Source: Longimicrobiales bacterium (GTDB lineage: Bacteria; Gemmatimonadota; Gemmatimonadetes; Longimicrobiales; Gaopeijiaceae). Taken from it: a DNA stretch of 64,000 nucleotides. Below, in pieces: positions 1 through 64,000 of the stretch (positions are counted from its first letter, which is position 1; every line of letters starts with the position of its first letter). The stretch lies in the NCBI GenBank assembly GCA_965219445.1, contig CBDCNQ010000005.1, positions 1,638,420-1,702,419 of the forward strand, written 5' to 3'. Both the position numbers and the translations under genes were made by a program. Under the pieces are notes generated by a model. It saw only the letters and a program-made list of their open reading frames with translations. It did not search any database and was not told the origin of the DNA.

Positions 1-8
1 CGTTCGGC

Positions 9-470
9 TTGAAGGCGCTGGGCGACCCGAACCTGATGCGCCAGCTCGACGGCGGGCGCTCGCTGTCGCTGAGAACGGCGGACCGGGTTCTGGCGTTCGT
101 GGCGGACTACGACCTGGACTCGGGCGGCGCTCGGACTCCGTCCCGAGGCCACCGGCGCCGGAAGCCTTCGTCACGGGCGAGGAGAACGAGGAGCAGCAGA
201 GCGATGAGTGAACAACCGATCGAACAGAGAACAAATCCGCCGACCCGCTTCCTGCGGCGGCCGGAGGTGACGGCCCGCACGGGGCTCGGGCGGAGCACGA
301 TCAAGGTGCGGATGCGCGAGGGGTGCTTCCCCCGGCCGGTATTGCTGGGCTCGCGCGCCGTGGGCTGGATCGAGGAGGAGGTGGACGCGTGGATCCGCGA
401 GCGGATCGCGGAAAGCCGGGGCGACGCGGAGGTGCCGCCCACTGACCCAAGGACAAAGGAAGATACATGA
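9..470 (+). CDS. HTH-AlpA fusion regulator / putative excisionase (5' end probably outside the window)
   Basis: C-terminal AlpA motif RFLRRPEVTARTGLGRSTI...FPRPVLLGSRAVGWIEEEVDAWIRERI; the N-terminal GDPNL...GRS domain is shared with the paralog at 26609-27100. Confidence 0.8.
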   Translation: MKALGDPNLMRQLDGGRSLSLRTADRVLAFVADYDLDSGGARTPSRGHRRRKPSSRARRTRSSRAMSEQPIEQRTNPPTRFLRRPEVTARTGLGRSTIKVRMREGCFPRPVLLGSRAVGWIEEEVDAWIRERIAESRGDAEVPPTDPRTKEDT

Positions 471-754
471 AGACGTTCTCGAGGACGGTGCGAGCGGCTG
501 CGTGGGCCGCGCTGTGGATGCTCATGCCCGGTCAGCTCTGGGCTCAGGGGACGAGCCCGTGGGTGGAGGCGGTGAACGAGCTGCAGGCGCAGTTCACGGG
601 TCCGATCGCGAGGGGGCTGTCGCTGATCGCGATCGTGGTGGGCGGGCTGATGTTCGCGTTCGGCGAGGGCGGGAGCAAGCGGACGCTGGCCGGGATCATC
701 TTCGGGCTGGGGATGGCGATGGGCGCGGCGAACTTCCTGGCGTGGCTATTCTGA
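467..754 (+). CDS. virB2: VirB2/TrbC pilin
   Basis: Signal-like N-terminus, SPW...FTGPIARGLSLIAIVVGGLMFAFGEG, two hydrophobic segments, first gene of the tra operon. Confidence 0.85.
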   Translation: MKTFSRTVRAAAWAALWMLMPGQLWAQGTSPWVEAVNELQAQFTGPIARGLSLIAIVVGGLMFAFGEGGSKRTLAGIIFGLGMAMGAANFLAWLF

Positions 755-1056
755 TGAGGGGTCTGAGGCGCTGGGCCGGCTATGCGGCGCTGAACCGTCC
801 GCTCACGATCCTGGGTGTGGAGCGTAGGGGGTTTCTCCTCGTCGCGACGCTCGGGCTCGCGATGTGGAACGCGACGGCTTCGCTGGTGACGGGCGGCGTG
901 GTGTTCGCGGTCGGCTTTGGGGCCGGATGGCTGGCCGGCCGCAAGGACCCCGACATGCTCGGCGTGCTACGGGCCGGGACGCGCTACCCGGCGCGCTTCG
1001 ACCCGGGCAAGTGGGCCGAAGAGCCGTGGCATCTCGTGATCCGGAGCGGGCGATGA
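754..1056 (+). CDS. virB3: VirB3/TrbD
   Basis: ALNRPLTILGVER motif, 2 TM segments, KDPDML; translationally coupled to neighbours (TGATG, ATGA). Confidence 0.85.
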   Translation: MRGLRRWAGYAALNRPLTILGVERRGFLLVATLGLAMWNATASLVTGGVVFAVGFGAGWLAGRKDPDMLGVLRAGTRYPARFDPGKWAEEPWHLVIRSGR

Positions 1057-1671
1057 GGATCGCCGCGGAGCTCCGGGACCACGAGGCAGCCGGCTCGCTG
1101 GCCGAGGAGCTGCCCTACTGGGGTTGGCTCGAGGACGGCCGCACCTGCCTGACCCGCTCGGGCGAGCTGATCGCGGTCGGACGTCTGGAGCCTGCGGTGG
1201 TGGATGGGCGTTCGCCGGAACAGATCGACCGCGTGCTGGGCCGCTGGCAGCGGCTGCTCTCGGGTTTGGACGCTGACACGCGCCTCTACTTCTATATGCT
1301 GCGCCGGCCAAGTGTGCCCGAGGCCGCGGACGACGACGGTTCCGGCATCGTAGCGGTGTCCCAGCGTAAGCGCGGCGCGTTTCTCTCGGGCCGCGTGCAG
1401 CGGCTCGAGGCCTACCTGGTCTGGTCGCACGATCCGCGGCTACGCACGGTCGCAGACGGGCCCACGTCGGGTAGCGCCTCCCGGCTCATGCAGTGGTGGA
1501 AGCGCCGCCGAGGGGGCGCGCCCACCTACCTGCGGTCCGAGATCGAGGCCGCCGCCGCCCGCTTTCGCTCGACGGTGGACGCGGGCCGTGCGCTCGTGGA
1601 GGAGCACACGCCGATCGAGATGCTCGAGCCCGCCGAAGCCTCGCGGTTTCTCTCCGAGCTGATCAACCGTC
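1053..1671 (+). pseudogene. virB4: VirB4/TrbE N-terminal part, interrupted at the att core
   Basis: MRIAAELRDHEAAGSLAEELPYWGW...LSELINR, then abrupt switch to AT-rich DNA; joins in frame to 11073-12898. Confidence 0.85.
1661..1671 (+). repeat. attL core
   Basis: GATCAACCGTC at the virB4N/element junction. Confidence 0.8.
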
Positions 1672-1774
1672 TGCTACATATAGATTCCAATACAATCCAT
1701 ATGTGTCTGATAAGATTCTATAACTATATCTATCACAGTGAGTTATGTAGGACACTCCCGGTTGCACTGTCGCT

Positions 1775-3022
1775 GTGTGTCCACTATGTTCCCGTATAGA
1801 ACATACGATATTTTATACGGTGACTCCCGAATTGGATTTGCCCAAACACCGAGGCAGGCGACCGCATAACGCACTCAGCGCGGCCTTCGTGCGCAGCGCC
1901 AAGCCCGGATACTACTGCGATGGGAACGGCCTCTATCTGCGCGTGGACCGATCCGGCGCGCGCCGATGGGAGCAGCGTCTGCGGATCCAGGGCCGAAACC
2001 GCACGCTGGGGCTCGGGGGCTACCAACTGGTATCGCTGGCCGAGGCGCGCGAGAAGGCATTCATGAACCGCAAGATCGCGCGCTCGGGCGGTGATCCGCG
2101 TACCGAGCGGCACAAGGTCCGGGACATGCCCACGTTCGCCGAAGCGGCCGCCCGTGTTCTGGAACAGCTGCGGCCGGGCTGGCGCAGCCCCAGGCATGCG
2201 CAGGACTGGGTCTCCAGCCTGCGCGTCTATGCGTTTCCACAGCTGGGCCATCGTCCGGTTGGCGAGATAACGACAGCCGACGTTCTGGCGGTGCTGACAC
2301 CGATCTGGCACGCCAAGCAGGTGACTGCCCGGCGGGTGCGCCAGCGCATTGGGGCGGTGATGAAGTGGGCGGTGGCGATGGGGCTTCGGCCGGACAACCC
2401 CGCCAGCGATGTGCTCGGTCAAGCGCTTGGCCGACAACGAGCCGTAGTCCGGCACATGCGCGCGTTGCATCACTCGAAGGTCGCGGGCGCGATGGAGACG
2501 GTGCGGAAGTCGCACGCTTACCCGGCCACGAAACTCGCCTTCGAGTTCCTGGTGTTGACGGCGGCCCGCTCGGGAGAGGTTCGCTTGGCGCACTGGGATG
2601 AAATCGACCTGGAGGCTCGAGAGTGGACGGTTCCCGCCGAACGCACGAAGGCCCATCGCCCCCACAGGGTGCCGCTGTCCGGGCGCGCTGTGGAGATACT
2701 GAGCGAGGCGCGGACGCTCGGCGGCGGCAGCGGTCTCGTTTTCCCGTCGCCGGAGGGCCGCGCATCTGCCCACAGCAGACTCTCCACGCTGCTCCGAGAC
2801 CTGGGTATCGCGGCCGTGCCGCACGGCTTCCGGTCGAGCTTCAGGGACTGGTGCGGCGAGTGTTCCAACGCACCGCGTGAAGTCGCCGAGGCCGCGTTGG
2901 CGCATGCGGTTGGCAACAAGGTGGAAGCGGCTTACGCGCGTTCCGACCTGTTCGAGCGCAGGCGCGTCCTGATGGACAATTGGGCTACGTATCTGAGTAA
3001 GGAGCCTACGGCAGATCACTGA
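1775..3022 (+). CDS. int: P4-like tyrosine integrase (true start probably a little downstream)
   Basis: Arm-binding domain DGNGLYLRV...LGLGGY..VSLAEAR; catalytic R(SGE), K, HGFR, LAH and AY residues. Confidence 0.95.
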   Translation: MCPLCSRIEHTIFYTVTPELDLPKHRGRRPHNALSAAFVRSAKPGYYCDGNGLYLRVDRSGARRWEQRLRIQGRNRTLGLGGYQLVSLAEAREKAFMNRKIARSGGDPRTERHKVRDMPTFAEAAARVLEQLRPGWRSPRHAQDWVSSLRVYAFPQLGHRPVGEITTADVLAVLTPIWHAKQVTARRVRQRIGAVMKWAVAMGLRPDNPASDVLGQALGRQRAVVRHMRALHHSKVAGAMETVRKSHAYPATKLAFEFLVLTAARSGEVRLAHWDEIDLEAREWTVPAERTKAHRPHRVPLSGRAVEILSEARTLGGGSGLVFPSPEGRASAHSRLSTLLRDLGIAAVPHGFRSSFRDWCGECSNAPREVAEAALAHAVGNKVEAAYARSDLFERRRVLMDNWATYLSKEPTADH

Positions 3023-3153
3023 TCGTTCCGATCCGACCATGCAGCCGAAGCGTCTGTTTGAACCACCGCGCATCGTCTAACCCGCATCAGGTTGGACGAG
3101 AGTCCGAGTCAGCGGCAGGCGTGAGCCAGGCCGTGGGTAGGGCCTCCGCCCCC

Positions 3154-3877
3154 ATGCGGGTCCAGAAGTACATCTCCCGGGCAGGGGCGGCGTCGCGCCG
3201 TCAGGCCGAAGTCCTGATGCGCGATGGCCGGATCACGGTAAACGGCGTGCCAGTCACCGTCATGGGGACGCTCGTGACCCCGGGCGTCGACACCGTGATG
3301 CTGGATGGGCGTGTGGTGGAAGTCGCGCCGCGGCGGTGGCTCGTCTTCCACAAGCCGCGTGGAGTTCTCTGCACCCGTGGCGATCCTCACGGCGGCGAGA
3401 CGATCTACGCCCTCCGCCCCAACTCGGCACGATCGCTACGCTACGTGGGTCGACTCGATCGCGATACTTCGGGGCTGCTGCTCCTCACCAACGACGGGGA
3501 CATGGGGTTCGCGTTGGCTCATCCCAGCGGGGGCGTCGAGATGGTGGCCGGGCAGATAACAGCCCCGGGGGCTGCGGTCGCTGAGGCATGGCATCGAGCT
3601 GGAAGACGGCTTTGCGCGGCCCAGGTCGGTCCGCAAGGTCCGATTCGGCGCAGAGGATTGGGGTGTGAGGCTGGTCCTGGCGGAAGGCCGAAAGCGGGAG
3701 GTGCGGCGGCTGCTGAAGGCGGTGGGGCATCCGGTGGTGGAACTCGTACGCACGCGCTTCGGCCCCTTCCGTCTGGGAAAACTGAAGCCCGGCACCTGGA
3801 GGCCGGCGCACACATCGGAACTTGCGGAGGCGCGCGCCCTGATCCGGCGAGGGGGCCGCGGCCGGTCGCGTCGCTAG
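3154..3877 (+). pseudogene. rluB: RluB/RsuA-family pseudouridine synthase, disrupted
   Basis: MRVQKYISRAGAASRR (S4 domain), GRLDRDTSGLLLLTNDG; frame shifts near 3540-3580 to ...EGRKREVRRLLKAVGHPVVELVRTRFG. Confidence 0.85.
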
Positions 3878-3887
3878 AGGAGATGGA

Positions 3888-4524
3888 ATGGCTGAGCTGA
3901 CAATCGAGGTGGTCGAGCATCCGCTCATCGAACACAAGCTGTCCTTTGTGCGGGACCGGAGCACCGGGCAGAAGCGGATGCGGGAACTCGTCGAGGAGAT
4001 CACGCTGCTGATGACCTTCCAGGCCCTGCGAGGACTGAGGGGCGAAGAGGTGGCCTTCTCGACACCACTCGAAGAGACGCGGGCGCGTCGTATCCGCGAA
4101 GACCGGATCGTCGTCGTCCCGATCCTGAGGGCGGGGCTGGGCATGGTCGAGGGAGTGCTGCGGCTGATTCCGGGAGCGCGGGTGGGCCATCTGGGCTTCT
4201 ATCGGAACGAAGAGACGCTGCAGCCCGTGCGCTACTACGGAAAACTGCCCCCCGACGCCGAACGGTGCAGCTTTCTGCTGGTGGATCCGATGCTTGGAAC
4301 CGGTGGCACTGCCTGTGCCTCTATCGCGGATCTGAAGGCACGCGGGGCGCACGACATCGCACTGATGTGTCTGATTGCGGCGCCCCGAGGGAGCCGGCCG
4401 CCTGGCTATGGAGCACCCTGACGTGCCCATATTCGCTGCGGCACTCGACCGCAGGCTCAACAAGCGTGGCTACATCCTTCCAGGCCTCGGGGACGGGGGC
4501 GACCGTCTGTTCGGCACCCTGTAG
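3888..4524 (+). pseudogene. upp: Uracil phosphoribosyltransferase with a +1 frameshift (may be a sequencing error)
   Basis: HPLIEHKL, VPILRAGLGM, VDPMLGTGGT; an extra C in the run at 4383-4386 moves [21 protein letters not shown] into another frame. Confidence 0.9.
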
Positions 4525-4556
4525 CAGGCGGCTCACCTTTCGGTTACCGTTAAGAT

Positions 4557-4630
4557 GGGCCCATAGCTCAGGCGGTTAGAGCAGCGGACTCATAATCCGA
4601 CGGTCGGGGGTTCAAGTCTCTCTGGGCCCA
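4557..4630 (+). tRNA. tRNA with CAT anticodon (Ile2-like or elongator Met)
   Basis: GGGCCCA/TGGGCCC acceptor stem, TAGCTCAG..GGTTAGAGCA D-arm, CTCATAA loop, GGTTCAAGTC T-loop; no encoded CCA; two G-U pairs in the T-stem. Confidence 0.9.
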
Positions 4631-4733
4631 TGAGTGCGCGGGCTTTGTGGCCTTCGAGCACTTGACGACCGAGGAAAAGCGGCTTCAATTCTCGTAGGTT
4701 CTCGCGCTTCTCAAACTCTGAAGGCGGCGGCAC

Positions 4734-5096
4734 TTGTTCTTCCGGCAATCGAGCAGATGGGACCTGCGCCGGGTGGGCATTTCGTGCATCGCCACGCTTC
4801 AGATCGGCGTTTCGGCCAGCCTGAGTCCCGCCGATGCGATCCTCGACATCGAGGGATTCGGGTCACCGGTTCATATCGAATCGCCGGAAAATGCAGATTG
4901 TGCCGTCGATCACGGGCACTTCTTCTGCCAAGTGGTGCGATCGCTCTCCAAGGCCGGGGTCTCGGAAGGGATCACGCTTTCCCAGGTAGGCGAGCCTCCC
5001 CTCCGACTACCCGAGGCGAACCGAGACGCTGACCGAGTCCCCATCGCGCGGGTCCTGGTCGGTTCGGTCTTTCCCAGGGCTCCGCCCACCGCTTGA
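4734..5096 (+). CDS. DUF2946-like leader protein ending in a RAPP motif (start uncertain)
   Basis: His/Cys cluster HIE...CAVDHGHFFC and C-terminal PRAPPTA*, 84 nt upstream of a TonB-dependent receptor. Confidence 0.65.
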   Translation: MFFRQSSRWDLRRVGISCIATLQIGVSASLSPADAILDIEGFGSPVHIESPENADCAVDHGHFFCQVVRSLSKAGVSEGITLSQVGEPPLRLPEANRDADRVPIARVLVGSVFPRAPPTA

Positions 5097-5180
5097 CGCG
5101 CCTCGGGGCGCCCGCGCCCCGCTCCTTCCGTCCTTTCACGGTCTGGTCACCCTATCGCGGGTGGCCCGTATCCGTGAACC

Positions 5181-7445
5181 GTGCGTCCAAAGCGAATCCG
5201 CCATCCATTGAAGAAAACGCTGCTCGACTTGCTCCGTACCGGCGTCGTCATAACCATCGCCGGACTCGCCGCGCTATCGGCACCCGCATCATCGCAGGAG
5301 CCGGAGCACGAAGGCGAGATCGAGGGGGTGGTGCGCGACGCCGAGACGGGAGCCCCTCTCGCAGGGGGGCTCGTTTCGGTCATCGGCACGGGAACGAGGG
5401 CCGTGACACACGGCGACGGGACCTTTCACCTGACCGGGATCGCCGACGGGAGCTACTCGCTACGAGTCGACCGGTTGGGGTACCGCGGCTCTACCACCGA
5501 GGTGACGGCGGGGGACGAATCCGCGGTAGTCGTAATCGAATTGGTGACGTCTCCGATTGCACTCCAGGGAATGGTGGTCACCGCGACCCTTACCGAGCGG
5601 GGTGCCGCGGAAGCGCTGCGGCCCGTGAGCGTCATGGCTGGCGAAGAGCTGCAACGCCGGATGGAAGCGACTATCGCGGCAACCCTGGCCGCCATGCCGG
5701 GGATGGCCGTCACGAGCATGGGACCGGCAGTTTCGCAACCGGTTGTCCGCGGGTTGAGCGGGGACAGGGTGCTCTTGCTGGAGGACGGGACAGCTGTGGG
5801 GGATGCCTCCAACTCCGGCTCGGACCACACTACCGGGCTCGACCCGGCGTCCGCACGACGGATCGAGGTGGTGCGGGGCCCGGGGGCCCTCCTCTACGGG
5901 GGTAACGCCCTTGGCGGGGTCATTAACGTCATCCGCGATGAGATCCCCTCGGCGGTCCCGCATCACGTGACGGGCTCGGCAACGCTTCAGACCCAGACGG
6001 TGACCGGCTCGCTGAGTGGCAGCGCGACGGCCGTTTTCGCGGTCGCCGAGCACGTGCCTTTGCGCGTGGAGGGGGCGGTGCGGACGGGTGGAGACCTCAA
6101 GACACCGCTGGGCACACTGCCCAACACCGATGGCGATCTGTGGAGTGGCGGAGTCGGCACGGCCTACGTGGCGGAGTGGGGTCACCTGGGGGCGTCTTTC
6201 CGTGGCTATCGAAACCACTACGGCATCCCGGGCGGTTTCGTGGGGGGACACGAGGAAGGGGTGCGTATCGAGATGGAGCGCGCCGCTTCGAAATTCCGGA
6301 CTTTGGTCGACGATCCCGTCGGTCTCTTCCAGGACATCCGTTTCGACGCGACCCACACCTGGTATCGACACCGTGAACTGGAGCCACCGGGAATCCTCGG
6401 AACCCTCTACGAGAGGCAGACCGCCAGTGGGGAACTCCTGGGCCGACACGGAGAATTGGGACCCTTCACAGCAGGAGCGGTGGGCGGTCGTTTTTCCTGG
6501 GAGGACTTCGGGTACGGCGGAAGCCTGTACACGCCGGACACGCGTCGCAGCAAGGCGTCTCTGTACTTTCTGGAAGAGGTCGACCTGGGATCTGTCCAGA
6601 TCGAATGGGGGCTACGCTACGACTGGACCGGAGCCAATCCGGTGGAGAGTGATCGGGATTCGGACATCGGCAAGATCCGTAACCGCACGTTCAATTCGTT
6701 GTCGGGTTCGCTCGGTGTGCTGTACACCGCCAGCTCGGGTCTGACGCTCGGGGTCAGTCTTACCCGTGCGTTCCGGACACCCGACATCAACGAACTCTAC
6801 TCGGAGGGGCCGCATCTGGCGGCCTACTCTTTCGAAGTCGGAAACCCGTCCCTGGAGGGCGAGATCGGTAGAGGGCTCGACGTCTTCCTCCGCTTCGAGT
6901 CCGACCGGGTAAGGGCCGAAGTGACCGGCTTCTACAACGACATCGAGGACTACGTCTACGGAGAGGACACGGGCCGCCTGAGCCGGGTGCTCCTCCCCAT
7001 CTATCAGTTCCGGGGCAACGACGCTGTCTTCAGCGGTTTCGAAGCCGCCGCGGACCTGGCCGTGGGGCGCGGAATGGCCCTGGAGGCGGTTGCGTCGTCG
7101 GTGAAGGGGAGTCTGAAGGCGACCGAGCAACCCCTCCCACTCGTACCTCCGCTCAAAGGGCATTTGGCTCTGAAGTACGAGCGGCCGCTGTGGTTCATCC
7201 GCGCGGAGACCGAGATGGCGAGCCGCCAGGACCGAATCGGCGAGTTCGAGATGCCGACCGGCGGCTACACGGTCCTGAATCTCTCAGCCGGTGCGAGGGT
7301 CACTCTGGGAGGTCGTCTGAATGTGCTCACGGTGAGCCTCGACAACGCCACGGACGCGGAATACCGCAACCACCTCTCCCGGGTAAAGGAGATCATGCCC
7401 GAGGCCGGGAGGGGCCTGAGTGTGACATACCGAGTCGTGTTCTAG
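5181..7445 (+). CDS. TonB-dependent outer-membrane receptor, probably for a metal
   Basis: Signal peptide, carboxypeptidase-regulatory-like N domain, plug motifs PVVRGLSGDRV and RIEVVRGPGALLYGGNALGGVINVI, ELYSEGPH, C-terminal Phe. Confidence 0.92.
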   Translation: MRPKRIRHPLKKTLLDLLRTGVVITIAGLAALSAPASSQEPEHEGEIEGVVRDAETGAPLAGGLVSVIGTGTRAVTHGDGTFHLTGIADGSYSLRVDRLGYRGSTTEVTAGDESAVVVIELVTSPIALQGMVVTATLTERGAAEALRPVSVMAGEELQRRMEATIAATLAAMPGMAVTSMGPAVSQPVVRGLSGDRVLLLEDGTAVGDASNSGSDHTTGLDPASARRIEVVRGPGALLYGGNALGGVINVIRDEIPSAVPHHVTGSATLQTQTVTGSLSGSATAVFAVAEHVPLRVEGAVRTGGDLKTPLGTLPNTDGDLWSGGVGTAYVAEWGHLGASFRGYRNHYGIPGGFVGGHEEGVRIEMERAASKFRTLVDDPVGLFQDIRFDATHTWYRHRELEPPGILGTLYERQTASGELLGRHGELGPFTAGAVGGRFSWEDFGYGGSLYTPDTRRSKASLYFLEEVDLGSVQIEWGLRYDWTGANPVESDRDSDIGKIRNRTFNSLSGSLGVLYTASSGLTLGVSLTRAFRTPDINELYSEGPHLAAYSFEVGNPSLEGEIGRGLDVFLRFESDRVRAEVTGFYNDIEDYVYGEDTGRLSRVLLPIYQFRGNDAVFSGFEAAADLAVGRGMALEAVASSVKGSLKATEQPLPLVPPLKGHLALKYERPLWFIRAETEMASRQDRIGEFEMPTGGYTVLNLSAGARVTLGGRLNVLTVSLDNATDAEYRNHLSRVKEIMPEAGRGLSVTYRVVF

Positions 7446-7516
7446 GAATGTTCCGGCGCACGACTTCGACTGACCGACACAATGAAAAACTCAAGAGCCA
7501 TCGAAGGAGAATACAG

Positions 7517-7990
7517 ATGAACACGAAGAGCTACAGAAGCCCGCTGGCCGCATTGGCGGCCATTCTCGCCCTGACGCTTGCCGGCTGCAGCGAGTCGATG
7601 ACCGAGGTCGAAGAGGAACATGCGGAACCCGAGGGAGTCGAGCTGGTCATGGGCGGCCTCGTGATCGCCACCTACGATGGGGAGACTCAGAGATGGGTCG
7701 GCGAGATGGAGGTCGATGCAGGTGAGGAGACGCCCCACATCGCGGTGCGATTTGTCGATCATGACGGCGATGCGATCACTCTCGGCCAGGAGCTCTACCT
7801 GGAGGTGGATATCGAAGATGAATCGATTGCCGAGTTCGAACAGGATACGCCGGGAGAGTTCGGTGGCCATCTACACGGCGTCGCGGAGGGTGAAACGGGA
7901 GTGACTTTCAAGCTCATGCATGGTACCATCGGGTCCGGACATCCCGACTTCGTGACGACTCCCGTCCACGCGCATGTGCATGGGTCATGA
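7517..7990 (+). CDS. His/acidic-rich lipoprotein
   Basis: GAAGGAG RBS, lipobox LAGC, EEEHAEPEG, LMHG...GHPDF, HAHVH. Confidence 0.8.
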   Translation: MNTKSYRSPLAALAAILALTLAGCSESMTEVEEEHAEPEGVELVMGGLVIATYDGETQRWVGEMEVDAGEETPHIAVRFVDHDGDAITLGQELYLEVDIEDESIAEFEQDTPGEFGGHLHGVAEGETGVTFKLMHGTIGSGHPDFVTTPVHAHVHGS

Positions 7991-8360
7991 ATCCTGGCAG
8001 CCCGTGGAAGAAACCCTCTCGGCATTCGACCGGCGATGCATCCGGGCCGGGACGCTGCGTTCTGCGTTGCTTTTCGGGCGAATAGCGCTGCTCCTCGCCC
8101 TTCAAAGCGCCTTGCCGGGCCGTAGGATCGCCCAAGATCGACGAACTCCCGTCCCTGAGGGGTACGGGTAGGGTGGAAAGCGGGGCGCGGGAGAGGTCGC
8201 CGCCATCGCCAAGGCGAACGGACTCGCCCTCGCCGCCCGCGAGACTGGTGGCAACGAGGCGGAGAAGCTTGCCCGCAACGGCCCGGTGGACGCTGTTCCG
8301 GGCGGTGCCCGGAGGTGCGTGACGGAGGTCCGTCAGCGCTGGCTTGAGCCACTCTAAGGT

Positions 8361-8450
8361 GGTCAAGCCAGCCTACCCTTTGGGGCCACGCTTCGCGGGT
8401 CCCCGGCAGGGGCTGGCGAGGGTGGCTCCGCCCCCTTCGATCCCCTGGAC
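8361..8450 (-). other. oriT-like site, copy 1
   Basis: GCCAGCC...GGCTGGC inverted repeat; minus strand reads GTAGGCTGGCTTGAC; homologous to 19787-19870 and 23855-23917. Confidence 0.5.
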
Positions 8451-8679
8451 GCCCGCGCTCCGGCAGGCCATGGCGCGCACGCGGCCGGCAGGTCGCGCGC
8501 ATCGGCGGCAACCTCAACCACCTCGGGGCAGTTTCGGGCTTGGTCGAGCGCCGACGCCGACCTCACTGGGACGACTTGCCGAGCCACCTAGCTGGTGAAA
8601 AGCCGTGACCGGCGGCCGGATTCGTTGATACGCCGCGCTCGCAGCGGCGCTTGATGGCCTTCCCGCTAGGGATTGCTGG

Positions 8680-8975
8680 AGGGGAGCGACCCCCGGCGGA
8701 GGGTGGCATGGGTGTGCACATGCCAACCCTCCGCGATGCCGATCGAGGCATCGAATCCGGGGGGTCGCTCCCTTCTTCGGCCGAAAGCTCCGGAGCGGCG
8801 TCGCCGCTCCGGCGGCCGTGCCGCAACTGTAAGACAGGCAGCCACATACGGGAGCGCCGGCGCGCACATGAAAATGGCGTTTCGGTGCACATGCACCCCG
8901 TTGTCTGATGTGCACTCGCCGATCAGCACCGACGCTCGCCGTCCGGGGGTCAAGATCCGCCCCCCGGAAGCCGAC
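8680..8975 (-). repeat. Inverted copy of the structured intergenic element at 18615-18872, plus the last codons of the upstream gene
   Basis: Near-identical reverse complement over about 260 bp. Confidence 0.85.
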
Positions 8976-8981
8976 TCGAAC

Positions 8982-9234
8982 GCCATGGCGGCATCTCTAT
9001 GCTGACCCCCGAACAGGTCCACTTCGGTCACGCCGATCAAGTCATCGCCCGCAGGAAGGCTGTGCTCCGCGAGGCTTGGGCCGCTCATCCCGAGCGCTTC
9101 GTCTCCGGTCAACCGAAGCCTCAACCACTCCCGGAGGCCGTCTGGATCAATCCTCCAAGCCTCCCCCTCACTACACAGGAGATTGCTCTCTAATTGATTC
9201 CCCCCGAGTGTCTCACAACCGTTGACAGGTTCCG
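8982..9234 (+). mobile_element. IS3-family 3' fragment
   Basis: MLTPEQVHFG...EAVWINPP and end GTTGACAGGTTCCG, matching the IS at 44626-46192. Confidence 0.9.
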
Positions 9235-9549
9235 TTGCGCCATGTCGTCAGGTGCGACGAGTACAAGCCCTCCCGCCGTAGGAGTCGGCCGACCTCTCCG
9301 AACTCCGTGCAGCGGTCCGCTTCTTCGACGATCCGCAGCTTGTACGACGGAGCGAACCGGCGGCGGAGCGGCTTAACCACGACCTCCGGGTCCGGAGCAG
9401 CTGCCGCGCTTCGCTTACCCTCCCAGGTTAGTGGGGCGATTCCATTCTCTTCCATTCTCTCTCGGTGTCCCAGCATCCTCGATTTCTCTGCCTTCGCCCT
9501 ACTCTAATTCTTTACTCGTTCCGTGTCTCACCTAAGTTGGCAGAGAGGG
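9235..9549 (-). mobile_element. IS3-family 5' fragment (orfA part), same IS type in opposite orientation
   Basis: RRRFAPSYKLRIVEEADRC...LLRREGLYSSHL; end CCCTCTCTGCCAAC. Confidence 0.9.
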
Positions 9550-9550
9550 T

Positions 9551-9745
9551 TACGTTGTTGAAGGACATGTGCCCGCGGATGACATCAAAAGCATGCTCCG
9601 GGACAGGCCGACCATGGTGGGGTTGGCGATACCGGGTATGATTGTCGGGACGCCCGGAATGGAGGTGCCCGGCCAGCTGGCTCGACCTTATCAGGTTCTC
9701 GCGTTCGACGAACAGGGTAGGACGGCCGTCTACACTAGCCGTTGA
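9551..9745 (+). pseudogene. DUF411 (CopG-like metal-binding protein), C-terminal half truncated by the IS
   Basis: Hand translation YVVEGHVPADDI...GLAIPGMIVGTPGME...YQVLAFD. Confidence 0.8.
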
Positions 9746-9837
9746 GGGTCAGATTCTTAACGCCTCTTGGGGACTTTTCCTTCAATGGTAGGACGGACTC
9801 GTGACCTTTAGGTGAACACTCTGCGGAAGGAGCCTCC

Positions 9838-10707
9838 ATGTTTGAGAAAGTGCTAGTGTCTATGGACCTATCGCCGGCCACCGAGGCCCTCGTGTCTGCA
9901 CTTCCTGATATGCGAGAGCTCGGTACTCGAGAGTTTCTTCTTGTCCACGCGGCAAAGCCTCTTCGCGGTCCGACATCCGAGTCGCTGGCCCGAGTGGAGG
10001 AGTACCGTGGCCGCTTGAACGGCTTGGCGGACCGCCTGAAGGAGGCTGGATTTTCGGTGAGCGTCCGTGTTCCGACCGGTGCACCGGCCGAAGAAGTGGC
10101 GAAGGCAGTAAAAGCCAAGGATCCCGATGTCGTTCTCGTGGGGTCCCGGAGTCACACCCTGATCCGGGAGGCCTTCATCGGTAGCGTGGCATGGGACATC
10201 GTGCGAAGTGCCGGCCGTCCTGTCCTTCTCCAAAAGATCGAACCGAGCCGAGGAGACCCGGAAGCGGCGTTGGAGAGTCCTGGCACGGGCCTTCCCAAGC
10301 ACGTGGTTTTTCCTACCGACTTCTCCGATACGGCGAAAAGGGCCCGCCCGTGGCTTCTCGGACTCGTCGGAGATGGCGCGCCCTCTTTCTCACTTCTCCA
10401 CGTGATGCCCACGGTGGCAAAGGAGGGAAGGAAATCGGCCGAGAGCCAGTTGGACGAGCTCGCTCAAGAGCTTCGTGAGCAAGGCGCTACAGACGTAAGC
10501 TACCGCGTTCCAATCGGCACGCCGTACGAAGAGATCCTGAAGGCGGGTGGCAACAGGGCCGATGCGTTCGTTGTGATGGGCACCCACGGACGGGGGTTGC
10601 TCCCCGGGGTAGTGCTAGGGAGCGTGGGCCGACAAGTGGTTCGTCACGCCTCTGCTCGGGTTCTCCTCATCCCAGGGGAGGAGGAGTCGGTGGTCAGATG
10701 GCGTTAG
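9838..10707 (+). CDS. Universal stress protein with two Usp domains
   Basis: MFEKVLVSMDLS, GSRSH...FIGSVA, PTDFS, MGTHGRG...LGSVG. Confidence 0.92.
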   Translation: MFEKVLVSMDLSPATEALVSALPDMRELGTREFLLVHAAKPLRGPTSESLARVEEYRGRLNGLADRLKEAGFSVSVRVPTGAPAEEVAKAVKAKDPDVVLVGSRSHTLIREAFIGSVAWDIVRSAGRPVLLQKIEPSRGDPEAALESPGTGLPKHVVFPTDFSDTAKRARPWLLGLVGDGAPSFSLLHVMPTVAKEGRKSAESQLDELAQELREQGATDVSYRVPIGTPYEEILKAGGNRADAFVVMGTHGRGLLPGVVLGSVGRQVVRHASARVLLIPGEEESVVRWR

Positions 10708-11061
10708 CGCTCGGGCGCGTGGCGATCCGGGGCCGACACGTCCGTTCAGTAAGCGTTCGGCGGGGTGACTAGAGGCGCCTCGCCAGTACGTTCCCGAACG
10801 CCCCCGCCGTCGCGACGAGATTCCAATTTTCGGGATCGCCACGTCGTCATCTGCCGGGTCTTCCTCAGCCCCGCGGGACGCCCGCGACGCCCAAGGAAGA
10901 ACCCGTCACGGGTTCCGCGAACGTACCGTAAGCTCCCGTGTAATCGCCCGCCAATTATACGGGATCACATACGATAGAAACGAGTCGGACCAAAAACTAC
11001 GACATCCATAAATAACTATAGGTCATATACTTATGACGACATAGGGACAGGATAGACAGTA

Positions 11062-11072
11062 GATCAACCGTC
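11062..11072 (+). repeat. attR core
   Basis: GATCAACCGTC preceded by about 130 bp of AT-rich arm-like DNA and followed by in-frame virB4. Confidence 0.8.
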
Positions 11073-12898
11073 CGGGCACGGTGTGGGACGGCGCGACGGG
11101 GAGCGGTATGAACTGGCGGCTCGCCCTCTCGGAGCTCGAGGCGGAGCGTTCGCACCTGCGCCTCGACGGCGAGCCGGTGATCCTGTACTCGCTCCTGTCC
11201 CCGCCCGGCCAAGCCTACGCCAACCTGCTCCGGGAGCTCTACTGCCTGGACGCGGTGATGACGGTCTCGCTCGAGTGGCGGCCCTGGGCGATGGAGGCGG
11301 CCCGGCGCCGGATCCGTGGCACGCAGCGGCACTACTTCGCGCGCCGTTACTCGATGATGGCGCACGTGCAGGAGACGGAGGGCACGGCCGCCGCGATGGT
11401 CGACTCGGCCGCGGCCACGGAGTCGGACCGTCTGGGCGAGGCGCTGGTCGAGCTGGAAGCGGACGGGGTGAGCTACGGCGAGGCGACGCTGACCGTGGCG
11501 CTCCACGGCGAGCTGGGAAGCATCGAGCGGCTGGACGGCGACCTGCGTCGGCTGTTCGCCGCGCACGACGCGAAGGTGATCCGGGAGGGCTACGGCCAGC
11601 TGCCGGCCTGGTTCTCCCGGCTGCCGGCCCAGCCGCGTGGGCGGCAGGTGCGGAAGGTGTTCGTATCGGCCGGAGTGGCCGCGTGCCTGGCGCCGCTCTT
11701 CGGGCCGCCCAAGGGCCGGGCTAAGAGCAAACACCTTGGCCGTGAGTCGCTCGCGGTCTTGGAGACCCCGTGGCGCACGGCGTACCACTACGACCTGTTC
11801 GCCGGTGATGTGGGCCACACGTTGATGCTCGGCGCGACGGGCTCGGGCAAGAGCTTCACACTGAACTTCCTCCTGGTCGAAGCTCTCAGGTACGACCCGC
11901 GCGTCCTGATTCTGGACTTGGGCGGCTCGTACCGCTGGCTGACCCGGTTTCTCGGGGGCCGCTACCTGGAGCTCTCGCCAGGCGAGGCGGAGCCGACGCT
12001 CCGGCTTCAGCCGTTCGCGCTCCCGGCGGGCACGCGGACGTTCCAGTTCCTGACGGGCTGGGTGCTACGGCTGCTGAAGCTCGGCGGTTGGGAAGCGAGC
12101 GGAGCGGATACGAGCGAGATCCGGGCGCGCATTGAGGATCTGTATGCGTTCGAGCCGGAGCGGCGGACGCTGAGCGTCCTGGCAAGCTCGCTTCCGTCCG
12201 CGACGTGGCCGGCCTGGAGCCGCTGGACCCAAGGCGGCGCGTGGGGCGGCTACTTCGACAACCCGGCCGTCGGAGCGCCGGATCTCGAGTTCGCCGACTG
12301 GCAGGTGATCGATCTCGCCGGGGCGGTCGAGCATCCGGATCTCTGCGACGCGGCGCTCTCCTACCTGCTCGAGCGCATGCGCCTCGAGGTCGAGGACCCG
12401 TCCGAGGCGGCGCGCCTGAAGTTGATGGTCGTGGACGAGGCCTGGCGCTACCTGCAGGACCCGGCGGTGCTGAGCTACCTGGCCGAGGCGGCGAAGACGT
12501 GGCGGAAGAAGAACGCCGCGCTGATCCTCGCCACGCAGTCCGCCGTCGACGTGACGGCAACGCCCGGCGCTGCGGCGCTCCTCGAGTCGATCCCGACCAA
12601 GCTGTTCCTCGCGAACCCGGAGCTCCCCGACGAGGTCGGGGCGCTGTTCCGGCTGAACGACTCGGAGCTGGCGCAGGTCCGGGGCCTGATCCCCAAACGC
12701 GAGCTCTACCTCCGCCGCCCGGACGGGGCGGCGGTGCTCCGGCTCGAGGTCGATCCGGAGAGCTACTGGCTCTACACCTCGTCCGCATTGGACGCCGAGG
12801 AGAGGGCCCGTGCCGTCGAGCGCCACGGGCTCGCCCGGGCCATCGAGGTTCTCGCGAGCCGAGACGATCCCACCCCCACCCCCAACGCAAGGAGCTGA
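11073..12898 (+). CDS. virB4: VirB4/TrbE central and C-terminal ATPase part
   Basis: VGHTLMLGATGSGKS (Walker A), VVDEAW (Walker B), KTWRKKNA..ILATQS. Confidence 0.92.
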
Positions 12899-12904
12899 TA
12901 CGCC

Positions 12905-13768
12905 ATGCGACCACCGACTACACCCATCGTTCTAACCGCGCTTCTCTTGGCTGCGCTCCCGGCCGGGGCTACCGCCCAGCAGGAGGACGACCAAGCGTTC
13001 CTCCGGGTGCCGGTCCCGGAGGAGGGGGAGGATCGGATCCACCGGCTCCGCACCCAAGTCCGTCACACGACGGTGATCGTGCTCCCCGCCGGTGAGAACA
13101 TCCTGGATTTCGTGGTCGGCGACTCGGAGTACTGGCATCTGACGGGCGCCGCGAACGTCGCGTTCCTGAAGCCCCTCTCGGCGGACGCGGCGACGAATAT
13201 CGCGCTCGTCTGCGAGTCCGGGCGCATCTACTCGTTCCTGGTGGCTGAGCAGAGCGACGGGCCGCCCCATCTGGTCGTTCGCGTAGAGTCTGGAGCAGAG
13301 GCGGCGCGGCTCTCCGGAGGCAGCGGCCGTCCCGCGTTCGTCGCGCGTAGCGAGGTCGCGGCCTATCAGCAGATGGCCGCCGAGGCGGCCGAGGCGGCTC
13401 GCAGCGCCCGGGAGGCGGCCGAGGCCGGCATCCTGGAGGCCCGGTCGCAGGCTGAGTCGGCGATCGAGGCGTTCCGTGCCGGCTATCCGGAGCGTCTCGC
13501 GTTCGAGTACCGGCTCGACGAGGACGCGGCCGACCGGCCGTTCCTGGTCGAGGCGATGTGGCACGACGGGCAGTTCACCTACCTGCGCTCGCATGCCCAG
13601 GAGTCGCCGGCCCTCTATGAGCTCCGGGACGGCGAACCGGCGCTCGTCGCCTACGACCTCAGTGAGGACGGCCTCTACATCGCTCGACACGTGTTGGGCG
13701 ACGGATGGCTCCAGATCGGCGACAAGCGGGCTGCCTGGCGGTTCACGCCGCGGGAAGCGCTCCGATGA
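12905..13768 (+). CDS. virB9: VirB9/TrbG
   Basis: Signal peptide, TTVIVLPAGE..GDSEYW, WHDGQFTYL...PALY. Confidence 0.85.
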   Translation: MRPPTTPIVLTALLLAALPAGATAQQEDDQAFLRVPVPEEGEDRIHRLRTQVRHTTVIVLPAGENILDFVVGDSEYWHLTGAANVAFLKPLSADAATNIALVCESGRIYSFLVAEQSDGPPHLVVRVESGAEAARLSGGSGRPAFVARSEVAAYQQMAAEAAEAARSAREAAEAGILEARSQAESAIEAFRAGYPERLAFEYRLDEDAADRPFLVEAMWHDGQFTYLRSHAQESPALYELRDGEPALVAYDLSEDGLYIARHVLGDGWLQIGDKRAAWRFTPREALR

Positions 13769-15033
13769 GCCGCTGGAAGCAGTGGGTCCGGCCCCCGGAA
13801 GGCGCGCTGCCGGGCGGCATCGTGACGAAGGCCGGCGTGGTGTTGATCGCCGTGCTCGTCGGTGGACTCCTGTTCTCGTGGGCGATGACGGGTCCCGAGG
13901 AAGATGCGCCCACTCTCGTAGCCCTGCCCGAGGCGCAGGCGGTCGACGACGGGATGGGCCGATCGCTCGAAGGCCGTATTCGCGCCGAGGCCGAGCGGCA
14001 GACTCTGGAGGCCGCCGCCCGGGCGCGCGCCGAGCTCGAGCGCCGGCAGGCTGCGGCCGCCGAAGAGATGGCTCGGCTCCAGACCGAGTCGGAGACGCCG
14101 AACACCGCAGCCTTGATCCCAGGCGTGAGCGCGGCCGAGTCGGAGCTTAGGGAGGCGCTTCGCCTGGAGGAGCTGGAGCGAAGAACCCGCTCGCTCCGTG
14201 CCCTTCCCGTGGCTCAGTCGTACCGGGATCCCAACGCGACCGCGGAGTCGTCCGAAGCCGGCACCGGCGATGCGGCCGACGCGGATGTGGCGCTCCTCGA
14301 GAACACGGTCCAAGCGGCGCTCGCCTCTTTCGAGCAGTCGGTCGGGGCGCTCGAGAACGAATTGGAAGCGGAGTTGGCGGCCGGGCAGCTCCTCTCCGGC
14401 TCCCCGGGACCTGCCGCACCGCCAAGCTCTCCTCGCACCCCCGGCACGGCTGAGCCCGGCCGGAGCGTGCAACCCGCCGACCCGCCGGGCTGGGAGCGGA
14501 TCCACGAGGGCTCGTTCCTCGAAGGGGTGCTCCTCACGCAGCTCTCGGGCGATTTCCCGGGACCGGTGCTCGCCATGGTCTCGGTCCCGTTCTATTCGGC
14601 CGACCGCCAGCGGGTCCTGATCCCGCGCGGCACGCGCGTCGTCGGCACGGCCCGGGCCGTTCAGGACCCGGACCAGAGCCGGCTCGCCGTCGCGTTCCAC
14701 CGGCTGCTGCTCCCCGACGGCAGCTGGATCGACCTCGAGTTCACCGGCCTGAACCAGGCGGGCGAGGGCGCCCTTCGGGACCAGGTCGATCGCCACTACT
14801 TCAGCACGTTCGCGGCCGCCGGAGCCATCGGCGTCGTAAGCGGACTCGCCCTGGCCGGCGGTTCGCCGTTCGGCCTGAGGACGGGCGTCGGCCAAGGCCT
14901 CGGCCAGAGCGCGACCTCGGTTCTCGACCGGTTCCTGAACCGGCTACCCACGATCACGATCCGCGCCGGCCATCGCCTGCGCATCTGGTTCACGTCCGAC
15001 GTCCTGGTCCCCAGGTCCGGGACACGGCAATGA
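13765..15033 (+). CDS. virB10: VirB10/TrbI
   Basis: N-terminal TM, coiled/Pro-rich linker, VLIPRGTRVVG, GEGALRDQVDRHY, PTITIRAG. Confidence 0.9.
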   Translation: MSRWKQWVRPPEGALPGGIVTKAGVVLIAVLVGGLLFSWAMTGPEEDAPTLVALPEAQAVDDGMGRSLEGRIRAEAERQTLEAAARARAELERRQAAAAEEMARLQTESETPNTAALIPGVSAAESELREALRLEELERRTRSLRALPVAQSYRDPNATAESSEAGTGDAADADVALLENTVQAALASFEQSVGALENELEAELAAGQLLSGSPGPAAPPSSPRTPGTAEPGRSVQPADPPGWERIHEGSFLEGVLLTQLSGDFPGPVLAMVSVPFYSADRQRVLIPRGTRVVGTARAVQDPDQSRLAVAFHRLLLPDGSWIDLEFTGLNQAGEGALRDQVDRHYFSTFAAAGAIGVVSGLALAGGSPFGLRTGVGQGLGQSATSVLDRFLNRLPTITIRAGHRLRIWFTSDVLVPRSGTRQ

Positions 15034-15959
15034 CAAACAAGGAGCTCATCATGCGTCACCGCAGCCTTACCACCGTCCTCTTGGTCTCGGTCCTGATGCT
15101 CGCGAGCGCTGGGCCGGCCAACGCCCTCTTCGACATCGGCGGCGTGATTCAGCGTGCCCAGATGATCGCGAACCAAGTGACCCAGCTTGCGAACCAGCTC
15201 AGCCAGATGCGGACGATGACCCGCCAGCTCACCGAGCTCGAGGAGCAGCTCGACCACATGAAGGACGTCGCGCGCGGCGAGGTGGACGCTTTGGTCGAAC
15301 CGTTCGCGGAGCTCGCGGCCGGATCCATCGGCCTCGTCGGCAACGACCTCGACTGGGGCTCCGAGTTCAGCGGCGCGGCCGGCGAGCTGGTCGACGCGGT
15401 GCGTGACATGGGGAGCGGAAGCTCGTTCACCGACGTCTGGCGGAGCGCCCAAGGGGTGGCCGACCAGGTGAGCGAGGCGGACATCCTCGAGCTGTTCCGT
15501 AACCGCCCGGCCGAGGCGTCGTCGCGCGCGGTGGAGGACTACCGCCAGGCCAAGGAGACCGCCGACCGGCAGAGGGTGCTCGACTACGCGATGATGGACG
15601 CCGCGGCCTCGCTCGCATCGACCGTCGAGAGCGCGCAGAGCTCGTTCGACGACCTGACCGCGAATGGGAACCTGTCCAACACGGCACTCCAGCAGGCGCA
15701 GGTCGCGGCCGCGCTGACCCAGGGCCGGATCAACGCCGCCGTGGCGCAGGTGCTCGCCTATCAGGCGGTCGAGCAGGCGAACCGGATGCAGCAGGCCGAG
15801 ATCGACCGGCTCGAGCGGCTCGCCGAGTGGAGGGACGCGCGCCTCCGTACGAACGCGATGGCCGATGCGATGCGCACGGCCGCGTTCCAGAACCGCGACC
15901 GGCTCCGGGAGGGGCTCCTGTTCAAGGTCCCGTCGTTCTATATGGGCGGCCAAGTTTAG
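15030..15959 (+). CDS. VirB5/TrbJ-like secreted helical protein
   Basis: Signal peptide, Gln-rich coiled coil (QMIANQVTQLANQ), located before virB6. Confidence 0.55.
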   Translation: MTNKELIMRHRSLTTVLLVSVLMLASAGPANALFDIGGVIQRAQMIANQVTQLANQLSQMRTMTRQLTELEEQLDHMKDVARGEVDALVEPFAELAAGSIGLVGNDLDWGSEFSGAAGELVDAVRDMGSGSSFTDVWRSAQGVADQVSEADILELFRNRPAEASSRAVEDYRQAKETADRQRVLDYAMMDAAASLASTVESAQSSFDDLTANGNLSNTALQQAQVAAALTQGRINAAVAQVLAYQAVEQANRMQQAEIDRLERLAEWRDARLRTNAMADAMRTAAFQNRDRLREGLLFKVPSFYMGGQV

Positions 15960-15977
15960 GCCCCGGGAGCGACCGTC

Positions 15978-16988
15978 ATGCAACTTCCTCCCCCGCAGTC
16001 GATCGATCCGAACGTCCCGGCCCAGATCCCGGCGGATCAGCTCCAGGACTTCAAGGGGTTCCTCGACGTCGTGCTAGATACCGTGGTCGGCGGCGCCGCG
16101 CCCGACGTGCTGACGCTCGGCCACCAGCTGTGGGGCGGTCTCGCGGCGATCGTCGTCGCATGGAGCGGCCTCAAGATCGCGTTCAGCGGAACCTTCGAGC
16201 CCTGGGCCCTCGTGCGTGTCGTGCTCGGGATCGCGATCCCCCGGACGCTGCTCCATTACTACAGCGTCCCGATCCCGGGCGTGGGCTTCACGTTTCCGGC
16301 CATGGTGGCGGCCGGAGGGATCTGGCTCCAGAACCTGTTCATCTCCGACGTCGTGTCCGTCGGCTACACGGAGATGACCGCGCTGGTGCAGGCGTTCGCC
16401 GCACGGCTCGGCGCGGCATGGTCGGGCGGGAGCCTGATGACCCTCATGACCGAGGGCGTGAGCGTGTTCTTCTCGTCCCTCGTCGCGCTGATGATGGGCG
16501 TGCCGCTCGTGCTCGGCCTCGTCGCGCTCTTCTGCCTGACCTACGCGCAGGTGATCTGGGCGCAGGTGGCGCTCGCGATCGTGATCCTGCTCGGCCCCGT
16601 GTTCATCCCCTGGCTGCTGTTCGAGCCGCTCGCGTTCCTGTTCTGGGGATGGTTCCGCACGCTCATCGTCTACACACTCTACGGCGTCGTGGCGGGAGCC
16701 ATTCTCCGTGTGTTCATGGGCGTGGGCATGGGCTACGTCACGACCTACACCGGCGCCTTGATGGGCACCGGCTCCTCCGACCCCGCGGAGCTGGGGCTGT
16801 GGGTCGTCGTCCTCCTACCGCTCGTCGTCTCCGGCCTGATGGCCGGCATGAAGGTGGGCGAGCTCGCCGCGATGCTCGTCTCAGGCTCCGGATCCGTCGG
16901 ATCGGGGTTCATGGCGCTCGTGGTGCGCGGCGGCGGACGCCTCAGCGCTGCCGCGAACCCGGCCCGCCCCCCAGTCCCCGGAGGCTGA
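15978..16988 (+). CDS. virB6: VirB6/TrbL
   Basis: Polytopic membrane protein with ILLGPVFIPWLLF...FWGW. Confidence 0.85.
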   Translation: MQLPPPQSIDPNVPAQIPADQLQDFKGFLDVVLDTVVGGAAPDVLTLGHQLWGGLAAIVVAWSGLKIAFSGTFEPWALVRVVLGIAIPRTLLHYYSVPIPGVGFTFPAMVAAGGIWLQNLFISDVVSVGYTEMTALVQAFAARLGAAWSGGSLMTLMTEGVSVFFSSLVALMMGVPLVLGLVALFCLTYAQVIWAQVALAIVILLGPVFIPWLLFEPLAFLFWGWFRTLIVYTLYGVVAGAILRVFMGVGMGYVTTYTGALMGTGSSDPAELGLWVVVLLPLVVSGLMAGMKVGELAAMLVSGSGSVGSGFMALVVRGGGRLSAAANPARPPVPGG

Positions 16989-16999
16989 AGGAGACATCC

Positions 17000-17668
17000 A
17001 TGAACCGAGAACACGATGCCGGCCGCGAGTACGCGGAAATCTGGGGCGAGACCGTCGAGGCGAACCGGAAGCTCCGGACGCTTGCAATGATTCTCGGAGG
17101 AGCGTGTCTCGCGCTCGCCGTGCTGCTCCTCCGGGTCGCGACCGTCGCGCCGCCCAGGCCGATCGTGGTGCGGGTCGACGAGGTCGGCCGCGCCGAGGCC
17201 GTGGCCTACGAGGCCGCAACGGCCCAGGCGGATCCGCTCGATCCCACGACCAAGTACTTCCTGAACCGGTTCATCGCCGACTTCTACTCCAGGCGCCAGG
17301 CGACGGTCGAGGAGCACTGGACGCGGAGCCTCCGGTTCCTCTCGACCGAGCTGGCGAACGCCGCATTCACGCGCGACGGCGCCGAGGTCGCCGCCATGGC
17401 GGCCGGCACCGCCGACACCGAGCTCCAGGTCGAGCAGGTCGTGCTCCGCATCCACCCCGCACCGGAGGCGCCGCACGGCGCGACCGCCGACTTCGATCTG
17501 GTCCACCTCAGGCAGGGGCAGGAGACCCGGCGCGAGCGCTGGTCGATCACGCTCCGGTTCACGTTCCTCACCGTCATCCCCTCCGAGCTCGTCGTCTACA
17601 ACCCGATGGGCATCCTCATCACCTACCTCCAGGCCGACCGTGCCCTGGTCACGGAGCAGCCCAGGTGA
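17000..17668 (+). CDS. virB8: VirB8/TrbF
   Basis: GAAGGAG RBS, single TM, PIVVRVDEVGRA, C-terminal NPMGILIT. Confidence 0.88.
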   Translation: MNREHDAGREYAEIWGETVEANRKLRTLAMILGGACLALAVLLLRVATVAPPRPIVVRVDEVGRAEAVAYEAATAQADPLDPTTKYFLNRFIADFYSRRQATVEEHWTRSLRFLSTELANAAFTRDGAEVAAMAAGTADTELQVEQVVLRIHPAPEAPHGATADFDLVHLRQGQETRRERWSITLRFTFLTVIPSELVVYNPMGILITYLQADRALVTEQPR

Positions 17669-18600
17669 TCGCCCATCTGCGGGGACGGGAAGCGGCGCTT
17701 GAGCCGTTCGGTTGGACGGGACGCCAGGCCGAGTGGATCGCGCTGGCTTGTCTCCACAGTGGCGTGTTCACCCGCGCCCAGCTCTCCGCCTATCTACGGA
17801 TCGATCGCTGGCAGGCTCTTCGGTTCGTCCGGGCCATGTCGGAGCGAAGGCTGGCGGCCGACGAGACACTGGAAGGCCGGAAAGTCTGCCGGATCTGCGG
17901 GCGCGGGATCTACCGCGCGCTCGGCGCCGAGGACATCCGCCACCGCCGGATCGCTTCCGAGGAAGTGCTCCTGCGGCGCCTGCTCTCGCTCGACTACGTG
18001 ATCGAGCACACCGGCTTGTCGTGGCTGCCCACCGAGCTGGAGAAGGTCGGCGCGTTCGAGGTGCTCGGCATCGAGCGCCGGATCCTGCCCTCGCGGCTCT
18101 ACCGGGGAGCCGCCGGGAACACGCGGCGTTACTTCCCAGTCAAGCTGCCGGTCGCGCTCGAGGCCGAACGCGCCGTGTTCGTCTACGTCGATCCCGGACA
18201 CGATACCTCGACGGCGCTACGCTCGTGGGCCGTGGCACATCGCGGCCTCTGGGAAGCGCTGCGGGAGCGCGGCCGATCCGTCGAGGTCGTGGCCGTCGTC
18301 CGCACCGTGAGGGAGCTGCAGCGGGCCCTGACGATCCTCGAGGGCTGGACCAACACATCTACAGCATCCGGCCCCTCCGCCGCTCCGGAACCCGACAGTG
18401 CGGCCCGCCGCGAGATCGTCCGAATCGAGCAGGCCATCCGCGCCAAGGACGAGCGGGTGCTCAAAGAGTATGGCGACCTGCAGGCCTGCCTCAAGCGGAT
18501 CGTCGAGCTGAACGACCTCCACCGATCCTCGACTCCCGGAACGTTGATCCACGGCTTCGCGACATGGCGCTCGAGACGGCTCCCTGGAGGCGGATTTTGA
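17665..18600 (+). CDS. T4SS-operon-linked hypothetical protein, possible winged-helix N-terminus
   Basis: GTGA overlap with virB8; degenerate paralog remnants at about 19430-19640 and 8950-8975. Confidence 0.7.
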   Translation: MIAHLRGREAALEPFGWTGRQAEWIALACLHSGVFTRAQLSAYLRIDRWQALRFVRAMSERRLAADETLEGRKVCRICGRGIYRALGAEDIRHRRIASEEVLLRRLLSLDYVIEHTGLSWLPTELEKVGAFEVLGIERRILPSRLYRGAAGNTRRYFPVKLPVALEAERAVFVYVDPGHDTSTALRSWAVAHRGLWEALRERGRSVEVVAVVRTVRELQRALTILEGWTNTSTASGPSAAPEPDSAARREIVRIEQAIRAKDERVLKEYGDLQACLKRIVELNDLHRSSTPGTLIHGFATWRSRRLPGGGF

Positions 18601-18614
18601 ACGCGGATCGGCGA

Positions 18615-18872
18615 GGGTCGTTGCTGATCGGCGAGTGCACATCAGACAACGGGGTGCATGTGCACCGAAACGCCATTTCCATGTGCGCGCCAGCGCTCCC
18701 TTATGTGCCTGACTGTCTTGCAGTTGCGGCACGGCCGCCGGAGCTGCGACGCCGCTCCGGAGCTTTCGGCCGAAGAAGGGAGCGACCCCCCCTTTGGGGA
18801 TGCCTCGATCGGCATCGGGGAGGGTTGGCATGTGCACACCCATGCCACCCTCCCACGGGGGGTCGCTCCCAT
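18615..18872 (+). other. Highly structured non-coding element (candidate oriT or ncRNA)
   Basis: Nested inverted repeats: GGGAGCGACCCC/GGGGTCGCTCCC enclosing GATGCC/GGCATC and GGAGGGT-TGGCATG/CATGCCACCCTCC; also CCGGAGC/GCTCCGG and GTGCACAT/ATGTGCAC. Confidence 0.6.
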
Positions 18873-18874
18873 CC

Positions 18875-19410
18875 ATGGATCCCTACGGGAAGGTTGTCAG
18901 AGCGATGCTGAAGCCGGCGACGCTCGTCCTCATGGGCCTCGCTTCGGCGGCCGCCATCGCTCACGCCTTCCGAGCACCGTTCCCCGGCCCCGGCGGCAAC
19001 CCCGTGCTGGACTTGATCGCCTACCACGATCCGGGCTTCCACACGGTGATCCGCGTCTGGTACTACGTGGCGCCCACCGTCGCCGTGGTGCTCTTCGGCA
19101 GTCTCGGCCTCTCGGTCTGGAGAGTCTGGCTCCAGCCACGAGCGGGAGGAGGGCGCCGGGGCACGTTGCCACCCTGGCCCGCCTCGCCCGAGGACGAGAC
19201 ACCATCGCTCGTGATCGGCGAGCTCCACCATCCCGTCGTCCCGCGCGAGAGCGAGCGGCCCTCCTGGCTCGTCGTTCCCGAGACGGGGCTCTACACCGGC
19301 GTCCTCATCGTCGGCGCCGTCGGCTCCGGCAAGACCACCGCCTGCATGTATCCGTTCGCCCAGCAGCTCCTCTCCTGGCAGGCCGACCGGCCCGCACGAC
19401 GGGCCAGCGC
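18875..19410 (+). pseudogene. virD4: VirD4-like coupling protein, 5' fragment
   Basis: Two N-terminal TMs, GLYTGVLIVGAVGSGKT (Walker A), then homology breaks off. Confidence 0.7.
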
Positions 19411-19786
19411 CCGCACCCCGAACAGTCCCGGCGCGGCGTGCACGCTGATCGCGCGAGGCTTGGTCGCCGAGGAGCCTTGCCCGGCATTCGGGGGATCGGA
19501 CGAGTTTGCCGCATCCATGCCCGGAGCCTCTTGCAGGGCACTCGCCGAGGGCATCCGCCACCGCCGCGACGCCTCGCCCGCCGTGCTCATGCGCCGCCTG
19601 TTTTCGCTCGACTACTTGATGGAGCACGCGACCTGCCTTGGCTTCGCGCCGAGGGCGAGATGCGAGGGAAGGCCCAAGCCGGGACCCCCAGGGCGCGTGA
19701 GCACGTCGAAGAGGCTGATGCGGCGCGTTGAGCCGGAGCGTCCGCGGCTGCGGCGGACGGGCTTGTCGGCCGCCCCTAAGGCGGGA

Positions 19787-19870
19787 GAGCCAGCCTACCC
19801 TTTGGGGCCACGCTTCGCGGGTCCCCGGCAGGGGCTGGCGGGGGGCTGTGCCCCCTCTGACCCCCCCAAC
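19787..19870 (-). other. oriT-like site, copy 2
   Basis: About 55 bp identical to copy 1; directly upstream of a mobC-like fragment. Confidence 0.55.
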
Positions 19871-19884
19871 GGCAACGGCACATC

Positions 19885-20088
19885 GTGGGCGCTGGACGCG
19901 ACGTGTGGGTGAAGATCCGCGCCCGCGAGGCGGAGCGTGCCGAGTGGCACGCGAAGGCGTGCTCCGCAGGGTTGCCGCTGTCGGATCTGGTGCGCCGGTC
20001 GGTGGGCCGGGTGCGCAGCTGGATCGTGGCGCACGCCGAGGTGGAGCGCGAGCGCTTCCGAGGGATCCCGGCCTTGGACACCTCGTAA
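19885..20088 (+). pseudogene. MobC-like ribbon-helix-helix fragment
   Basis: RDVWVKIRAREAERAEWHAKA..AGLPLSDLVR pattern; truncated. Confidence 0.6.
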
Positions 20089-20996
20089 GGCGCGCGTCCC
20101 GCCATGCCGCGACCTCGGCCGGACTAGGGCTGGACGCGGCAGTGCATGCGACCCTAGCCTTGAAGAGGCGGAGGAGTCCCTCCGACACTCTAATTTGGAG
20201 GCGGAACCCAGATGGCTTGGCCCGACGTGCTCCGGTGGCTGACGCTGATTGTTGGTGGTGCGGCGTCCCTCATGGGGCTGGTGTGGACGCTGCGGCGCAT
20301 CTCCCGACCGTGAATGCGGGAAGCGGCGCGGGAGGCAGCGGACGGCCTGTATGAAGCGGCTCCGGGGCAACGACTTCCGGCAGCCATGAAGGGGCTCGGG
20401 GACCGCATCGAGCGCGTGGACGCCAGGGGGCGGGAGGACCGGGCGGCGATCCTGGAGGCCTTGGCCACCCCAAAGGACCGTCCGGGAGCCTAGTAGTGGA
20501 CCCTGACTTTGTTCGGCCGTGGAATAGGGGCTACTTGGTATGGTGTGTGGTGCTGCTCGGAGGCATGTTGGCGTTAGAGCCGGTTGTTCGTGTGGCTTGT
20601 GAGGCGGTTCTCGATGGCCGCACGCCGCGCCCGCTCCCGCTCGAGATGCGGTGTGTTGAGGTAATGGAAGTACAGGGGGGGGAGCTCAGTGGAGACTCTT
20701 ACTTTTGGTGGTGGATCCTCCCGATGGGGGCTACTGTGGTGGGGATGGGCGTTTTGGGACTCGTGGCGGAGGCCCTGAGCCGCGCTATTTGCGACGTTCT
20801 CCCACCTGCGGCGGACGTTCTTCCGCGTGGAGCGCTGGCCGCTCGGCCCCGAGCCTCGGTTGAAACGGTTCGGAAATCATCTCGCGGGCCTCTGATGGGA
20901 TAGAGGAGCTCTGGGCGGCAAAGTAAATATGCACATGCTTGATTTCTTCCGGTCGAGAATCCTAGATGCCCTCCGTCAGCGGGCCGTTGCCCTCTG

Positions 20997-21464
20997 ATGT
21001 GGTACCGTGCCTGGGGGCACGTCATCCCTAACACGACTGCGGAGGTTGGACGGATCCGTGAAGAGCTTGAAAAGCTCGAAAGACGCCTGCCAGAGGCTAC
21101 GAGTCATCGCGACCTGGAACGCGACAAACGCGAGTGGAAGCGTGAGAAGGCGAAGTACCAGTTGGTAGCTCCTGTTCGTGGCGTTTCTGTTTATGTGCTC
21201 AAGCCGGAGGTGGAGACGATGGATGAACCACATTGGCTCTGTCCAACCTGTTTTGACCATCGTCAGAAGAAGTCCATCCTCCAAAGGCACGACCGCCACG
21301 TCAATCGCCACGCCATGGTCTGCCACCACTGCTGCTCGCGTAACAACGCAGCTGGGATGTTCTTCATCCAGGCATCCATCAATCCGGGGGGGAAGAACAC
21401 CCGGGAAGGCGTCGGGCAACCGGAGCCTATGCTCCTTGGCGATGGCCCGAAGCCACGGCTGTGA
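20997..21464 (+). CDS. Hypothetical protein with coiled coil and Zn-ribbon (possibly degenerate)
   Basis: PHWLCPTCF...SILQ...CHHC. Confidence 0.5.
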   Translation: MWYRAWGHVIPNTTAEVGRIREELEKLERRLPEATSHRDLERDKREWKREKAKYQLVAPVRGVSVYVLKPEVETMDEPHWLCPTCFDHRQKKSILQRHDRHVNRHAMVCHHCCSRNNAAGMFFIQASINPGGKNTREGVGQPEPMLLGDGPKPRL

Positions 21465-21694
21465 CCTCCTCACTGACGCTCGAAGCCCAGTATCCTGGGG
21501 CGGCAACAGGTCCGGCTCGGACCTTCCGGTTGGTTCGCGCGCCCGGTGCTGCGTGCGGGCAGCGAGGTACGACGCCAGCGAGGTGTGGCGAACCGCCGGG
21601 GCGAGCCTGACGTTCGGGCGGCGCCACAGCACCTGCGGCATGGTCCATCTCGGGAGGGGCGGCTACCTGTCCTTCGGACTAAGACGCTCAGGCT

Positions 21695-22064
21695 GAAGCG
21701 GTACCGGTTCCCGAGGGTGATCTGCGCTTCGACGTCGCCCTGCTCGGCGGCCAGGCGCATCCAGCGCACGCCTTCGGCATCGTCAGCCGGGACGCCATGG
21801 CCGTTGGCGTACATGAACCCGAGGCGGCTCTGCGCTAGGGCGTTGCCCTGCTCGGCGGCCATCCGGAGCCAGCGCACGGCCTCGGCGGCGTCCTCCGGGA
21901 CGCCCTCGCCATCGGCGTACATGAGCCCGAGGTTGAGCTGCGCTAGGGCGTTGCCCTGCTCGGCGGCCAGGCGGATTGCTTCGACGTCCGGGGCATCCGA
22001 TACACGCGCCCGCGAGAGCGAACAGGACCACGGCGGCGGCGGGGCGTAAGGTTGGGGCGCTCAC
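21695..22064 (-). pseudogene. Sel1-repeat protein fragment
   Basis: AAEQGNALAQ..LG.MY..G.GVP.D.AEAVRW repeats; frameshift near 21990; truncated at about 21700. Confidence 0.8.
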
Positions 22065-22111
22065 TTGGCCGCGCGCTCCGCCCGGACCCGGGGCCGTCCT
22101 GTGGGCCCGGT

Positions 22112-22747
22112 TCACCTTCCACAGTCCTCGTAACCGGAGGCCATGCACGTTTGGGCCAGTTCGACTGCAAGGTCCCTTCCGGCAGCGCTCATGAATACCT
22201 CGATGAGCATCTCTGCATCGCTGGCGGCCTCAGCGTGTCCGTTTTCTGCGGCGAGGATGAGCCACATAAGCCTGTTCACGTTGCCGCGGCGGTACATGCC
22301 ACCGAGGCTATACTGCGCAGGCGCGTAGCCCTGCTCGGCGGCCATCCGGTACCAGCGCACCGCTTCGGCGGAGTCTTCCGGCACACCGTGGCCGTTGGCG
22401 TACATGTCACCGAGGCTGTGCTGCGTAGGCGCGTAGCCGCCCTGCTCGGCGATTTGGCGGACCTCCGAAACAGCCGCCGCGATCACGTCCGCCATGGGTT
22501 CCCCGCGTCTGGCGGGGCGCTTGAAGATGACCTCGTAAGAGGCTTCGTCGGAGTCGGAGTCAACCGCCCGTCTCGCGAGGATCGCCTCCCATCCCTGCGC
22601 ACCGCCGATGTTCATTGCCTGGGTGAACACCGGGTCCGGAATAGCCACGATCCTGTACTCCCACTTCGTCGGAAGAAGGAGCGGAAGGGCCAGCAAGGCG
22701 ATTATGACCGCCAGCGCGCCACCGACCGCCCACGCCTTGGCGCTCAC
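22112..22747 (-). CDS. Membrane-anchored Sel1-repeat protein
   Basis: N-terminal TM, KWEYRIV domain, Sel1 repeats. Confidence 0.8.
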   Translation of the reverse strand: MSAKAWAVGGALAVIIALLALPLLLPTKWEYRIVAIPDPVFTQAMNIGGAQGWEAILARRAVDSDSDEASYEVIFKRPARRGEPMADVIAAAVSEVRQIAEQGGYAPTQHSLGDMYANGHGVPEDSAEAVRWYRMAAEQGYAPAQYSLGGMYRRGNVNRLMWLILAAENGHAEAASDAEMLIEVFMSAAGRDLAVELAQTCMASGYEDCGR

Positions 22748-23079
22748 GATGCCCGCTCCCGGAGCCGTGCGAGGCGTTCTCGCCGGGCGATCCTTCGCTC
22801 TTCCTCGGAAAAGAGCGGCGCGAACTCGGCAGCGAGCGCGAGCGCCTCAACGGTCAGGTCCAGGCGCTTGCACTCGCATAATGCCGTAAGACCGGCAGCG
22901 TAATCGGGACCGGGACGGGGTTGGAGCAGTTGCTTTGCGGTCTCGATGCCGCCGTGCTCTGCGATCATCGCGAGGAACCGAGCCGCGTTATAGCCGCACT
23001 CGCATTTTGCCCGCTTGTAGATATCCAACATCCGCGCAGTGAAGCGCCGTTCCAGGGTGCGCGGGTTGATCGCCCCCAT
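22744..23079 (-). CDS. Conserved-looking hypothetical protein
   Basis: MLDIYKRAKCECGYNAARFLAMIAEHGG...RLDLTVEAL...LFSEEE; coupled to neighbours; preceded by a frameshifted RHH-like ORF (about 23079-23314). Confidence 0.65.
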   Translation of the reverse strand: MGAINPRTLERRFTARMLDIYKRAKCECGYNAARFLAMIAEHGGIETAKQLLQPRPGPDYAAGLTALCECKRLDLTVEALALAAEFAPLFSEEERRIARRERLARLRERAS

Positions 23080-23854
23080 CAGGCCCACTCCCGGCGCTTG
23101 CGGGCCGCGTCCAAGGCGAGCCGGACGGTCTGGCGGAGCCATTCCGCCGGGGTCATGCCGTCGCCCGCCGCCGCTTCCTCGATCCGCTCTTGCGTGCCCG
23201 TCGGACAGGCGACCGAAACCCTGTCCGGCAGCCGCCCGCCGCGCGGTCCATGCCGCCGCTCGCGCGCGCGCGCGTGGATGCCGCGCCGCTATTCCGTCCC
23301 GCTCGATCGTCCACCGGCCCCGCCTCCCGTTCAGGGGGAATACTTCCTAGCAATGGCAGGGTGGCCGGAGGTTGTCAATCTGCGGGAGTGGCATGAATGT
23401 ATGCCGGGGTCTTACTTGCCCCCCCGTTCTAACCGCATATATCCCAGCAGTATGGACGCCGATACACCCCGGACCACGGACCCGGACGCACCCGCCGCCG
23501 CCGTCCTCCCGGCCGCCGGGATGGACCTCGCCCACGCGCTCCGCTGCGCCCCCCTTCGACCCCCAGCTTTCCGCCCTGCTGCCGGGACAGCGCGATGGGC
23601 GGGGCGCGCGCGCCGACCCCGTCTCCGGTGCGCCCCTCGCTGACCGGTGCACCGTCATGGCCGTCTCCCATGTTAACGCCGGCGGAACACGCCGCCTAGC
23701 GCAACCAGGCTGCGGTGGCGCGGAGGCGAACGTGGACCGCGCCTGCGCGCGCCATTGAGCGCGAGCGGAGCCGTCAAGCCGCGCGCCACCGGCAACGACC
23801 GGAACCAGCACGTACGCTGGGCGAACACCCGCCGCAGCGGAGCGCGGACCTCCT

Positions 23855-23917
23855 AGGGGATCGAAGGGGCGGAGTCCCTCGCCAGCCCCAATGTCTTACA
23901 TTGGGTAGGCTGGCTCA
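23855..23917 (+). other. oriT-like site, copy 3
   Basis: GGGGATCGAAGGGGGCGGAGTCCCTCGCCAGCCCC-AATGTCTTACATT-GGGTAGGCTGGCTC; flanks match copy 1, inner hairpin differs. Confidence 0.5.
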
Positions 23918-24005
23918 TGACTGCTAACGGGTCGTGAGCCAGCCTTCGCGCCCCCGCTCTTCAGCGCCTTACGGACTCGTCCGCCCACACTGCGAGCGCG
24001 GCGGA

Positions 24006-25268
24006 TCAGCGAGCCGGTTCGGCCTCCGGGTCGCGACTCTTGTCGGCCAGGTACGCCGCCCAATCGTCCATCAGGACGCGCCTGCGCTCGAAGAGGTCCG
24101 AACGCGCGTAGGCAGCTTCCACCTTGTTGCCAACCGCATGCGCCAACGCGGCCTCGGCGACTTCACGCGGTGCGTTGGAACACTCGCCGCACCAGTCCCT
24201 GAAGCTCGACCGGAAGCCGTGCGGCACGGCCGCGATACCCAGGTCTCGGAGCAGCGTGGAGAGTCTGCTGTGGGCAGATGCGCGGCCCTCCGGCGACGGG
24301 AAAACGAGACCGCTGCCGCCGCCGAGCGTCCGCGCCTCGCTCAGTATCTCCACAGCGCGCCCGGACAGCGGCACCCTGTGGGGGCGATGGGCCTTCGTGC
24401 GTTCGGCGGGAACCGTCCACTCTCGAGCCTCCAGGTCGATTTCATCCCAGTGCGCCAAGCGAACCTCTCCCGAGCGGGCCGCCGTCAACACCAGGAACTC
24501 GAAGGCGAGTTTCGTGGCCGGGTAAGCGTGCGACTTCCGCACCGTCTCCATCGCGCCCGCGACCTTCGAGTGATGCAACGCGCGCATGTGCCGGACTACG
24601 GCTCGTTGTCGGCCAAGCGCTTGACCGAGCACATCGCTGGCGGGGTTGTCCGGCCGAAGCCCCATCGCCACCGCCCACTTCATCACCGCCCCGATGCGCT
24701 GGCGCACCCGCCGGGCAGTCACCTGCTTGGCGTGCCAGATCGGTGTCAGCACCGCCAGAACGTCGGCTGTCGTTATCTCGCCAACCGGACGATGGCCCAG
24801 CTGTGGGAACGCGTAGACGCGCAAGCTGGAGACCCAGTCCTTCTCATGCCTGGCGCTGCGCCAGCCCGGCCGCAGCTGTTCCAGAACACGGTCGGCCGCC
24901 TCGGCGAACGTGGGCATGTCCCGGACCTTGTGCCGCTCGGTCCGCGGATCGCCGCCCGAGCGCGCGATCTTGCGGTTCGTGAATGCCTTCTCGCGCGCCT
25001 CGGCCAGCGATACCAGCTGGTAGCCCCCGAGCCCCAGCGTGCGGTTTCGGCCCTGGATCCGCAGACGCTGCTCCCATCGGCGCGCGCCCGATCGGTCCAC
25101 GCGCAGATAGAGGCCGTTCCCATCGCAGTAGTATCCGGGCTTGGCGCTGCGCACGAAGGCCGCGCTGAGTGCGTTATGCGGTCGCCTGCCTCGGTGTTTG
25201 GGCAAATCCAATTCGGGAGTCCCCGTATAAAGTATCGTATGTTGTATACGGGAACATAGTGGACACAC
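24006..25268 (-). CDS. int: P4-like tyrosine integrase, near-identical paralog of 1775-3022
   Basis: Same sequence apart from a few substitutions and the extreme C-terminus. Confidence 0.95.
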   Translation of the reverse strand: MCPLCSRIQHTILYTGTPELDLPKHRGRRPHNALSAAFVRSAKPGYYCDGNGLYLRVDRSGARRWEQRLRIQGRNRTLGLGGYQLVSLAEAREKAFTNRKIARSGGDPRTERHKVRDMPTFAEAADRVLEQLRPGWRSARHEKDWVSSLRVYAFPQLGHRPVGEITTADVLAVLTPIWHAKQVTARRVRQRIGAVMKWAVAMGLRPDNPASDVLGQALGRQRAVVRHMRALHHSKVAGAMETVRKSHAYPATKLAFEFLVLTAARSGEVRLAHWDEIDLEAREWTVPAERTKAHRPHRVPLSGRAVEILSEARTLGGGSGLVFPSPEGRASAHSRLSTLLRDLGIAAVPHGFRSSFRDWCGECSNAPREVAEAALAHAVGNKVEAAYARSDLFERRRVLMDDWAAYLADKSRDPEAEPAR

Positions 25269-25371
25269 AGCGACAGTGCAACCGGAAGTGTCCTACATAA
25301 CTCACTGTGATAGCTATAGTTATAGAATCTTATCGGACACATATGGATTGTATTGGAATCTATGTGTAGCA

Positions 25372-25382
25372 GACGGTTGATC
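25372..25382 (-). repeat. Second attL-type core
   Basis: GACGGTTGATC is the reverse complement of GATCAACCGTC; same junction as 1661. Confidence 0.8.
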
Positions 25383-25990
25383 AGCTCGGAGAGAAGCCGC
25401 GAGGCTTCGGCGGGCTCGAGCATCTCGATCGGCGTGTGCTCCTCCACGAGTGCACGGCCCGCGTCCACCGTCGCGCGAAAGCGGGCGGCGGCGGCCTCGA
25501 TCTCGGAACCGAGGTAGGTGGGCGCGCTCGCCCGGTGGCGCTGCCACCACTGCCTGAGACGGGAGGCTCTTCCCGATGTTGGCCCGTCGGCGACCGCCCG
25601 GAGCCGGGGATCGTGCGACCAGACCAGGTAGGCCCCGAGCCGCTGCACGCGGCGCGAGAGAAACGCGCCGCGCTTACGCTGCGACACCGCTACGATGCCG
25701 GAACCCTCGTCGTCAGCAGCCTCGGGCGAGGCCGGGCGGCGGAGTAGATAGAAGTAGAGGCGTGTGTCGGAGTCCAAACCCGAGAGCAACCGCTGCCAGC
25801 GGCCCAGCACGCGGTCGATCTGCTCGGGCGAACGCCCGTCGACCACCGCAGGCGCTAGCCGTCCGGCCGCGATCAGCTCGCCCGAGCGGGTCAGGCACGT
25901 GCGGCCGTCCTCGAGCCAGCCCCAGTAGGGCAGCTCCTCGGCCAGTGAGCCGGCCGCCTCGTGGTCCCGGAGCTCCGCGGAGATCCTCAT
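25372..25990 (-). pseudogene. virB4: VirB4 N-terminal part, copy 2
   Basis: MRISAELRDHEAAGSL...LSELINR, broken at the same base as copy 1. Confidence 0.85.
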
Positions 25991-26289
25991 CGCCCGCTCC
26001 GGATCACGAGATGCCACGGCTCTTCGGCCCACTTGCCCGGGTCGAAACGGGCCGGATAACGCGTCCCGGCGCGGAGCACGCCAAGCATGTCCGGGTCTTT
26101 GCGGCCGGCCAGCCATCCGGCCCCAAAGCCGACCGCGAACACCACGCCGCCCGTCACCAGCGAAGCCGTCGCGTTCCACATCGCGAGCCCGAGCGTCGCG
26201 ACGAGGAGGAACCCCCTACGCTCGACCCCCAGAATCGTCAGCGGACGGTTCAACGCCGCATAGCCGGCCCAGCGCCTCAGGCCCCTCAT
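25987..26289 (-). CDS. virB3: VirB3/TrbD, copy 2
   Basis: Protein identical to 754-1056. Confidence 0.85.
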   Translation of the reverse strand: MRGLRRWAGYAALNRPLTILGVERRGFLLVATLGLAMWNATASLVTGGVVFAVGFGAGWLAGRKDPDMLGVLRAGTRYPARFDPGKWAEEPWHLVIRSGR

Positions 26290-26576
26290 CAGAAGAGCCA
26301 CGCCAGGAAGTTCGCCGCGCCCATCGCCATCCCGAGACCGAAGATGATCCCGGCCAGCGTCCGCTTGCTACCGCCCTCACCGAACGCGAACATCAGCCCG
26401 CCCACCACGATCGCGATCAGCGACAGCCCCCTCGCGATCGGACCCGTGAACTGCGCCTGGAGCTCATTGACCGCCTCCACCCACGGGCTCGTCCCCTGCG
26501 CCCAGAGCAGCCCGGGGAACAGCAACCACAGCGTGGCCCAGGCCGCCGCTCGTACCGTCCTTAAGAACGTTTGCAT
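26289..26576 (-). CDS. virB2: VirB2/TrbC, copy 2
   Basis: Mature region identical to 467-754; leader differs. Confidence 0.85.
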   Translation of the reverse strand: MQTFLRTVRAAAWATLWLLFPGLLWAQGTSPWVEAVNELQAQFTGPIARGLSLIAIVVGGLMFAFGEGGSKRTLAGIIFGLGMAMGAANFLAWLF

Positions 26577-26608
26577 CGTCTTCTCCTTGTCCCCCCTGAA
26601 TGCGCCGG

Positions 26609-27100
26609 TCACTCGGCGTCGCCGCGGCTCAACGCGATCTGCTTGCGGATCCACTCGTCCACCTCCGCCTCGATCCAGCCGACAGCGCGCGCGCCTAGCT
26701 GGACGGGTCTGGGGAAGGACCCCTCGGCCAGCCGCACGTAGATCGTGCTCCGCCCGAGCCCCGTGCGAGCTTGCACGGCCGGGAGCCGCACGATGCGGAT
26801 CGGCACCTCCATTTCATGCACCATGGTTCTCGTCATCTCTCTGCCTCTCCGTTCTCTCGGGGATGAATCCCGGAGCCGGTCGCTCCGGGAGGAAACAGGG
26901 TCCACACCGGCCTCGTCGAAGCCTTCCATGAACGCCAGGAGCTGATCGGCCGTCGCGAGCGTCGGGGAGCGGCCATGGCGTAGCTCACGCACCAGGTTCG
27001 GATCGCCTACCGCCTGGCGGCCAAGCGTCGCCGGCGCCACTCCCGTGCGTTCGAGGAACGCATCCACTCGCACCATGAAAAGCCCCTTCAGCGTCTCCAT
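26609..27100 (-). CDS. HTH-AlpA fusion regulator, copy 2 (diverged)
   Basis: FLERTGVAPATLGRQAVGDPNLV..LRHGRSP plus an AlpA domain. Confidence 0.8.
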   Translation of the reverse strand: METLKGLFMVRVDAFLERTGVAPATLGRQAVGDPNLVRELRHGRSPTLATADQLLAFMEGFDEAGVDPVSSRSDRLRDSSPRERRGREMTRTMVHEMEVPIRIVRLPAVQARTGLGRSTIYVRLAEGSFPRPVQLGARAVGWIEAEVDEWIRKQIALSRGDAE

Positions 27101-28135
27101 GCGAGGGACGGTGAAGGCACTTGCGCAACTACGTCAATCCGTAGGATTTAACCGACGTTCTTAGTAGAACTATTGGGATTTAATTGGGAGACCAGCGTGG
27201 TCGGGCGCTCCGCCAGCGGCGCGTCGAGCGGGTCCGGGGATAGCGGTGGGAAGCCGGGGACGGCCTCGATTGTGCTCAGCTGAGACGCGCGGTTCTCAGG
27301 ACCCGCGGGTCCACCGCAGCAGGGCCGGATCCTGGGCCAACTACAAACCCTCAAACCCTTCGTAGGAGCATCCAGAGTCTCTGCCGGAACAGCGCAGGCA
27401 CTACCGGCGCCCGCGTGGCAGGTGCGTCTACATGACGTGTAGCGCTGGACGGCGAAGTGCTGAACAGGTACGGTCGGCATAGACTTTGCGCGCAACAAAT
27501 GGCTGACCGGATTGGTGCTGTCCCAAAGCCGGGGCGATCGCGTCTTCTCCAGCTCTTCGAGCAGTGGCGACCTCGAGTCCTCCCTGACGGGTCTTTATCC
27601 GTACAGGCCAGCAGGCGAGGGAGAGGCCGCTAGAGGTATCCTCGGGTACCGGGGAGACATCCACTTGGCCGGGGCCGGGCAAAGCAACGCGCTTCCGATT
27701 CTCCCTAGGTTAGCGGCGTGCTGGAAAGCATCGCGACGGCTTACACCTCGGAGGCTGAGTGGCATAACGCCCAAGCACATATCGATAAGAGGTTGCTGAA
27801 CCGAGCGATGTGCGGGAGCGGAAAATAGAACTGCAAGTGGCGGAGCCGCCAAAGCGTGGTCCAAGACCTGCACTGCAATCCGTGGTATCCCACTACCTCA
27901 GAACGCTCATGGACGCGGTATTCGGTCCTGGCTGCTTCCGTTGCGGGCTACGTTGTTTGCTCATCGGGAGTGCCGAACGCGTCGCGCAGCGCGGTCAGCA
28001 AGGTCTCACCCTTCTCCGCCATCCCGGGCGGTAGCGTGTCGACACTCTGGCACCGGATCAGATCCCGACGGATTAGCTTGCCCACCGATCCCTTGTTGAA
28101 ATCCACCTTGAGCTTGTCGAAGCACTGGTGCAGCC

Positions 28136-28363
28136 GTGGGCGCCCTGTGGGTCTTAGGGCCGACGAGCACCACCACAACATTGCTGCGACTGATTCTGGC
28201 TTCGGCTTCGTGCTCCCAGTTTCTCTGCGGGGCAGCTTCCTTCATAGACCAGTCGGCCCCCCTCGAAGGGTGAAGTTGGCAGCTTCATTTGCCAGACCAT
28301 GTGATGTTTCAGGTTCTGGTCTTCGTCAAAGTCGAAGCTGAAAAACGCGCGTTTCTTTGCCAT
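28136..28363 (-). pseudogene. Second TIR-like (MTH538/ThsB-type) gene, frameshifted and truncated
   Basis: MAKKRAFFSFDFDED, then in another frame DWSMKE...W..EAEARISRSNVVVVLVG.KTHRAP. Confidence 0.75.
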
Positions 28364-28373
28364 TGAACTCCCG

Positions 28374-28871
28374 TCAGTTGTCTTTGCGAATTCGGACCGC
28401 TTCTTCAACGGCGTTCGCCAGGTGCTTCTTGATCCAGGCGTATCGTTCCTTGCTGTTGCTACCAGCCGGCGTGTAGCACTTCACGATAGAGGATAGCCTC
28501 TTCCCGTCGTCACCGTAGGGGATGTGCGCAAACGGATTCGCGCCCTTGGTCGCCACCTTGCCGCCGGCATTCTCTAGGCCGTGGATGTAGATGCCGACCA
28601 CTCCCATTCCATCGCTCCAAGACTTGATGATCTCGTGATCGATCCATTTGCGCTTCGCTGTGTTGGTGCCGACCAAGACGATGGTGCAGGAGCGTCCCTT
28701 CAGTTGACCCGCAATCCATTTCCTAATAGCGGCGTCTCCACCCTTTGTGACTGTTTCCCAGTCGTTGTCGGTGACGGGCTTGTTGCCATCGACCATCCCC
28801 ATGTTCCGCACCTGGCCTGCCCGCCAGTTGTCAGGCTTGTAGTGGAAGCTGAAGAAGCTACGTCTTGCCAT
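28374..28871 (-). CDS. TIR-like domain protein (MTH538/DUF1863, ThsB-like)
   Basis: RRSFFSFHY..DNWRAGQVRN, SCTIVLVG..TAKRKWIDHEI (catalytic Glu), GANPF. Confidence 0.9.
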   Translation of the reverse strand: MARRSFFSFHYKPDNWRAGQVRNMGMVDGNKPVTDNDWETVTKGGDAAIRKWIAGQLKGRSCTIVLVGTNTAKRKWIDHEIIKSWSDGMGVVGIYIHGLENAGGKVATKGANPFAHIPYGDDGKRLSSIVKCYTPAGSNSKERYAWIKKHLANAVEEAVRIRKDN

Positions 28872-28883
28872 CGTGCGGCTCTC

Positions 28884-29291
28884 CTAGTCCCAAAAAATGT
28901 TCACCAGCATGACCACGACGATCGTGACGGTGATGGTACCGTGAAACAACTTGAGCGTAGGGGACCAGCCCACGTCCCAGGTGGAGACCACCTTGCCCTC
29001 GAAGGGCTGCGTATTCATCGAGAAATCAACTCGGTCGGGCTCTAGCTCCCGCACGTGGTCATAGACCTTCCTAAACAGCCGCTCTTGGCGCAGAAAATAC
29101 GCATCTAGGGCCCAGAACATGAAGGCTGGGAAGTAGGCCAGGTACACGAAAAACTCGTTCGTGTCGGCTGCAGCAAGCGCAAAAAGCGCCGCGACCAAGG
29201 TTACGCTCCACCCTTTGATTAGAAACGAGTTTCCAGCCATCCGCGTAATCACCGCCTGGATCATCTGGAGATGCGTTAGCTGTCGATCCAT
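28884..29291 (-). CDS. Small multi-TM protein associated with TIR genes
   Basis: HLQMIQAVITRMAGNSFLIKGW...FWALDAYFLRQERLFR; about 3 TM segments. Confidence 0.8.
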   Translation of the reverse strand: MDRQLTHLQMIQAVITRMAGNSFLIKGWSVTLVAALFALAAADTNEFFVYLAYFPAFMFWALDAYFLRQERLFRKVYDHVRELEPDRVDFSMNTQPFEGKVVSTWDVGWSPTLKLFHGTITVTIVVVMLVNIFWD

Positions 29292-29542
29292 AGCAGGAAG
29301 CCTTCTCGATGTAGCCGCGAATAATCTAGCTAGAGCCCATTCCAAGCGATTGCCGGCTTGGCGTGCTCAACGGCCCTTAACTAGTGATCAATTGTCGAAT
29401 TGCGAGGCCTTGAGGTCAACGTCGTCCCCACTCCTCAGAGCGGCGGGACAATCCGAAATCTCACGGAGCGCGGCAGCATAGCGGTCTTCTTCGTGAACCA
29501 CCATGCGGCGGCCCCTGTCCTTTTGAGAGCGAAACTACTGCT

Positions 29543-29875
29543 CTAGGCGAGCCCGATCCCTTTCGCGATCCACTCGGCTGCACCCTTCTCCTGCATCGTT
29601 TGCCAGTCAGAGAACCGGGTTACCCGTGCGATGAAGGCATCCCACTCCGCATCCGGGATGGCCGCGAAGTCCTCTGGCGTCTCAACCGTGAACCCGCTCG
29701 CCTCGAACAACTCCTCGAGCGACTGATAATCGGTGTACTCGTCCATGAAGGCCTGCAGGAACAGATCGTGCAGCGGTACTAGGTGCTCGCCGTCTATGGC
29801 CTGCGCGTTCTCGGACAGGCGGTTCAGTTCGCGTTCGAACTCGTCGAAGCCGCTCATCTCAAAGCTGGGGTCCAT
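29543..29875 (-). CDS. Acidic hypothetical protein
   Basis: Open frame, TAATG coupling to the upstream gene. Confidence 0.65.
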   Translation of the reverse strand: MDPSFEMSGFDEFERELNRLSENAQAIDGEHLVPLHDLFLQAFMDEYTDYQSLEELFEASGFTVETPEDFAAIPDAEWDAFIARVTRFSDWQTMQEKGAAEWIAKGIGLA

Positions 29876-30114
29876 TAGCCCGGCACCTTCCGGGGGTCGT
29901 TCCCCGGAGCCACGGTGTCCTTGTCTCTAATCTTGCCGTCCACACCCTTCGTGGTCAGCTCGCCTCCACCTTGCTTCTTTAGCATGTCGCGGGCGGCGTC
30001 CTGTGCCGCCCTCTGAGTGTCGTGAACAGTTGCTGCTCTGGAGGCGTCGTTGCGTTTGTTCTCCCATGTACCGTCCGGTCGCCGAGAGATCGTTCGGTCG
30101 TGTGGCTTACTCAT
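29875..30114 (-). CDS. DUF2188-family protein
   Basis: RPDGTW...RA...HDTQRAA...AR...GGEL....DGKIR.KDT...GNDP. Confidence 0.8.
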   Translation of the reverse strand: MSKPHDRTISRRPDGTWENKRNDASRAATVHDTQRAAQDAARDMLKKQGGGELTTKGVDGKIRDKDTVAPGNDPRKVPG

Positions 30115-30322
30115 GATGCTGATCCTACCTCTGACATAAATGTGATGGGACGCTCAACACGACCCCGAATGTAACCCAAAGATCCAGACGTTCACGGTGC
30201 CATCTGCTATGGTCTGTGCACAGAGGTAGTGGAGGGGGTCCGCCCGGTCTAGGGTGACGCCTGTCCACGGCGGCGAACCGAAGCCGGGAGCGAGAAGACC
30301 CCATCGGCCGGTTCGTCTTACT

Positions 30323-30850
30323 TTAGTCTGAAGGTCGAACGATCACTAAAGCTCCGTCCCTATCGACATACGTTCTCAGAGCCGTAACTCGATCTGTCGC
30401 CAGGCCTTTCGTTCCCCAGCTTAGCTTCGTCAAGATTACCTCGACGACGAGTCTCTCGAGCTGGGTCAAGCCCTCGGCGACGGATGAGGTAACGCTTTCG
30501 TATTCTTCTAGCCCGGCGTTACTCTCTGCGTGGCTGGCACGCCCCCGAAGCACGTAGAGTTGTCGAAGTTCCTTCGCGTCAAACCTGTGTTCAAAGATCG
30601 GCTCGTACTGCGACAGCGACTTCAATAGCGCCTTGCCTTTCTGGCCAAAGGCTGATTCAAGGACTCGCCAGAGTTCTCGAAAACGGCCAATGGGTGAGCT
30701 CAGTCGCATGGCATCCGTATAGAGGGCGAGTCCGATTTCACGTTCAAGCAACTTCTCGAGAGGTTGGGATTGAGTCTGCGAGATGGGATCGCAGCACTGC
30801 CCTTGAGCACGTGCATCAGGTCCATCAAGGCCACGCGCCGGGTTCCACAT
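30323..30850 (-). pseudogene. HEPN-like (MauJ/ApeA-type) C-terminal domain; 5' part lost next to IS110
   Basis: FRELWRVLE and an R-x4-H motif, RGRASH. Confidence 0.55.
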
Positions 30851-30924
30851 GAAGGAGATCGCGGGCTAGAAGGTCCATGTGTTCTCCCGTGAATGTGCCT
30901 ACAACTGCGAGCTAATCGTCCCGC

Positions 30925-31830
30925 GAGTATCCATGTCAAGGGAGCGCGTCGGGAGGCAGGTTAGGGAGACGTGCCAAACTGCCGACGTCGGTGAACACGG
31001 GACCCATTCCCTGAGCCGGGCAACGAGCTTACGGACGGGCCCGGGAGGTAGCCATCCCGGATTGGGAATGCGGCGGTCATGCTTCGGCTACGAGCTGTTG
31101 AGCCGTCCAGATCCGGTCCTGCTGGACGAGGGTGTTGGTGGCCGGATCAGGAGCTTCCGGATCACGGCTGTGAGGGCGACCCTGGACGGTTTTCCCCCTG
31201 GCCACGTGGGCTGCGTACTTCCGTTCGAGGTCGGGATTGCACCGGATTGCGGTCAGAGCGGGCATGTAAAGTAGCCGGCGCACCTTGTCCCTGCCCCCCT
31301 GAATGAAGCTGCGTACCTTCCAGGTACCGGACTCCCGGGTCACTGGGGCAAGTCCAGCGAGGCTGGCGGTGCGCGGGCCGGTGAGGGTGCCCAGTTCAGG
31401 CAGGTGGACGATCAGTCCTGCGGCCGTGACGGCGGATATGCCGGGGATCGACGTCAGGATCTCGGACCGGCGATTGAGGGTCTCCTCGGCTCGGAGCAGT
31501 TTCTGGATTTCGGCGTCGATGCGCTTCAGCTGGTGTTCGATCTGCTTTGAGGCGCTGCTTGTTGAGCCGCCTGGCAAAGGGGTTGCGCAAGTGCTTGCCG
31601 CGGTTGGTGATGGCGGTCCGGTCCCCGACCAGCGCATCACGGACGAGCTGGAGCTCGGCCAGATCGCGCTGGGCTGCGGACTTCGATGAGTCGGGCGTAG
31701 CTCGTCGACGGCCGCCGCCATGTTGGCCAGCATCCGGGCGTCCACCGCATCCGTCTTGGCCCGTCGCCCCCGTGACCGGGCGAAGCACCGGACCTGGTGG
31801 ACCGGGCGGGCGAGGCGCCAGCCGATACCA
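30925..31830 (-). mobile_element. IS110-family remnant with frameshifted transposase
   Basis: KTDAVDARMLA, LTSIPGI, LAGLAPVTRESG, IQGGR..VRRLLYMPAL; end resembling CTTGACATGGATACTC. Confidence 0.85.
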
Positions 31831-31832
31831 GC

Positions 31833-33320
31833 TCACTCAGCTGAACCGTCAACTGCGTGCATCGGTGCATGCAGTGAGAGAAGAAACTCGATCTCGACGG
31901 TAGATGATTCGCCGCTCGTGGTCCGGTGGATGACGTTCTCGGGGATGCTTCCCTGCTGCTTCCATAGTTTCCACATCGCTCTGCAGGCCATGGGCATCCG
32001 ATTCGGATCGGCTCCCCCAACGACATTGCGGTGCAAATCCCGCGCGACCACCCGGGATGACGTCCTTCCGGTGCGCGCGTCCTTGTCTAGCATCCGCCGC
32101 AGTTCCCGGTTGAACTCTTCCTTTGTGAATTCCGGAGCCCGAGCGGAACGGACGGGAGGTTCGGGCCAGTCGAGTCCACGCAGGACGTGGTCGGGAACCC
32201 GCCCGTGGGCGTCGAACGCCGCCTCAAGGCGGTCGTTCAACCACCGAAAGCCTTCTTCCGAGAGCTCGACGGCGGGCTGCTGTGTGAATGCACGGCGAGG
32301 ATTGATGTTGCCGTCCCCGCGCGCCGCGTTGCGCTTCGTGGACGCGAACGAGTTGCTCCCGAGGGCGTCCATCAGCTCCCCCAGAGAAACGCCGTTCTCC
32401 ATTGTGCCTGCTATGAACTCGGCATGGTGAATGCGAATGTACCGGGGCCATCGGGACTTCCACGGACGCCTGTGGATGTCAGACTGTGTCGCATCGTCCC
32501 GTCCAGCTTCGTGCTTTAGTGCGATAGCGCGGCCGAAGACACGGATGTCGGGTCCCTTCACGAGCCGCGAGATGAACATCACCGCACCGTCCTTGACCCC
32601 CGTAGGACGCCTGTCGCCTCCCGCAGGATAGGCAAGAGCCCAGTGGCAGCCCGCGCCGTCGATTTCGTGAATCGTAGGACACGACGGAGAAAGACGATTG
32701 CGGCCTTCTCCGAGGAACTTCACGAAGGCCTGCGGCGGATCGATGAAGATGGGTGATGTCCAGCGGCCCAGTGCCGGCGCGATCTCGGCGTCGACACCGA
32801 AGTCTCCGAGGTCCGGCGGCGCACCGGGTCGGGCGCCAGCGGACAGATAGCGGTTGAGTCTGCGGTCCCACTCGTCGAGCTGATGGAATTCGAGATCTTT
32901 GCCCGCAAGTTGCCAGAGCCCATTAAAATAATCGAGACAGCTCGCGACGGCTGCGGGGTCATCGGTAATCACCCCGAACTCAGAGTTCTGACGGAGGCCT
33001 GAGACGGTAAGATTGGCCGAGGTAACGATCGCTCGGCTTGAGCCGAAGAGGTAGAGCTTGGCGTGCAGGTTGCGAATTCCCCGAGCCTTGCCGCGCGCTT
33101 GAAGAACGTGCCGCAATGCGTCGATATCGCTTACGCCATCCGCGAAATCATGGAGATTGAAGCGGGTGACGACCTGAATTAACTCAGGTTGTATCGAGAG
33201 GAGACGGGAGAGAGCGCTGAGTTTGATGAAGGGGCAAACGATGCGAAGTGCACTGCGGTCGGAGCGCAAAGCGTTGACAAGTTCGAACTCCCATTGGCTG
33301 TCGACTAGGCGCAGTGTCAT
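31833..33320 (-). CDS. PLD/HKD-family nuclease with C-terminal accessory domains
   Basis: IVCPFIK, LHAKLYLFG..RAIVTSANLT.SGL..NSEFG. Confidence 0.85.
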   Translation of the reverse strand: MTLRLVDSQWEFELVNALRSDRSALRIVCPFIKLSALSRLLSIQPELIQVVTRFNLHDFADGVSDIDALRHVLQARGKARGIRNLHAKLYLFGSSRAIVTSANLTVSGLRQNSEFGVITDDPAAVASCLDYFNGLWQLAGKDLEFHQLDEWDRRLNRYLSAGARPGAPPDLGDFGVDAEIAPALGRWTSPIFIDPPQAFVKFLGEGRNRLSPSCPTIHEIDGAGCHWALAYPAGGDRRPTGVKDGAVMFISRLVKGPDIRVFGRAIALKHEAGRDDATQSDIHRRPWKSRWPRYIRIHHAEFIAGTMENGVSLGELMDALGSNSFASTKRNAARGDGNINPRRAFTQQPAVELSEEGFRWLNDRLEAAFDAHGRVPDHVLRGLDWPEPPVRSARAPEFTKEEFNRELRRMLDKDARTGRTSSRVVARDLHRNVVGGADPNRMPMACRAMWKLWKQQGSIPENVIHRTTSGESSTVEIEFLLSLHAPMHAVDGSAE

Positions 33321-33469
33321 GATTGAGTCCTTCCCGGTGGGCTCAGCAGGCCCTTGGTTCAGGGATTCGGGAGCCCCGATTCACAATAGGTAAGCGGAAC
33401 AGTCCCTCGATCCTCCGCTGGCTGGTTTCAGCCTATGTTGTCGCGCGGCTCCGAATACTTGGCTGTTCC

Positions 33470-33690
33470 CGAGGCTAGGTACACTCCCCAGTCACCCATG
33501 AGCCGGCGGCGGCGCTCGAACAGGTCCGTACGCCGATAGGCCGCCTCACCCTGTTCTGGACGACGTGCGCCAAGGCTGCCTCGATGACCTCGCGGGGATG
33601 ATCCGTCTCCTCGGCCACCCAGTCCCGGAAGCTCGAGCGAGAACCGTGCGGCACGGCCGCGGTCCCCAGCGCCCTGAACAGGCCGTTGAA
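33470..33690 (-). pseudogene. P4-like integrase C-terminal fragment
   Basis: AVPHGSRSSFRDWVAEETDHPREV; related to 41865-43133. Confidence 0.85.
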
Positions 33691-33729
33691 ATCGAAATCC
33701 TTCAGCTGTAGCCCCCTCAGAGACGGGAA

Positions 33730-33975
33730 CACCCACTCCGGCGTGTCCGCCTACTTCTGCGATCCGCGTAGCCCCTGGCAACGCGGGACTAGCGAAAATA
33801 CCAAAGGCCTGCTCCGTCCATATTTCCGCAAGGAAACCGATCTCTCCGCCCACTCCCAAGAGGACCTCAATGCCGTCGCCCACCAACTCAACGGCCGCCC
33901 TCGGCAAGCCCTCAGCTGGATGAAACCATACGAAGTCCTCGCCAAGGCCGTTGCGTTCACCGCTTGAGACCGCCA
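33730..33975 (+). mobile_element. IS30-family 3' fragment
   Basis: YFCDPRSPWQRGTSENT.GLLR.YF.K.TDLS; end TTGAGACCGCC. Confidence 0.85.
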
Positions 33976-34329
33976 TCTGTATTCGTGGACTTGCCTTCAA
34001 CCGCATTGTGTGATGGTCGACGGATACCATCCGAAGTCGTGGTATTCCATGTCCGCCTTGGGGCCGCCAATTCTATGCGGCTGAACCACCTCATACGAGA
34101 CCGGGGAGGAGATCCAGACCCATCTGACGGGCGTACGTTGGAGGTCTGCAGTCGCAGGCCGCCGCGACACGGTGGGCCGTACGCCGTACTCGGTTTTTCA
34201 GGCCCGCCTCCCGCAATCCAGAACGGCCGCGTAGGGCAATAAGGAGGGCGCCACCACGAAGGCGCAGCCTAGACGCGGCTCCGGCGAGGGCGAATGTCGT
34301 GTCAGTACCATCTCTGTACAGGATGCAGG

Positions 34330-34634
34330 CCGAACATGACCCTGCCGAGCCGTTCGGTCGTCCGGTGCTACAACAAGCGCGGCACGGCGGAGCCATGGAT
34401 CAAGGAAATACTGACGTGCGGCGCGGCTCGCCTGGCGAAGCACGGACATACTTGTGGAGCGGTGTCTGCGGAACACCTTGGACACAGGGACTTCAGTGGG
34501 TCGCAGGGCCGCCCGAGCTGAGCTGGCAGCCTCTGAAGCGGGACGATGCTGTGACGAACAAGAGTTTCGTGCGCTGGGCGGTGTTTGGGTGTATTACAGG
34601 AACCACCCGGGGCAGGCAAATCGGAAATCTCAGG
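34330..34634 (+). mobile_element. IS1380-family remnant
   Basis: VVRCYNKRGTAEPWIKE motif; end GGAAATCTCAGG. Confidence 0.65.
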
Positions 34635-34664
34635 TTAGACCCATACAGCTAAGGACCCAAGGAC

Positions 34665-35246
34665 GTGGCAAAGCGTGTGTTCTTCAGTTTTCACTACCAA
34701 GACGTCGTAGACTTCCGCGCAAACGTCGTTCGGAACCATTGGATGACAAAGCCGAATCGGGAAGAGGCTGGCTATTTCGATGCATCAGTCTGGGAGACCG
34801 CGCGCCGACAGGGTGAGAACGCGTTGAAGAGGTTGATCAATGATGCGCTCGACAACACCTCTAACACTTGCGTGCTGATCGGCTCGCAGACATATGCACG
34901 CCCTTGGGTCCGATACGAGCTTCTCAAGAGTTTTCGTCGCGGGAACCACCTCTTCGGTATCCACATCAACGGTATCAAGGGGAGGGATGAAAACACTAAG
35001 AACCCGGGACCAAACCCGATGCAGCATGTTGGTGTCACGTTCTCGCCAGACGGCCAAACGGGCACACTCTGGGAGAAGAATGGAGCGGAGTGGGCAAGGT
35101 ATGAGCGTATCAATGGTACAGCGGACTACACCTGCAATGTCGGAGAGCCCTATCGTGGAAAGGGTTTCAATCTCAGCAATTGGTATCCAGTGTACGAGTG
35201 GAACGGCGACAATGGTTACGAGAATTTCGCGTCGTGGGTTAAATGA
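34665..35246 (+). CDS. TIR-like domain protein (ThsB-like)
   Basis: KRVFFSFHYQD..DFRANVVRN, TCVLIGSQTYARPWVRYEL, GPNP. Confidence 0.9.
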   Translation: MAKRVFFSFHYQDVVDFRANVVRNHWMTKPNREEAGYFDASVWETARRQGENALKRLINDALDNTSNTCVLIGSQTYARPWVRYELLKSFRRGNHLFGIHINGIKGRDENTKNPGPNPMQHVGVTFSPDGQTGTLWEKNGAEWARYERINGTADYTCNVGEPYRGKGFNLSNWYPVYEWNGDNGYENFASWVK

Positions 35247-35674
35247 TTGCCGACCATAAACAGCCGACGCTCACTGAGGCATCACCCTCCGTTCACGCCC
35301 ATCTCGGGATTCTACAGGATGTGATTCAGCGGATGGCCGGGAACAGCGCGTCGTGCAAGACGTGGTGCATCACGCTCGTGTCGGCGCTCTTGGTCATCGT
35401 CGCGGGACAGGGAAGGGACGAACTCGCCCGCATCGCTATTGTCCCGACCGTTCTCTTCTGGGCACTCGATGCGTACTACCTCGGCATCGAGAAAGCCTTT
35501 CGCGTGTCCTACACAGATTTCTTGCGAAAGCTTCATTCCGGCAATGCAAAAGCTGATTTGTATGCTATCGTGCCTGCCGGCAATCACTCTTCGCATCAGA
35601 TCGATGCTCTCAAGTCTTTCTCGGTTTGGGGACACAAGTTCATCCACTGCGGCACCGCCCCGGATCCTAGCTGA
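35243..35674 (+). CDS. TIR-associated multi-TM protein, C-terminus apparently replaced
   Basis: HLGILQDVIQRMAGNSASCKTW...FWALDAYYLGIEKAFR; homologous to 28884-29291. Confidence 0.75.
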   Translation: MIADHKQPTLTEASPSVHAHLGILQDVIQRMAGNSASCKTWCITLVSALLVIVAGQGRDELARIAIVPTVLFWALDAYYLGIEKAFRVSYTDFLRKLHSGNAKADLYAIVPAGNHSSHQIDALKSFSVWGHKFIHCGTAPDPS

Positions 35675-35789
35675 GTACGAGCCCAAAGCCTTGGCGACAC
35701 ATCCGGGCTCTCCGCCTGAAGAGCGGGCATGGCGGCGCTTTGGCAGAGGCAAGCATCCGGTGGCTTTGAATGCGGTTGTCGTCCATCGT

Positions 35790-35900
35790 CATGCAGCGCC
35801 TTAGCAAGAAGGCCGAGAACGACGCCCGCGATGGCGGCCGGGCTGCAGGAGCGGCCGTGGACGATACTGGCAGTCGCGAGGCGGATGGATCCGGACCGGG
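35790..35900 (+). mobile_element. IS1-like transposase C-terminal remnant
   Basis: TTPAMAAGL..RPWT motif. Confidence 0.45.
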
Positions 35901-36006
35901 AGATCGTGGCGCCCTCTAGCAGATATCCAGCTTGCCCATGTCAGGGGGTTGATATTACTCTCCACATGGAGGCGGGTTTGGTCGAGAGTTCTAGGAATAT
36001 GAGATC

Positions 36007-36225
36007 GTGAAGAGGATCTTTTCTGACAATGAGGGCAATGCCTCGTCCATGCGCCTAATGGCCGTGGGGGCGCTTTTGGTAGCGTCGGTCTTGGCTGTCT
36101 TCCCAATGCTGGGCTGGGGCGAGAACGATGTAGACAATAACCTCATTCTTTACTTTCTACTTGCGGCTTTTGGAGGTAAGGTCGGACAGAAATTCGCAGA
36201 AAAGAATGAACAACCCCCAGGCTAG
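36007..36225 (+). CDS. Small two-TM protein
   Basis: SSMRLM followed by two hydrophobic segments and a charged tail. Confidence 0.55.
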   Translation: MKRIFSDNEGNASSMRLMAVGALLVASVLAVFPMLGWGENDVDNNLILYFLLAAFGGKVGQKFAEKNEQPPG

Positions 36226-36619
36226 CATGTAGGCTATGGCAAAAAGAGTTCTTCCCAGGGCATTTGTTTTTCATTAGGGCCTGTTGTTAGGCTCCTCCGC
36301 ACGCCTTGTATATAGCGTGTTTTTCGACTCCATTCTACCCGCCTATTCGTCACGACCGCCGCAAGCAAGTTCTCTGCCGACCTCGCTATTCGTGTCGTGG
36401 ACCCGACCGGCATCCGGCCCACCGCTTCCCTGCCCGTACTCTGTCTCCCTGCAGCGAGGGGAGGAACAATCAACCCCAAACTTTACGTGTCCACTGAACG
36501 GGGCAGCTTCAGATACGTTTGCTCGCTACCTGTGACGTGCCCCCTAGACTACCTAGAACCGCTTGCCCCCCAGAAACCACCGGGTCTAGTGTCGCCTCTC
36601 TCGACTGGGGCACTCACCT

Positions 36620-36825
36620 GGTGAGCAGGGCTCAGTGATGCCGAGCTCCCGGCTGATCAGCTTCACGGATTTGCCGCGGGCCAGACCGACCTCTGCCTCC
36701 CGCAGTGCAGTGATGATCTGCTCCGGAGTGTGTCGCTTCCTTCCCATCCTGACCTCCTCGCTGAAAAGCTTCAGACCAGCTCGATCCTAACATTGCACCT
36801 GGTCTCGTTTCAGGGGGTCAGGTCA
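36620..36825 (-). mobile_element. IS3-family (IS407-like) left-end fragment
   Basis: End TGACCTGACCCCCTGAAACGAGACCAG; orfA start MGRKRHTPEQIITALREAEV. Confidence 0.8.
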
Positions 36826-36858
36826 CTCCTCGGAATCGAGAGGGCACAAATTGCGGGC

Positions 36859-36892
36859 TTGCAATTCCATCGTTACAACGTTATTGTTGTAA
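36859..36892 (+). promoter_or_regulatory. Putative sigma70 promoter with overlapping palindromic operator
   Basis: TTGCAA-17-TATTGT; TTACAAC-N6-GTTGTAA at 36873-36892; ATG 7 nt after the -10. Confidence 0.55.
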
Positions 36893-36894
36893 GC

Positions 36895-37374
36895 ATGATT
36901 CCTGCCCTTGTTCCATTGCCAGGTTCTCCATGGCCGGTTTTGCCTCCTGGGTTACACCAGGCGAGCCTCGATGACGTTGCGACAACCTTCGCAACCAATG
37001 CCTGGCGGAGGGAGCTCTTCGACGGGCTTGTTGATGCCGCTGGTCGGCTCCGGGGAGCTGGATGCCGGACAGTTTATCTCGATGGGAGCTATGTGTCGGG
37101 AAAGCCGAAGCCTGATGATTTCGATGCGTGCTGGGACCCGTCCGGCGTCGATCCGGGCAGGCTGGATCCCGTGTTTCTGCAATTTGCGAACGGGCGAGAG
37201 GCTCAGAAGGCGGCTTTCCGGGGAGAGTTTTTTCCCTCGTCGATGATGTCCGTGGATGTCGGGCAGGTGTTTGTCGATTTCTTTCAACAGGATCGTTTCA
37301 CAGGAAAACCAAAAGGGATCATCTCCATTCCGCTTTCGGCCAATCTGCTTCTTTCGAGGAAGGTGCAGCCATGA
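36895..37374 (+). CDS. DUF6932-like minimal nucleotidyltransferase-fold protein
   Basis: LPPGLH, YLDGSYVSGKPKPDDFD (GS...DxD), KPKGII. Confidence 0.75.
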   Translation: MIPALVPLPGSPWPVLPPGLHQASLDDVATTFATNAWRRELFDGLVDAAGRLRGAGCRTVYLDGSYVSGKPKPDDFDACWDPSGVDPGRLDPVFLQFANGREAQKAAFRGEFFPSSMMSVDVGQVFVDFFQQDRFTGKPKGIISIPLSANLLLSRKVQP

Positions 37375-38648
37375 TCTACAGCGATAAACAATACGGCGTA
37401 TCAAGTGTACAGCTGACCAAACTGCTGGAAGCGCTTGCCGCTACAAGAGATCAAGCTTCGGATCAGCCCTGGCTCAAGCAGGCGGAGATTGATGCGCTCA
37501 AGAGCCAGATCGCTAATATCGAGGCAGAGATTGCCGAATACGACCTCCTAACATCCGGGCAGGTCTGGTTCTCGAAGATCTACGCACTCGAGGAGCTGCC
37601 ACGCGTGCTTGTGCAGGCGCGGATCGCTTCCCGTATGAGCCAGACGGACCTTGCTGCCAAGCTAAACATGAAGCCGCAGCAGGTGCAGCGCTACGAGGCA
37701 ACCGATTACATGGGCGCGAGCCTCGCGCGGCTAATTGAGGTGTCGGGCGCCCTGGGCGTGAAGGCGTCAGGAACTTTCGTGGGGCCGAAGCAGGCTGGCG
37801 GATCAGTGTTCGCATGGGGAGATGCCGACGATGTCGTCTGGGGCCAGCTTCCCTACAAGGAGATGATCGAGCGCAAGTGGTTTGACGTGCCGCGCGGCGG
37901 GAATCCAATCGAGAAGGTCAAAGAGTACTTCCTGCACGCGGCCGGGCCGCAATTCGCGACGGCCTTTCATCGCAAGAAGGTGCGAAGTGGGAATGTGCCG
38001 AACGAATATGCCCTGCTCGCGTGGCAGGCCCGCATTCTGGAGCGGGCACGGGACAAGATCGAGGAAAGCAGTCTCGGTACATTCACGTTGGACGATCAAT
38101 GGCTGCCGGAGCTAGCGCGCCTGACAAAGCGAACGAACGGGCCGAAGCGTGCCCGCGATCTGCTTGCCGAGAATGGGATTGTGCTGGTTGTCGTTCGGCA
38201 CCTGCCGGGATCTTACCTCGATGGCGCTGCCATGCTTGCCGATGGTGAAACACCGGTCATCGGCCTAACGCTGAGGTATGACCGACTTGATAATTTCTGG
38301 TTCGTTCTAATGCACGAGCTGGGGCATGTATTCCTGCATTTGTTTGATGGACTGCGCTTTGATTTCTTCGACGAAGAAAGCGCGAGTGATTCAGACACAA
38401 TCGAGGCTGAAGCCGACAAGTTCGCTCTCGATACGCTGATACAGGACCACTTGTGGGATCAGTGCCTGTCCCGTTTTGCGCTCTCCGAAGAGGCAGTCAG
38501 GATCGATGCAGAAACGATCGGGATCGACCCCAGCATTATTGCCGGACGCATCAGGAAGGAGCGCGGAAACTATGCCATCCTGAACGATCTAGTCGGCCAA
38601 AGTCAGGTGCGCTCGCAGCTTCAGGAGGCCGGCAATGATCTTGACTAA
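37371..38648 (+). CDS. XRE-HTH plus ImmA/IrrE Zn-peptidase (HigA-like)
   Basis: ARIASRMSQTDLA..L....QQVQRYE; LDGAA, LTLRYDRLDNFWFVLMHELGH, EAEADKFA. Confidence 0.9.
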   Translation: MIYSDKQYGVSSVQLTKLLEALAATRDQASDQPWLKQAEIDALKSQIANIEAEIAEYDLLTSGQVWFSKIYALEELPRVLVQARIASRMSQTDLAAKLNMKPQQVQRYEATDYMGASLARLIEVSGALGVKASGTFVGPKQAGGSVFAWGDADDVVWGQLPYKEMIERKWFDVPRGGNPIEKVKEYFLHAAGPQFATAFHRKKVRSGNVPNEYALLAWQARILERARDKIEESSLGTFTLDDQWLPELARLTKRTNGPKRARDLLAENGIVLVVVRHLPGSYLDGAAMLADGETPVIGLTLRYDRLDNFWFVLMHELGHVFLHLFDGLRFDFFDEESASDSDTIEAEADKFALDTLIQDHLWDQCLSRFALSEEAVRIDAETIGIDPSIIAGRIRKERGNYAILNDLVGQSQVRSQLQEAGNDLD

Positions 38649-39741
38649 AGATATGTATGTGCCGGCCCTGCGGTGGCGGCAAGGCGAGTATCAGGCACTT
38701 TTCCGGCTTACCGATGCCGCCAAGGCTCGCACTGTCCCTTTCATCACGATTCCCGAAGTCGAATTCGATTTCGAGACACGGCAGCCGAAGAGCTCGGTCC
38801 AGGAGCACGTTCATCCGTTTGCCAAGCGCTTCAAAGCCAAGTGGGGCCAGCGTCCCGCATGGGTCAGCGTTCATCCGGGCATCGCCAATGAGCCCATGGT
38901 TGATGGCCGGGATATATACACCTACGTATTCGAAGCCCTGCGCGCATTCCAGGCGAACGCGACACCAGCGATTCCTCTGCACGCGGCCTCTCCCATTGTT
39001 GCCTCTGCCGCGGCGATCGTTGCTACCGACGGTCACGGCGTAGCGGTTGAAATACGTCTTGAAGATCTGATGAAGTCCGATGCACGCACCCGTATCGACA
39101 GATTAGCGGCATCACTCTCTGTGGCGATCGACGAGGTTGACCTAGTGGTCGATCTCCGTGCGCCGAACTTCGAGCCGTATGACGCTTTCGCAAGCGCGCT
39201 GATTGCCGTCATATCCCGGCTTGGTGACCTCCATACCTTCCGGAATTTCGTGGTGATCGGAACGGCCATTCCCGCGACTTTCAAAGATGTTGCCAAGGGC
39301 GCCGACCAGCTTCCGCGCCATGACTGGCTTTTCTACCGTGTACTTCTCGGCCGATTGCCGGCCGGTATGCGGCAGCCGAATTACGGGGACTTCACTATTG
39401 TCCATCCGGAATTCAAGGCGCTGGATATGCGCATGATAAAAGCGGCGGGCAAGCTCGTGTACACGACGCCTGGAGCTTGGGAAGTGCGCAAGGGCGGGGC
39501 ATTCCGCGACAACAGTGCCCAGATGCATGATCACTGCGCGTCAATCGTGGCGTCGAGAACGTTCAACGGTGCCGGCTACTCAAGCGGAGACGATTACATC
39601 GCCAAATGCGCGGTTCACAAGGTGGGTCCGAGCAATCAGACACGCTGGAAGGATGTGGCAATCAACCACCACATCACGCATGTACTGGGCGAACTCTCCA
39701 CGCTTGCCGCTGCACCATATATGTCCGGATCGAGGCCGTGA
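38635..39741 (+). CDS. Beta-family (phage P4/T4 beta-like) protein
   Basis: YVPALRWRQGEYQAL, NYGDFTIVHP, KLVYTT...W.V.KG, SSGDDYI, W....INHHIT. Confidence 0.8.
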   Translation: MILTKDMYVPALRWRQGEYQALFRLTDAAKARTVPFITIPEVEFDFETRQPKSSVQEHVHPFAKRFKAKWGQRPAWVSVHPGIANEPMVDGRDIYTYVFEALRAFQANATPAIPLHAASPIVASAAAIVATDGHGVAVEIRLEDLMKSDARTRIDRLAASLSVAIDEVDLVVDLRAPNFEPYDAFASALIAVISRLGDLHTFRNFVVIGTAIPATFKDVAKGADQLPRHDWLFYRVLLGRLPAGMRQPNYGDFTIVHPEFKALDMRMIKAAGKLVYTTPGAWEVRKGGAFRDNSAQMHDHCASIVASRTFNGAGYSSGDDYIAKCAVHKVGPSNQTRWKDVAINHHITHVLGELSTLAAAPYMSGSRP

Positions 39742-40270
39742 TCTCGCGAAGTGTCATGGCTTCACAAAGCATTTCGTAAAGGTGCTTTCTGGGCCGTCGG
39801 AGCTCTCTCGGCGCGTATCCGATCTGGCTCAACAGGTCGATGACTTCGACACGCCAGAGAAGATGCGCCATCATAACGGGATCGACGTCGTGGTTGGCTA
39901 CGGCATTCCGCACGATATGGAAGCTGATGCCGCCTCTTGGCCCCTGCTCGGCCGCGATCAGACCACACCACTCGGGGGCACGGGTCATGATCCCCACGAC
40001 ATGTTTCGGCGCGGCAACAATGGTGAGCTTCTGCAGTGTCTGACGGTAGATATCGATCTGCGTGCTCAGTCGGTCCAGCGTGTCCTTGGCACTCTTAATC
40101 TCGTACCCGTGAATGCGTCCGCTGATCACGGCCACATCGATACGACACTTCGCGTGCGCAAGGCCCAGTTCGTCGATCACCAACGTGTCTGGATGGGCCT
40201 TTACGCATCGTAAACGCTTGGAATGAAGTGCAAGACGGATACTAGAGTCAGTGGTTCCAGGCTTGGCCAT
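39674..40270 (-). CDS. sce7726-family protein (PD-(D/E)xK-like)
   Basis: ELGL....RIDVAVI...IHGYEIKSAKDTLDRL..Q, PEWCGL. Confidence 0.8.
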   Translation of the reverse strand: MAKPGTTDSSIRLALHSKRLRCVKAHPDTLVIDELGLAHAKCRIDVAVISGRIHGYEIKSAKDTLDRLSTQIDIYRQTLQKLTIVAAPKHVVGIMTRAPEWCGLIAAEQGPRGGISFHIVRNAVANHDVDPVMMAHLLWRVEVIDLLSQIGYAPRELRRPRKHLYEMLCEAMTLREITASIRTYMVQRQAWRVRPVHA

Positions 40271-40409
40271 GGTAGTTACATTTACCTCCCCCAGATCATT
40301 ATTCTCCAAAATGAAATGTGGCACCAATTGTCAATGTTGCCTTGTCTAGTATTTCCCGTAGACTTCAACGTCGAAAGTTTCTCTTCTGAAGGGTGGAAGT
40401 CACCGGCAG

Positions 40410-40800
40410 ATCATAACCCGTTGCGCCTTGCTCCGACCAAGGCCGTTTGCACTCGGCCTGCCAGGAGAGAATCTGATTGGCGAGGGGCGGTGGGATGGTA
40501 ATTCACCGATGTCGAGCGATGACACCGGATCACTCGGGGAGTCCAGCCACGGCGGCAGCGTGCCTCGGCCGCCAGCTGCCGTCCGGGGGTGGAGCGAGAC
40601 TCTCCAGACCGATAGGCCCAAGGCCCCGAAAAGCAGCCCCGCGGGGGCGGGCGCCGCATAGTTGTACCAGATGCGGATCAGCATGGGACGGCAAAGCATC
40701 GACTTCACCGACCGGCACCTTCTCAAGGAATCGGGGGACGGCACAAAGTGTTGAACGGTACCGGGCTCGATGGGCGGCGAACGGATGGGGTACGACCCCC
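40410..40800 (-). pseudogene. Degenerate virD4-like 5' fragment
   Basis: IRIWYNY..., LGLSVWRV, GTLPPW, IGEL; homologous to 18875-19300. Confidence 0.7.
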
Positions 40801-40840
40801 AGATCCTTGTCTGCTGACCTGGGGTGAGACGCGGAGCAGT

Positions 40841-41854
40841 TCAAGCTCCTTCAGCCTCGTGGGCCACGTCCAATACGACACCGGCCAGCGAAGCAACCGT
40901 CCCAATCACGAAGGAGACTTCCTCGCGCGAGAAGACTTCGCCGCGGCCATAGTCGTGGACGGCTGCGCTAGCGATTTCCTTGAGCCTCGATGCAATCCCG
41001 GCGTAGGCCTTCGCGCGGGTAGCGTGGTACCCCGAGAGAAGAGGTTCGAGCTTCTTCTCTGGAGCCAGTGATTCCAGGGCCTCAATCACCTTACGGGCTT
41101 CGGCCAGTGCTCCTCCATGATCACCCAACCAAAGACGATGCTGCGCTTCCCGAATCCCGTCGATCGAACGATGCGTGAGTTCGGCGTTCTCTTTCGGGAT
41201 TCGGAGTTCCATGAGCTCGTACGTTCCGTAACCTACGCCTTCGAGGAACTGGAGCCACTCGACCCGAGCCACGGCGAGCCTGAATCCGCGTATCGATGCG
41301 GATAGGTAGCCACCCGGGTGCTCAATCCGCGGCCATAGCTCGATCCACAGTGCGAGGTCGTTCCCGCCTCGCGCCGTCTCCAGTCGTTCGAGTGTCCCTG
41401 GGTCTAGATCGCACGCCAGCTGGAGCTGTGATTCCGACGGATAGGGTTGGGAGCGGATTTCGCAGTGCGCACCGATCCAGTGAACGCTGCCGATCGAGGG
41501 GCCGTTCTCGCTAAGGTAAAGATTCCCTCTCAATTCGGTGAGCCAGTACTCGTCGGGTCGCGCTTTCCCCAAATGAAGCGAGCCGTGGATAGGATTGAGA
41601 TCCACACCGACGACCAGGCCGATGCGCGGGTGTAGCGCGGCGAGGGCAGACACGTTCTGCACTCGCACCTTCCCGACGATCGTCGCTTCGATCAGGATCT
41701 CGGTCTCACCGATGCTCTGCATCCAAAATCCCTCGATCACGGCCAAGAGGCGAGCGAGCAGGCGCTTGTTGGCGCCAGCTGGGCCGGAGCCAATTGACGA
41801 CTGAAATAACTCCTGCTCCTGCTCGACGGTAGGTGAACTCCGTTCGTTACCCAC
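40841..41854 (-). CDS. Hypothetical protein with a possible HEPN-like C-terminus
   Basis: Long open frame; helical C-terminus ALAEARKVIE...ASAAVH. Confidence 0.55.
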   Translation of the reverse strand: MGNERSSPTVEQEQELFQSSIGSGPAGANKRLLARLLAVIEGFWMQSIGETEILIEATIVGKVRVQNVSALAALHPRIGLVVGVDLNPIHGSLHLGKARPDEYWLTELRGNLYLSENGPSIGSVHWIGAHCEIRSQPYPSESQLQLACDLDPGTLERLETARGGNDLALWIELWPRIEHPGGYLSASIRGFRLAVARVEWLQFLEGVGYGTYELMELRIPKENAELTHRSIDGIREAQHRLWLGDHGGALAEARKVIEALESLAPEKKLEPLLSGYHATRAKAYAGIASRLKEIASAAVHDYGRGEVFSREEVSFVIGTVASLAGVVLDVAHEAEGA

Positions 41855-41864
41855 CGACCATGCA

Positions 41865-43133
41865 TCACGCGCGTTCCACCCTGGTACTCTCTCCGGCTAG
41901 GTACGCCTCCCAGTCGTCCATGAGCCGACGGCGGCGCTCGAACAGGTCGGAGCGCATGTAGGCGGCCTCGACCGGGTTCCGGACTACATGGGCCAGGGCC
42001 GCCTCGACGACTTCGCGGGGGTGGTCCGTCTCTTCGGCGGCCCAGTCCCTGAACGACGACCTGAACCCATGCGGCACCGCCGCGATCCCGTGCTTCCTGA
42101 GCAGCCGGCCCATCTGCTCGCCGCCCATCTCTCTGCCGCGCTTGCCGACGAACACGATCGGACTCCCGCCGCCGCCCAGCTTCCGCGCCGCGCCGAGAAT
42201 CTCCAGCGCGCGGCCGCACAGCGGCACACGGTGCGCGCGCAGGCTCTTCATCCGGCTCGCGGGGACCGTCCAGACGCGCTCCTCCCGGTCGATCTCGCTC
42301 CATACCGCCCCGCGGACCTCGACGCCCCGCGCCGCCGTGAGCACCATGAACTCGAACGCCAGCGCGTCCACCTTGCCCGCCTTCGCCGCCCGGACCTTCT
42401 CGATGGCCGCCCCCACCTCGCGGTGAGGCAGGGCCTTCCGGTGTCTGACGACATGTTGCTGGGAGCCGAGCACCGGCAGGAGCCGGTCGCACGGGTTGTC
42501 CGTTCTCCAGTCCATGGCGATGGCCCATTCCAGCACGGCGCGGATGCGGTGGCGAACGATCCGGGCCGTCGGCGGGTTCGCGTGCCAGATGGGTGTGAGG
42601 ATCTCGAGCACGTCGGCGCTCGTCATCTCGGAGACCGGCACCCTCCCGATCCTTGGGAAGACGTGAATCTCGAAGCTGCGATACCAGTTCCTCGGCACCG
42701 CCGCGTTGCGCCATCCGGCGCTCTTCTGCTCGATGACGCGCTTAGCGGCCTCGGCGAAGGTGGGAATGCCCGCCGAACGCCGCTTCTCGGCCAGCGGATC
42801 GCCGCCCGCGCGGGCAAGCTTGCGGTTGGCCAGCGCCTGCTCCCGCGCCTCGGCGAGCAAGACCAGTTGGGCGTTGCCGAGTCCGAGCTCGCGCTTGCGG
42901 CCCCGGATCACGAGCCGCTGAATCCAACTCCGGGTTCCGGTCTTCTGGACGTAAAGGTAGAGACCGTTGCCATCGCAGTGCCTGCCGGGCGGTGCCGAGC
43001 GCACGAAGGCGGTCGAGAGCCGCTTGTGGGGATGGCGGCCCTTGGGCTTGCCTAGGCGGCGCTTGACGGGAGATCGAATCACATTATCCATCCCCCAATC
43101 ATAACTGGGATGGAACGGGATCGCAAAGGGCAC
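41865..43133 (-). CDS. int: P4-like tyrosine integrase (third, diverged)
   Basis: DGNGLYL, LTAARGVE, HGFRSSFRDW, LAH, AYMRSD; AT-rich att-like region upstream (43140-43330). Confidence 0.95.
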   Translation of the reverse strand: MPFAIPFHPSYDWGMDNVIRSPVKRRLGKPKGRHPHKRLSTAFVRSAPPGRHCDGNGLYLYVQKTGTRSWIQRLVIRGRKRELGLGNAQLVLLAEAREQALANRKLARAGGDPLAEKRRSAGIPTFAEAAKRVIEQKSAGWRNAAVPRNWYRSFEIHVFPRIGRVPVSEMTSADVLEILTPIWHANPPTARIVRHRIRAVLEWAIAMDWRTDNPCDRLLPVLGSQQHVVRHRKALPHREVGAAIEKVRAAKAGKVDALAFEFMVLTAARGVEVRGAVWSEIDREERVWTVPASRMKSLRAHRVPLCGRALEILGAARKLGGGGSPIVFVGKRGREMGGEQMGRLLRKHGIAAVPHGFRSSFRDWAAEETDHPREVVEAALAHVVRNPVEAAYMRSDLFERRRRLMDDWEAYLAGESTRVERA

Positions 43134-43712
43134 TGCTGGCAGAACGAGACAAGAAAGAAACTACGTAACCTGTTGTAAATACTGGATGTTATGCACCTAC
43201 CCGGAAATCATTGGACGGTATCGGATTCAAGTTGTGCGTTTTACGGCAAGAAATCGTCTAAGTTCAACCAGGACTGGTCGGAAAATCCGTAAGCGAATGA
43301 TATACAACATCTTAGCTTACATGGCTCCGGTTGCTGTATCACTTCAGATATCCAATTGTGCGCTGGAATCCATGCGACCGCATCGGAGGTCGTCGGACGG
43401 TTTTCGGGCGATTCGACCATCGGCTGCGGGTTGTGGCCTCGTGCCAGAATCGTCTTGACGACGCGCCCCGAGGGTAGGAGTACGCCCGTCGCTTCTGCCA
43501 ACCGCTCCCAGGCCGCCGTTCCAACTCGGGCATATAGCTCCTTCACTCTCTCGACAGCTTCACCTAAGGCCGCCCGTCCACGGTGAATGCTGGACGGGCC
43601 GAGCGTGCCGGCGGTTCGGTTCAGGCTGGCCGTAGCGTGGCAGCCTTGACCCGGGCCCCAGGTGCAGGGAAACTCCTTGAGGTGTCGCACGATCCGAGAT
43701 TCGAGCAACGGG

Positions 43713-44309
43713 ATGCTTCCAGATTACCCAAGTATCAAGAAGAAGGTCAACAGCCTGTTGAGGCGTTACCTCAAGGAGGAGATTGTCAGGCGCTCACCTA
43801 TCCTCAAGGAGATCCGCCAGACGGTGCAGCACGAGGGCCGCGAGGGTACCTACGAAGACGTAGACGGGAGAGAGAGCCCGATCGAATACAAGGAGGTCGC
43901 GGCGGGCTTCTCGCTGACCCGAGACGAAATGCGACAGCCGAACTTCCAATTGGTTGTGTCGAAGTTCGCTGAAATGGCGGAGACCTTCGCTGAAGAACAA
44001 TCGAAGATGCTCTTCGCCACCGTCTCCGAGGCAGCCGAGTCTGTCGGTAACGTTGTCGATGCGAAAGGCAAGCTGACCAAGGAGGCTTTCCTCGAATTGA
44101 TGCGCAAGATGCAAGGGAGCTTCAATCCCCAGACCGGTGAACCTCAGCGCCCGACGATGGTCCTTCACCCGGACACGCTGGCGAAGATCAAGGACGACTT
44201 GGAGACCTGGGAGCAGGATCCAGAGTTCATGGCTGCGCTGTCGGCCATTGAACAGCAACAGCGGCTCGACTGGCGTGATCGAGAATCTAGTAGACGTCTG
44301 GCTGACTGA
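43713..44309 (+). CDS. Hypothetical protein resembling a truncated HK97-fold capsid subunit
   Basis: EEIVRRSPIL, KEVAAGFSLTRDEM, FAEMAETFAEEQSKMLF, LTKEAFLELM, MVLHPDTLAKI; overlaps the next gene by 35 nt. Confidence 0.6.
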   Translation: MLPDYPSIKKKVNSLLRRYLKEEIVRRSPILKEIRQTVQHEGREGTYEDVDGRESPIEYKEVAAGFSLTRDEMRQPNFQLVVSKFAEMAETFAEEQSKMLFATVSEAAESVGNVVDAKGKLTKEAFLELMRKMQGSFNPQTGEPQRPTMVLHPDTLAKIKDDLETWEQDPEFMAALSAIEQQQRLDWRDRESSRRLAD

Positions 44310-44665
44310 GGCATCCGAGCGCTCCTACGAAGCGGCTTTCGGTCAGCTTCTTGTCATCGAAGGCCATCGTGTCATCCAAGGCCCGATGCATCACGCCCAC
44401 GAGCACGGCAAGGACATGATCGCGTGGGATTCTGAAGGCAATCTGTGCGCTTACCAACTCAAGGGGGGAAAGAAAAGCAAGCTCGATAAGGCAGCGGTTG
44501 ACGAGGTTCAGGATCAGTTGTTTACGGCTGCGGCAACCGCAGTGATGCACCCAAGCCTGCCCAGCCCACGTCCCCCTGATCGCGTCTATCTCGTCACCAA
44601 TCAACACACCACTGGCCCGGCCCAGCGGAACCTGTCAACGCCAGTGAGACACTCTTGGAAATCAA

Positions 44666-45673
44666 TTAGAGAGCAATCTCCTGTGTCGTGAGGGATGGGG
44701 TGGGAGGATTGATCCAGACGGCCTCCGGGAGTGGTTTAGGCTTCGGCTCACCGGAGACGAAGCGCTCGGGATGAGCGGCCCATGCCTCACGGAGCACGGC
44801 CTTCCTGCAGGCGATGATCCGATCGGCGTGACCGAAGTGGACCTGTTCGGGGGTCAGCATCGAGATGCCGCCATGGCGGTGCTCGGCATTATACCAACGG
44901 AAGAACGAGCGACAGAAGGTCTTGGCTTGCCCCTGATCCCCGAACCGGCCGGGAAACGAGGGATGGTACTTCAAGGTCTTGAACTGAGCCTCGGAGAACG
45001 GATTGTCATCCGAGACCTGGGGTCGGCCCAACGAGCGGGTCACGCCGAGATCGGCGAGTAGTTGAGCCGTGCATTGGCTCGTCATCGGAGCCCCTCGATC
45101 GGAATGCAGGGTCAGGAGGTGGGGCTGGACGCCATGCTTCAAGCAACTCTGCTGGATCAGCCGGCTGGCCAGGGCAGAGTTCTCCCGATCCGCCACCATC
45201 CATCCCACGACGTAGCGGCTGAAGATGTCCAGGATCACGTAGAGGTAGAAGTAACTCCACTTCTTCGGCCCCAGCAGCCGGGTGATATCCCAGGACCAGA
45301 CCTGGTTCGGGCCCCTCGCCATCAACTCGGGCTTCTGGTATTTGGGATGACTCCGCTGCGCTCGACGCTCCTGAACCGGCACCTGGGAAGCCAGAACGCG
45401 ATACATCGTACGCTCGCTGCACAGGTAGACGTCCTCGTCGAGCAGCGTCGCCACCACCTCGGCTGGGGACCGGTCCACGAACCGCTCCGAACACAGGGTG
45501 TCGAAAATCTTGTCCCGCTCCCTCTCACTTAAGGCCCGGGCGGGGGTCGGGCGGGGCTGCTGATGCCCGGTCGATGCACTCCGACGACGGTAGAACGTGG
45601 CTCGCGGCACCCTGAGCGCATCGCACGCGGGCTTCACCCCTACGTGCTTGGCTAGCTCCTGGGTCGCCTTCAT
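44666..45673 (-). CDS. IS3 transposase OrfB (DDE)
   Basis: WSWDIT, LDIFSRYVVGW, HSDRG, DNPFSEAQFKTLK. Confidence 0.95.
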   Translation of the reverse strand: MKATQELAKHVGVKPACDALRVPRATFYRRRSASTGHQQPRPTPARALSERERDKIFDTLCSERFVDRSPAEVVATLLDEDVYLCSERTMYRVLASQVPVQERRAQRSHPKYQKPELMARGPNQVWSWDITRLLGPKKWSYFYLYVILDIFSRYVVGWMVADRENSALASRLIQQSCLKHGVQPHLLTLHSDRGAPMTSQCTAQLLADLGVTRSLGRPQVSDDNPFSEAQFKTLKYHPSFPGRFGDQGQAKTFCRSFFRWYNAEHRHGGISMLTPEQVHFGHADRIIACRKAVLREAWAAHPERFVSGEPKPKPLPEAVWINPPTPSLTTQEIAL

Positions 45674-46119
45674 GAGTTCGTCCCGTCCTCGAGGCTCAAT
45701 CCCAGCAGCCCTGCAACTTTTCCCTGGACGTCGATGATCAAGTGCGCCTTCTGGAGCTCCTTCTCGAGGCGAGTGTTCTCGCGCTCCAGCTTGCGCACCT
45801 TCTCCTCCAGCGGATTGCGCTCGCGCTTACGGCCTCGTTTCTTCGACAGCGCTTTCAGGGACCCGCTATGCGCCGCCTTGCGCCATGTCGTCAGGTGCGA
45901 CGAGTACAAGCCCTCCCGCCGTAGGAGTCGGCCAACCTCTCCGGGCTCCGTGCACCGGTCCGCTTCTTCGACGATCCGCAGCTTGTACGACGGAGCGAAC
46001 CGCCGGCGCAGCGGCCTATCTACCACCTCCGAGTCCGCAGGAGCTGCCGCGCTTCGCTTACCGTCCCAGGTTGGTGGGGCTATTCCATTCTCTTTCATTC
46101 TCTCTCGGTGTCTCAGCAT
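45670..46119 (-). CDS. IS3 OrfA
   Basis: HTH plus coiled coil; ATGA overlap with orfB. Confidence 0.9.
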   Translation of the reverse strand: MLRHRERMKENGIAPPTWDGKRSAAAPADSEVVDRPLRRRFAPSYKLRIVEEADRCTEPGEVGRLLRREGLYSSHLTTWRKAAHSGSLKALSKKRGRKRERNPLEEKVRKLERENTRLEKELQKAHLIIDVQGKVAGLLGLSLEDGTNS

Positions 46120-48304
46120 CCTCGGTTTCTCTGCCTTCGCCCTACTCTAATTCCTTAGCTGCTCCGTGTCTCACGTAAGTTGGCAGAGAGGGCAGGGGCA
46201 GATCCGTGCCTTGAGCGAGGCCAACCGCAGTCGTGGATTGGCACCGCTGCAACTGATCGAGCGCGCCGATCTCGCCTCCCGATTCGTAGCCGCCGAAGGC
46301 CGGTTCTTTCCCAGTTCTCCGCAGGCTCTCAATACCTTCCTCTCGCTGTTCTTGGCCGATGGACGGGGGGAGTTGCCGAGGCACGACTTCTTTAGGCTGC
46401 TCCAAGAAATCCTTCCGGTGCGTGGGAGCAGACCTAGAGCCGCTGCCGCGGGCCGAGCTATCTCGGCCGCAGCCCTCACGACGGCGTTTGCTCTACGGAG
46501 ATGGGCAGACCTAGATAACCACGCGGAGATTGCGATGGGCTGGATTTGCTACGCAACTCACGTCCTCAGGGCAGCGGAACGATGTCGGCTTGGTCGGTCA
46601 CACTGGGAAAGACCCTATCGATTGGCTCTGGAGGAAGCTCGTCGTCACGCTAGACATCTACTCGATGAGGCGAGCGCAGCCGACGACCTAACCAAACCTG
46701 ATCCTGCCGAACCGCTTGTCTACGCGGCACGCGTGGTCAAAGTGTGCGGTTTGGTATCGGCTTGGACTGTTTCGGAGCGGATCGAGTTCGGTGTCCATCG
46801 TGCCGACCGCGGAGTTGCGGGCCGGCTTGTATTGCGAGAACTAGACTGCCTTCGGGTCTTGGGAGAGGTGCAGGCGCCGGACTACTTTCTTTCCATCTTG
46901 GCAGTAGGCGAAGCAGGGAACTACCGCGTTGCGACGTCAATGCTCTTTCGTTGGCTGAACAGCGTGGCAGCCGCGAATCAGATCGGTTCGACGGCATCCC
47001 TTCCGGATCCTTATCACTCCGTTGAAGATATCCTTCACGACCGCCTCCCTCCGGAGGGTGCCGTCCTTGCCGATGAGGACTTCGCTGGGAGCGCCTACAC
47101 GGCCCACATTGGTGTACGCTGGGCTGTGAGACGCTTGTGGCGCCAAGCCCTTAACGCCAGTTGGGGGAACGTAAGTAGGATTAGTCACTATAGTTTTGAG
47201 CCCAGTGGGCCTAGCGACTACCTTGCGCCTAAGAGTAGCCGCGGTAAGCTGAAGAGTTGGTTCTATCCGATCCCGACGAGTTGGTCCGCCCTTCGCTCCG
47301 AGGCTGAGGAATGTGATTTCTCTCCGCTGCCGCGCGTGTTGCTGAAGTGTCCGGAATTCGTGCCGTTCTATTGTCTCTCCATGCCGCACCGGTTCAACAG
47401 CATCGTTGCGGACCTCCTGGACCAGCTGGCCTCCACCGGCCGGGTGTCGTGACGTAGGGTTTGCAGCCGGATTGAGGGACGGCATACCCGGGGCACGGAC
47501 CTGGCGAGTGCCCGACTCGGTTGGGGGTCCGACCGGGCCGCGTCGCTTCAGCTAGCTCGGGACTCCGGCACCGGCGAACGCGTCGAGCGATGAAGAGGAG
47601 CGCGATCCTTGAACGCCGGAAGATTCCTCTAGGCAATGACCATCACCGGCTCGGGCCATGATCGCGCTCTGGCCCACGCGGCCGCGTCAGATCCAGCGGC
47701 CGCGCGACCTCGCGGCGAGCGTCCCGAAGTAGTCGGCGTACACGACTCCGCAGAGCCGCAAGAGGATCGAGCCGAAGGACAACCTCCGGGTACGTCTGGG
47801 AAGGTCGCCGGATCGGTTGGACGCCCTCTCTATGGCCCTCTGGCAGGAACGCGGCCCCCGACGCTCGACCGGCCTACACCTGTTGAATAGCTGAAAGCGT
47901 CCAAGAGCCCGTTCCATACTGCTGTCAGTGTCCGTCGAATTCGTTTGGGCTTCCACAGGCGTGGCGAGTGCTAGGAACGCCAAGCCAAGCGATAGTCGCC
48001 TCATCGAAAGTCCTATCTGCTCACCGTGCCTTTGCCAACTTACTCGCGCTAGCCACGAATATCCCACCAGTGATGTGAACGGCGCGGAACACTGCTGGCT
48101 GGTTCCTAATGCTGCCAAGCTGGCTCCAATCGCCATCAGCCGGCCTACCGAAGTTGGCCGCAAGCTGGGTTGTCGACCGGTTCATGTCCACCTGGGTCGA
48201 GCGAGTGTGCGTCTCTTGACCAAGTCCCATGCCTAACGGGGCAACTCCTCGCCCCGGGCTAGCAGGATCCATGTTGTCCGCGCCCGCGTGACGCCGACGG
48301 AGCA

Positions 48305-48388
48305 CGCCGCCTGGCAGGCCATGACACAGATGTGGACCGCGTCGTCCCGTCCCGTCCCGTCCTTGAGGGGATGCAGCTGTTGCGGTAG
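48305..48388. repeat. ~90-bp dispersed repeat with a (GTCCC)n tract; inverted copy at 53456-53552
   Basis: Reverse-complement match; 3 full pentamers here versus 6 in the other copy. Confidence 0.8.
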
Positions 48389-49061
48389 TCTGTTGGCGCT
48401 GCGGGGTGTTGCCGGCTACCGCTTGATGCCGTCTGCCGCGCTCGAGGATGCAGGCCCACGAGTCCACCGGCGAGCGGACCTGGGGACCGGGACCGCGGCG
48501 CCGTCGCTCGCTACTGCGACCGCTTGAAGGTATCCTGTTGGGCAGGGATGATCTCACGAAAGAGGGAATCATGACCCTGACCGTTCGAACACTTCGAAAA
48601 CTCGAGAGCGCCGGATTCGACCGTAGCAGGCGGAAGCCCTTGTGGAGGTCTTCGACGCCGCCGGTTGCACACCTCTTGCCCCTACCTCGGAATAGGACGA
48701 TGAGTGCGATTATAGAGTTGGTTGGGATTATTCTTGGGGCGCGGTGGTTTTGGATTCTTGTTAGTGGGATGGGGTTGGGGACGATTCTTTACCTCTTTAA
48801 CCGAGAGCTCGAGAAGATCGGTGAACACCTCGAACACATCCGCGTAGAACTCAAAGATATCGGTGACGCGATTCGCGGGTTCCGACAGTGAGAAATAGGC
48901 GGCGTGCGGCATCAATGCCAATTTCGAGGCGCGATACTGTAGTGCATTCACGCCCAACGCGCTCAGCCCGGTGGTGGCCGGCAAGACGGGCGAGGGGCTC
49001 GTCCCCCGCCCGCGTCCAGCGTCCATGATGTGCCGTTGCCGTTGGGGGGGACAGAGCAAGT

Positions 49062-49587
49062 CAAGGTTGCCTGAAGCATGGCGTCCAGCCCCAGGTCCTG
49101 ACCTTGCACTCGGATCGAGGAGCTCCGATGACGAGCCAATGCACGGCTCAGCTCCTCGCCGATCTCGGGGTGACCCGCTCGCTGAGCCGACCTCAGGTGT
49201 CGGATGACAATCCGTTCTCCGAGGCCCAGTTCAAGACCTTGAAGTACCATCCCTCGTTTCCTGGACGGTTCGAGGATCAGGGCCAGGCCAAAACCTTCTG
49301 TCGCTCGTTCTTCCGCTGCTACAACGCCGAGCACCGCCATGGTGGTATCTCGATGCTGACCCCCGAACCGGTCCACTTCGGGAATGCAGATCAGGTCATC
49401 GCCGGCAGGGAGGCCGTGCTACGCGAGGCCTGGGCCGCTCAGCCCGACCGCTTCGTCTCCGGTGAGCCGAAGCCCAAACCGCTCCCGGAGGCCGTCTGGA
49501 TCAATCCTCCAACCCCCTCCCTCACGACACAGGAGATTGCTCTCTAATTAATTCCCAAGAGTGTCTCACTGGCGTTGACAGGCTCCG
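49062..49587 (+). mobile_element. IS3 3' fragment (same IS type)
   Basis: HSDRG...EAVWINPP; end GTTGACAGGCTCCG. Confidence 0.9.
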
Positions 49588-49723
49588 GAACTCCTCGTGC
49601 TCTCGCATCATCTCGAGGAACCATTCGTGGGTGTCAGCAACCGTGGGGTTTGGCACTGTTTGGGGCTTGTTACCCGTGGCGTGACGCGGGGAGGGAGCCC
49701 CACCGTCCCGAGCTGGCGCCCCT

Positions 49724-50158
49724 CTATGGCCCGGGGTTGGGAACGCCGAGAGCCTTATCCTTCGGGCGGGCTCTCTCGATACGTTCGACTATCCGCACGG
49801 CAGTCTCCGAAGCCCTCTCCGCCTCTGTCTCATCAATTGGATGTCTTAGCTTGGCTGCTCTGGTTCCCACATCGTAGTCTGCCTGCTTTCGGGTGCTATG
49901 TAGCCTTTCGAGTCTGAAGCCGGCCGCCCGAACCTCGCCAACAGTCGAACCCTTGAGAGCTGAAGCCACTCGGGCATGGGCACTCATACCGGAGGCCCCG
50001 TCGGTTGGGATACCCGCACGATCCAGAACCTCTCGTGCATGACCGAAGGCAGCGTAGTAAGCCCTCGAACAGGACGCCCTGTATGAAGCCTCAGCGTGCA
50101 CCGAAGAGTCGGGATCCCTGAGGGCCTCGGCAACCTCAAGATTACGCCGCGGGTCCAT
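49724..50158 (-). CDS. HEPN-domain protein
   Basis: RASCSRAYYAAFGHAR, H..V, L.RLHSTRKQADYD. Confidence 0.8.
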   Translation of the reverse strand: MDPRRNLEVAEALRDPDSSVHAEASYRASCSRAYYAAFGHAREVLDRAGIPTDGASGMSAHARVASALKGSTVGEVRAAGFRLERLHSTRKQADYDVGTRAAKLRHPIDETEAERASETAVRIVERIERARPKDKALGVPNPGP

Positions 50159-50747
50159 CCTGCTCGGCTTCAGATGCGACGGTGAGGTTCAGCGAAGGAG
50201 CTTCTTCAGGTTCCGCTATCTCCGCCAGGAGGTCGAAGAGTTCGTCTTCGATCTGTGAGATGGGACGGATGTCTGCTTTGTCGAGCATGACGGTGAGGCG
50301 ATGGCATGCAAGCGTATCCGGTCCCGTTTCGTCGACCACATGGACGTTGGCCGATAGATCTCGCTTGGTTAGGAAGTCGGAAACGTAGCCGGAGATCTCC
50401 TGGAGGCGCTGATCCGAAAGGGGTGCCGCGCGAGCTGGGATGTACGCAAGGAGCCGGTCAATCGTCTTGGACTGCTCTTCGATTACGCCCTCTCGCTGTG
50501 AGAGTAATGAGTGAAGTGCGGAATCACGAGCCCTAATACCGACCAACCGTCGTATTGAAGCCTGGACGAGTGCCTTCTGCACATTTCGGTCGCTCGCAGC
50601 CCCAATCGACTTCGGGCGGGTTAGAGTGTGATGAGACTTCAGGTACGCCACGCATGCCTGCCTGAGCTCGAAGCTATCCCGGCGATCGAGAACCTCAGCT
50701 CGCGTGAGGTCCTCCTCATGAATCCACCCGGATGGTGTCTCGATCAT
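50142..50747 (-). CDS. Hypothetical protein upstream of HEPN
   Basis: GGAGA RBS; overlaps the HEPN gene. Confidence 0.6.
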   Translation of the reverse strand: MIETPSGWIHEEDLTRAEVLDRRDSFELRQACVAYLKSHHTLTRPKSIGAASDRNVQKALVQASIRRLVGIRARDSALHSLLSQREGVIEEQSKTIDRLLAYIPARAAPLSDQRLQEISGYVSDFLTKRDLSANVHVVDETGPDTLACHRLTVMLDKADIRPISQIEDELFDLLAEIAEPEEAPSLNLTVASEAEQDGPAA

Positions 50748-50760
50748 TCCGTTCTCCCCC

Positions 50761-51435
50761 TCACGACTCTGCGACTTGCTGCAGTGTCAACATGATAACC
50801 GGTATTGCTCTCTCGAGTGCCACAGTGAGGAGACTTGTCTGGAAGGGTGCTTCTATAGTCGTGTAGATCGACGCCGACCCCTTGGCCTCCGGACCATCGC
50901 CTAAGTCAAGTATAGCGCTGTATAACTCCTGCGTGGGATCGTCAGGATCCAACTGGGCAAGGCGAACTCCCTTGATCTGGGTGAAACCAGACACGGGAGA
51001 TCCATTAAGGTCGATCGGCAGTGGAAAAACGAACTCCTCGTCTGGATCGTCCACCACGACCGCTAAGGAAATGTTAGTGACATGAGCGATGCTGGCACTT
51101 GCGAGCACCGGCAGAATTTTCTCCAAGTTTGCGGTGTCCTCATCCTCCTCCCACGTGAAGAGCGGCGTCTCTCTATGCGCGAATCGGTAATGGACTCGAC
51201 TGACCCCATTCTCGGAACCATGAATGCCAAGCGAGACTCTTAGCTCCGGTGACCGGCCCTCATCCGCCTGCGAGAAAAAAGAGAGGAGGTGGATGTCACC
51301 ATCTTCGTCAGTCTCGATCCTTCCCGAGATCTCTTGATACGTGTCCTGATCGAGATCGAACTCGCCAGAAACCGCAAGGCGCGGATGCCGTCCGCTTAGC
51401 CAGCTCGGCAACTCGGGCCACCAGCCGGCTAGCAT
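50761..51435 (-). CDS. Acidic hypothetical protein
   Basis: Open frame, co-oriented with the two downstream genes. Confidence 0.55.
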   Translation of the reverse strand: MLAGWWPELPSWLSGRHPRLAVSGEFDLDQDTYQEISGRIETDEDGDIHLLSFFSQADEGRSPELRVSLGIHGSENGVSRVHYRFAHRETPLFTWEEDEDTANLEKILPVLASASIAHVTNISLAVVVDDPDEEFVFPLPIDLNGSPVSGFTQIKGVRLAQLDPDDPTQELYSAILDLGDGPEAKGSASIYTTIEAPFQTSLLTVALERAIPVIMLTLQQVAES

Positions 51436-52042
51436 TCGACGAAAGAAGATCTGTTCAAGATGGCAGCGATCGGAAACGTCGGCTTTGGCTCCAGCTTCGC
51501 TTTTCTTCCTATCAAGGACCGCTCCCTCTTCTGTGGCTGCCCACCTCCGGACCCGGGGGAAGATCGCTCCCGCGGATCATCCTAGCGCCAGTGATGGCAG
51601 TTCCGCTATCCCTGGGGTCGCCACATTCTCACACAATGGGCGCTCAGGCGTAGCCCGGTGGGGCAATCTGCCCTGATATATACGATCGCGATCGCGATCG
51701 TATTTCGCACGAAATATTTCAGCAGCTCCACCTCCGAACTACGTCGAGGGGTGGGTCGCCGCCCTCGAGGAGGACCCAAGGGAGATCCGCCGCGCCGCGG
51801 CCGACGCACAGAAGATCTCCGACTTCGTGCTGGCCCGAAGCCGTGAGCGTGAAGTGGAGCGCGAGCCGGTGGCCGCTACCCGCGCTCCCGCCCGAGAGCC
51901 CGCCCTCCGGCCGGAGCTCCCGGTTCCGACCCGGAGCTTCGGCCCGAGCCGCTGACGGTCGGTGAGGAGCCAGGAGATGTTCGACCGCACGGTCGAACCG
52001 GACCCGCGGACCGCCGCGCCACCCAACCGCAATCGCTACCGC

Positions 52043-52885
52043 ATGCGGGACGGCCATCGCCGAGAATACGCCGCGAGCAGGGACCGCGGGTCCACCTCCT
52101 TCCCCGAACGGTGCCGTGGGGCGCTCGCCGACATCGGCATCTACGGCACCGTCTCGTACCGCGATCTCGCCGAGGCTCACTTCGGCGGCCATCCCTACAC
52201 CACGCGGCGGGCCGTGAACGCCTGGGTCCGCGAAGGGCTCGCCCAAGAAACCCGAGCCACTGGACCCAACGGCAACCCGTTCAAGGTGCTGACCCTCACG
52301 CGGAAAGGCGTGGCCGAGGCCCGGAAGCTGGCCGCCGAGCGGGGAATCGATCCCGGCCAGGAGATCGGGTTCGCACGTACCCGGCCCGCCGAAGCCGCGC
52401 ACGACACCGCCATCTATCGGGCCTGCCGCCAGGAGCACCAACGCCTGATCGAGCAGGGGGCCACCGTCCGCCGTGTGCGTCTCGACGGCGAGTTCAAGAG
52501 CGCCGTAGCACGCAAGAGCGAGTCCGCGCGTGCGAAAGACGGCCGGCGGGCCGCGGACGCCGAGCGGCACCGCGTGGCCGAGGAGCTCGGCTTGCCGATT
52601 GATGCCCAAGGCCGGGTGCTCTACCCGGATGCGCAGATCGAGTACACCGACTCCGAGGGACGCACCGGCCGCGTCAACATCGAGGTCGCATCGGGCAACT
52701 ACCGTGCTCGCTCCATACGTGCCAAGGTGGCCGCCGGGTTCCGGATGCACGCCAACGGACCGGCCGCCGCGCGGGTGCTTAGGGCGCTCGGCTGCGAGGA
52801 TCATGGCTCCTCCCTACGGGGTCCGGCCGAGCGGGACCCGGCCGCCCTCGAGCTCAAGAGCGACGCCGAGGGCGACTGGGACTGA
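52043..52885 (+). CDS. Winged-helix plus PD-(D/E)xK-like protein, resembling replication-relaxation (Replic_Relax) family
   Basis: ALADIG.YGTVSYRDL, LTLTRKG, AHDTAIY, YPDAQIEY...VNIEV. Confidence 0.55.
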   Translation: MRDGHRREYAASRDRGSTSFPERCRGALADIGIYGTVSYRDLAEAHFGGHPYTTRRAVNAWVREGLAQETRATGPNGNPFKVLTLTRKGVAEARKLAAERGIDPGQEIGFARTRPAEAAHDTAIYRACRQEHQRLIEQGATVRRVRLDGEFKSAVARKSESARAKDGRRAADAERHRVAEELGLPIDAQGRVLYPDAQIEYTDSEGRTGRVNIEVASGNYRARSIRAKVAAGFRMHANGPAAARVLRALGCEDHGSSLRGPAERDPAALELKSDAEGDWD

Positions 52886-53856
52886 GGGGCCCGGACACAA
52901 GCCGAGAAGAACAGACAGCGTCCGCCCGCCTCATGAAGGCCGAGCTCCGCCAGTTCGTTGCACACACCTGTGAGCCTTGATTCCGCAGCCCTGCGCGACC
53001 CAGCGTGTAGCGATATTGCCTACTCGTTCCCCCTTCACCGGCCACGCGCGCCGTTAGGGCGCGTTGGAGGCGAAGATGGCAGGAGTGAGCTTCCGCATCG
53101 GCGATGTCTTTCCCCACGATGATGCGGTGTCCCAGTTCCTGATTGGCCTGTGCATGGCAGTCAACGACGCACGCTGATAATGCGGCGCATGGAGCACATC
53201 TACGATACACCGGAAGGCCAGTCGGGCGAGAGCACCTACTACTTCTACCTCACCTGCGCCTACTACCGAGAAGCAACGAGATTCCTGGAAAACCGGTTCG
53301 AAGACCCGGGGGTCGCCTCGTTCCTGGAAGACCTGCCGCCCGAGGGTCGCGCGCAGCTGGAAAAAGTGAAGGCGTCCTTCACTCCTTGGGACGGCTCCTT
53401 CGTCAAGGATGTCCTGCTACCAGTCAGAAACGTCGTTTTCCATTACACGCCGAGGCTACCGCAACAGCTGCATCCCCTCAAGCACGGGACGGGACGGGAC
53501 GGGACGGGACGGGACGACGCGGTCCACATCTGTGTCATGGCCTGCCAGGCGGCTTTCCCCCGGCCCCTGAGGCGATTAAGCCGTCGCCCTGGTTCCTGAG
53601 GATGCCCGTCCTTCACGGCCCTCCACAGGTGCTGAGACTAACATAGGATGTGGTACTGCTCTTGGGGGCAGGTCAAATGCTGGACACGATTAACGCGAAT
53701 CGCGGTCTCGAAAGGATCGGCCGATCTGGTGGAAAGACCTTGAACTACCTTAAGTTGTTGACAAGATAGAAGATAGTCGCCCGATTTGGGCCCAATGCAT
53801 GCTTGGTGAGGAGAAACACAGTTCGCCTCGTTGCGGGATGAATGGAGAAAAGACCA

Positions 53857-54147
53857 ATGTCAGAAAGCCGGTCTCACAGGACGACAGCTAATCGGCTCGC
53901 TAGCCAGAACGACACCGAATACAACGAAGGTCAGGGGCCGGACATCAAGACACCGGACATCACGATCGAGGTCGAGACACCCGACACTGTCGCGGATGCC
54001 GGTCGCCAGCTCAGGGGACATCGAGGACCGGTTTATGTGGCCGGAACTAACAAGGAGGCTGTTGAAGGCGCGCTGGAGCGTTACGGTAACAGCACCATCG
54101 GCATAATGGACAATCAAGGGAACATCCTCAAACCGTCAACTAGGTAG
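53857..54147 (+). CDS. Small hypothetical protein, possibly a minimal PD-(D/E)xK fold
   Basis: GGAG RBS; GPDI...IEVET. Confidence 0.55.
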   Translation: MSESRSHRTTANRLASQNDTEYNEGQGPDIKTPDITIEVETPDTVADAGRQLRGHRGPVYVAGTNKEAVEGALERYGNSTIGIMDNQGNILKPSTR

Positions 54148-54424
54148 CTGTGTGACCTGCCTCCTCGCCCTGCCGTCGGGCACCGGACCCTCATCGCCCG
54201 AGCGACCTTGCCAGGTCAGCTTGTGGAGAACATACGACAGGTGTCGCACAGCCGTACACCTTGTCGAATACAATCCCGGAGGGCACCCAGCACTACCACG
54301 TCCTCATACGGCCCGACGGCCTCGGACCTACACGTGATGGCCCTCGCTCGCCGCAGAGATGTCTTGGCCCTCAAGATCGCCTGCCAACGGTCGGGCCTCG
54401 CCTCGATCCGCCGTGTAAGAATGC

Positions 54425-54922
54425 ATGTCGGCTAAAGCAAGCCTGCCCCTCGTGACGTTGGACACTAGTGCGGTCGAGCCGCATGTCTTCGACCATGCCG
54501 GGTTCTTGGGCTACGAAGTGCAGGTAGTAACCGTAACTGCCCGAGAGGTCGAAGGAACAAGCTTCGAGGTGCCGTTGGAGCACACGCGGCGCGTGCTCGA
54601 ACTGGGCCACTTCGGTGAGTCCCGCTTCGGTCAAGCGGTCTTTGCAGGACCAAGCACGAAAGAAACTGTCGAGGCTGCCTTGGACATCATCTCCGGCGGG
54701 AGCTTTCCGGCGAACCGGGCCGTCCTGACAGTCGGTCAGAAGCATCAACTCCGCGACGCTATGATTCTTGAGGCCCATGTCCGAAGCGGAGCCGATCTCT
54801 TCGTTACGGATGACGCACGGGCTTATGTGAAGCACGGGAGAAGGGAGGCACTGAAAGAGCGCCTCGGCGTGCGTATCCTGTTGGTGGCCGCGTTCCTAGC
54901 CCTGACATCCCGACGCACATGA
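54425..54922 (+). CDS. PIN-domain-like protein
   Basis: TLDTSAV, RDAMILEAH, DLFVTDD acidic pattern. Confidence 0.65.
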   Translation: MSAKASLPLVTLDTSAVEPHVFDHAGFLGYEVQVVTVTAREVEGTSFEVPLEHTRRVLELGHFGESRFGQAVFAGPSTKETVEAALDIISGGSFPANRAVLTVGQKHQLRDAMILEAHVRSGADLFVTDDARAYVKHGRREALKERLGVRILLVAAFLALTSRRT

Positions 54923-55079
54923 TCGCTGTTCGATGCGCAGTCTCGCCCCGCTGCTGTTCCCTCAAGCCGGTTCCGGCTTCTGGGGCATGGGATGGCCCCA
55001 TCCTGTCGCCTTGCGGGTGAGTTGCTAGCGGACCGGCCCGCTCTCCGGGCCGCTCTGCTCGCTGTTCCCAGGCGGCGTC

Positions 55080-57425
55080 CTAAGCCTCGCCCGGGGTCGC
55101 GAAGCGGTAGCCGACGCCGTGCTCGTTGAAGATGTAGGTGGGATTGGCGGCGGCGTCGCCGAGCTTGTGGCGGAGCTTCTTGACGACGGTGCGGACGCGA
55201 TCGGTGTCGTCCGAGCCTCGGCGCCCCCACACCTGTCGTAGGAGCGCCTCCGTAGTGACCACGCGTCCCCCGTGGAGCGAGAGGATGCGCAGCAAGTCGA
55301 ACTCGGTGGCCGTGAGCGGGACCTCGCGGCCGGCCACGCTAACCCGGCGCCGGCCGTAGTCGATGGCGAGCTCCCCGTGCACGAACGTCTCGGGCACGGC
55401 CCGGTTCCGTAGCGCCGCCTGGACCCGCGCCACGAGCTCGGTCGGCGAGAACGGCTTGACGATGTAGTCGGCCGCGCCGCTCTCGAGCGCCCGCGCGATC
55501 GTCTCGTCGCGGCCGTAGCCGGAGATGAAGATGACCGGGAGATCGGCGAGTTCGGGGACCCGCTTCATCAGCTCGATCCCGTCCGTTCCGGGGAGCATGA
55601 GGTCGAGAAGGACGAGGCGGGGCTTCTCGGCGCGGATGACGCCGGAGAGTCCGTCTGGATCGCCCGTCACCAGCGGGGCGTAGCCCGCATCGGAGAGGAC
55701 GTTGCGCACGTAGCGTAGCGTCTGCGGGTCGTCGTCCACGACCAGGATGCGCGTCTTCTCCCGCCCGTCCCCAGGCGGGCGTGGCCGGCCGCTGGGCGGA
55801 GCCTCCTCGGGCGGGGCTGCCTCGGGCGTGGCCGCCCCGGCCACCGGGATCGTGAAGGTGAAGCGCGCGCCCTGGTCCGTCCCCCCGCTCTCGGCGCGGA
55901 TACGGCCGCCGTGCGCCTCGACGAGGCCCTTGCAGATGGCGAGGCCGAGCCCGGTGCCTCCAGCGAGGCCGGCACGCTTGTGGAAGAGGTGCGGGAGCCG
56001 GTCGGGCGCGATCCCCCGGCCCTCGTCCGAGACCGAGAGCGCGATGTAGCCGCCCTCGCACGCCGCCTGGACCCGGATCAGGGAGGACGCGGGAGCGTGG
56101 CGGGCCGCGTTCGAGAAGAGGTTGTTCATCACCTGCACGATGCGCTCCGGGTCGGCCATCGCACGCGGCAGGTCCGGCGGCAGGTCGATGAGGACGGCGT
56201 GCCGGCCTCCGCCGCTCAGGAACGTGCTGCGGGCCCGGTCCACCAGCGCGGCGACGTTCGCGGGCTCGGGCGCGACGGTGAGCGTGCCCGCCTCGATGCT
56301 TCCCGCGTCCAGAAGGTTCGCGATGAGGCCCCTCATGTGGTCGGCCTGCCCGTCGATGATGCGGAAGAACTGGAGCAGCTCGGCCTGGGGCGGGACCGGC
56401 ACGGCGCCGAGCACGGTCGCCGTCGAACCCTTGATCGAGGTCAGCGGGGCGCGGAGCTCGTGGCTCACCATCCCGAGGAACTCCGCCCGCTGCCGCTCGA
56501 GCTCGTCGAGCGGCGCCAGGTCCTGCATGGTGACGACGACCGACACGACCCCTCCCTCCTCGGAGCGGATCGGCGTGACGTTGATGAGCATCCGGACGCT
56601 CCGCCCGTCGGGCACCGACAGCTCGACCTCCTCGGCCCGCATCGTCGTGGCGCTCCCGAGCTGCCGGGCCAGGGGCAACTCCTCTAGGGAGACCTCCCGC
56701 CCGTCGGAGTGCCGGCACGTGATCACCTCGAGCAGCTGCTCCGGTGGACGGCCCGGCGTGCGGAGCCCCTCGACGATGCGCCGCGCCTCGCGGTTGAACG
56801 AGACCGGATGGCCGGTGCCGGCATCGAACACCGCCACGCCGACCGGCGAGGTCTCGATGAGCGCCTCGAGGTCGGCCCGCGCCCGCTCGAGATCGCGGTA
56901 CGTGCGCGCGTTCGCGATCGCCGTCGCCGCCTGCGAGGCGAAAAGCACCAGGATCTCCTCGTCCTCGCCCGTGAACGCCTCGCCGTCCTCCTTGTCGCTG
57001 AGAAAGAAGTTGCCGAGATGCTCGCCCCGGTGGTGCATCGGGGTCCCATGCAGCGACCTCGACGTCCAGGGCGTCGGCGAGAGGCCGAGCGAGTCGAGGT
57101 AGCCGGGCAGATCCGCCACCCGGAGCGGCTTCGCCTGGTCGCGAAGGTGTTCGAAGAATCGCCGCCCGTCGGACCACTCCACCATCTTCCGGTGCTCTTC
57201 GGGAGAAAGGCCGGATGTGACGAAGTCCTGGACCTCTCCCTGCTCGTCGATCGTCGTGATCACGCCCAAGCGGGCGCCGGTGAGCGCGCGGGCACTCTCG
57301 ACGACCTCCTCCAGCACGGTGGCCACGTCCAGGCTCTGGCTGATGCGGAGGATGGCCGCGCTCAGCCGCGAGATGCGGTCGTCGGAGGGCCCGCTCCCGG
57401 GCCCCGTAGGGTCTCGATCGTTCAA
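55080..57425 (-). CDS. Cytoplasmic hybrid GAF-PAS-HisKA-HATPase-REC-OmpR wHTH protein
   Basis: SHELRAPLTSI, NLFSNA, DEGRGI, GTGLGLAI, VVDDD/LLDLMLP/KPF, LTATEFDLL...GVGYRF. Confidence 0.92.
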   Translation of the reverse strand: MNDRDPTGPGSGPSDDRISRLSAAILRISQSLDVATVLEEVVESARALTGARLGVITTIDEQGEVQDFVTSGLSPEEHRKMVEWSDGRRFFEHLRDQAKPLRVADLPGYLDSLGLSPTPWTSRSLHGTPMHHRGEHLGNFFLSDKEDGEAFTGEDEEILVLFASQAATAIANARTYRDLERARADLEALIETSPVGVAVFDAGTGHPVSFNREARRIVEGLRTPGRPPEQLLEVITCRHSDGREVSLEELPLARQLGSATTMRAEEVELSVPDGRSVRMLINVTPIRSEEGGVVSVVVTMQDLAPLDELERQRAEFLGMVSHELRAPLTSIKGSTATVLGAVPVPPQAELLQFFRIIDGQADHMRGLIANLLDAGSIEAGTLTVAPEPANVAALVDRARSTFLSGGGRHAVLIDLPPDLPRAMADPERIVQVMNNLFSNAARHAPASSLIRVQAACEGGYIALSVSDEGRGIAPDRLPHLFHKRAGLAGGTGLGLAICKGLVEAHGGRIRAESGGTDQGARFTFTIPVAGAATPEAAPPEEAPPSGRPRPPGDGREKTRILVVDDDPQTLRYVRNVLSDAGYAPLVTGDPDGLSGVIRAEKPRLVLLDLMLPGTDGIELMKRVPELADLPVIFISGYGRDETIARALESGAADYIVKPFSPTELVARVQAALRNRAVPETFVHGELAIDYGRRRVSVAGREVPLTATEFDLLRILSLHGGRVVTTEALLRQVWGRRGSDDTDRVRTVVKKLRHKLGDAAANPTYIFNEHGVGYRFATPGEA

Positions 57426-57568
57426 TGCTCCACTCCCGCCGAAGGGTGAGGCGGAGCGGACGAGGCTCCGGCCGATCGGCCCGGCCGCCTTCCGCCGGAC
57501 CGCGGGGGGTGGAGGATAGCGCTCTTCGCGCGTGAAGTCACTAAAGGGCCACGACGCTCGCCCGACAA

Positions 57569-57586
57569 GTCACAACTCACTCACAA
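57569..57586. promoter_or_regulatory. OmpR/PhoB-type tandem box candidate
   Basis: TCACAA at 57570 and 57581 (11-bp period); TTGTGAC also at 57653 and 58611. Confidence 0.4.
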
Positions 57587-57607
57587 AATAGCGCGTAGCT
57601 TTCCGGA

Positions 57608-57639
57608 TAGCTCTCGATAATTGTAGTTATCGAGAGTAA
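57608..57639 (+). repeat. lox/dif-like recombination site, left
   Basis: TAG-CTCTCGATAA-TTGTAG-TTATCGAGAG-TAA: 10-bp palindromic arms with an asymmetric 6-bp spacer. Confidence 0.88.
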
Positions 57640-57686
57640 CCCGCGGCAAGGATTGTGACCAGAGAGGCCCCCGAGTTCTTCGGGGC

Positions 57687-58688
57687 TCATCTGCGTTTCT
57701 GAAGCCGTGCCAGCTGTGCGGCGCCGTTGCGCTTGGCCAGCAGCCGCTCGCCGTAGCGCTGCACCATCTGGGCGTTCTTCCAGCGCCCGGCCTGCATGAT
57801 CGCCGGGATCCCGATCCCTTTGGCGATCATGTCCTGAGCCGCGCCCACGCGGGGGCTGTGCCCGGAGAGCCGCCGCACGATCTGCTCCGGCAGCCCGGCC
57901 CGTTCGGCCATCGCCTTGTAGATGCGCGGCACCTGGCTCTCATGCAGTTGGCCGCCCAGCGTGCCGTCCTTGCGCATCGAACGGAAGAGCGGCCCGCCAC
58001 TGATCCCGCTCGCGCCCAGCCACTCCGAGAGCAGCCTCACGCTGTCTCGGTGCAGGTAGAGCATCGCGCCGCCGCCCTCCGGATCGGTCTTCGCGCGGCG
58101 CACGAGGAGCGAGGCCGAGCCGCCCCTTTCTATCGTCACATCAACGACTTGCAGCGCGACCAGCTCGGAGCGCCGGAGCATGGCGTCGTAGGCCACGGCC
58201 AGGATCGCGCGGTTCCTGACGTCGATCACCCGGTCGCCCGCGGCCTCCATCAGGCGCCGGCGGAGCGCCCAGGTCAGACCCTGCACCTGCCTCTGCCGGC
58301 ACCCCCTCTGCCGGTGCATCCGCTTCAGCGCCCGCCGCACGGTCACGTGCTCGAGCGGGCTCCGCTCCCCGGCCGCCTTGTGCACGGTGGCGACGCTCGA
58401 GACGTAGCGCCGCACGGTGGCCGGCGCTCGCTCGCTCGCCATCGCCTCGACGTAGGCCACCACCGTGGCCGCGCGCGCGGGCAGCGGAGAGAGCCCCCGC
58501 TCGGCGCACCACGCCGCGAACCGTTCCAGGTCCGCTCGCACCGCTCGCACGGTATGGCCGCTCAGGGCGCCGCGGGCGTCCTCCAGGTAGGCGGTCAGGC
58601 GCTCGCCGGTTTGTGACTTTCGAGTGGTGGGGTCGCGAAGCCCGGACACACCTGCTGGGGCTAAAATCCGCATAAGTGCCCCCTGCAC
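57687..58688 (-). CDS. Cre-like tyrosine recombinase
   Basis: SAM-like N domain; LRRSEL, KTD, GHSPRVGAAQDM, GRWK and QRY (R-K-H-R-W-Y set as in Cre). Confidence 0.92.
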   Translation of the reverse strand: MQGALMRILAPAGVSGLRDPTTRKSQTGERLTAYLEDARGALSGHTVRAVRADLERFAAWCAERGLSPLPARAATVVAYVEAMASERAPATVRRYVSSVATVHKAAGERSPLEHVTVRRALKRMHRQRGCRQRQVQGLTWALRRRLMEAAGDRVIDVRNRAILAVAYDAMLRRSELVALQVVDVTIERGGSASLLVRRAKTDPEGGGAMLYLHRDSVRLLSEWLGASGISGGPLFRSMRKDGTLGGQLHESQVPRIYKAMAERAGLPEQIVRRLSGHSPRVGAAQDMIAKGIGIPAIMQAGRWKNAQMVQRYGERLLAKRNGAAQLARLQKRR

Positions 58689-58709
58689 AATGACATACAG
58701 CCAAAAAGT

Positions 58710-58741
58710 TTACTCTCGATAACTACAATTATCGAGAGCTA
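58710..58741 (-). repeat. lox/dif-like recombination site, right (inverted)
   Basis: Exact 32-bp reverse complement of 57608-57639. Confidence 0.88.
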
Positions 58742-58776
58742 AATCCGCGCGCGGAAACCGCAGGAGAACGAGCGAA

Positions 58777-61700
58777 GTGGACATCGCGATGACTAGGACA
58801 CCGGACGGACGCGGCCGCGAGCGCCGCACGGATACCATCTTGCCGAGCGTCTTAAGCGCGAGGGAACACGGCTGCCCGCCTCCACGGCCTGACACCCTGC
58901 CGCCACGCCGTGGCGGCCGTCCTTCCTCAAAGACCGCATCCGCCGCCGGCCGGCCGGCGGGTTTCGCGCGCCTGCGCGGTGCGCGGCGCTCGCTTGTCGG
59001 CTCCGCCGGGGCGCTGGCCGCCGCGGCGCTGCTCGCGCTCTCCGGCGCGCTCGCCCTCCCGGCCACGGCCACGGCCCAGACTAACGTGCTCGTGAGCAAC
59101 GTGGGAAAGAGCGACAACGGTACAAGCGGTACTCCGTCCGCCTCCGTCCCCATGGCCCAAGGGTTCGAAACGGGTTCCGATGCGGACGGCTACGACCTCG
59201 GCAGCGTCGTTCTGGAGTTCGGGAGTGCGCCGACCGGGACCGGCACGGTGAGGGTCACGGTGAGGCAAGAGTCAACGCTAACACACCCAGTAACCGGCCT
59301 CATTTATCCCAGCCCTTTCGAGCTGTACTGGCTGGCCAACCCCACAGCACTTTCGTCCGGATTGAACGAATTCACAGCCCCGCCAGGCGCCACGCTGGAG
59401 ACGAACACGACCTATTTCGTGATGGTGTCCTACAGCACAAGCTCCGGCGGCCCTAGTTGGGACCGCGTACTGTTGAGCAGTGGTCTGGACGCCGACGCTG
59501 CCACGGGCTGGGACATTGATGACGCGTACCAGCAGTACAGCAGCATGGGTTGGGAGGAGGAGTCGAGTGACCGAGCATTTAAGATTCAGGTCAGGGGCAC
59601 CACCGCGATGGCCGCGCCGGCCGTGCCGACGAACTTCACCGCCGCGCCGGGCAACGCGGAAGTGACGCTCGCCTGGGACGCGCCGGCATCGGGTTCGGGC
59701 GTCACGCGCCACGAGTTCCGGTACAAGACGGACGGGAGCTATCCCGTGACCTGGACGCAGATTGCGGGCAGCGGGGTGGGCGGCGCCAACGAGGCCGGGT
59801 ACACGGTGCCGAGTCTCACCAACGAGACAGAGCACACCTTCGAGTTGCGCGCGGTGAACGCCGGCGGCGGCGGCGCGGCAGCGGAGTCGGACCCGGTGAC
59901 GCCGACGCCGGGCATCTGCGACCGCACGCAGCAGGTGCAGGACCGGATCGTGACCTACGTGAACGCGATCTTCAACGTCGACTACGACTGTTCGGAGGTG
60001 ACGGTGGCGAACCTGGCCAGGTTGAATAATATGGCGCTCGGCAACAAGGGGATCACGTCGCTCCAGGCGGGCGACTTCGCCGGCCTGACGGGGCTGGAGA
60101 GGTTGAGCCTGGGCGACAATTCTCTGACCGCGCTTCCCTCGGGGGTGTTCTCCGATCTGACGTCCATGACGAGCCTCTGGCTGGCCGCCAACTCGCTGAC
60201 CGCGCTTCCCGAGGACTTGTTTTCCGGTCTGACGAATCTGGAGGAGCTCACACTGAAAAACAACGAACTGGAAACGCTTCCTGCCGGGGTGTTCTCCGGA
60301 CTGAGGGCCGTGGGGACTATTCAGTTGCAGGAGAACCAACTCGAAACGCTTCCCGAGGGGGTGTTCTCCGGACTGACGGCGCTGGGCACCATCTGGCTGC
60401 AAGACAACACATCGCTGGGATCGCTTCCTGCGAACCTGTTCTCGGGGCTCACCAGTCTGAGAACAGTCGATCTACACAACATCGGCCTGACCACGCTACC
60501 CGCAGGGCTGTTCTCCGGCCGGACGAACATGTATTCCATCGACCTGCGTGAGAACGAACTGGAAACGCTCCCCGCGAACGTGTTCTCGGGGCTGACGAAG
60601 CTGAACGGCATCACTCTGACCGACAACGATCTGCGTTCGCTTCCCCCTGGGCTGTTCTCCGGCCTTACGGCGCTGCAGAAAATCCGTCTGGCAGGCAACA
60701 AACTGAGTGCGCTCCCCGACGGGTTGTTCTCCGGGCTGACGTTGCTGACATTCGTCAGTCTGGACCGCAACACCGTCGATCCTCTGCCGCTCACGGTGAC
60801 CCTGGACAAGGTGGGGACCGACCAGGTGCGGGCGAAGGTGCGGGCGGGGGCGCCGGGCACGGTCGATTTTACGGTGACGGTGGCGAACGGGACGCTCGCG
60901 GGCGGTGTGACGACGCTCAGTGTGGCGCAAGGCTCGGTGGAAGGCACCACCGCGGTCACCGTGATCCGCACGGACGGGACGACGGCGGCAGTGACGGCGG
61001 ACGTCGACCTGACGACCCAGCCGACGTTCGCCCCGGGGGTGTACGTCGGGGGGTCAACCTTCGTCCGGTCGACCTCGGGGCTGCCGGCGACGATCCTGCC
61101 GGGCACCACGCAAGTGCCGCCGCTCCCCGCGCCGACCGGTTTCAGCGCCGAGGCCGGCGACGGCGAGGTGACGCTGTCCTGGACCGATCCGGGGTCGGGT
61201 TCGGACGTCACGCATCACGACTACCGATTCAGGACCGACGGGGATTACGGGGACTGGATCGAGATCGACGACAGCGGCCCGGGCGAGACCAACGCGGCCG
61301 GGCTTCACGGTGACGGCGGACATCGTCAACGGCAGAGCCTACACCTTCCACCTCCGCGCGGGCGGGGACGACGGCGACAGCCCGGCGGTCGAGGCGGGTC
61401 GGGTGACGCCGACGGGACTGCCCCCCAGAGTCACCTCCGTGGTGGTCGCGTCCGCGCCGCAGTCGGGGGACACGTACCGCTCATACGAGACGATCGTGTT
61501 CACGGTGACGTTCAGCGAGCCGGTGGAGGTCAAACCACACGGGCGACTGAGGCTGAAGGTCGGTCTCGACAATCCCGGCGGGGCGTCCGGGAGCACGGTG
61601 GAGGCTGTGTTCTCGGGCCTCTCGCAGAGCCAGCGGCCGACTGCCGATACCCCGCAGGCCCGGCTCGCCCGGCATATGCATTTCAAATACAAGGTGCAGC

Positions 61701-64000
61701 TGTTCGACCGCGACGAGGACGGTGTGCGCATCGGCGCCAACGCGTTGCGGCTCGCCTCCGGGGCACGGATTCGAAATGAGGTCGGCAGCGACGCGGAGTT
61801 GGACCATGTCGCGCTCGGTCCGCAGTCCGACCACAAGGTTGACGGGAGGGCGGACGTGCCGATGATCCGAGGGATCGAGGTGGTCTCGACGCCGCGGCTG
61901 AGTTCGAAGGGCACCACGACCAGGGACACCTACGGCGAGGGCGAGAACATCCGCATCGAGGTGCGCTTCGACCAGCCGGTGGTGGTCGAGGGCGAGCCGA
62001 CGTTCGCGCTCGAGGTGGGCAATCCCTGCCGGGCGGTGTGCGAGGCCGACTACGCGTCGGGGAGCGGCACGAACACGCTGGTGTTCGCGTACCTGGTGCT
62101 GGAGGTCGACATCGACCGCAACGGCATCGCGATCCGCGGCAACCCGATCGAGGTGGTGTCCGGCGACCGCATCCGCAACGCCGCGGACCAGGAGGCGCAC
62201 CTTTCCTCCAAGGGGAAGGGCACGCAGCGCGGCCACAAGGTGGACGGGTCACGGGCGGCGGGGCCGTACCTGTCGGTGGAGGACGCCGAGGCGCACGAGG
62301 CCGACGGCGAGATGGAGTTCACGGTGCGCCTGGAGCCGCACGGCCTGGGCATCGTGACGGTCGACTACGCGACGGCCGACGGCTCGGGGGACAGGGGCGC
62401 GGTCGCGGGCGAGGACTACACGGAGACGAGCGGCACGCTGAGGTTCAATTCGCTGGAGACGGAGCGGACGGTGTCGGTGCCGATCACGGACGACGACGAG
62501 GAGGACGACGGGGAGACGTTCACGCTGGTGCTGAGCAACGCCTTGGGCGCGGGGCTCGCGGACAACGAGGCGGTGGGCACGATCCGGAACAGCGAGACGA
62601 CGCCGGCGGCGGAGCTGACGGCGGAGTTCCGGGACATGCCGGAGACGCACGACGGGGAGAGCGCGTTCACGTTCCGGGTGGCGTTCAGCGAGGACATCGG
62701 GATCAGCTTCCGCGCGCTGCGCGAGGACGCGTTCACGGTGACCGGGGGCCGTGTGACGCGGGGCACGCGGGTGGACGACCGGCGCGACCTGTTCGAGATG
62801 ACGGTCGAGCCGGACTCGGACGGGGCCGTGACGATCGAGCTGGCGGCGGGCCGCGAGTGCGCGACGTCCGGTGCGATCTGCACCAAGGGCGAGAACCGGC
62901 GGCAGTTGACCAACGGCCCGTCGGCGACGGTGGCGGGTCCGGCGGGCGGCTCGGGGCCGCCGGAGCTGACGGCGTCGTTCGAGGGCATGCCGGCCAAACA
63001 CCGTGGCGAGGGCGGGTTCCACTTCCGGGTGGCGTTCAGCGAGGACATCGGGATCAGCTTCCGGGCGCTGCGCGAGGACGCGTTCACGGTGACCGGGGGC
63101 CGTGCGACGCGGGGCACGCGGGTGGACGACCGGCGCGACCTGTTCGAGATGACGGTGAGGCCGGACTCGGACGGGGACGTGACGATCGAGCTGCCGGCGG
63201 GGCGCGAGTGCGCGACGTCCGGTGCGATCTGCACGAAGGGCGAGAACCGGAGGCAGTTGACCAACAGCCCGTCGGCGACGGTCAAGGGTCCGGCGGCGAG
63301 CTCCGCGGCGGCCGCCCCCGGCTGGCCAGACCGGGCCGCGCGCCTCTGCTCCGCGCTGGGCATTGGAGAGGAGATGACCCGGACATCAATGGTCGCGGCG
63401 TTGTGGGAGGACGGCGATCCCGGCAAAGACCGGCTCGACGCCTTGGACAGTCTCGGCAACGGGAACGGAGGGTATGACCTCGGCGACATGCTCGCCTGGG
63501 CCGCCGCTGCCGCGGGGGTGAGGCATCCGGGCCGGCCGCCGGCTCCGGACCGCCCTCCCCGCCCCCCGCGCTCCCTGCGTCGGGGCCGGCGGGAGGGGCC
63601 AGCTGGCGGCGGAAGCGCGCGCGCGGCCCTGCCCGCCGCCGCCGAACGGTTCCCGACCCACCCGCCACCGGTTCCGCGACCCGCCGGTCCGGGTGGTTGC
63701 GGACGGCGCTGCTGGTGGCGGTGACCTCGGTCTGGGGCTGCGGGGACGGCATCGTCGACCCGCGGAATGACGCACCCCGGTATGACGTAGCCAACGCGTC
63801 GGTCGTGGATCCCGGCCCTCTGCACGTTCGGTTGACGGCCCCGCCGCAGGCCCGCGACATCGGAGCCATGCTGGTGATCGAGGGTCCGGCCATCGACTCG
63901 CTGCAGGCGCCGGGTCTCGAGATGTTCGAGACGGAAGAATCGTCCTCGACGAGACGCGAGGTCGTCATCGCCGGTGCGCTGCCGCCAGACGGGCCCGTGC
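58777..64000 (+). CDS. Giant secreted/surface protein (beta-rich N domain, 2 FN3, 11 LRR, Ig-like repeats, Calx-beta); frameshifts at about 61300 and 63500; runs off the window
   Basis: CAGGAG RBS, long signal ending ATATA-Q; the FN3 frame continues as AAG-FTVTADIVNGRAYTF after one extra G; DYATADG...AVAGEDY (Calx-beta). Confidence 0.85.
60013..60780 (+). repeat. Array of 11 LRR modules of about 72 nt
   Basis: LxxLxxLxLxxNxLxxLPxxxFxG periodicity. Confidence 0.9.
62612..63295 (+). repeat. Tandem ~330-bp domain duplication
   Basis: FRVAFSEDIGISFRALREDAF...GAICTKGENRRQLTN occurs twice, nearly identical at DNA level. Confidence 0.9.

Follow-up and report, generated by a model that had tools for sequence, protein, structure and literature searches.

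The invertible segment of the Salmonella Hin/hix system is about 1 kb long, contains the recombinase gene and carries a promoter directed, in one of the two orientations, at an operon for a surface structure (accessible text of PMC5903667 and PMC9368917). The cassette described here, found in a 64,000-nucleotide stretch of DNA (the window), has a similar plan, since it also holds its own recombinase gene and a predicted outward promoter within about 1 kb. Hin, however, belongs to the serine invertases and depends on Fis, HU and an enhancer, whereas the window enzyme is a Cre-like tyrosine recombinase with sites of 13-8-13 geometry. The window-type module differs further in being multi-copy, in its distribution over several phyla and in its location next to a hybrid kinase, where a predicted promoter with OmpR boxes begins. 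The cassette would thus work like Hin but stands outside the Hin type because its recombinase is a tyrosine enzyme.

Enzyme and site resemble Cre/loxP and the other Cre-type pairs (Dre, Vika, Panto, Nigri, VCre and the YR series; PMC10250229, available part). Cre is the best structural relative of the enzyme and the catalytic set is complete, while the site is palindromic, has an asymmetric spacer, adjoins GATA and lies near the gene, as in these pairs. In contrast to them, the window has two inverted sites that enclose the gene, in a chromosomal setting beside surface-protein genes.

Inverted repeats and a tyrosine recombinase also govern phase-variable surface structures in the fimS/FimBE, mrp and mad systems and in the Clostridioides difficile cmr and flagellar switches (RecV), and the cmr switch precedes a two-component operon (PMC5903667, accessible sections). 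The window cassette shares with this group the inverted repeats, the tyrosine recombinase and a neighbouring surface gene. The segments of these systems are, however, 150-320 bp long and intergenic, with the recombinase encoded outside. Unlike in these systems, the regulator gene of the window lies outside the switch and is predicted to act on it instead of being merely its output. For FimE, expression of the recombinase is described as dependent on the state of the switch, and such a dependence has been proposed at a BREX locus (PMC9881135, available text).

A literature search that covered mostly papers free of subscription found no description of a self-inverting Cre-like cassette beside a kinase and a surface gene. 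Phase variation is offered here as a natural role for a Cre-type enzyme. A phase switch placed before genes for LRR, FN3, cadherin and Calx-beta proteins would bear on how sponge symbionts control the display of such proteins. Its occurrence in records of Gemmatimonadota, Acidobacteriota, Latescibacterota and Gammaproteobacteria would make bet-hedging in uncultured bacteria testable by long-read orientation counts.

Organization of the cassette and its flanking genes

Table 1. Features of the cassette region, in positions of the window.
Feature	Position	Strand	Details
Hybrid sensor kinase/OmpR-type regulator	55080..57425	-	GAF-PAS-HisKA-HATPase-REC-Trans_reg_C (winged helix), 781 aa
Predicted kinase promoter outside the cassette (inferred)	57513..57541	-	GTGACT-17-TATCCT; -35 overlaps first box half-site
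Predicted OmpR/PhoB-type operator	57537..57586	+	four GTCAC-like half-sites at 57537, 57548, 57569 and 57580; two pairs, 11-bp period
Predicted -10 element TAGCTT	57596..57601	+	11 nt past last CAC, ends 6 nt before left site; box-dependent promoter reading into cassette
Left lox-like site	57608..57639	+	32 nt; central overlap TTGTAG at 57621-57626
Predicted outward promoter at recombinase 3' end	57620..57649	-	TTGCCG-18-TACAAT; -35 inside cassette, -10 in site spacer
Cre-like tyrosine recombinase	57687..58673	-	328 aa; catalytic set R167, K195, H272, R275, W298, Y307
Right lox-like site	58710..58741	-	exact inverted copy of left site
Giant surface-type protein gene	58789..64000	+	choice-of-anchor R, FN3, LRR, Calx-beta; runs beyond window end

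The two lox-like sites are exact reverse complements separated by 1070 nt, and they form the sole inverted repeat of at least 20 nt with arms less than 3 kb apart in the window. The preliminary description had reported two identical inverted 32-bp sites enclosing only a Cre-like recombinase gene; this arrangement is confirmed, and so are the arms and the asymmetric central hexamer TTGTAG. The recombinase gene is the only one in the 1.13-kb cassette, which extends 47 nt 3' of its stop codon and 36 nt 5' of its start. The site can be parsed in the 13-8-13 geometry of Cre-type sites (PMC10250229, accessible text): it has the layout of the Cre site, is palindromic with a 6-nt central overlap and lies less than 1 kb from the recombinase gene. 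The palindrome is imperfect at the outer arm positions, with 3 of 13 mismatched at the left site. Two further candidate elements were discarded for lack of conservation among relatives, namely an antisense protein within the cassette (252-aa ORF, 57858-58616) and a terminator at the right site, whose T-run was compared by eye.

The recombinase is read from an ATG codon; an alternative GTG start, which would give 333 aa, is missing from the second genomic copy of the gene. A domain search matches the protein to Phage_integrase and SAM_1. Of its 18 matches in the PDB, 17 are to variants of Cre or Tre (lowest E-value 4.5e-29) and the remaining one is to XerD (2.8e-5), while Cre variants are the only matches under an E-value of 1e-25. 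Cre-type enzymes have 300-400 aa and the catalytic residues R-K-H-R-W-Y (PMC10250229, available part), with which the six residues listed in Table 1 align. The catalytic set is complete and the gene is intact. Against the XerC, XerD and XerA models of NCBIfam, whose cut-offs are 220-371 bits, the recombinase reaches 30-52 bits, which places it outside the Xer/integron type. By size, catalytic residues, Cre as best relative and site geometry, the recombinase and its site have the sequence properties of a Cre-type Y-SSR.

It is plausible from sequence comparison that enzyme and site form a new recombinase/site pair. The arm motif of the window gave no match in the supplement of PMC10250229, in which two rows have a related arm and a different spacer. 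No site pair was found in the plasmid-borne relatives L138 and L139 (46% identity). A phage origin of the cassette is without support, a single query with the recombinase having found no relatives in viral contigs.

The flanking genes had been assigned at the outset to a hybrid kinase/OmpR regulator on the left and an LRR/FN3/Calx-beta protein on the right, and the domain search agrees. The kinase retains its His322 and Asp608 motifs. The ATG of the surface gene is 47 nt from the right site, and these 47 bases are GC-rich and have no promoter-like match. The gene is interrupted in the window by a one-base difference. The end of contig C5 overlaps the start of contig C3 (C3:1-6845) at 99.97% over 6845 nt, with two single-base differences (window 61300 and about 63500). 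The split ORF of the window is likely a consensus error because the C3 form gives one frame of 1777 aa. FN3, Calx-beta, cadherin, LRR, SWM or Ig-like domains are found in cargo-side genes of 22 of the 24 loci scanned. A role of the LRR protein as type III effector was rejected, its matches to NCBIfam LRR models being far under the cut-off.

The exact lox-like site occurs six times in the genome. A second true cassette is present at C2:192433-193656, 98.6% identical over 1224 nt; it includes 90 nt of the kinase-side leader and no kinase. The identity between the two copies stops where the right site ends on its outer side, after which different secreted-type genes follow on C2. A count of three cassette copies in the genome was rejected, as the site pair on C3 is the same locus as the window by virtue of the contig overlap.

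Orientation and distribution among related loci

Related loci were drawn from GTDB contigs, JGI metagenomes, which gave one close locus, and whole-genome searches. The set of 67 distinct loci was obtained from 92 by requiring at least 50% recombinase identity, excluding four duplicates of the window genome's own loci and collapsing repeats; it merges two L097 copies into one row and is a subset of the matches listed. Both sites are found in 54 loci, and in 52 of these they are inverted and have identical overlaps; the direct orientation was found in none of the 54. Sixteen overlap types are present across the loci, which could provide a set of natural enzyme/site pairs for genome engineering. 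Within the site pairs, 2 of 327 bases differ in the overlaps versus 127 of 1404 in the arms. Random pairing of overlaps gave a mean of 8.4 and a maximum of 18 identical pairs (10000 shuffles) against the 52 observed, kin loci being non-independent in this comparison. Strand exchange needs matching spacers (PMC10250229, accessible text).

State A denotes the orientation of the window, with the recombinase 3' end toward the kinase, and state B the flipped cassette. A leader model assigned 52 loci to state A and 2 to state B, and the follow-up added L094, L039, L024 and L056 to the latter. The 58 classified loci thus comprise 52 in state A and 6 in state B; L014 and the eight loci of a subfamily with 58-62% identity were left unclassed. 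A complete inversion is seen between L010 and L071, whose cassettes are colinear from site to site (92%) with both flanks reversed (96.6% on the leader side and 88.4% on the cargo side). The strand of the match also switches at a site between L009 and L013, L094 and L013, and L039 and L073. No single locus was seen in both orientations within one population: L009 and L013 belong to one assembly but diverge by 0.6-1.4%, the match changing strand inside the site (98.6% and 99.4%). L009 lies at a contig start, and its site is a hybrid composed of the outer arm of one L013 site and the inner arm of the other.

Comparison between loci thus finds both orientations among homologues with breakpoints at the repeats, the pattern by which invertons are recognized. 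The conserved inverted pairs with co-varying overlap, together with flipped relatives broken exactly at the sites, make inversion by these sites highly probable, and the enclosed enzyme presumably carries it out. The preliminary description had put forward a self-flipping switch and had suggested seeking the triad of kinase, recombinase and surface protein in related genomes; the first proposal is well supported by these comparisons, and the triad is conserved and present in both orientations. In a tree built by a quick method, of which the topology alone was used, the flipped loci are distributed over three starred clades, separate from one another, in which unflipped loci also occur. The window's own clade of 14 rows contains state A only.

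State B is uncommon (6 of 58). Its recombinase is broken in three of the six loci, and the adjacent kinase is intact in none of them. Among the 52 loci in state A the kinase was scored as intact in 25, as broken or absent in 15 and as undecided in 12 (a Fisher test gave p 0.006, to which no weight is given because the loci are related and two of those in state B lost the whole left side). State B may therefore be a dead end rather than a functional state. Logan contigs from six runs showed no strand-changing joint among the joints covered, 15 of 88 and 15 of 24; contigs of this kind, built from 31-letter words, should be unable to span a 32-nt repeat, and they drop rare variants. Contigs end within or beside the cassette in three assemblies, which gives a weak hint of heterogeneity in orientation.

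Several loci depart from the common organization. L019, L020 and L022 have a central overlap of 7 nt versus the usual 6 nt, identical within each pair, which is a natural variant of spacer length. Insertion sequences or transposase genes lie within or at the end of the cassette in L021, L094, L090 and L055; in L094 a Mutator-family transposase gene interrupts the 5' end of the recombinase gene and the cassette is apparently locked in state B. L056 has a third lox-like site (position 11941, overlap CTGGAA) 1.8 kb past a truncated flipped cassette, with a flank that resembles that of L101. The latter locus belongs to the second subfamily (L080-L083 and L098-L101, 58-62% identity), which features inverted site pairs with other overlap types, no kinase and a longer 3' inner region of 142-227 nt. 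Seven of its eight members have a common conserved outer flank unlike that of the window and without an Rfam match. In L101 this flank is missing on the 3' side, and the locus may be flipped. An Rfam search of 12 loci yielded no match to an RNA family.

Recombinase matches at an E-value of 1e-40 are present in 30 of the 314 genomes of the family, with up to 7 matches per genome. The named records belong to Longimicrobiales and Candidatus Palauibacter (both Gemmatimonadota), Vicinamibacterales, Latescibacterota and Gammaproteobacteria. Apart from L014, the rows from outside Gemmatimonadota are nested within those of Gemmatimonadota in the quick tree, which suggests horizontal spread. Integrase, AlpA, ArdC or similar mobile genes are found near the cassette in 11 of 22 long loci. 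The bacteria that carry the related loci are, we assume, sponge symbionts, in agreement with the cargo domains. This reading leans on the enrichment of LRR, FN3, cadherin and Calx-beta proteins in sponge symbionts (PMC11706023, available text) and loosely on PMC11651109 (accessible part). The bacterium of the window may likewise be associated with sponges.

Predicted promoters and the probable polarity of the switch

An approximate sigma70 matrix was used to survey promoters in 31 representatives, chosen to stand for 46 loci, a match being scored if it ranked in the top tenth relative to 60 shuffles of each segment; the L010 row carried 13 wrong site bases in its cargo segment. An outward sigma70-like match lies at the 3' end of the recombinase gene in 23 of the 31 representatives and at its 5' end in none. 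A match that would give the cargo gene its own promoter, between site and cargo, was found once in 31, whereas 28 of 31 have a match beyond the cassette that faces the kinase. The outward element of the window is the single match of an independent scan of positions 57300-59100 (shuffles 0.0 +/- 0.2). The outward match occupies two different positions among the lineages. It overlaps the site in the window's lineage, where recombinase bound at the site could block it. The segment thus has the Hin-type organization of a recombinase gene accompanied by an outward promoter, the promoter being recognized by its pattern.

The window state is likely OFF because the outward promoter faces the kinase and the surface gene has no promoter of its own. 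In state A expression of the surface gene would be off or low, the only promoter facing it being the predicted box promoter (Table 1), which lies at a distance of 1.1 kb and reads the recombinase gene in antisense. In state B the outward promoter would be brought beside the surface gene and turn it on. The cassette is therefore read as a self-inverting ON/OFF switch whose predicted promoter drives the surface gene only when flipped relative to the window, an interpretation that we consider probable. Control of the surface gene by the flip is, on the same sequence grounds, likely, and a switch of this kind would turn the surface protein on in part of the population only.

The preliminary description had gone further in proposing that the flip toggles a host-interaction protein against the signalling gene. 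In such an either/or toggle a single invertible promoter would serve the kinase in one state (A) and the surface gene in the other (B), and the two would be expressed in mutual exclusion. The first half of this model agrees with the predicted outward promoter, which is directed at the kinase in A and at the cargo in B, and the distribution of intact kinases (none of the 6 loci in state B, 25 of the 52 in state A) would also agree with it. The second half is doubtful, since the kinase has a conserved predicted promoter of its own entirely outside the cassette (28 of 31) and should therefore stay on after the flip. Close kinases also exist without any cassette (11 of 30 fetched loci). Strict exclusion between the two genes is consequently improbable.

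An equally improbable alternative is that the sites serve mainly to shuffle cargo between copies under one regulator module, flips being by-products without regulatory meaning. Genomes with up to 7 recombinase matches, many of them with identical sites, would agree with such exchange, and mobile genes accompany half of the 22 long loci. The end of the window/C2 identity at the outer limit of the right site would agree with it as well, as would the resemblance of the C2 cargo flank to those of L006-L008 despite a recombinase identity of only 83-85%; L087 and L092 each pair two overlap types that are both present in genome G330. A single site would suffice for shuffling, however, and yet selection holds both overlaps identical at each locus even where the copies of one genome differ (L004/L005, L016/L018 and L013/L053). 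The asymmetry of the promoters would also need another reason. As a secondary effect of an ON/OFF switch, recombination between sites of different copies probably does exchange cargo genes occasionally.

The least probable alternative is the reverse polarity, in which the surface gene is expressed in state A from the box promoter, driven by the regulator and transcribing across the cassette, while the flip only tunes or interrupts this transcription. State A is the majority (52 of 58), and the box promoter is directed at the cargo whichever way the cassette lies and directly precedes surface-type genes in cassette-free loci, but the transcript of state A would have to cross 1.1 kb without a conserved frame (all three antisense frames are stopped in 56 of 57 loci) and would run head-on into the outward promoter and the recombinase transcript.

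The predicted box promoter and its candidate regulator

OmpR/PhoB operators consist of 7-bp direct repeats with a 4-bp spacer (PMC4832192, accessible text), and the half-sites of the leader fit this tandem pattern. Boxes followed after 11 nt by TAnnnT, ending 6-8 nt before the site, are found in 24 of 31 non-redundant leaders, in none of 27 cargo flanks and in 0.0002 of shuffles. The adjacent regulator may act on these boxes, a cognate pairing suggested by position and by co-occurrence with the kinase family; the 15 of 52 state-A loci scored with a broken or absent kinase speak against it. This family is broader than the cassette (73 of 314 genomes), and 11 of the 30 kinase loci fetched are without recombinase. 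No lox-like site was found at the leader of these 11 loci; the same box/-10 motif is present in seven of them, and in five of the seven the next gene starts with a lipoprotein-like signal peptide (assessed by eye). The presence of the same box promoter directly before lipoprotein-like genes in cassette-free loci suggests, as the simplest history, that the cassette entered a surface-protein promoter under the control of the regulator, at the point where transcription begins.

From its position the box promoter would read the recombinase gene in sense in state B and in antisense in state A. By acting on it the adjacent regulator might bias the population back to state A, a feedback that would fit the excess of this state; such a bias has a chance somewhat below even, and regulator feedback on flipping in general is proposed with similar or slightly greater reserve. 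More tentatively still, the whole could be a horizontally shared, signal-coupled DNA latch, in which a Cre-type cassette sits at the start of the promoter of the surface target of a kinase/OmpR regulator. In state A of such a latch the cassette promoter would feed the kinase and the regulator would make antisense to the recombinase (stable OFF), while in state B the surface protein would be on and the regulator would drive the recombinase (timed reset). If this were true, several copies, some insulated by different spacers and some able to exchange cargo, would let symbionts display eukaryotic-like surface proteins in many combinations.

Two cassette-free paralogues of the kinase (61% identity) are encoded in the same genome (G000) at C5:21776-24085 and C5:427993-430296, with related CAC repeats upstream (seen by eye); they are possible trans partners or sources of cross-talk. 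In L001 (9430-9440) and L059, which belong to different genera, the leader is interrupted at the identical base, immediately ahead of the kinase -10, and continues into a mobile gene of one and the same multi-copy family; the four boxes are all retained. The window itself contains multi-copy mobile DNA at 10600-26900, 41865-46200 and 51700-52900, including segments of 6-9 kb repeated across C5, a P4-type integrase, an rve transposase element and one gene family with 12-38 genomic matches per query. Positions 37128-39741 code for an HTH protein with an IrrE-like peptidase domain (PF06114), followed by a Beta_protein (PF14350) gene.
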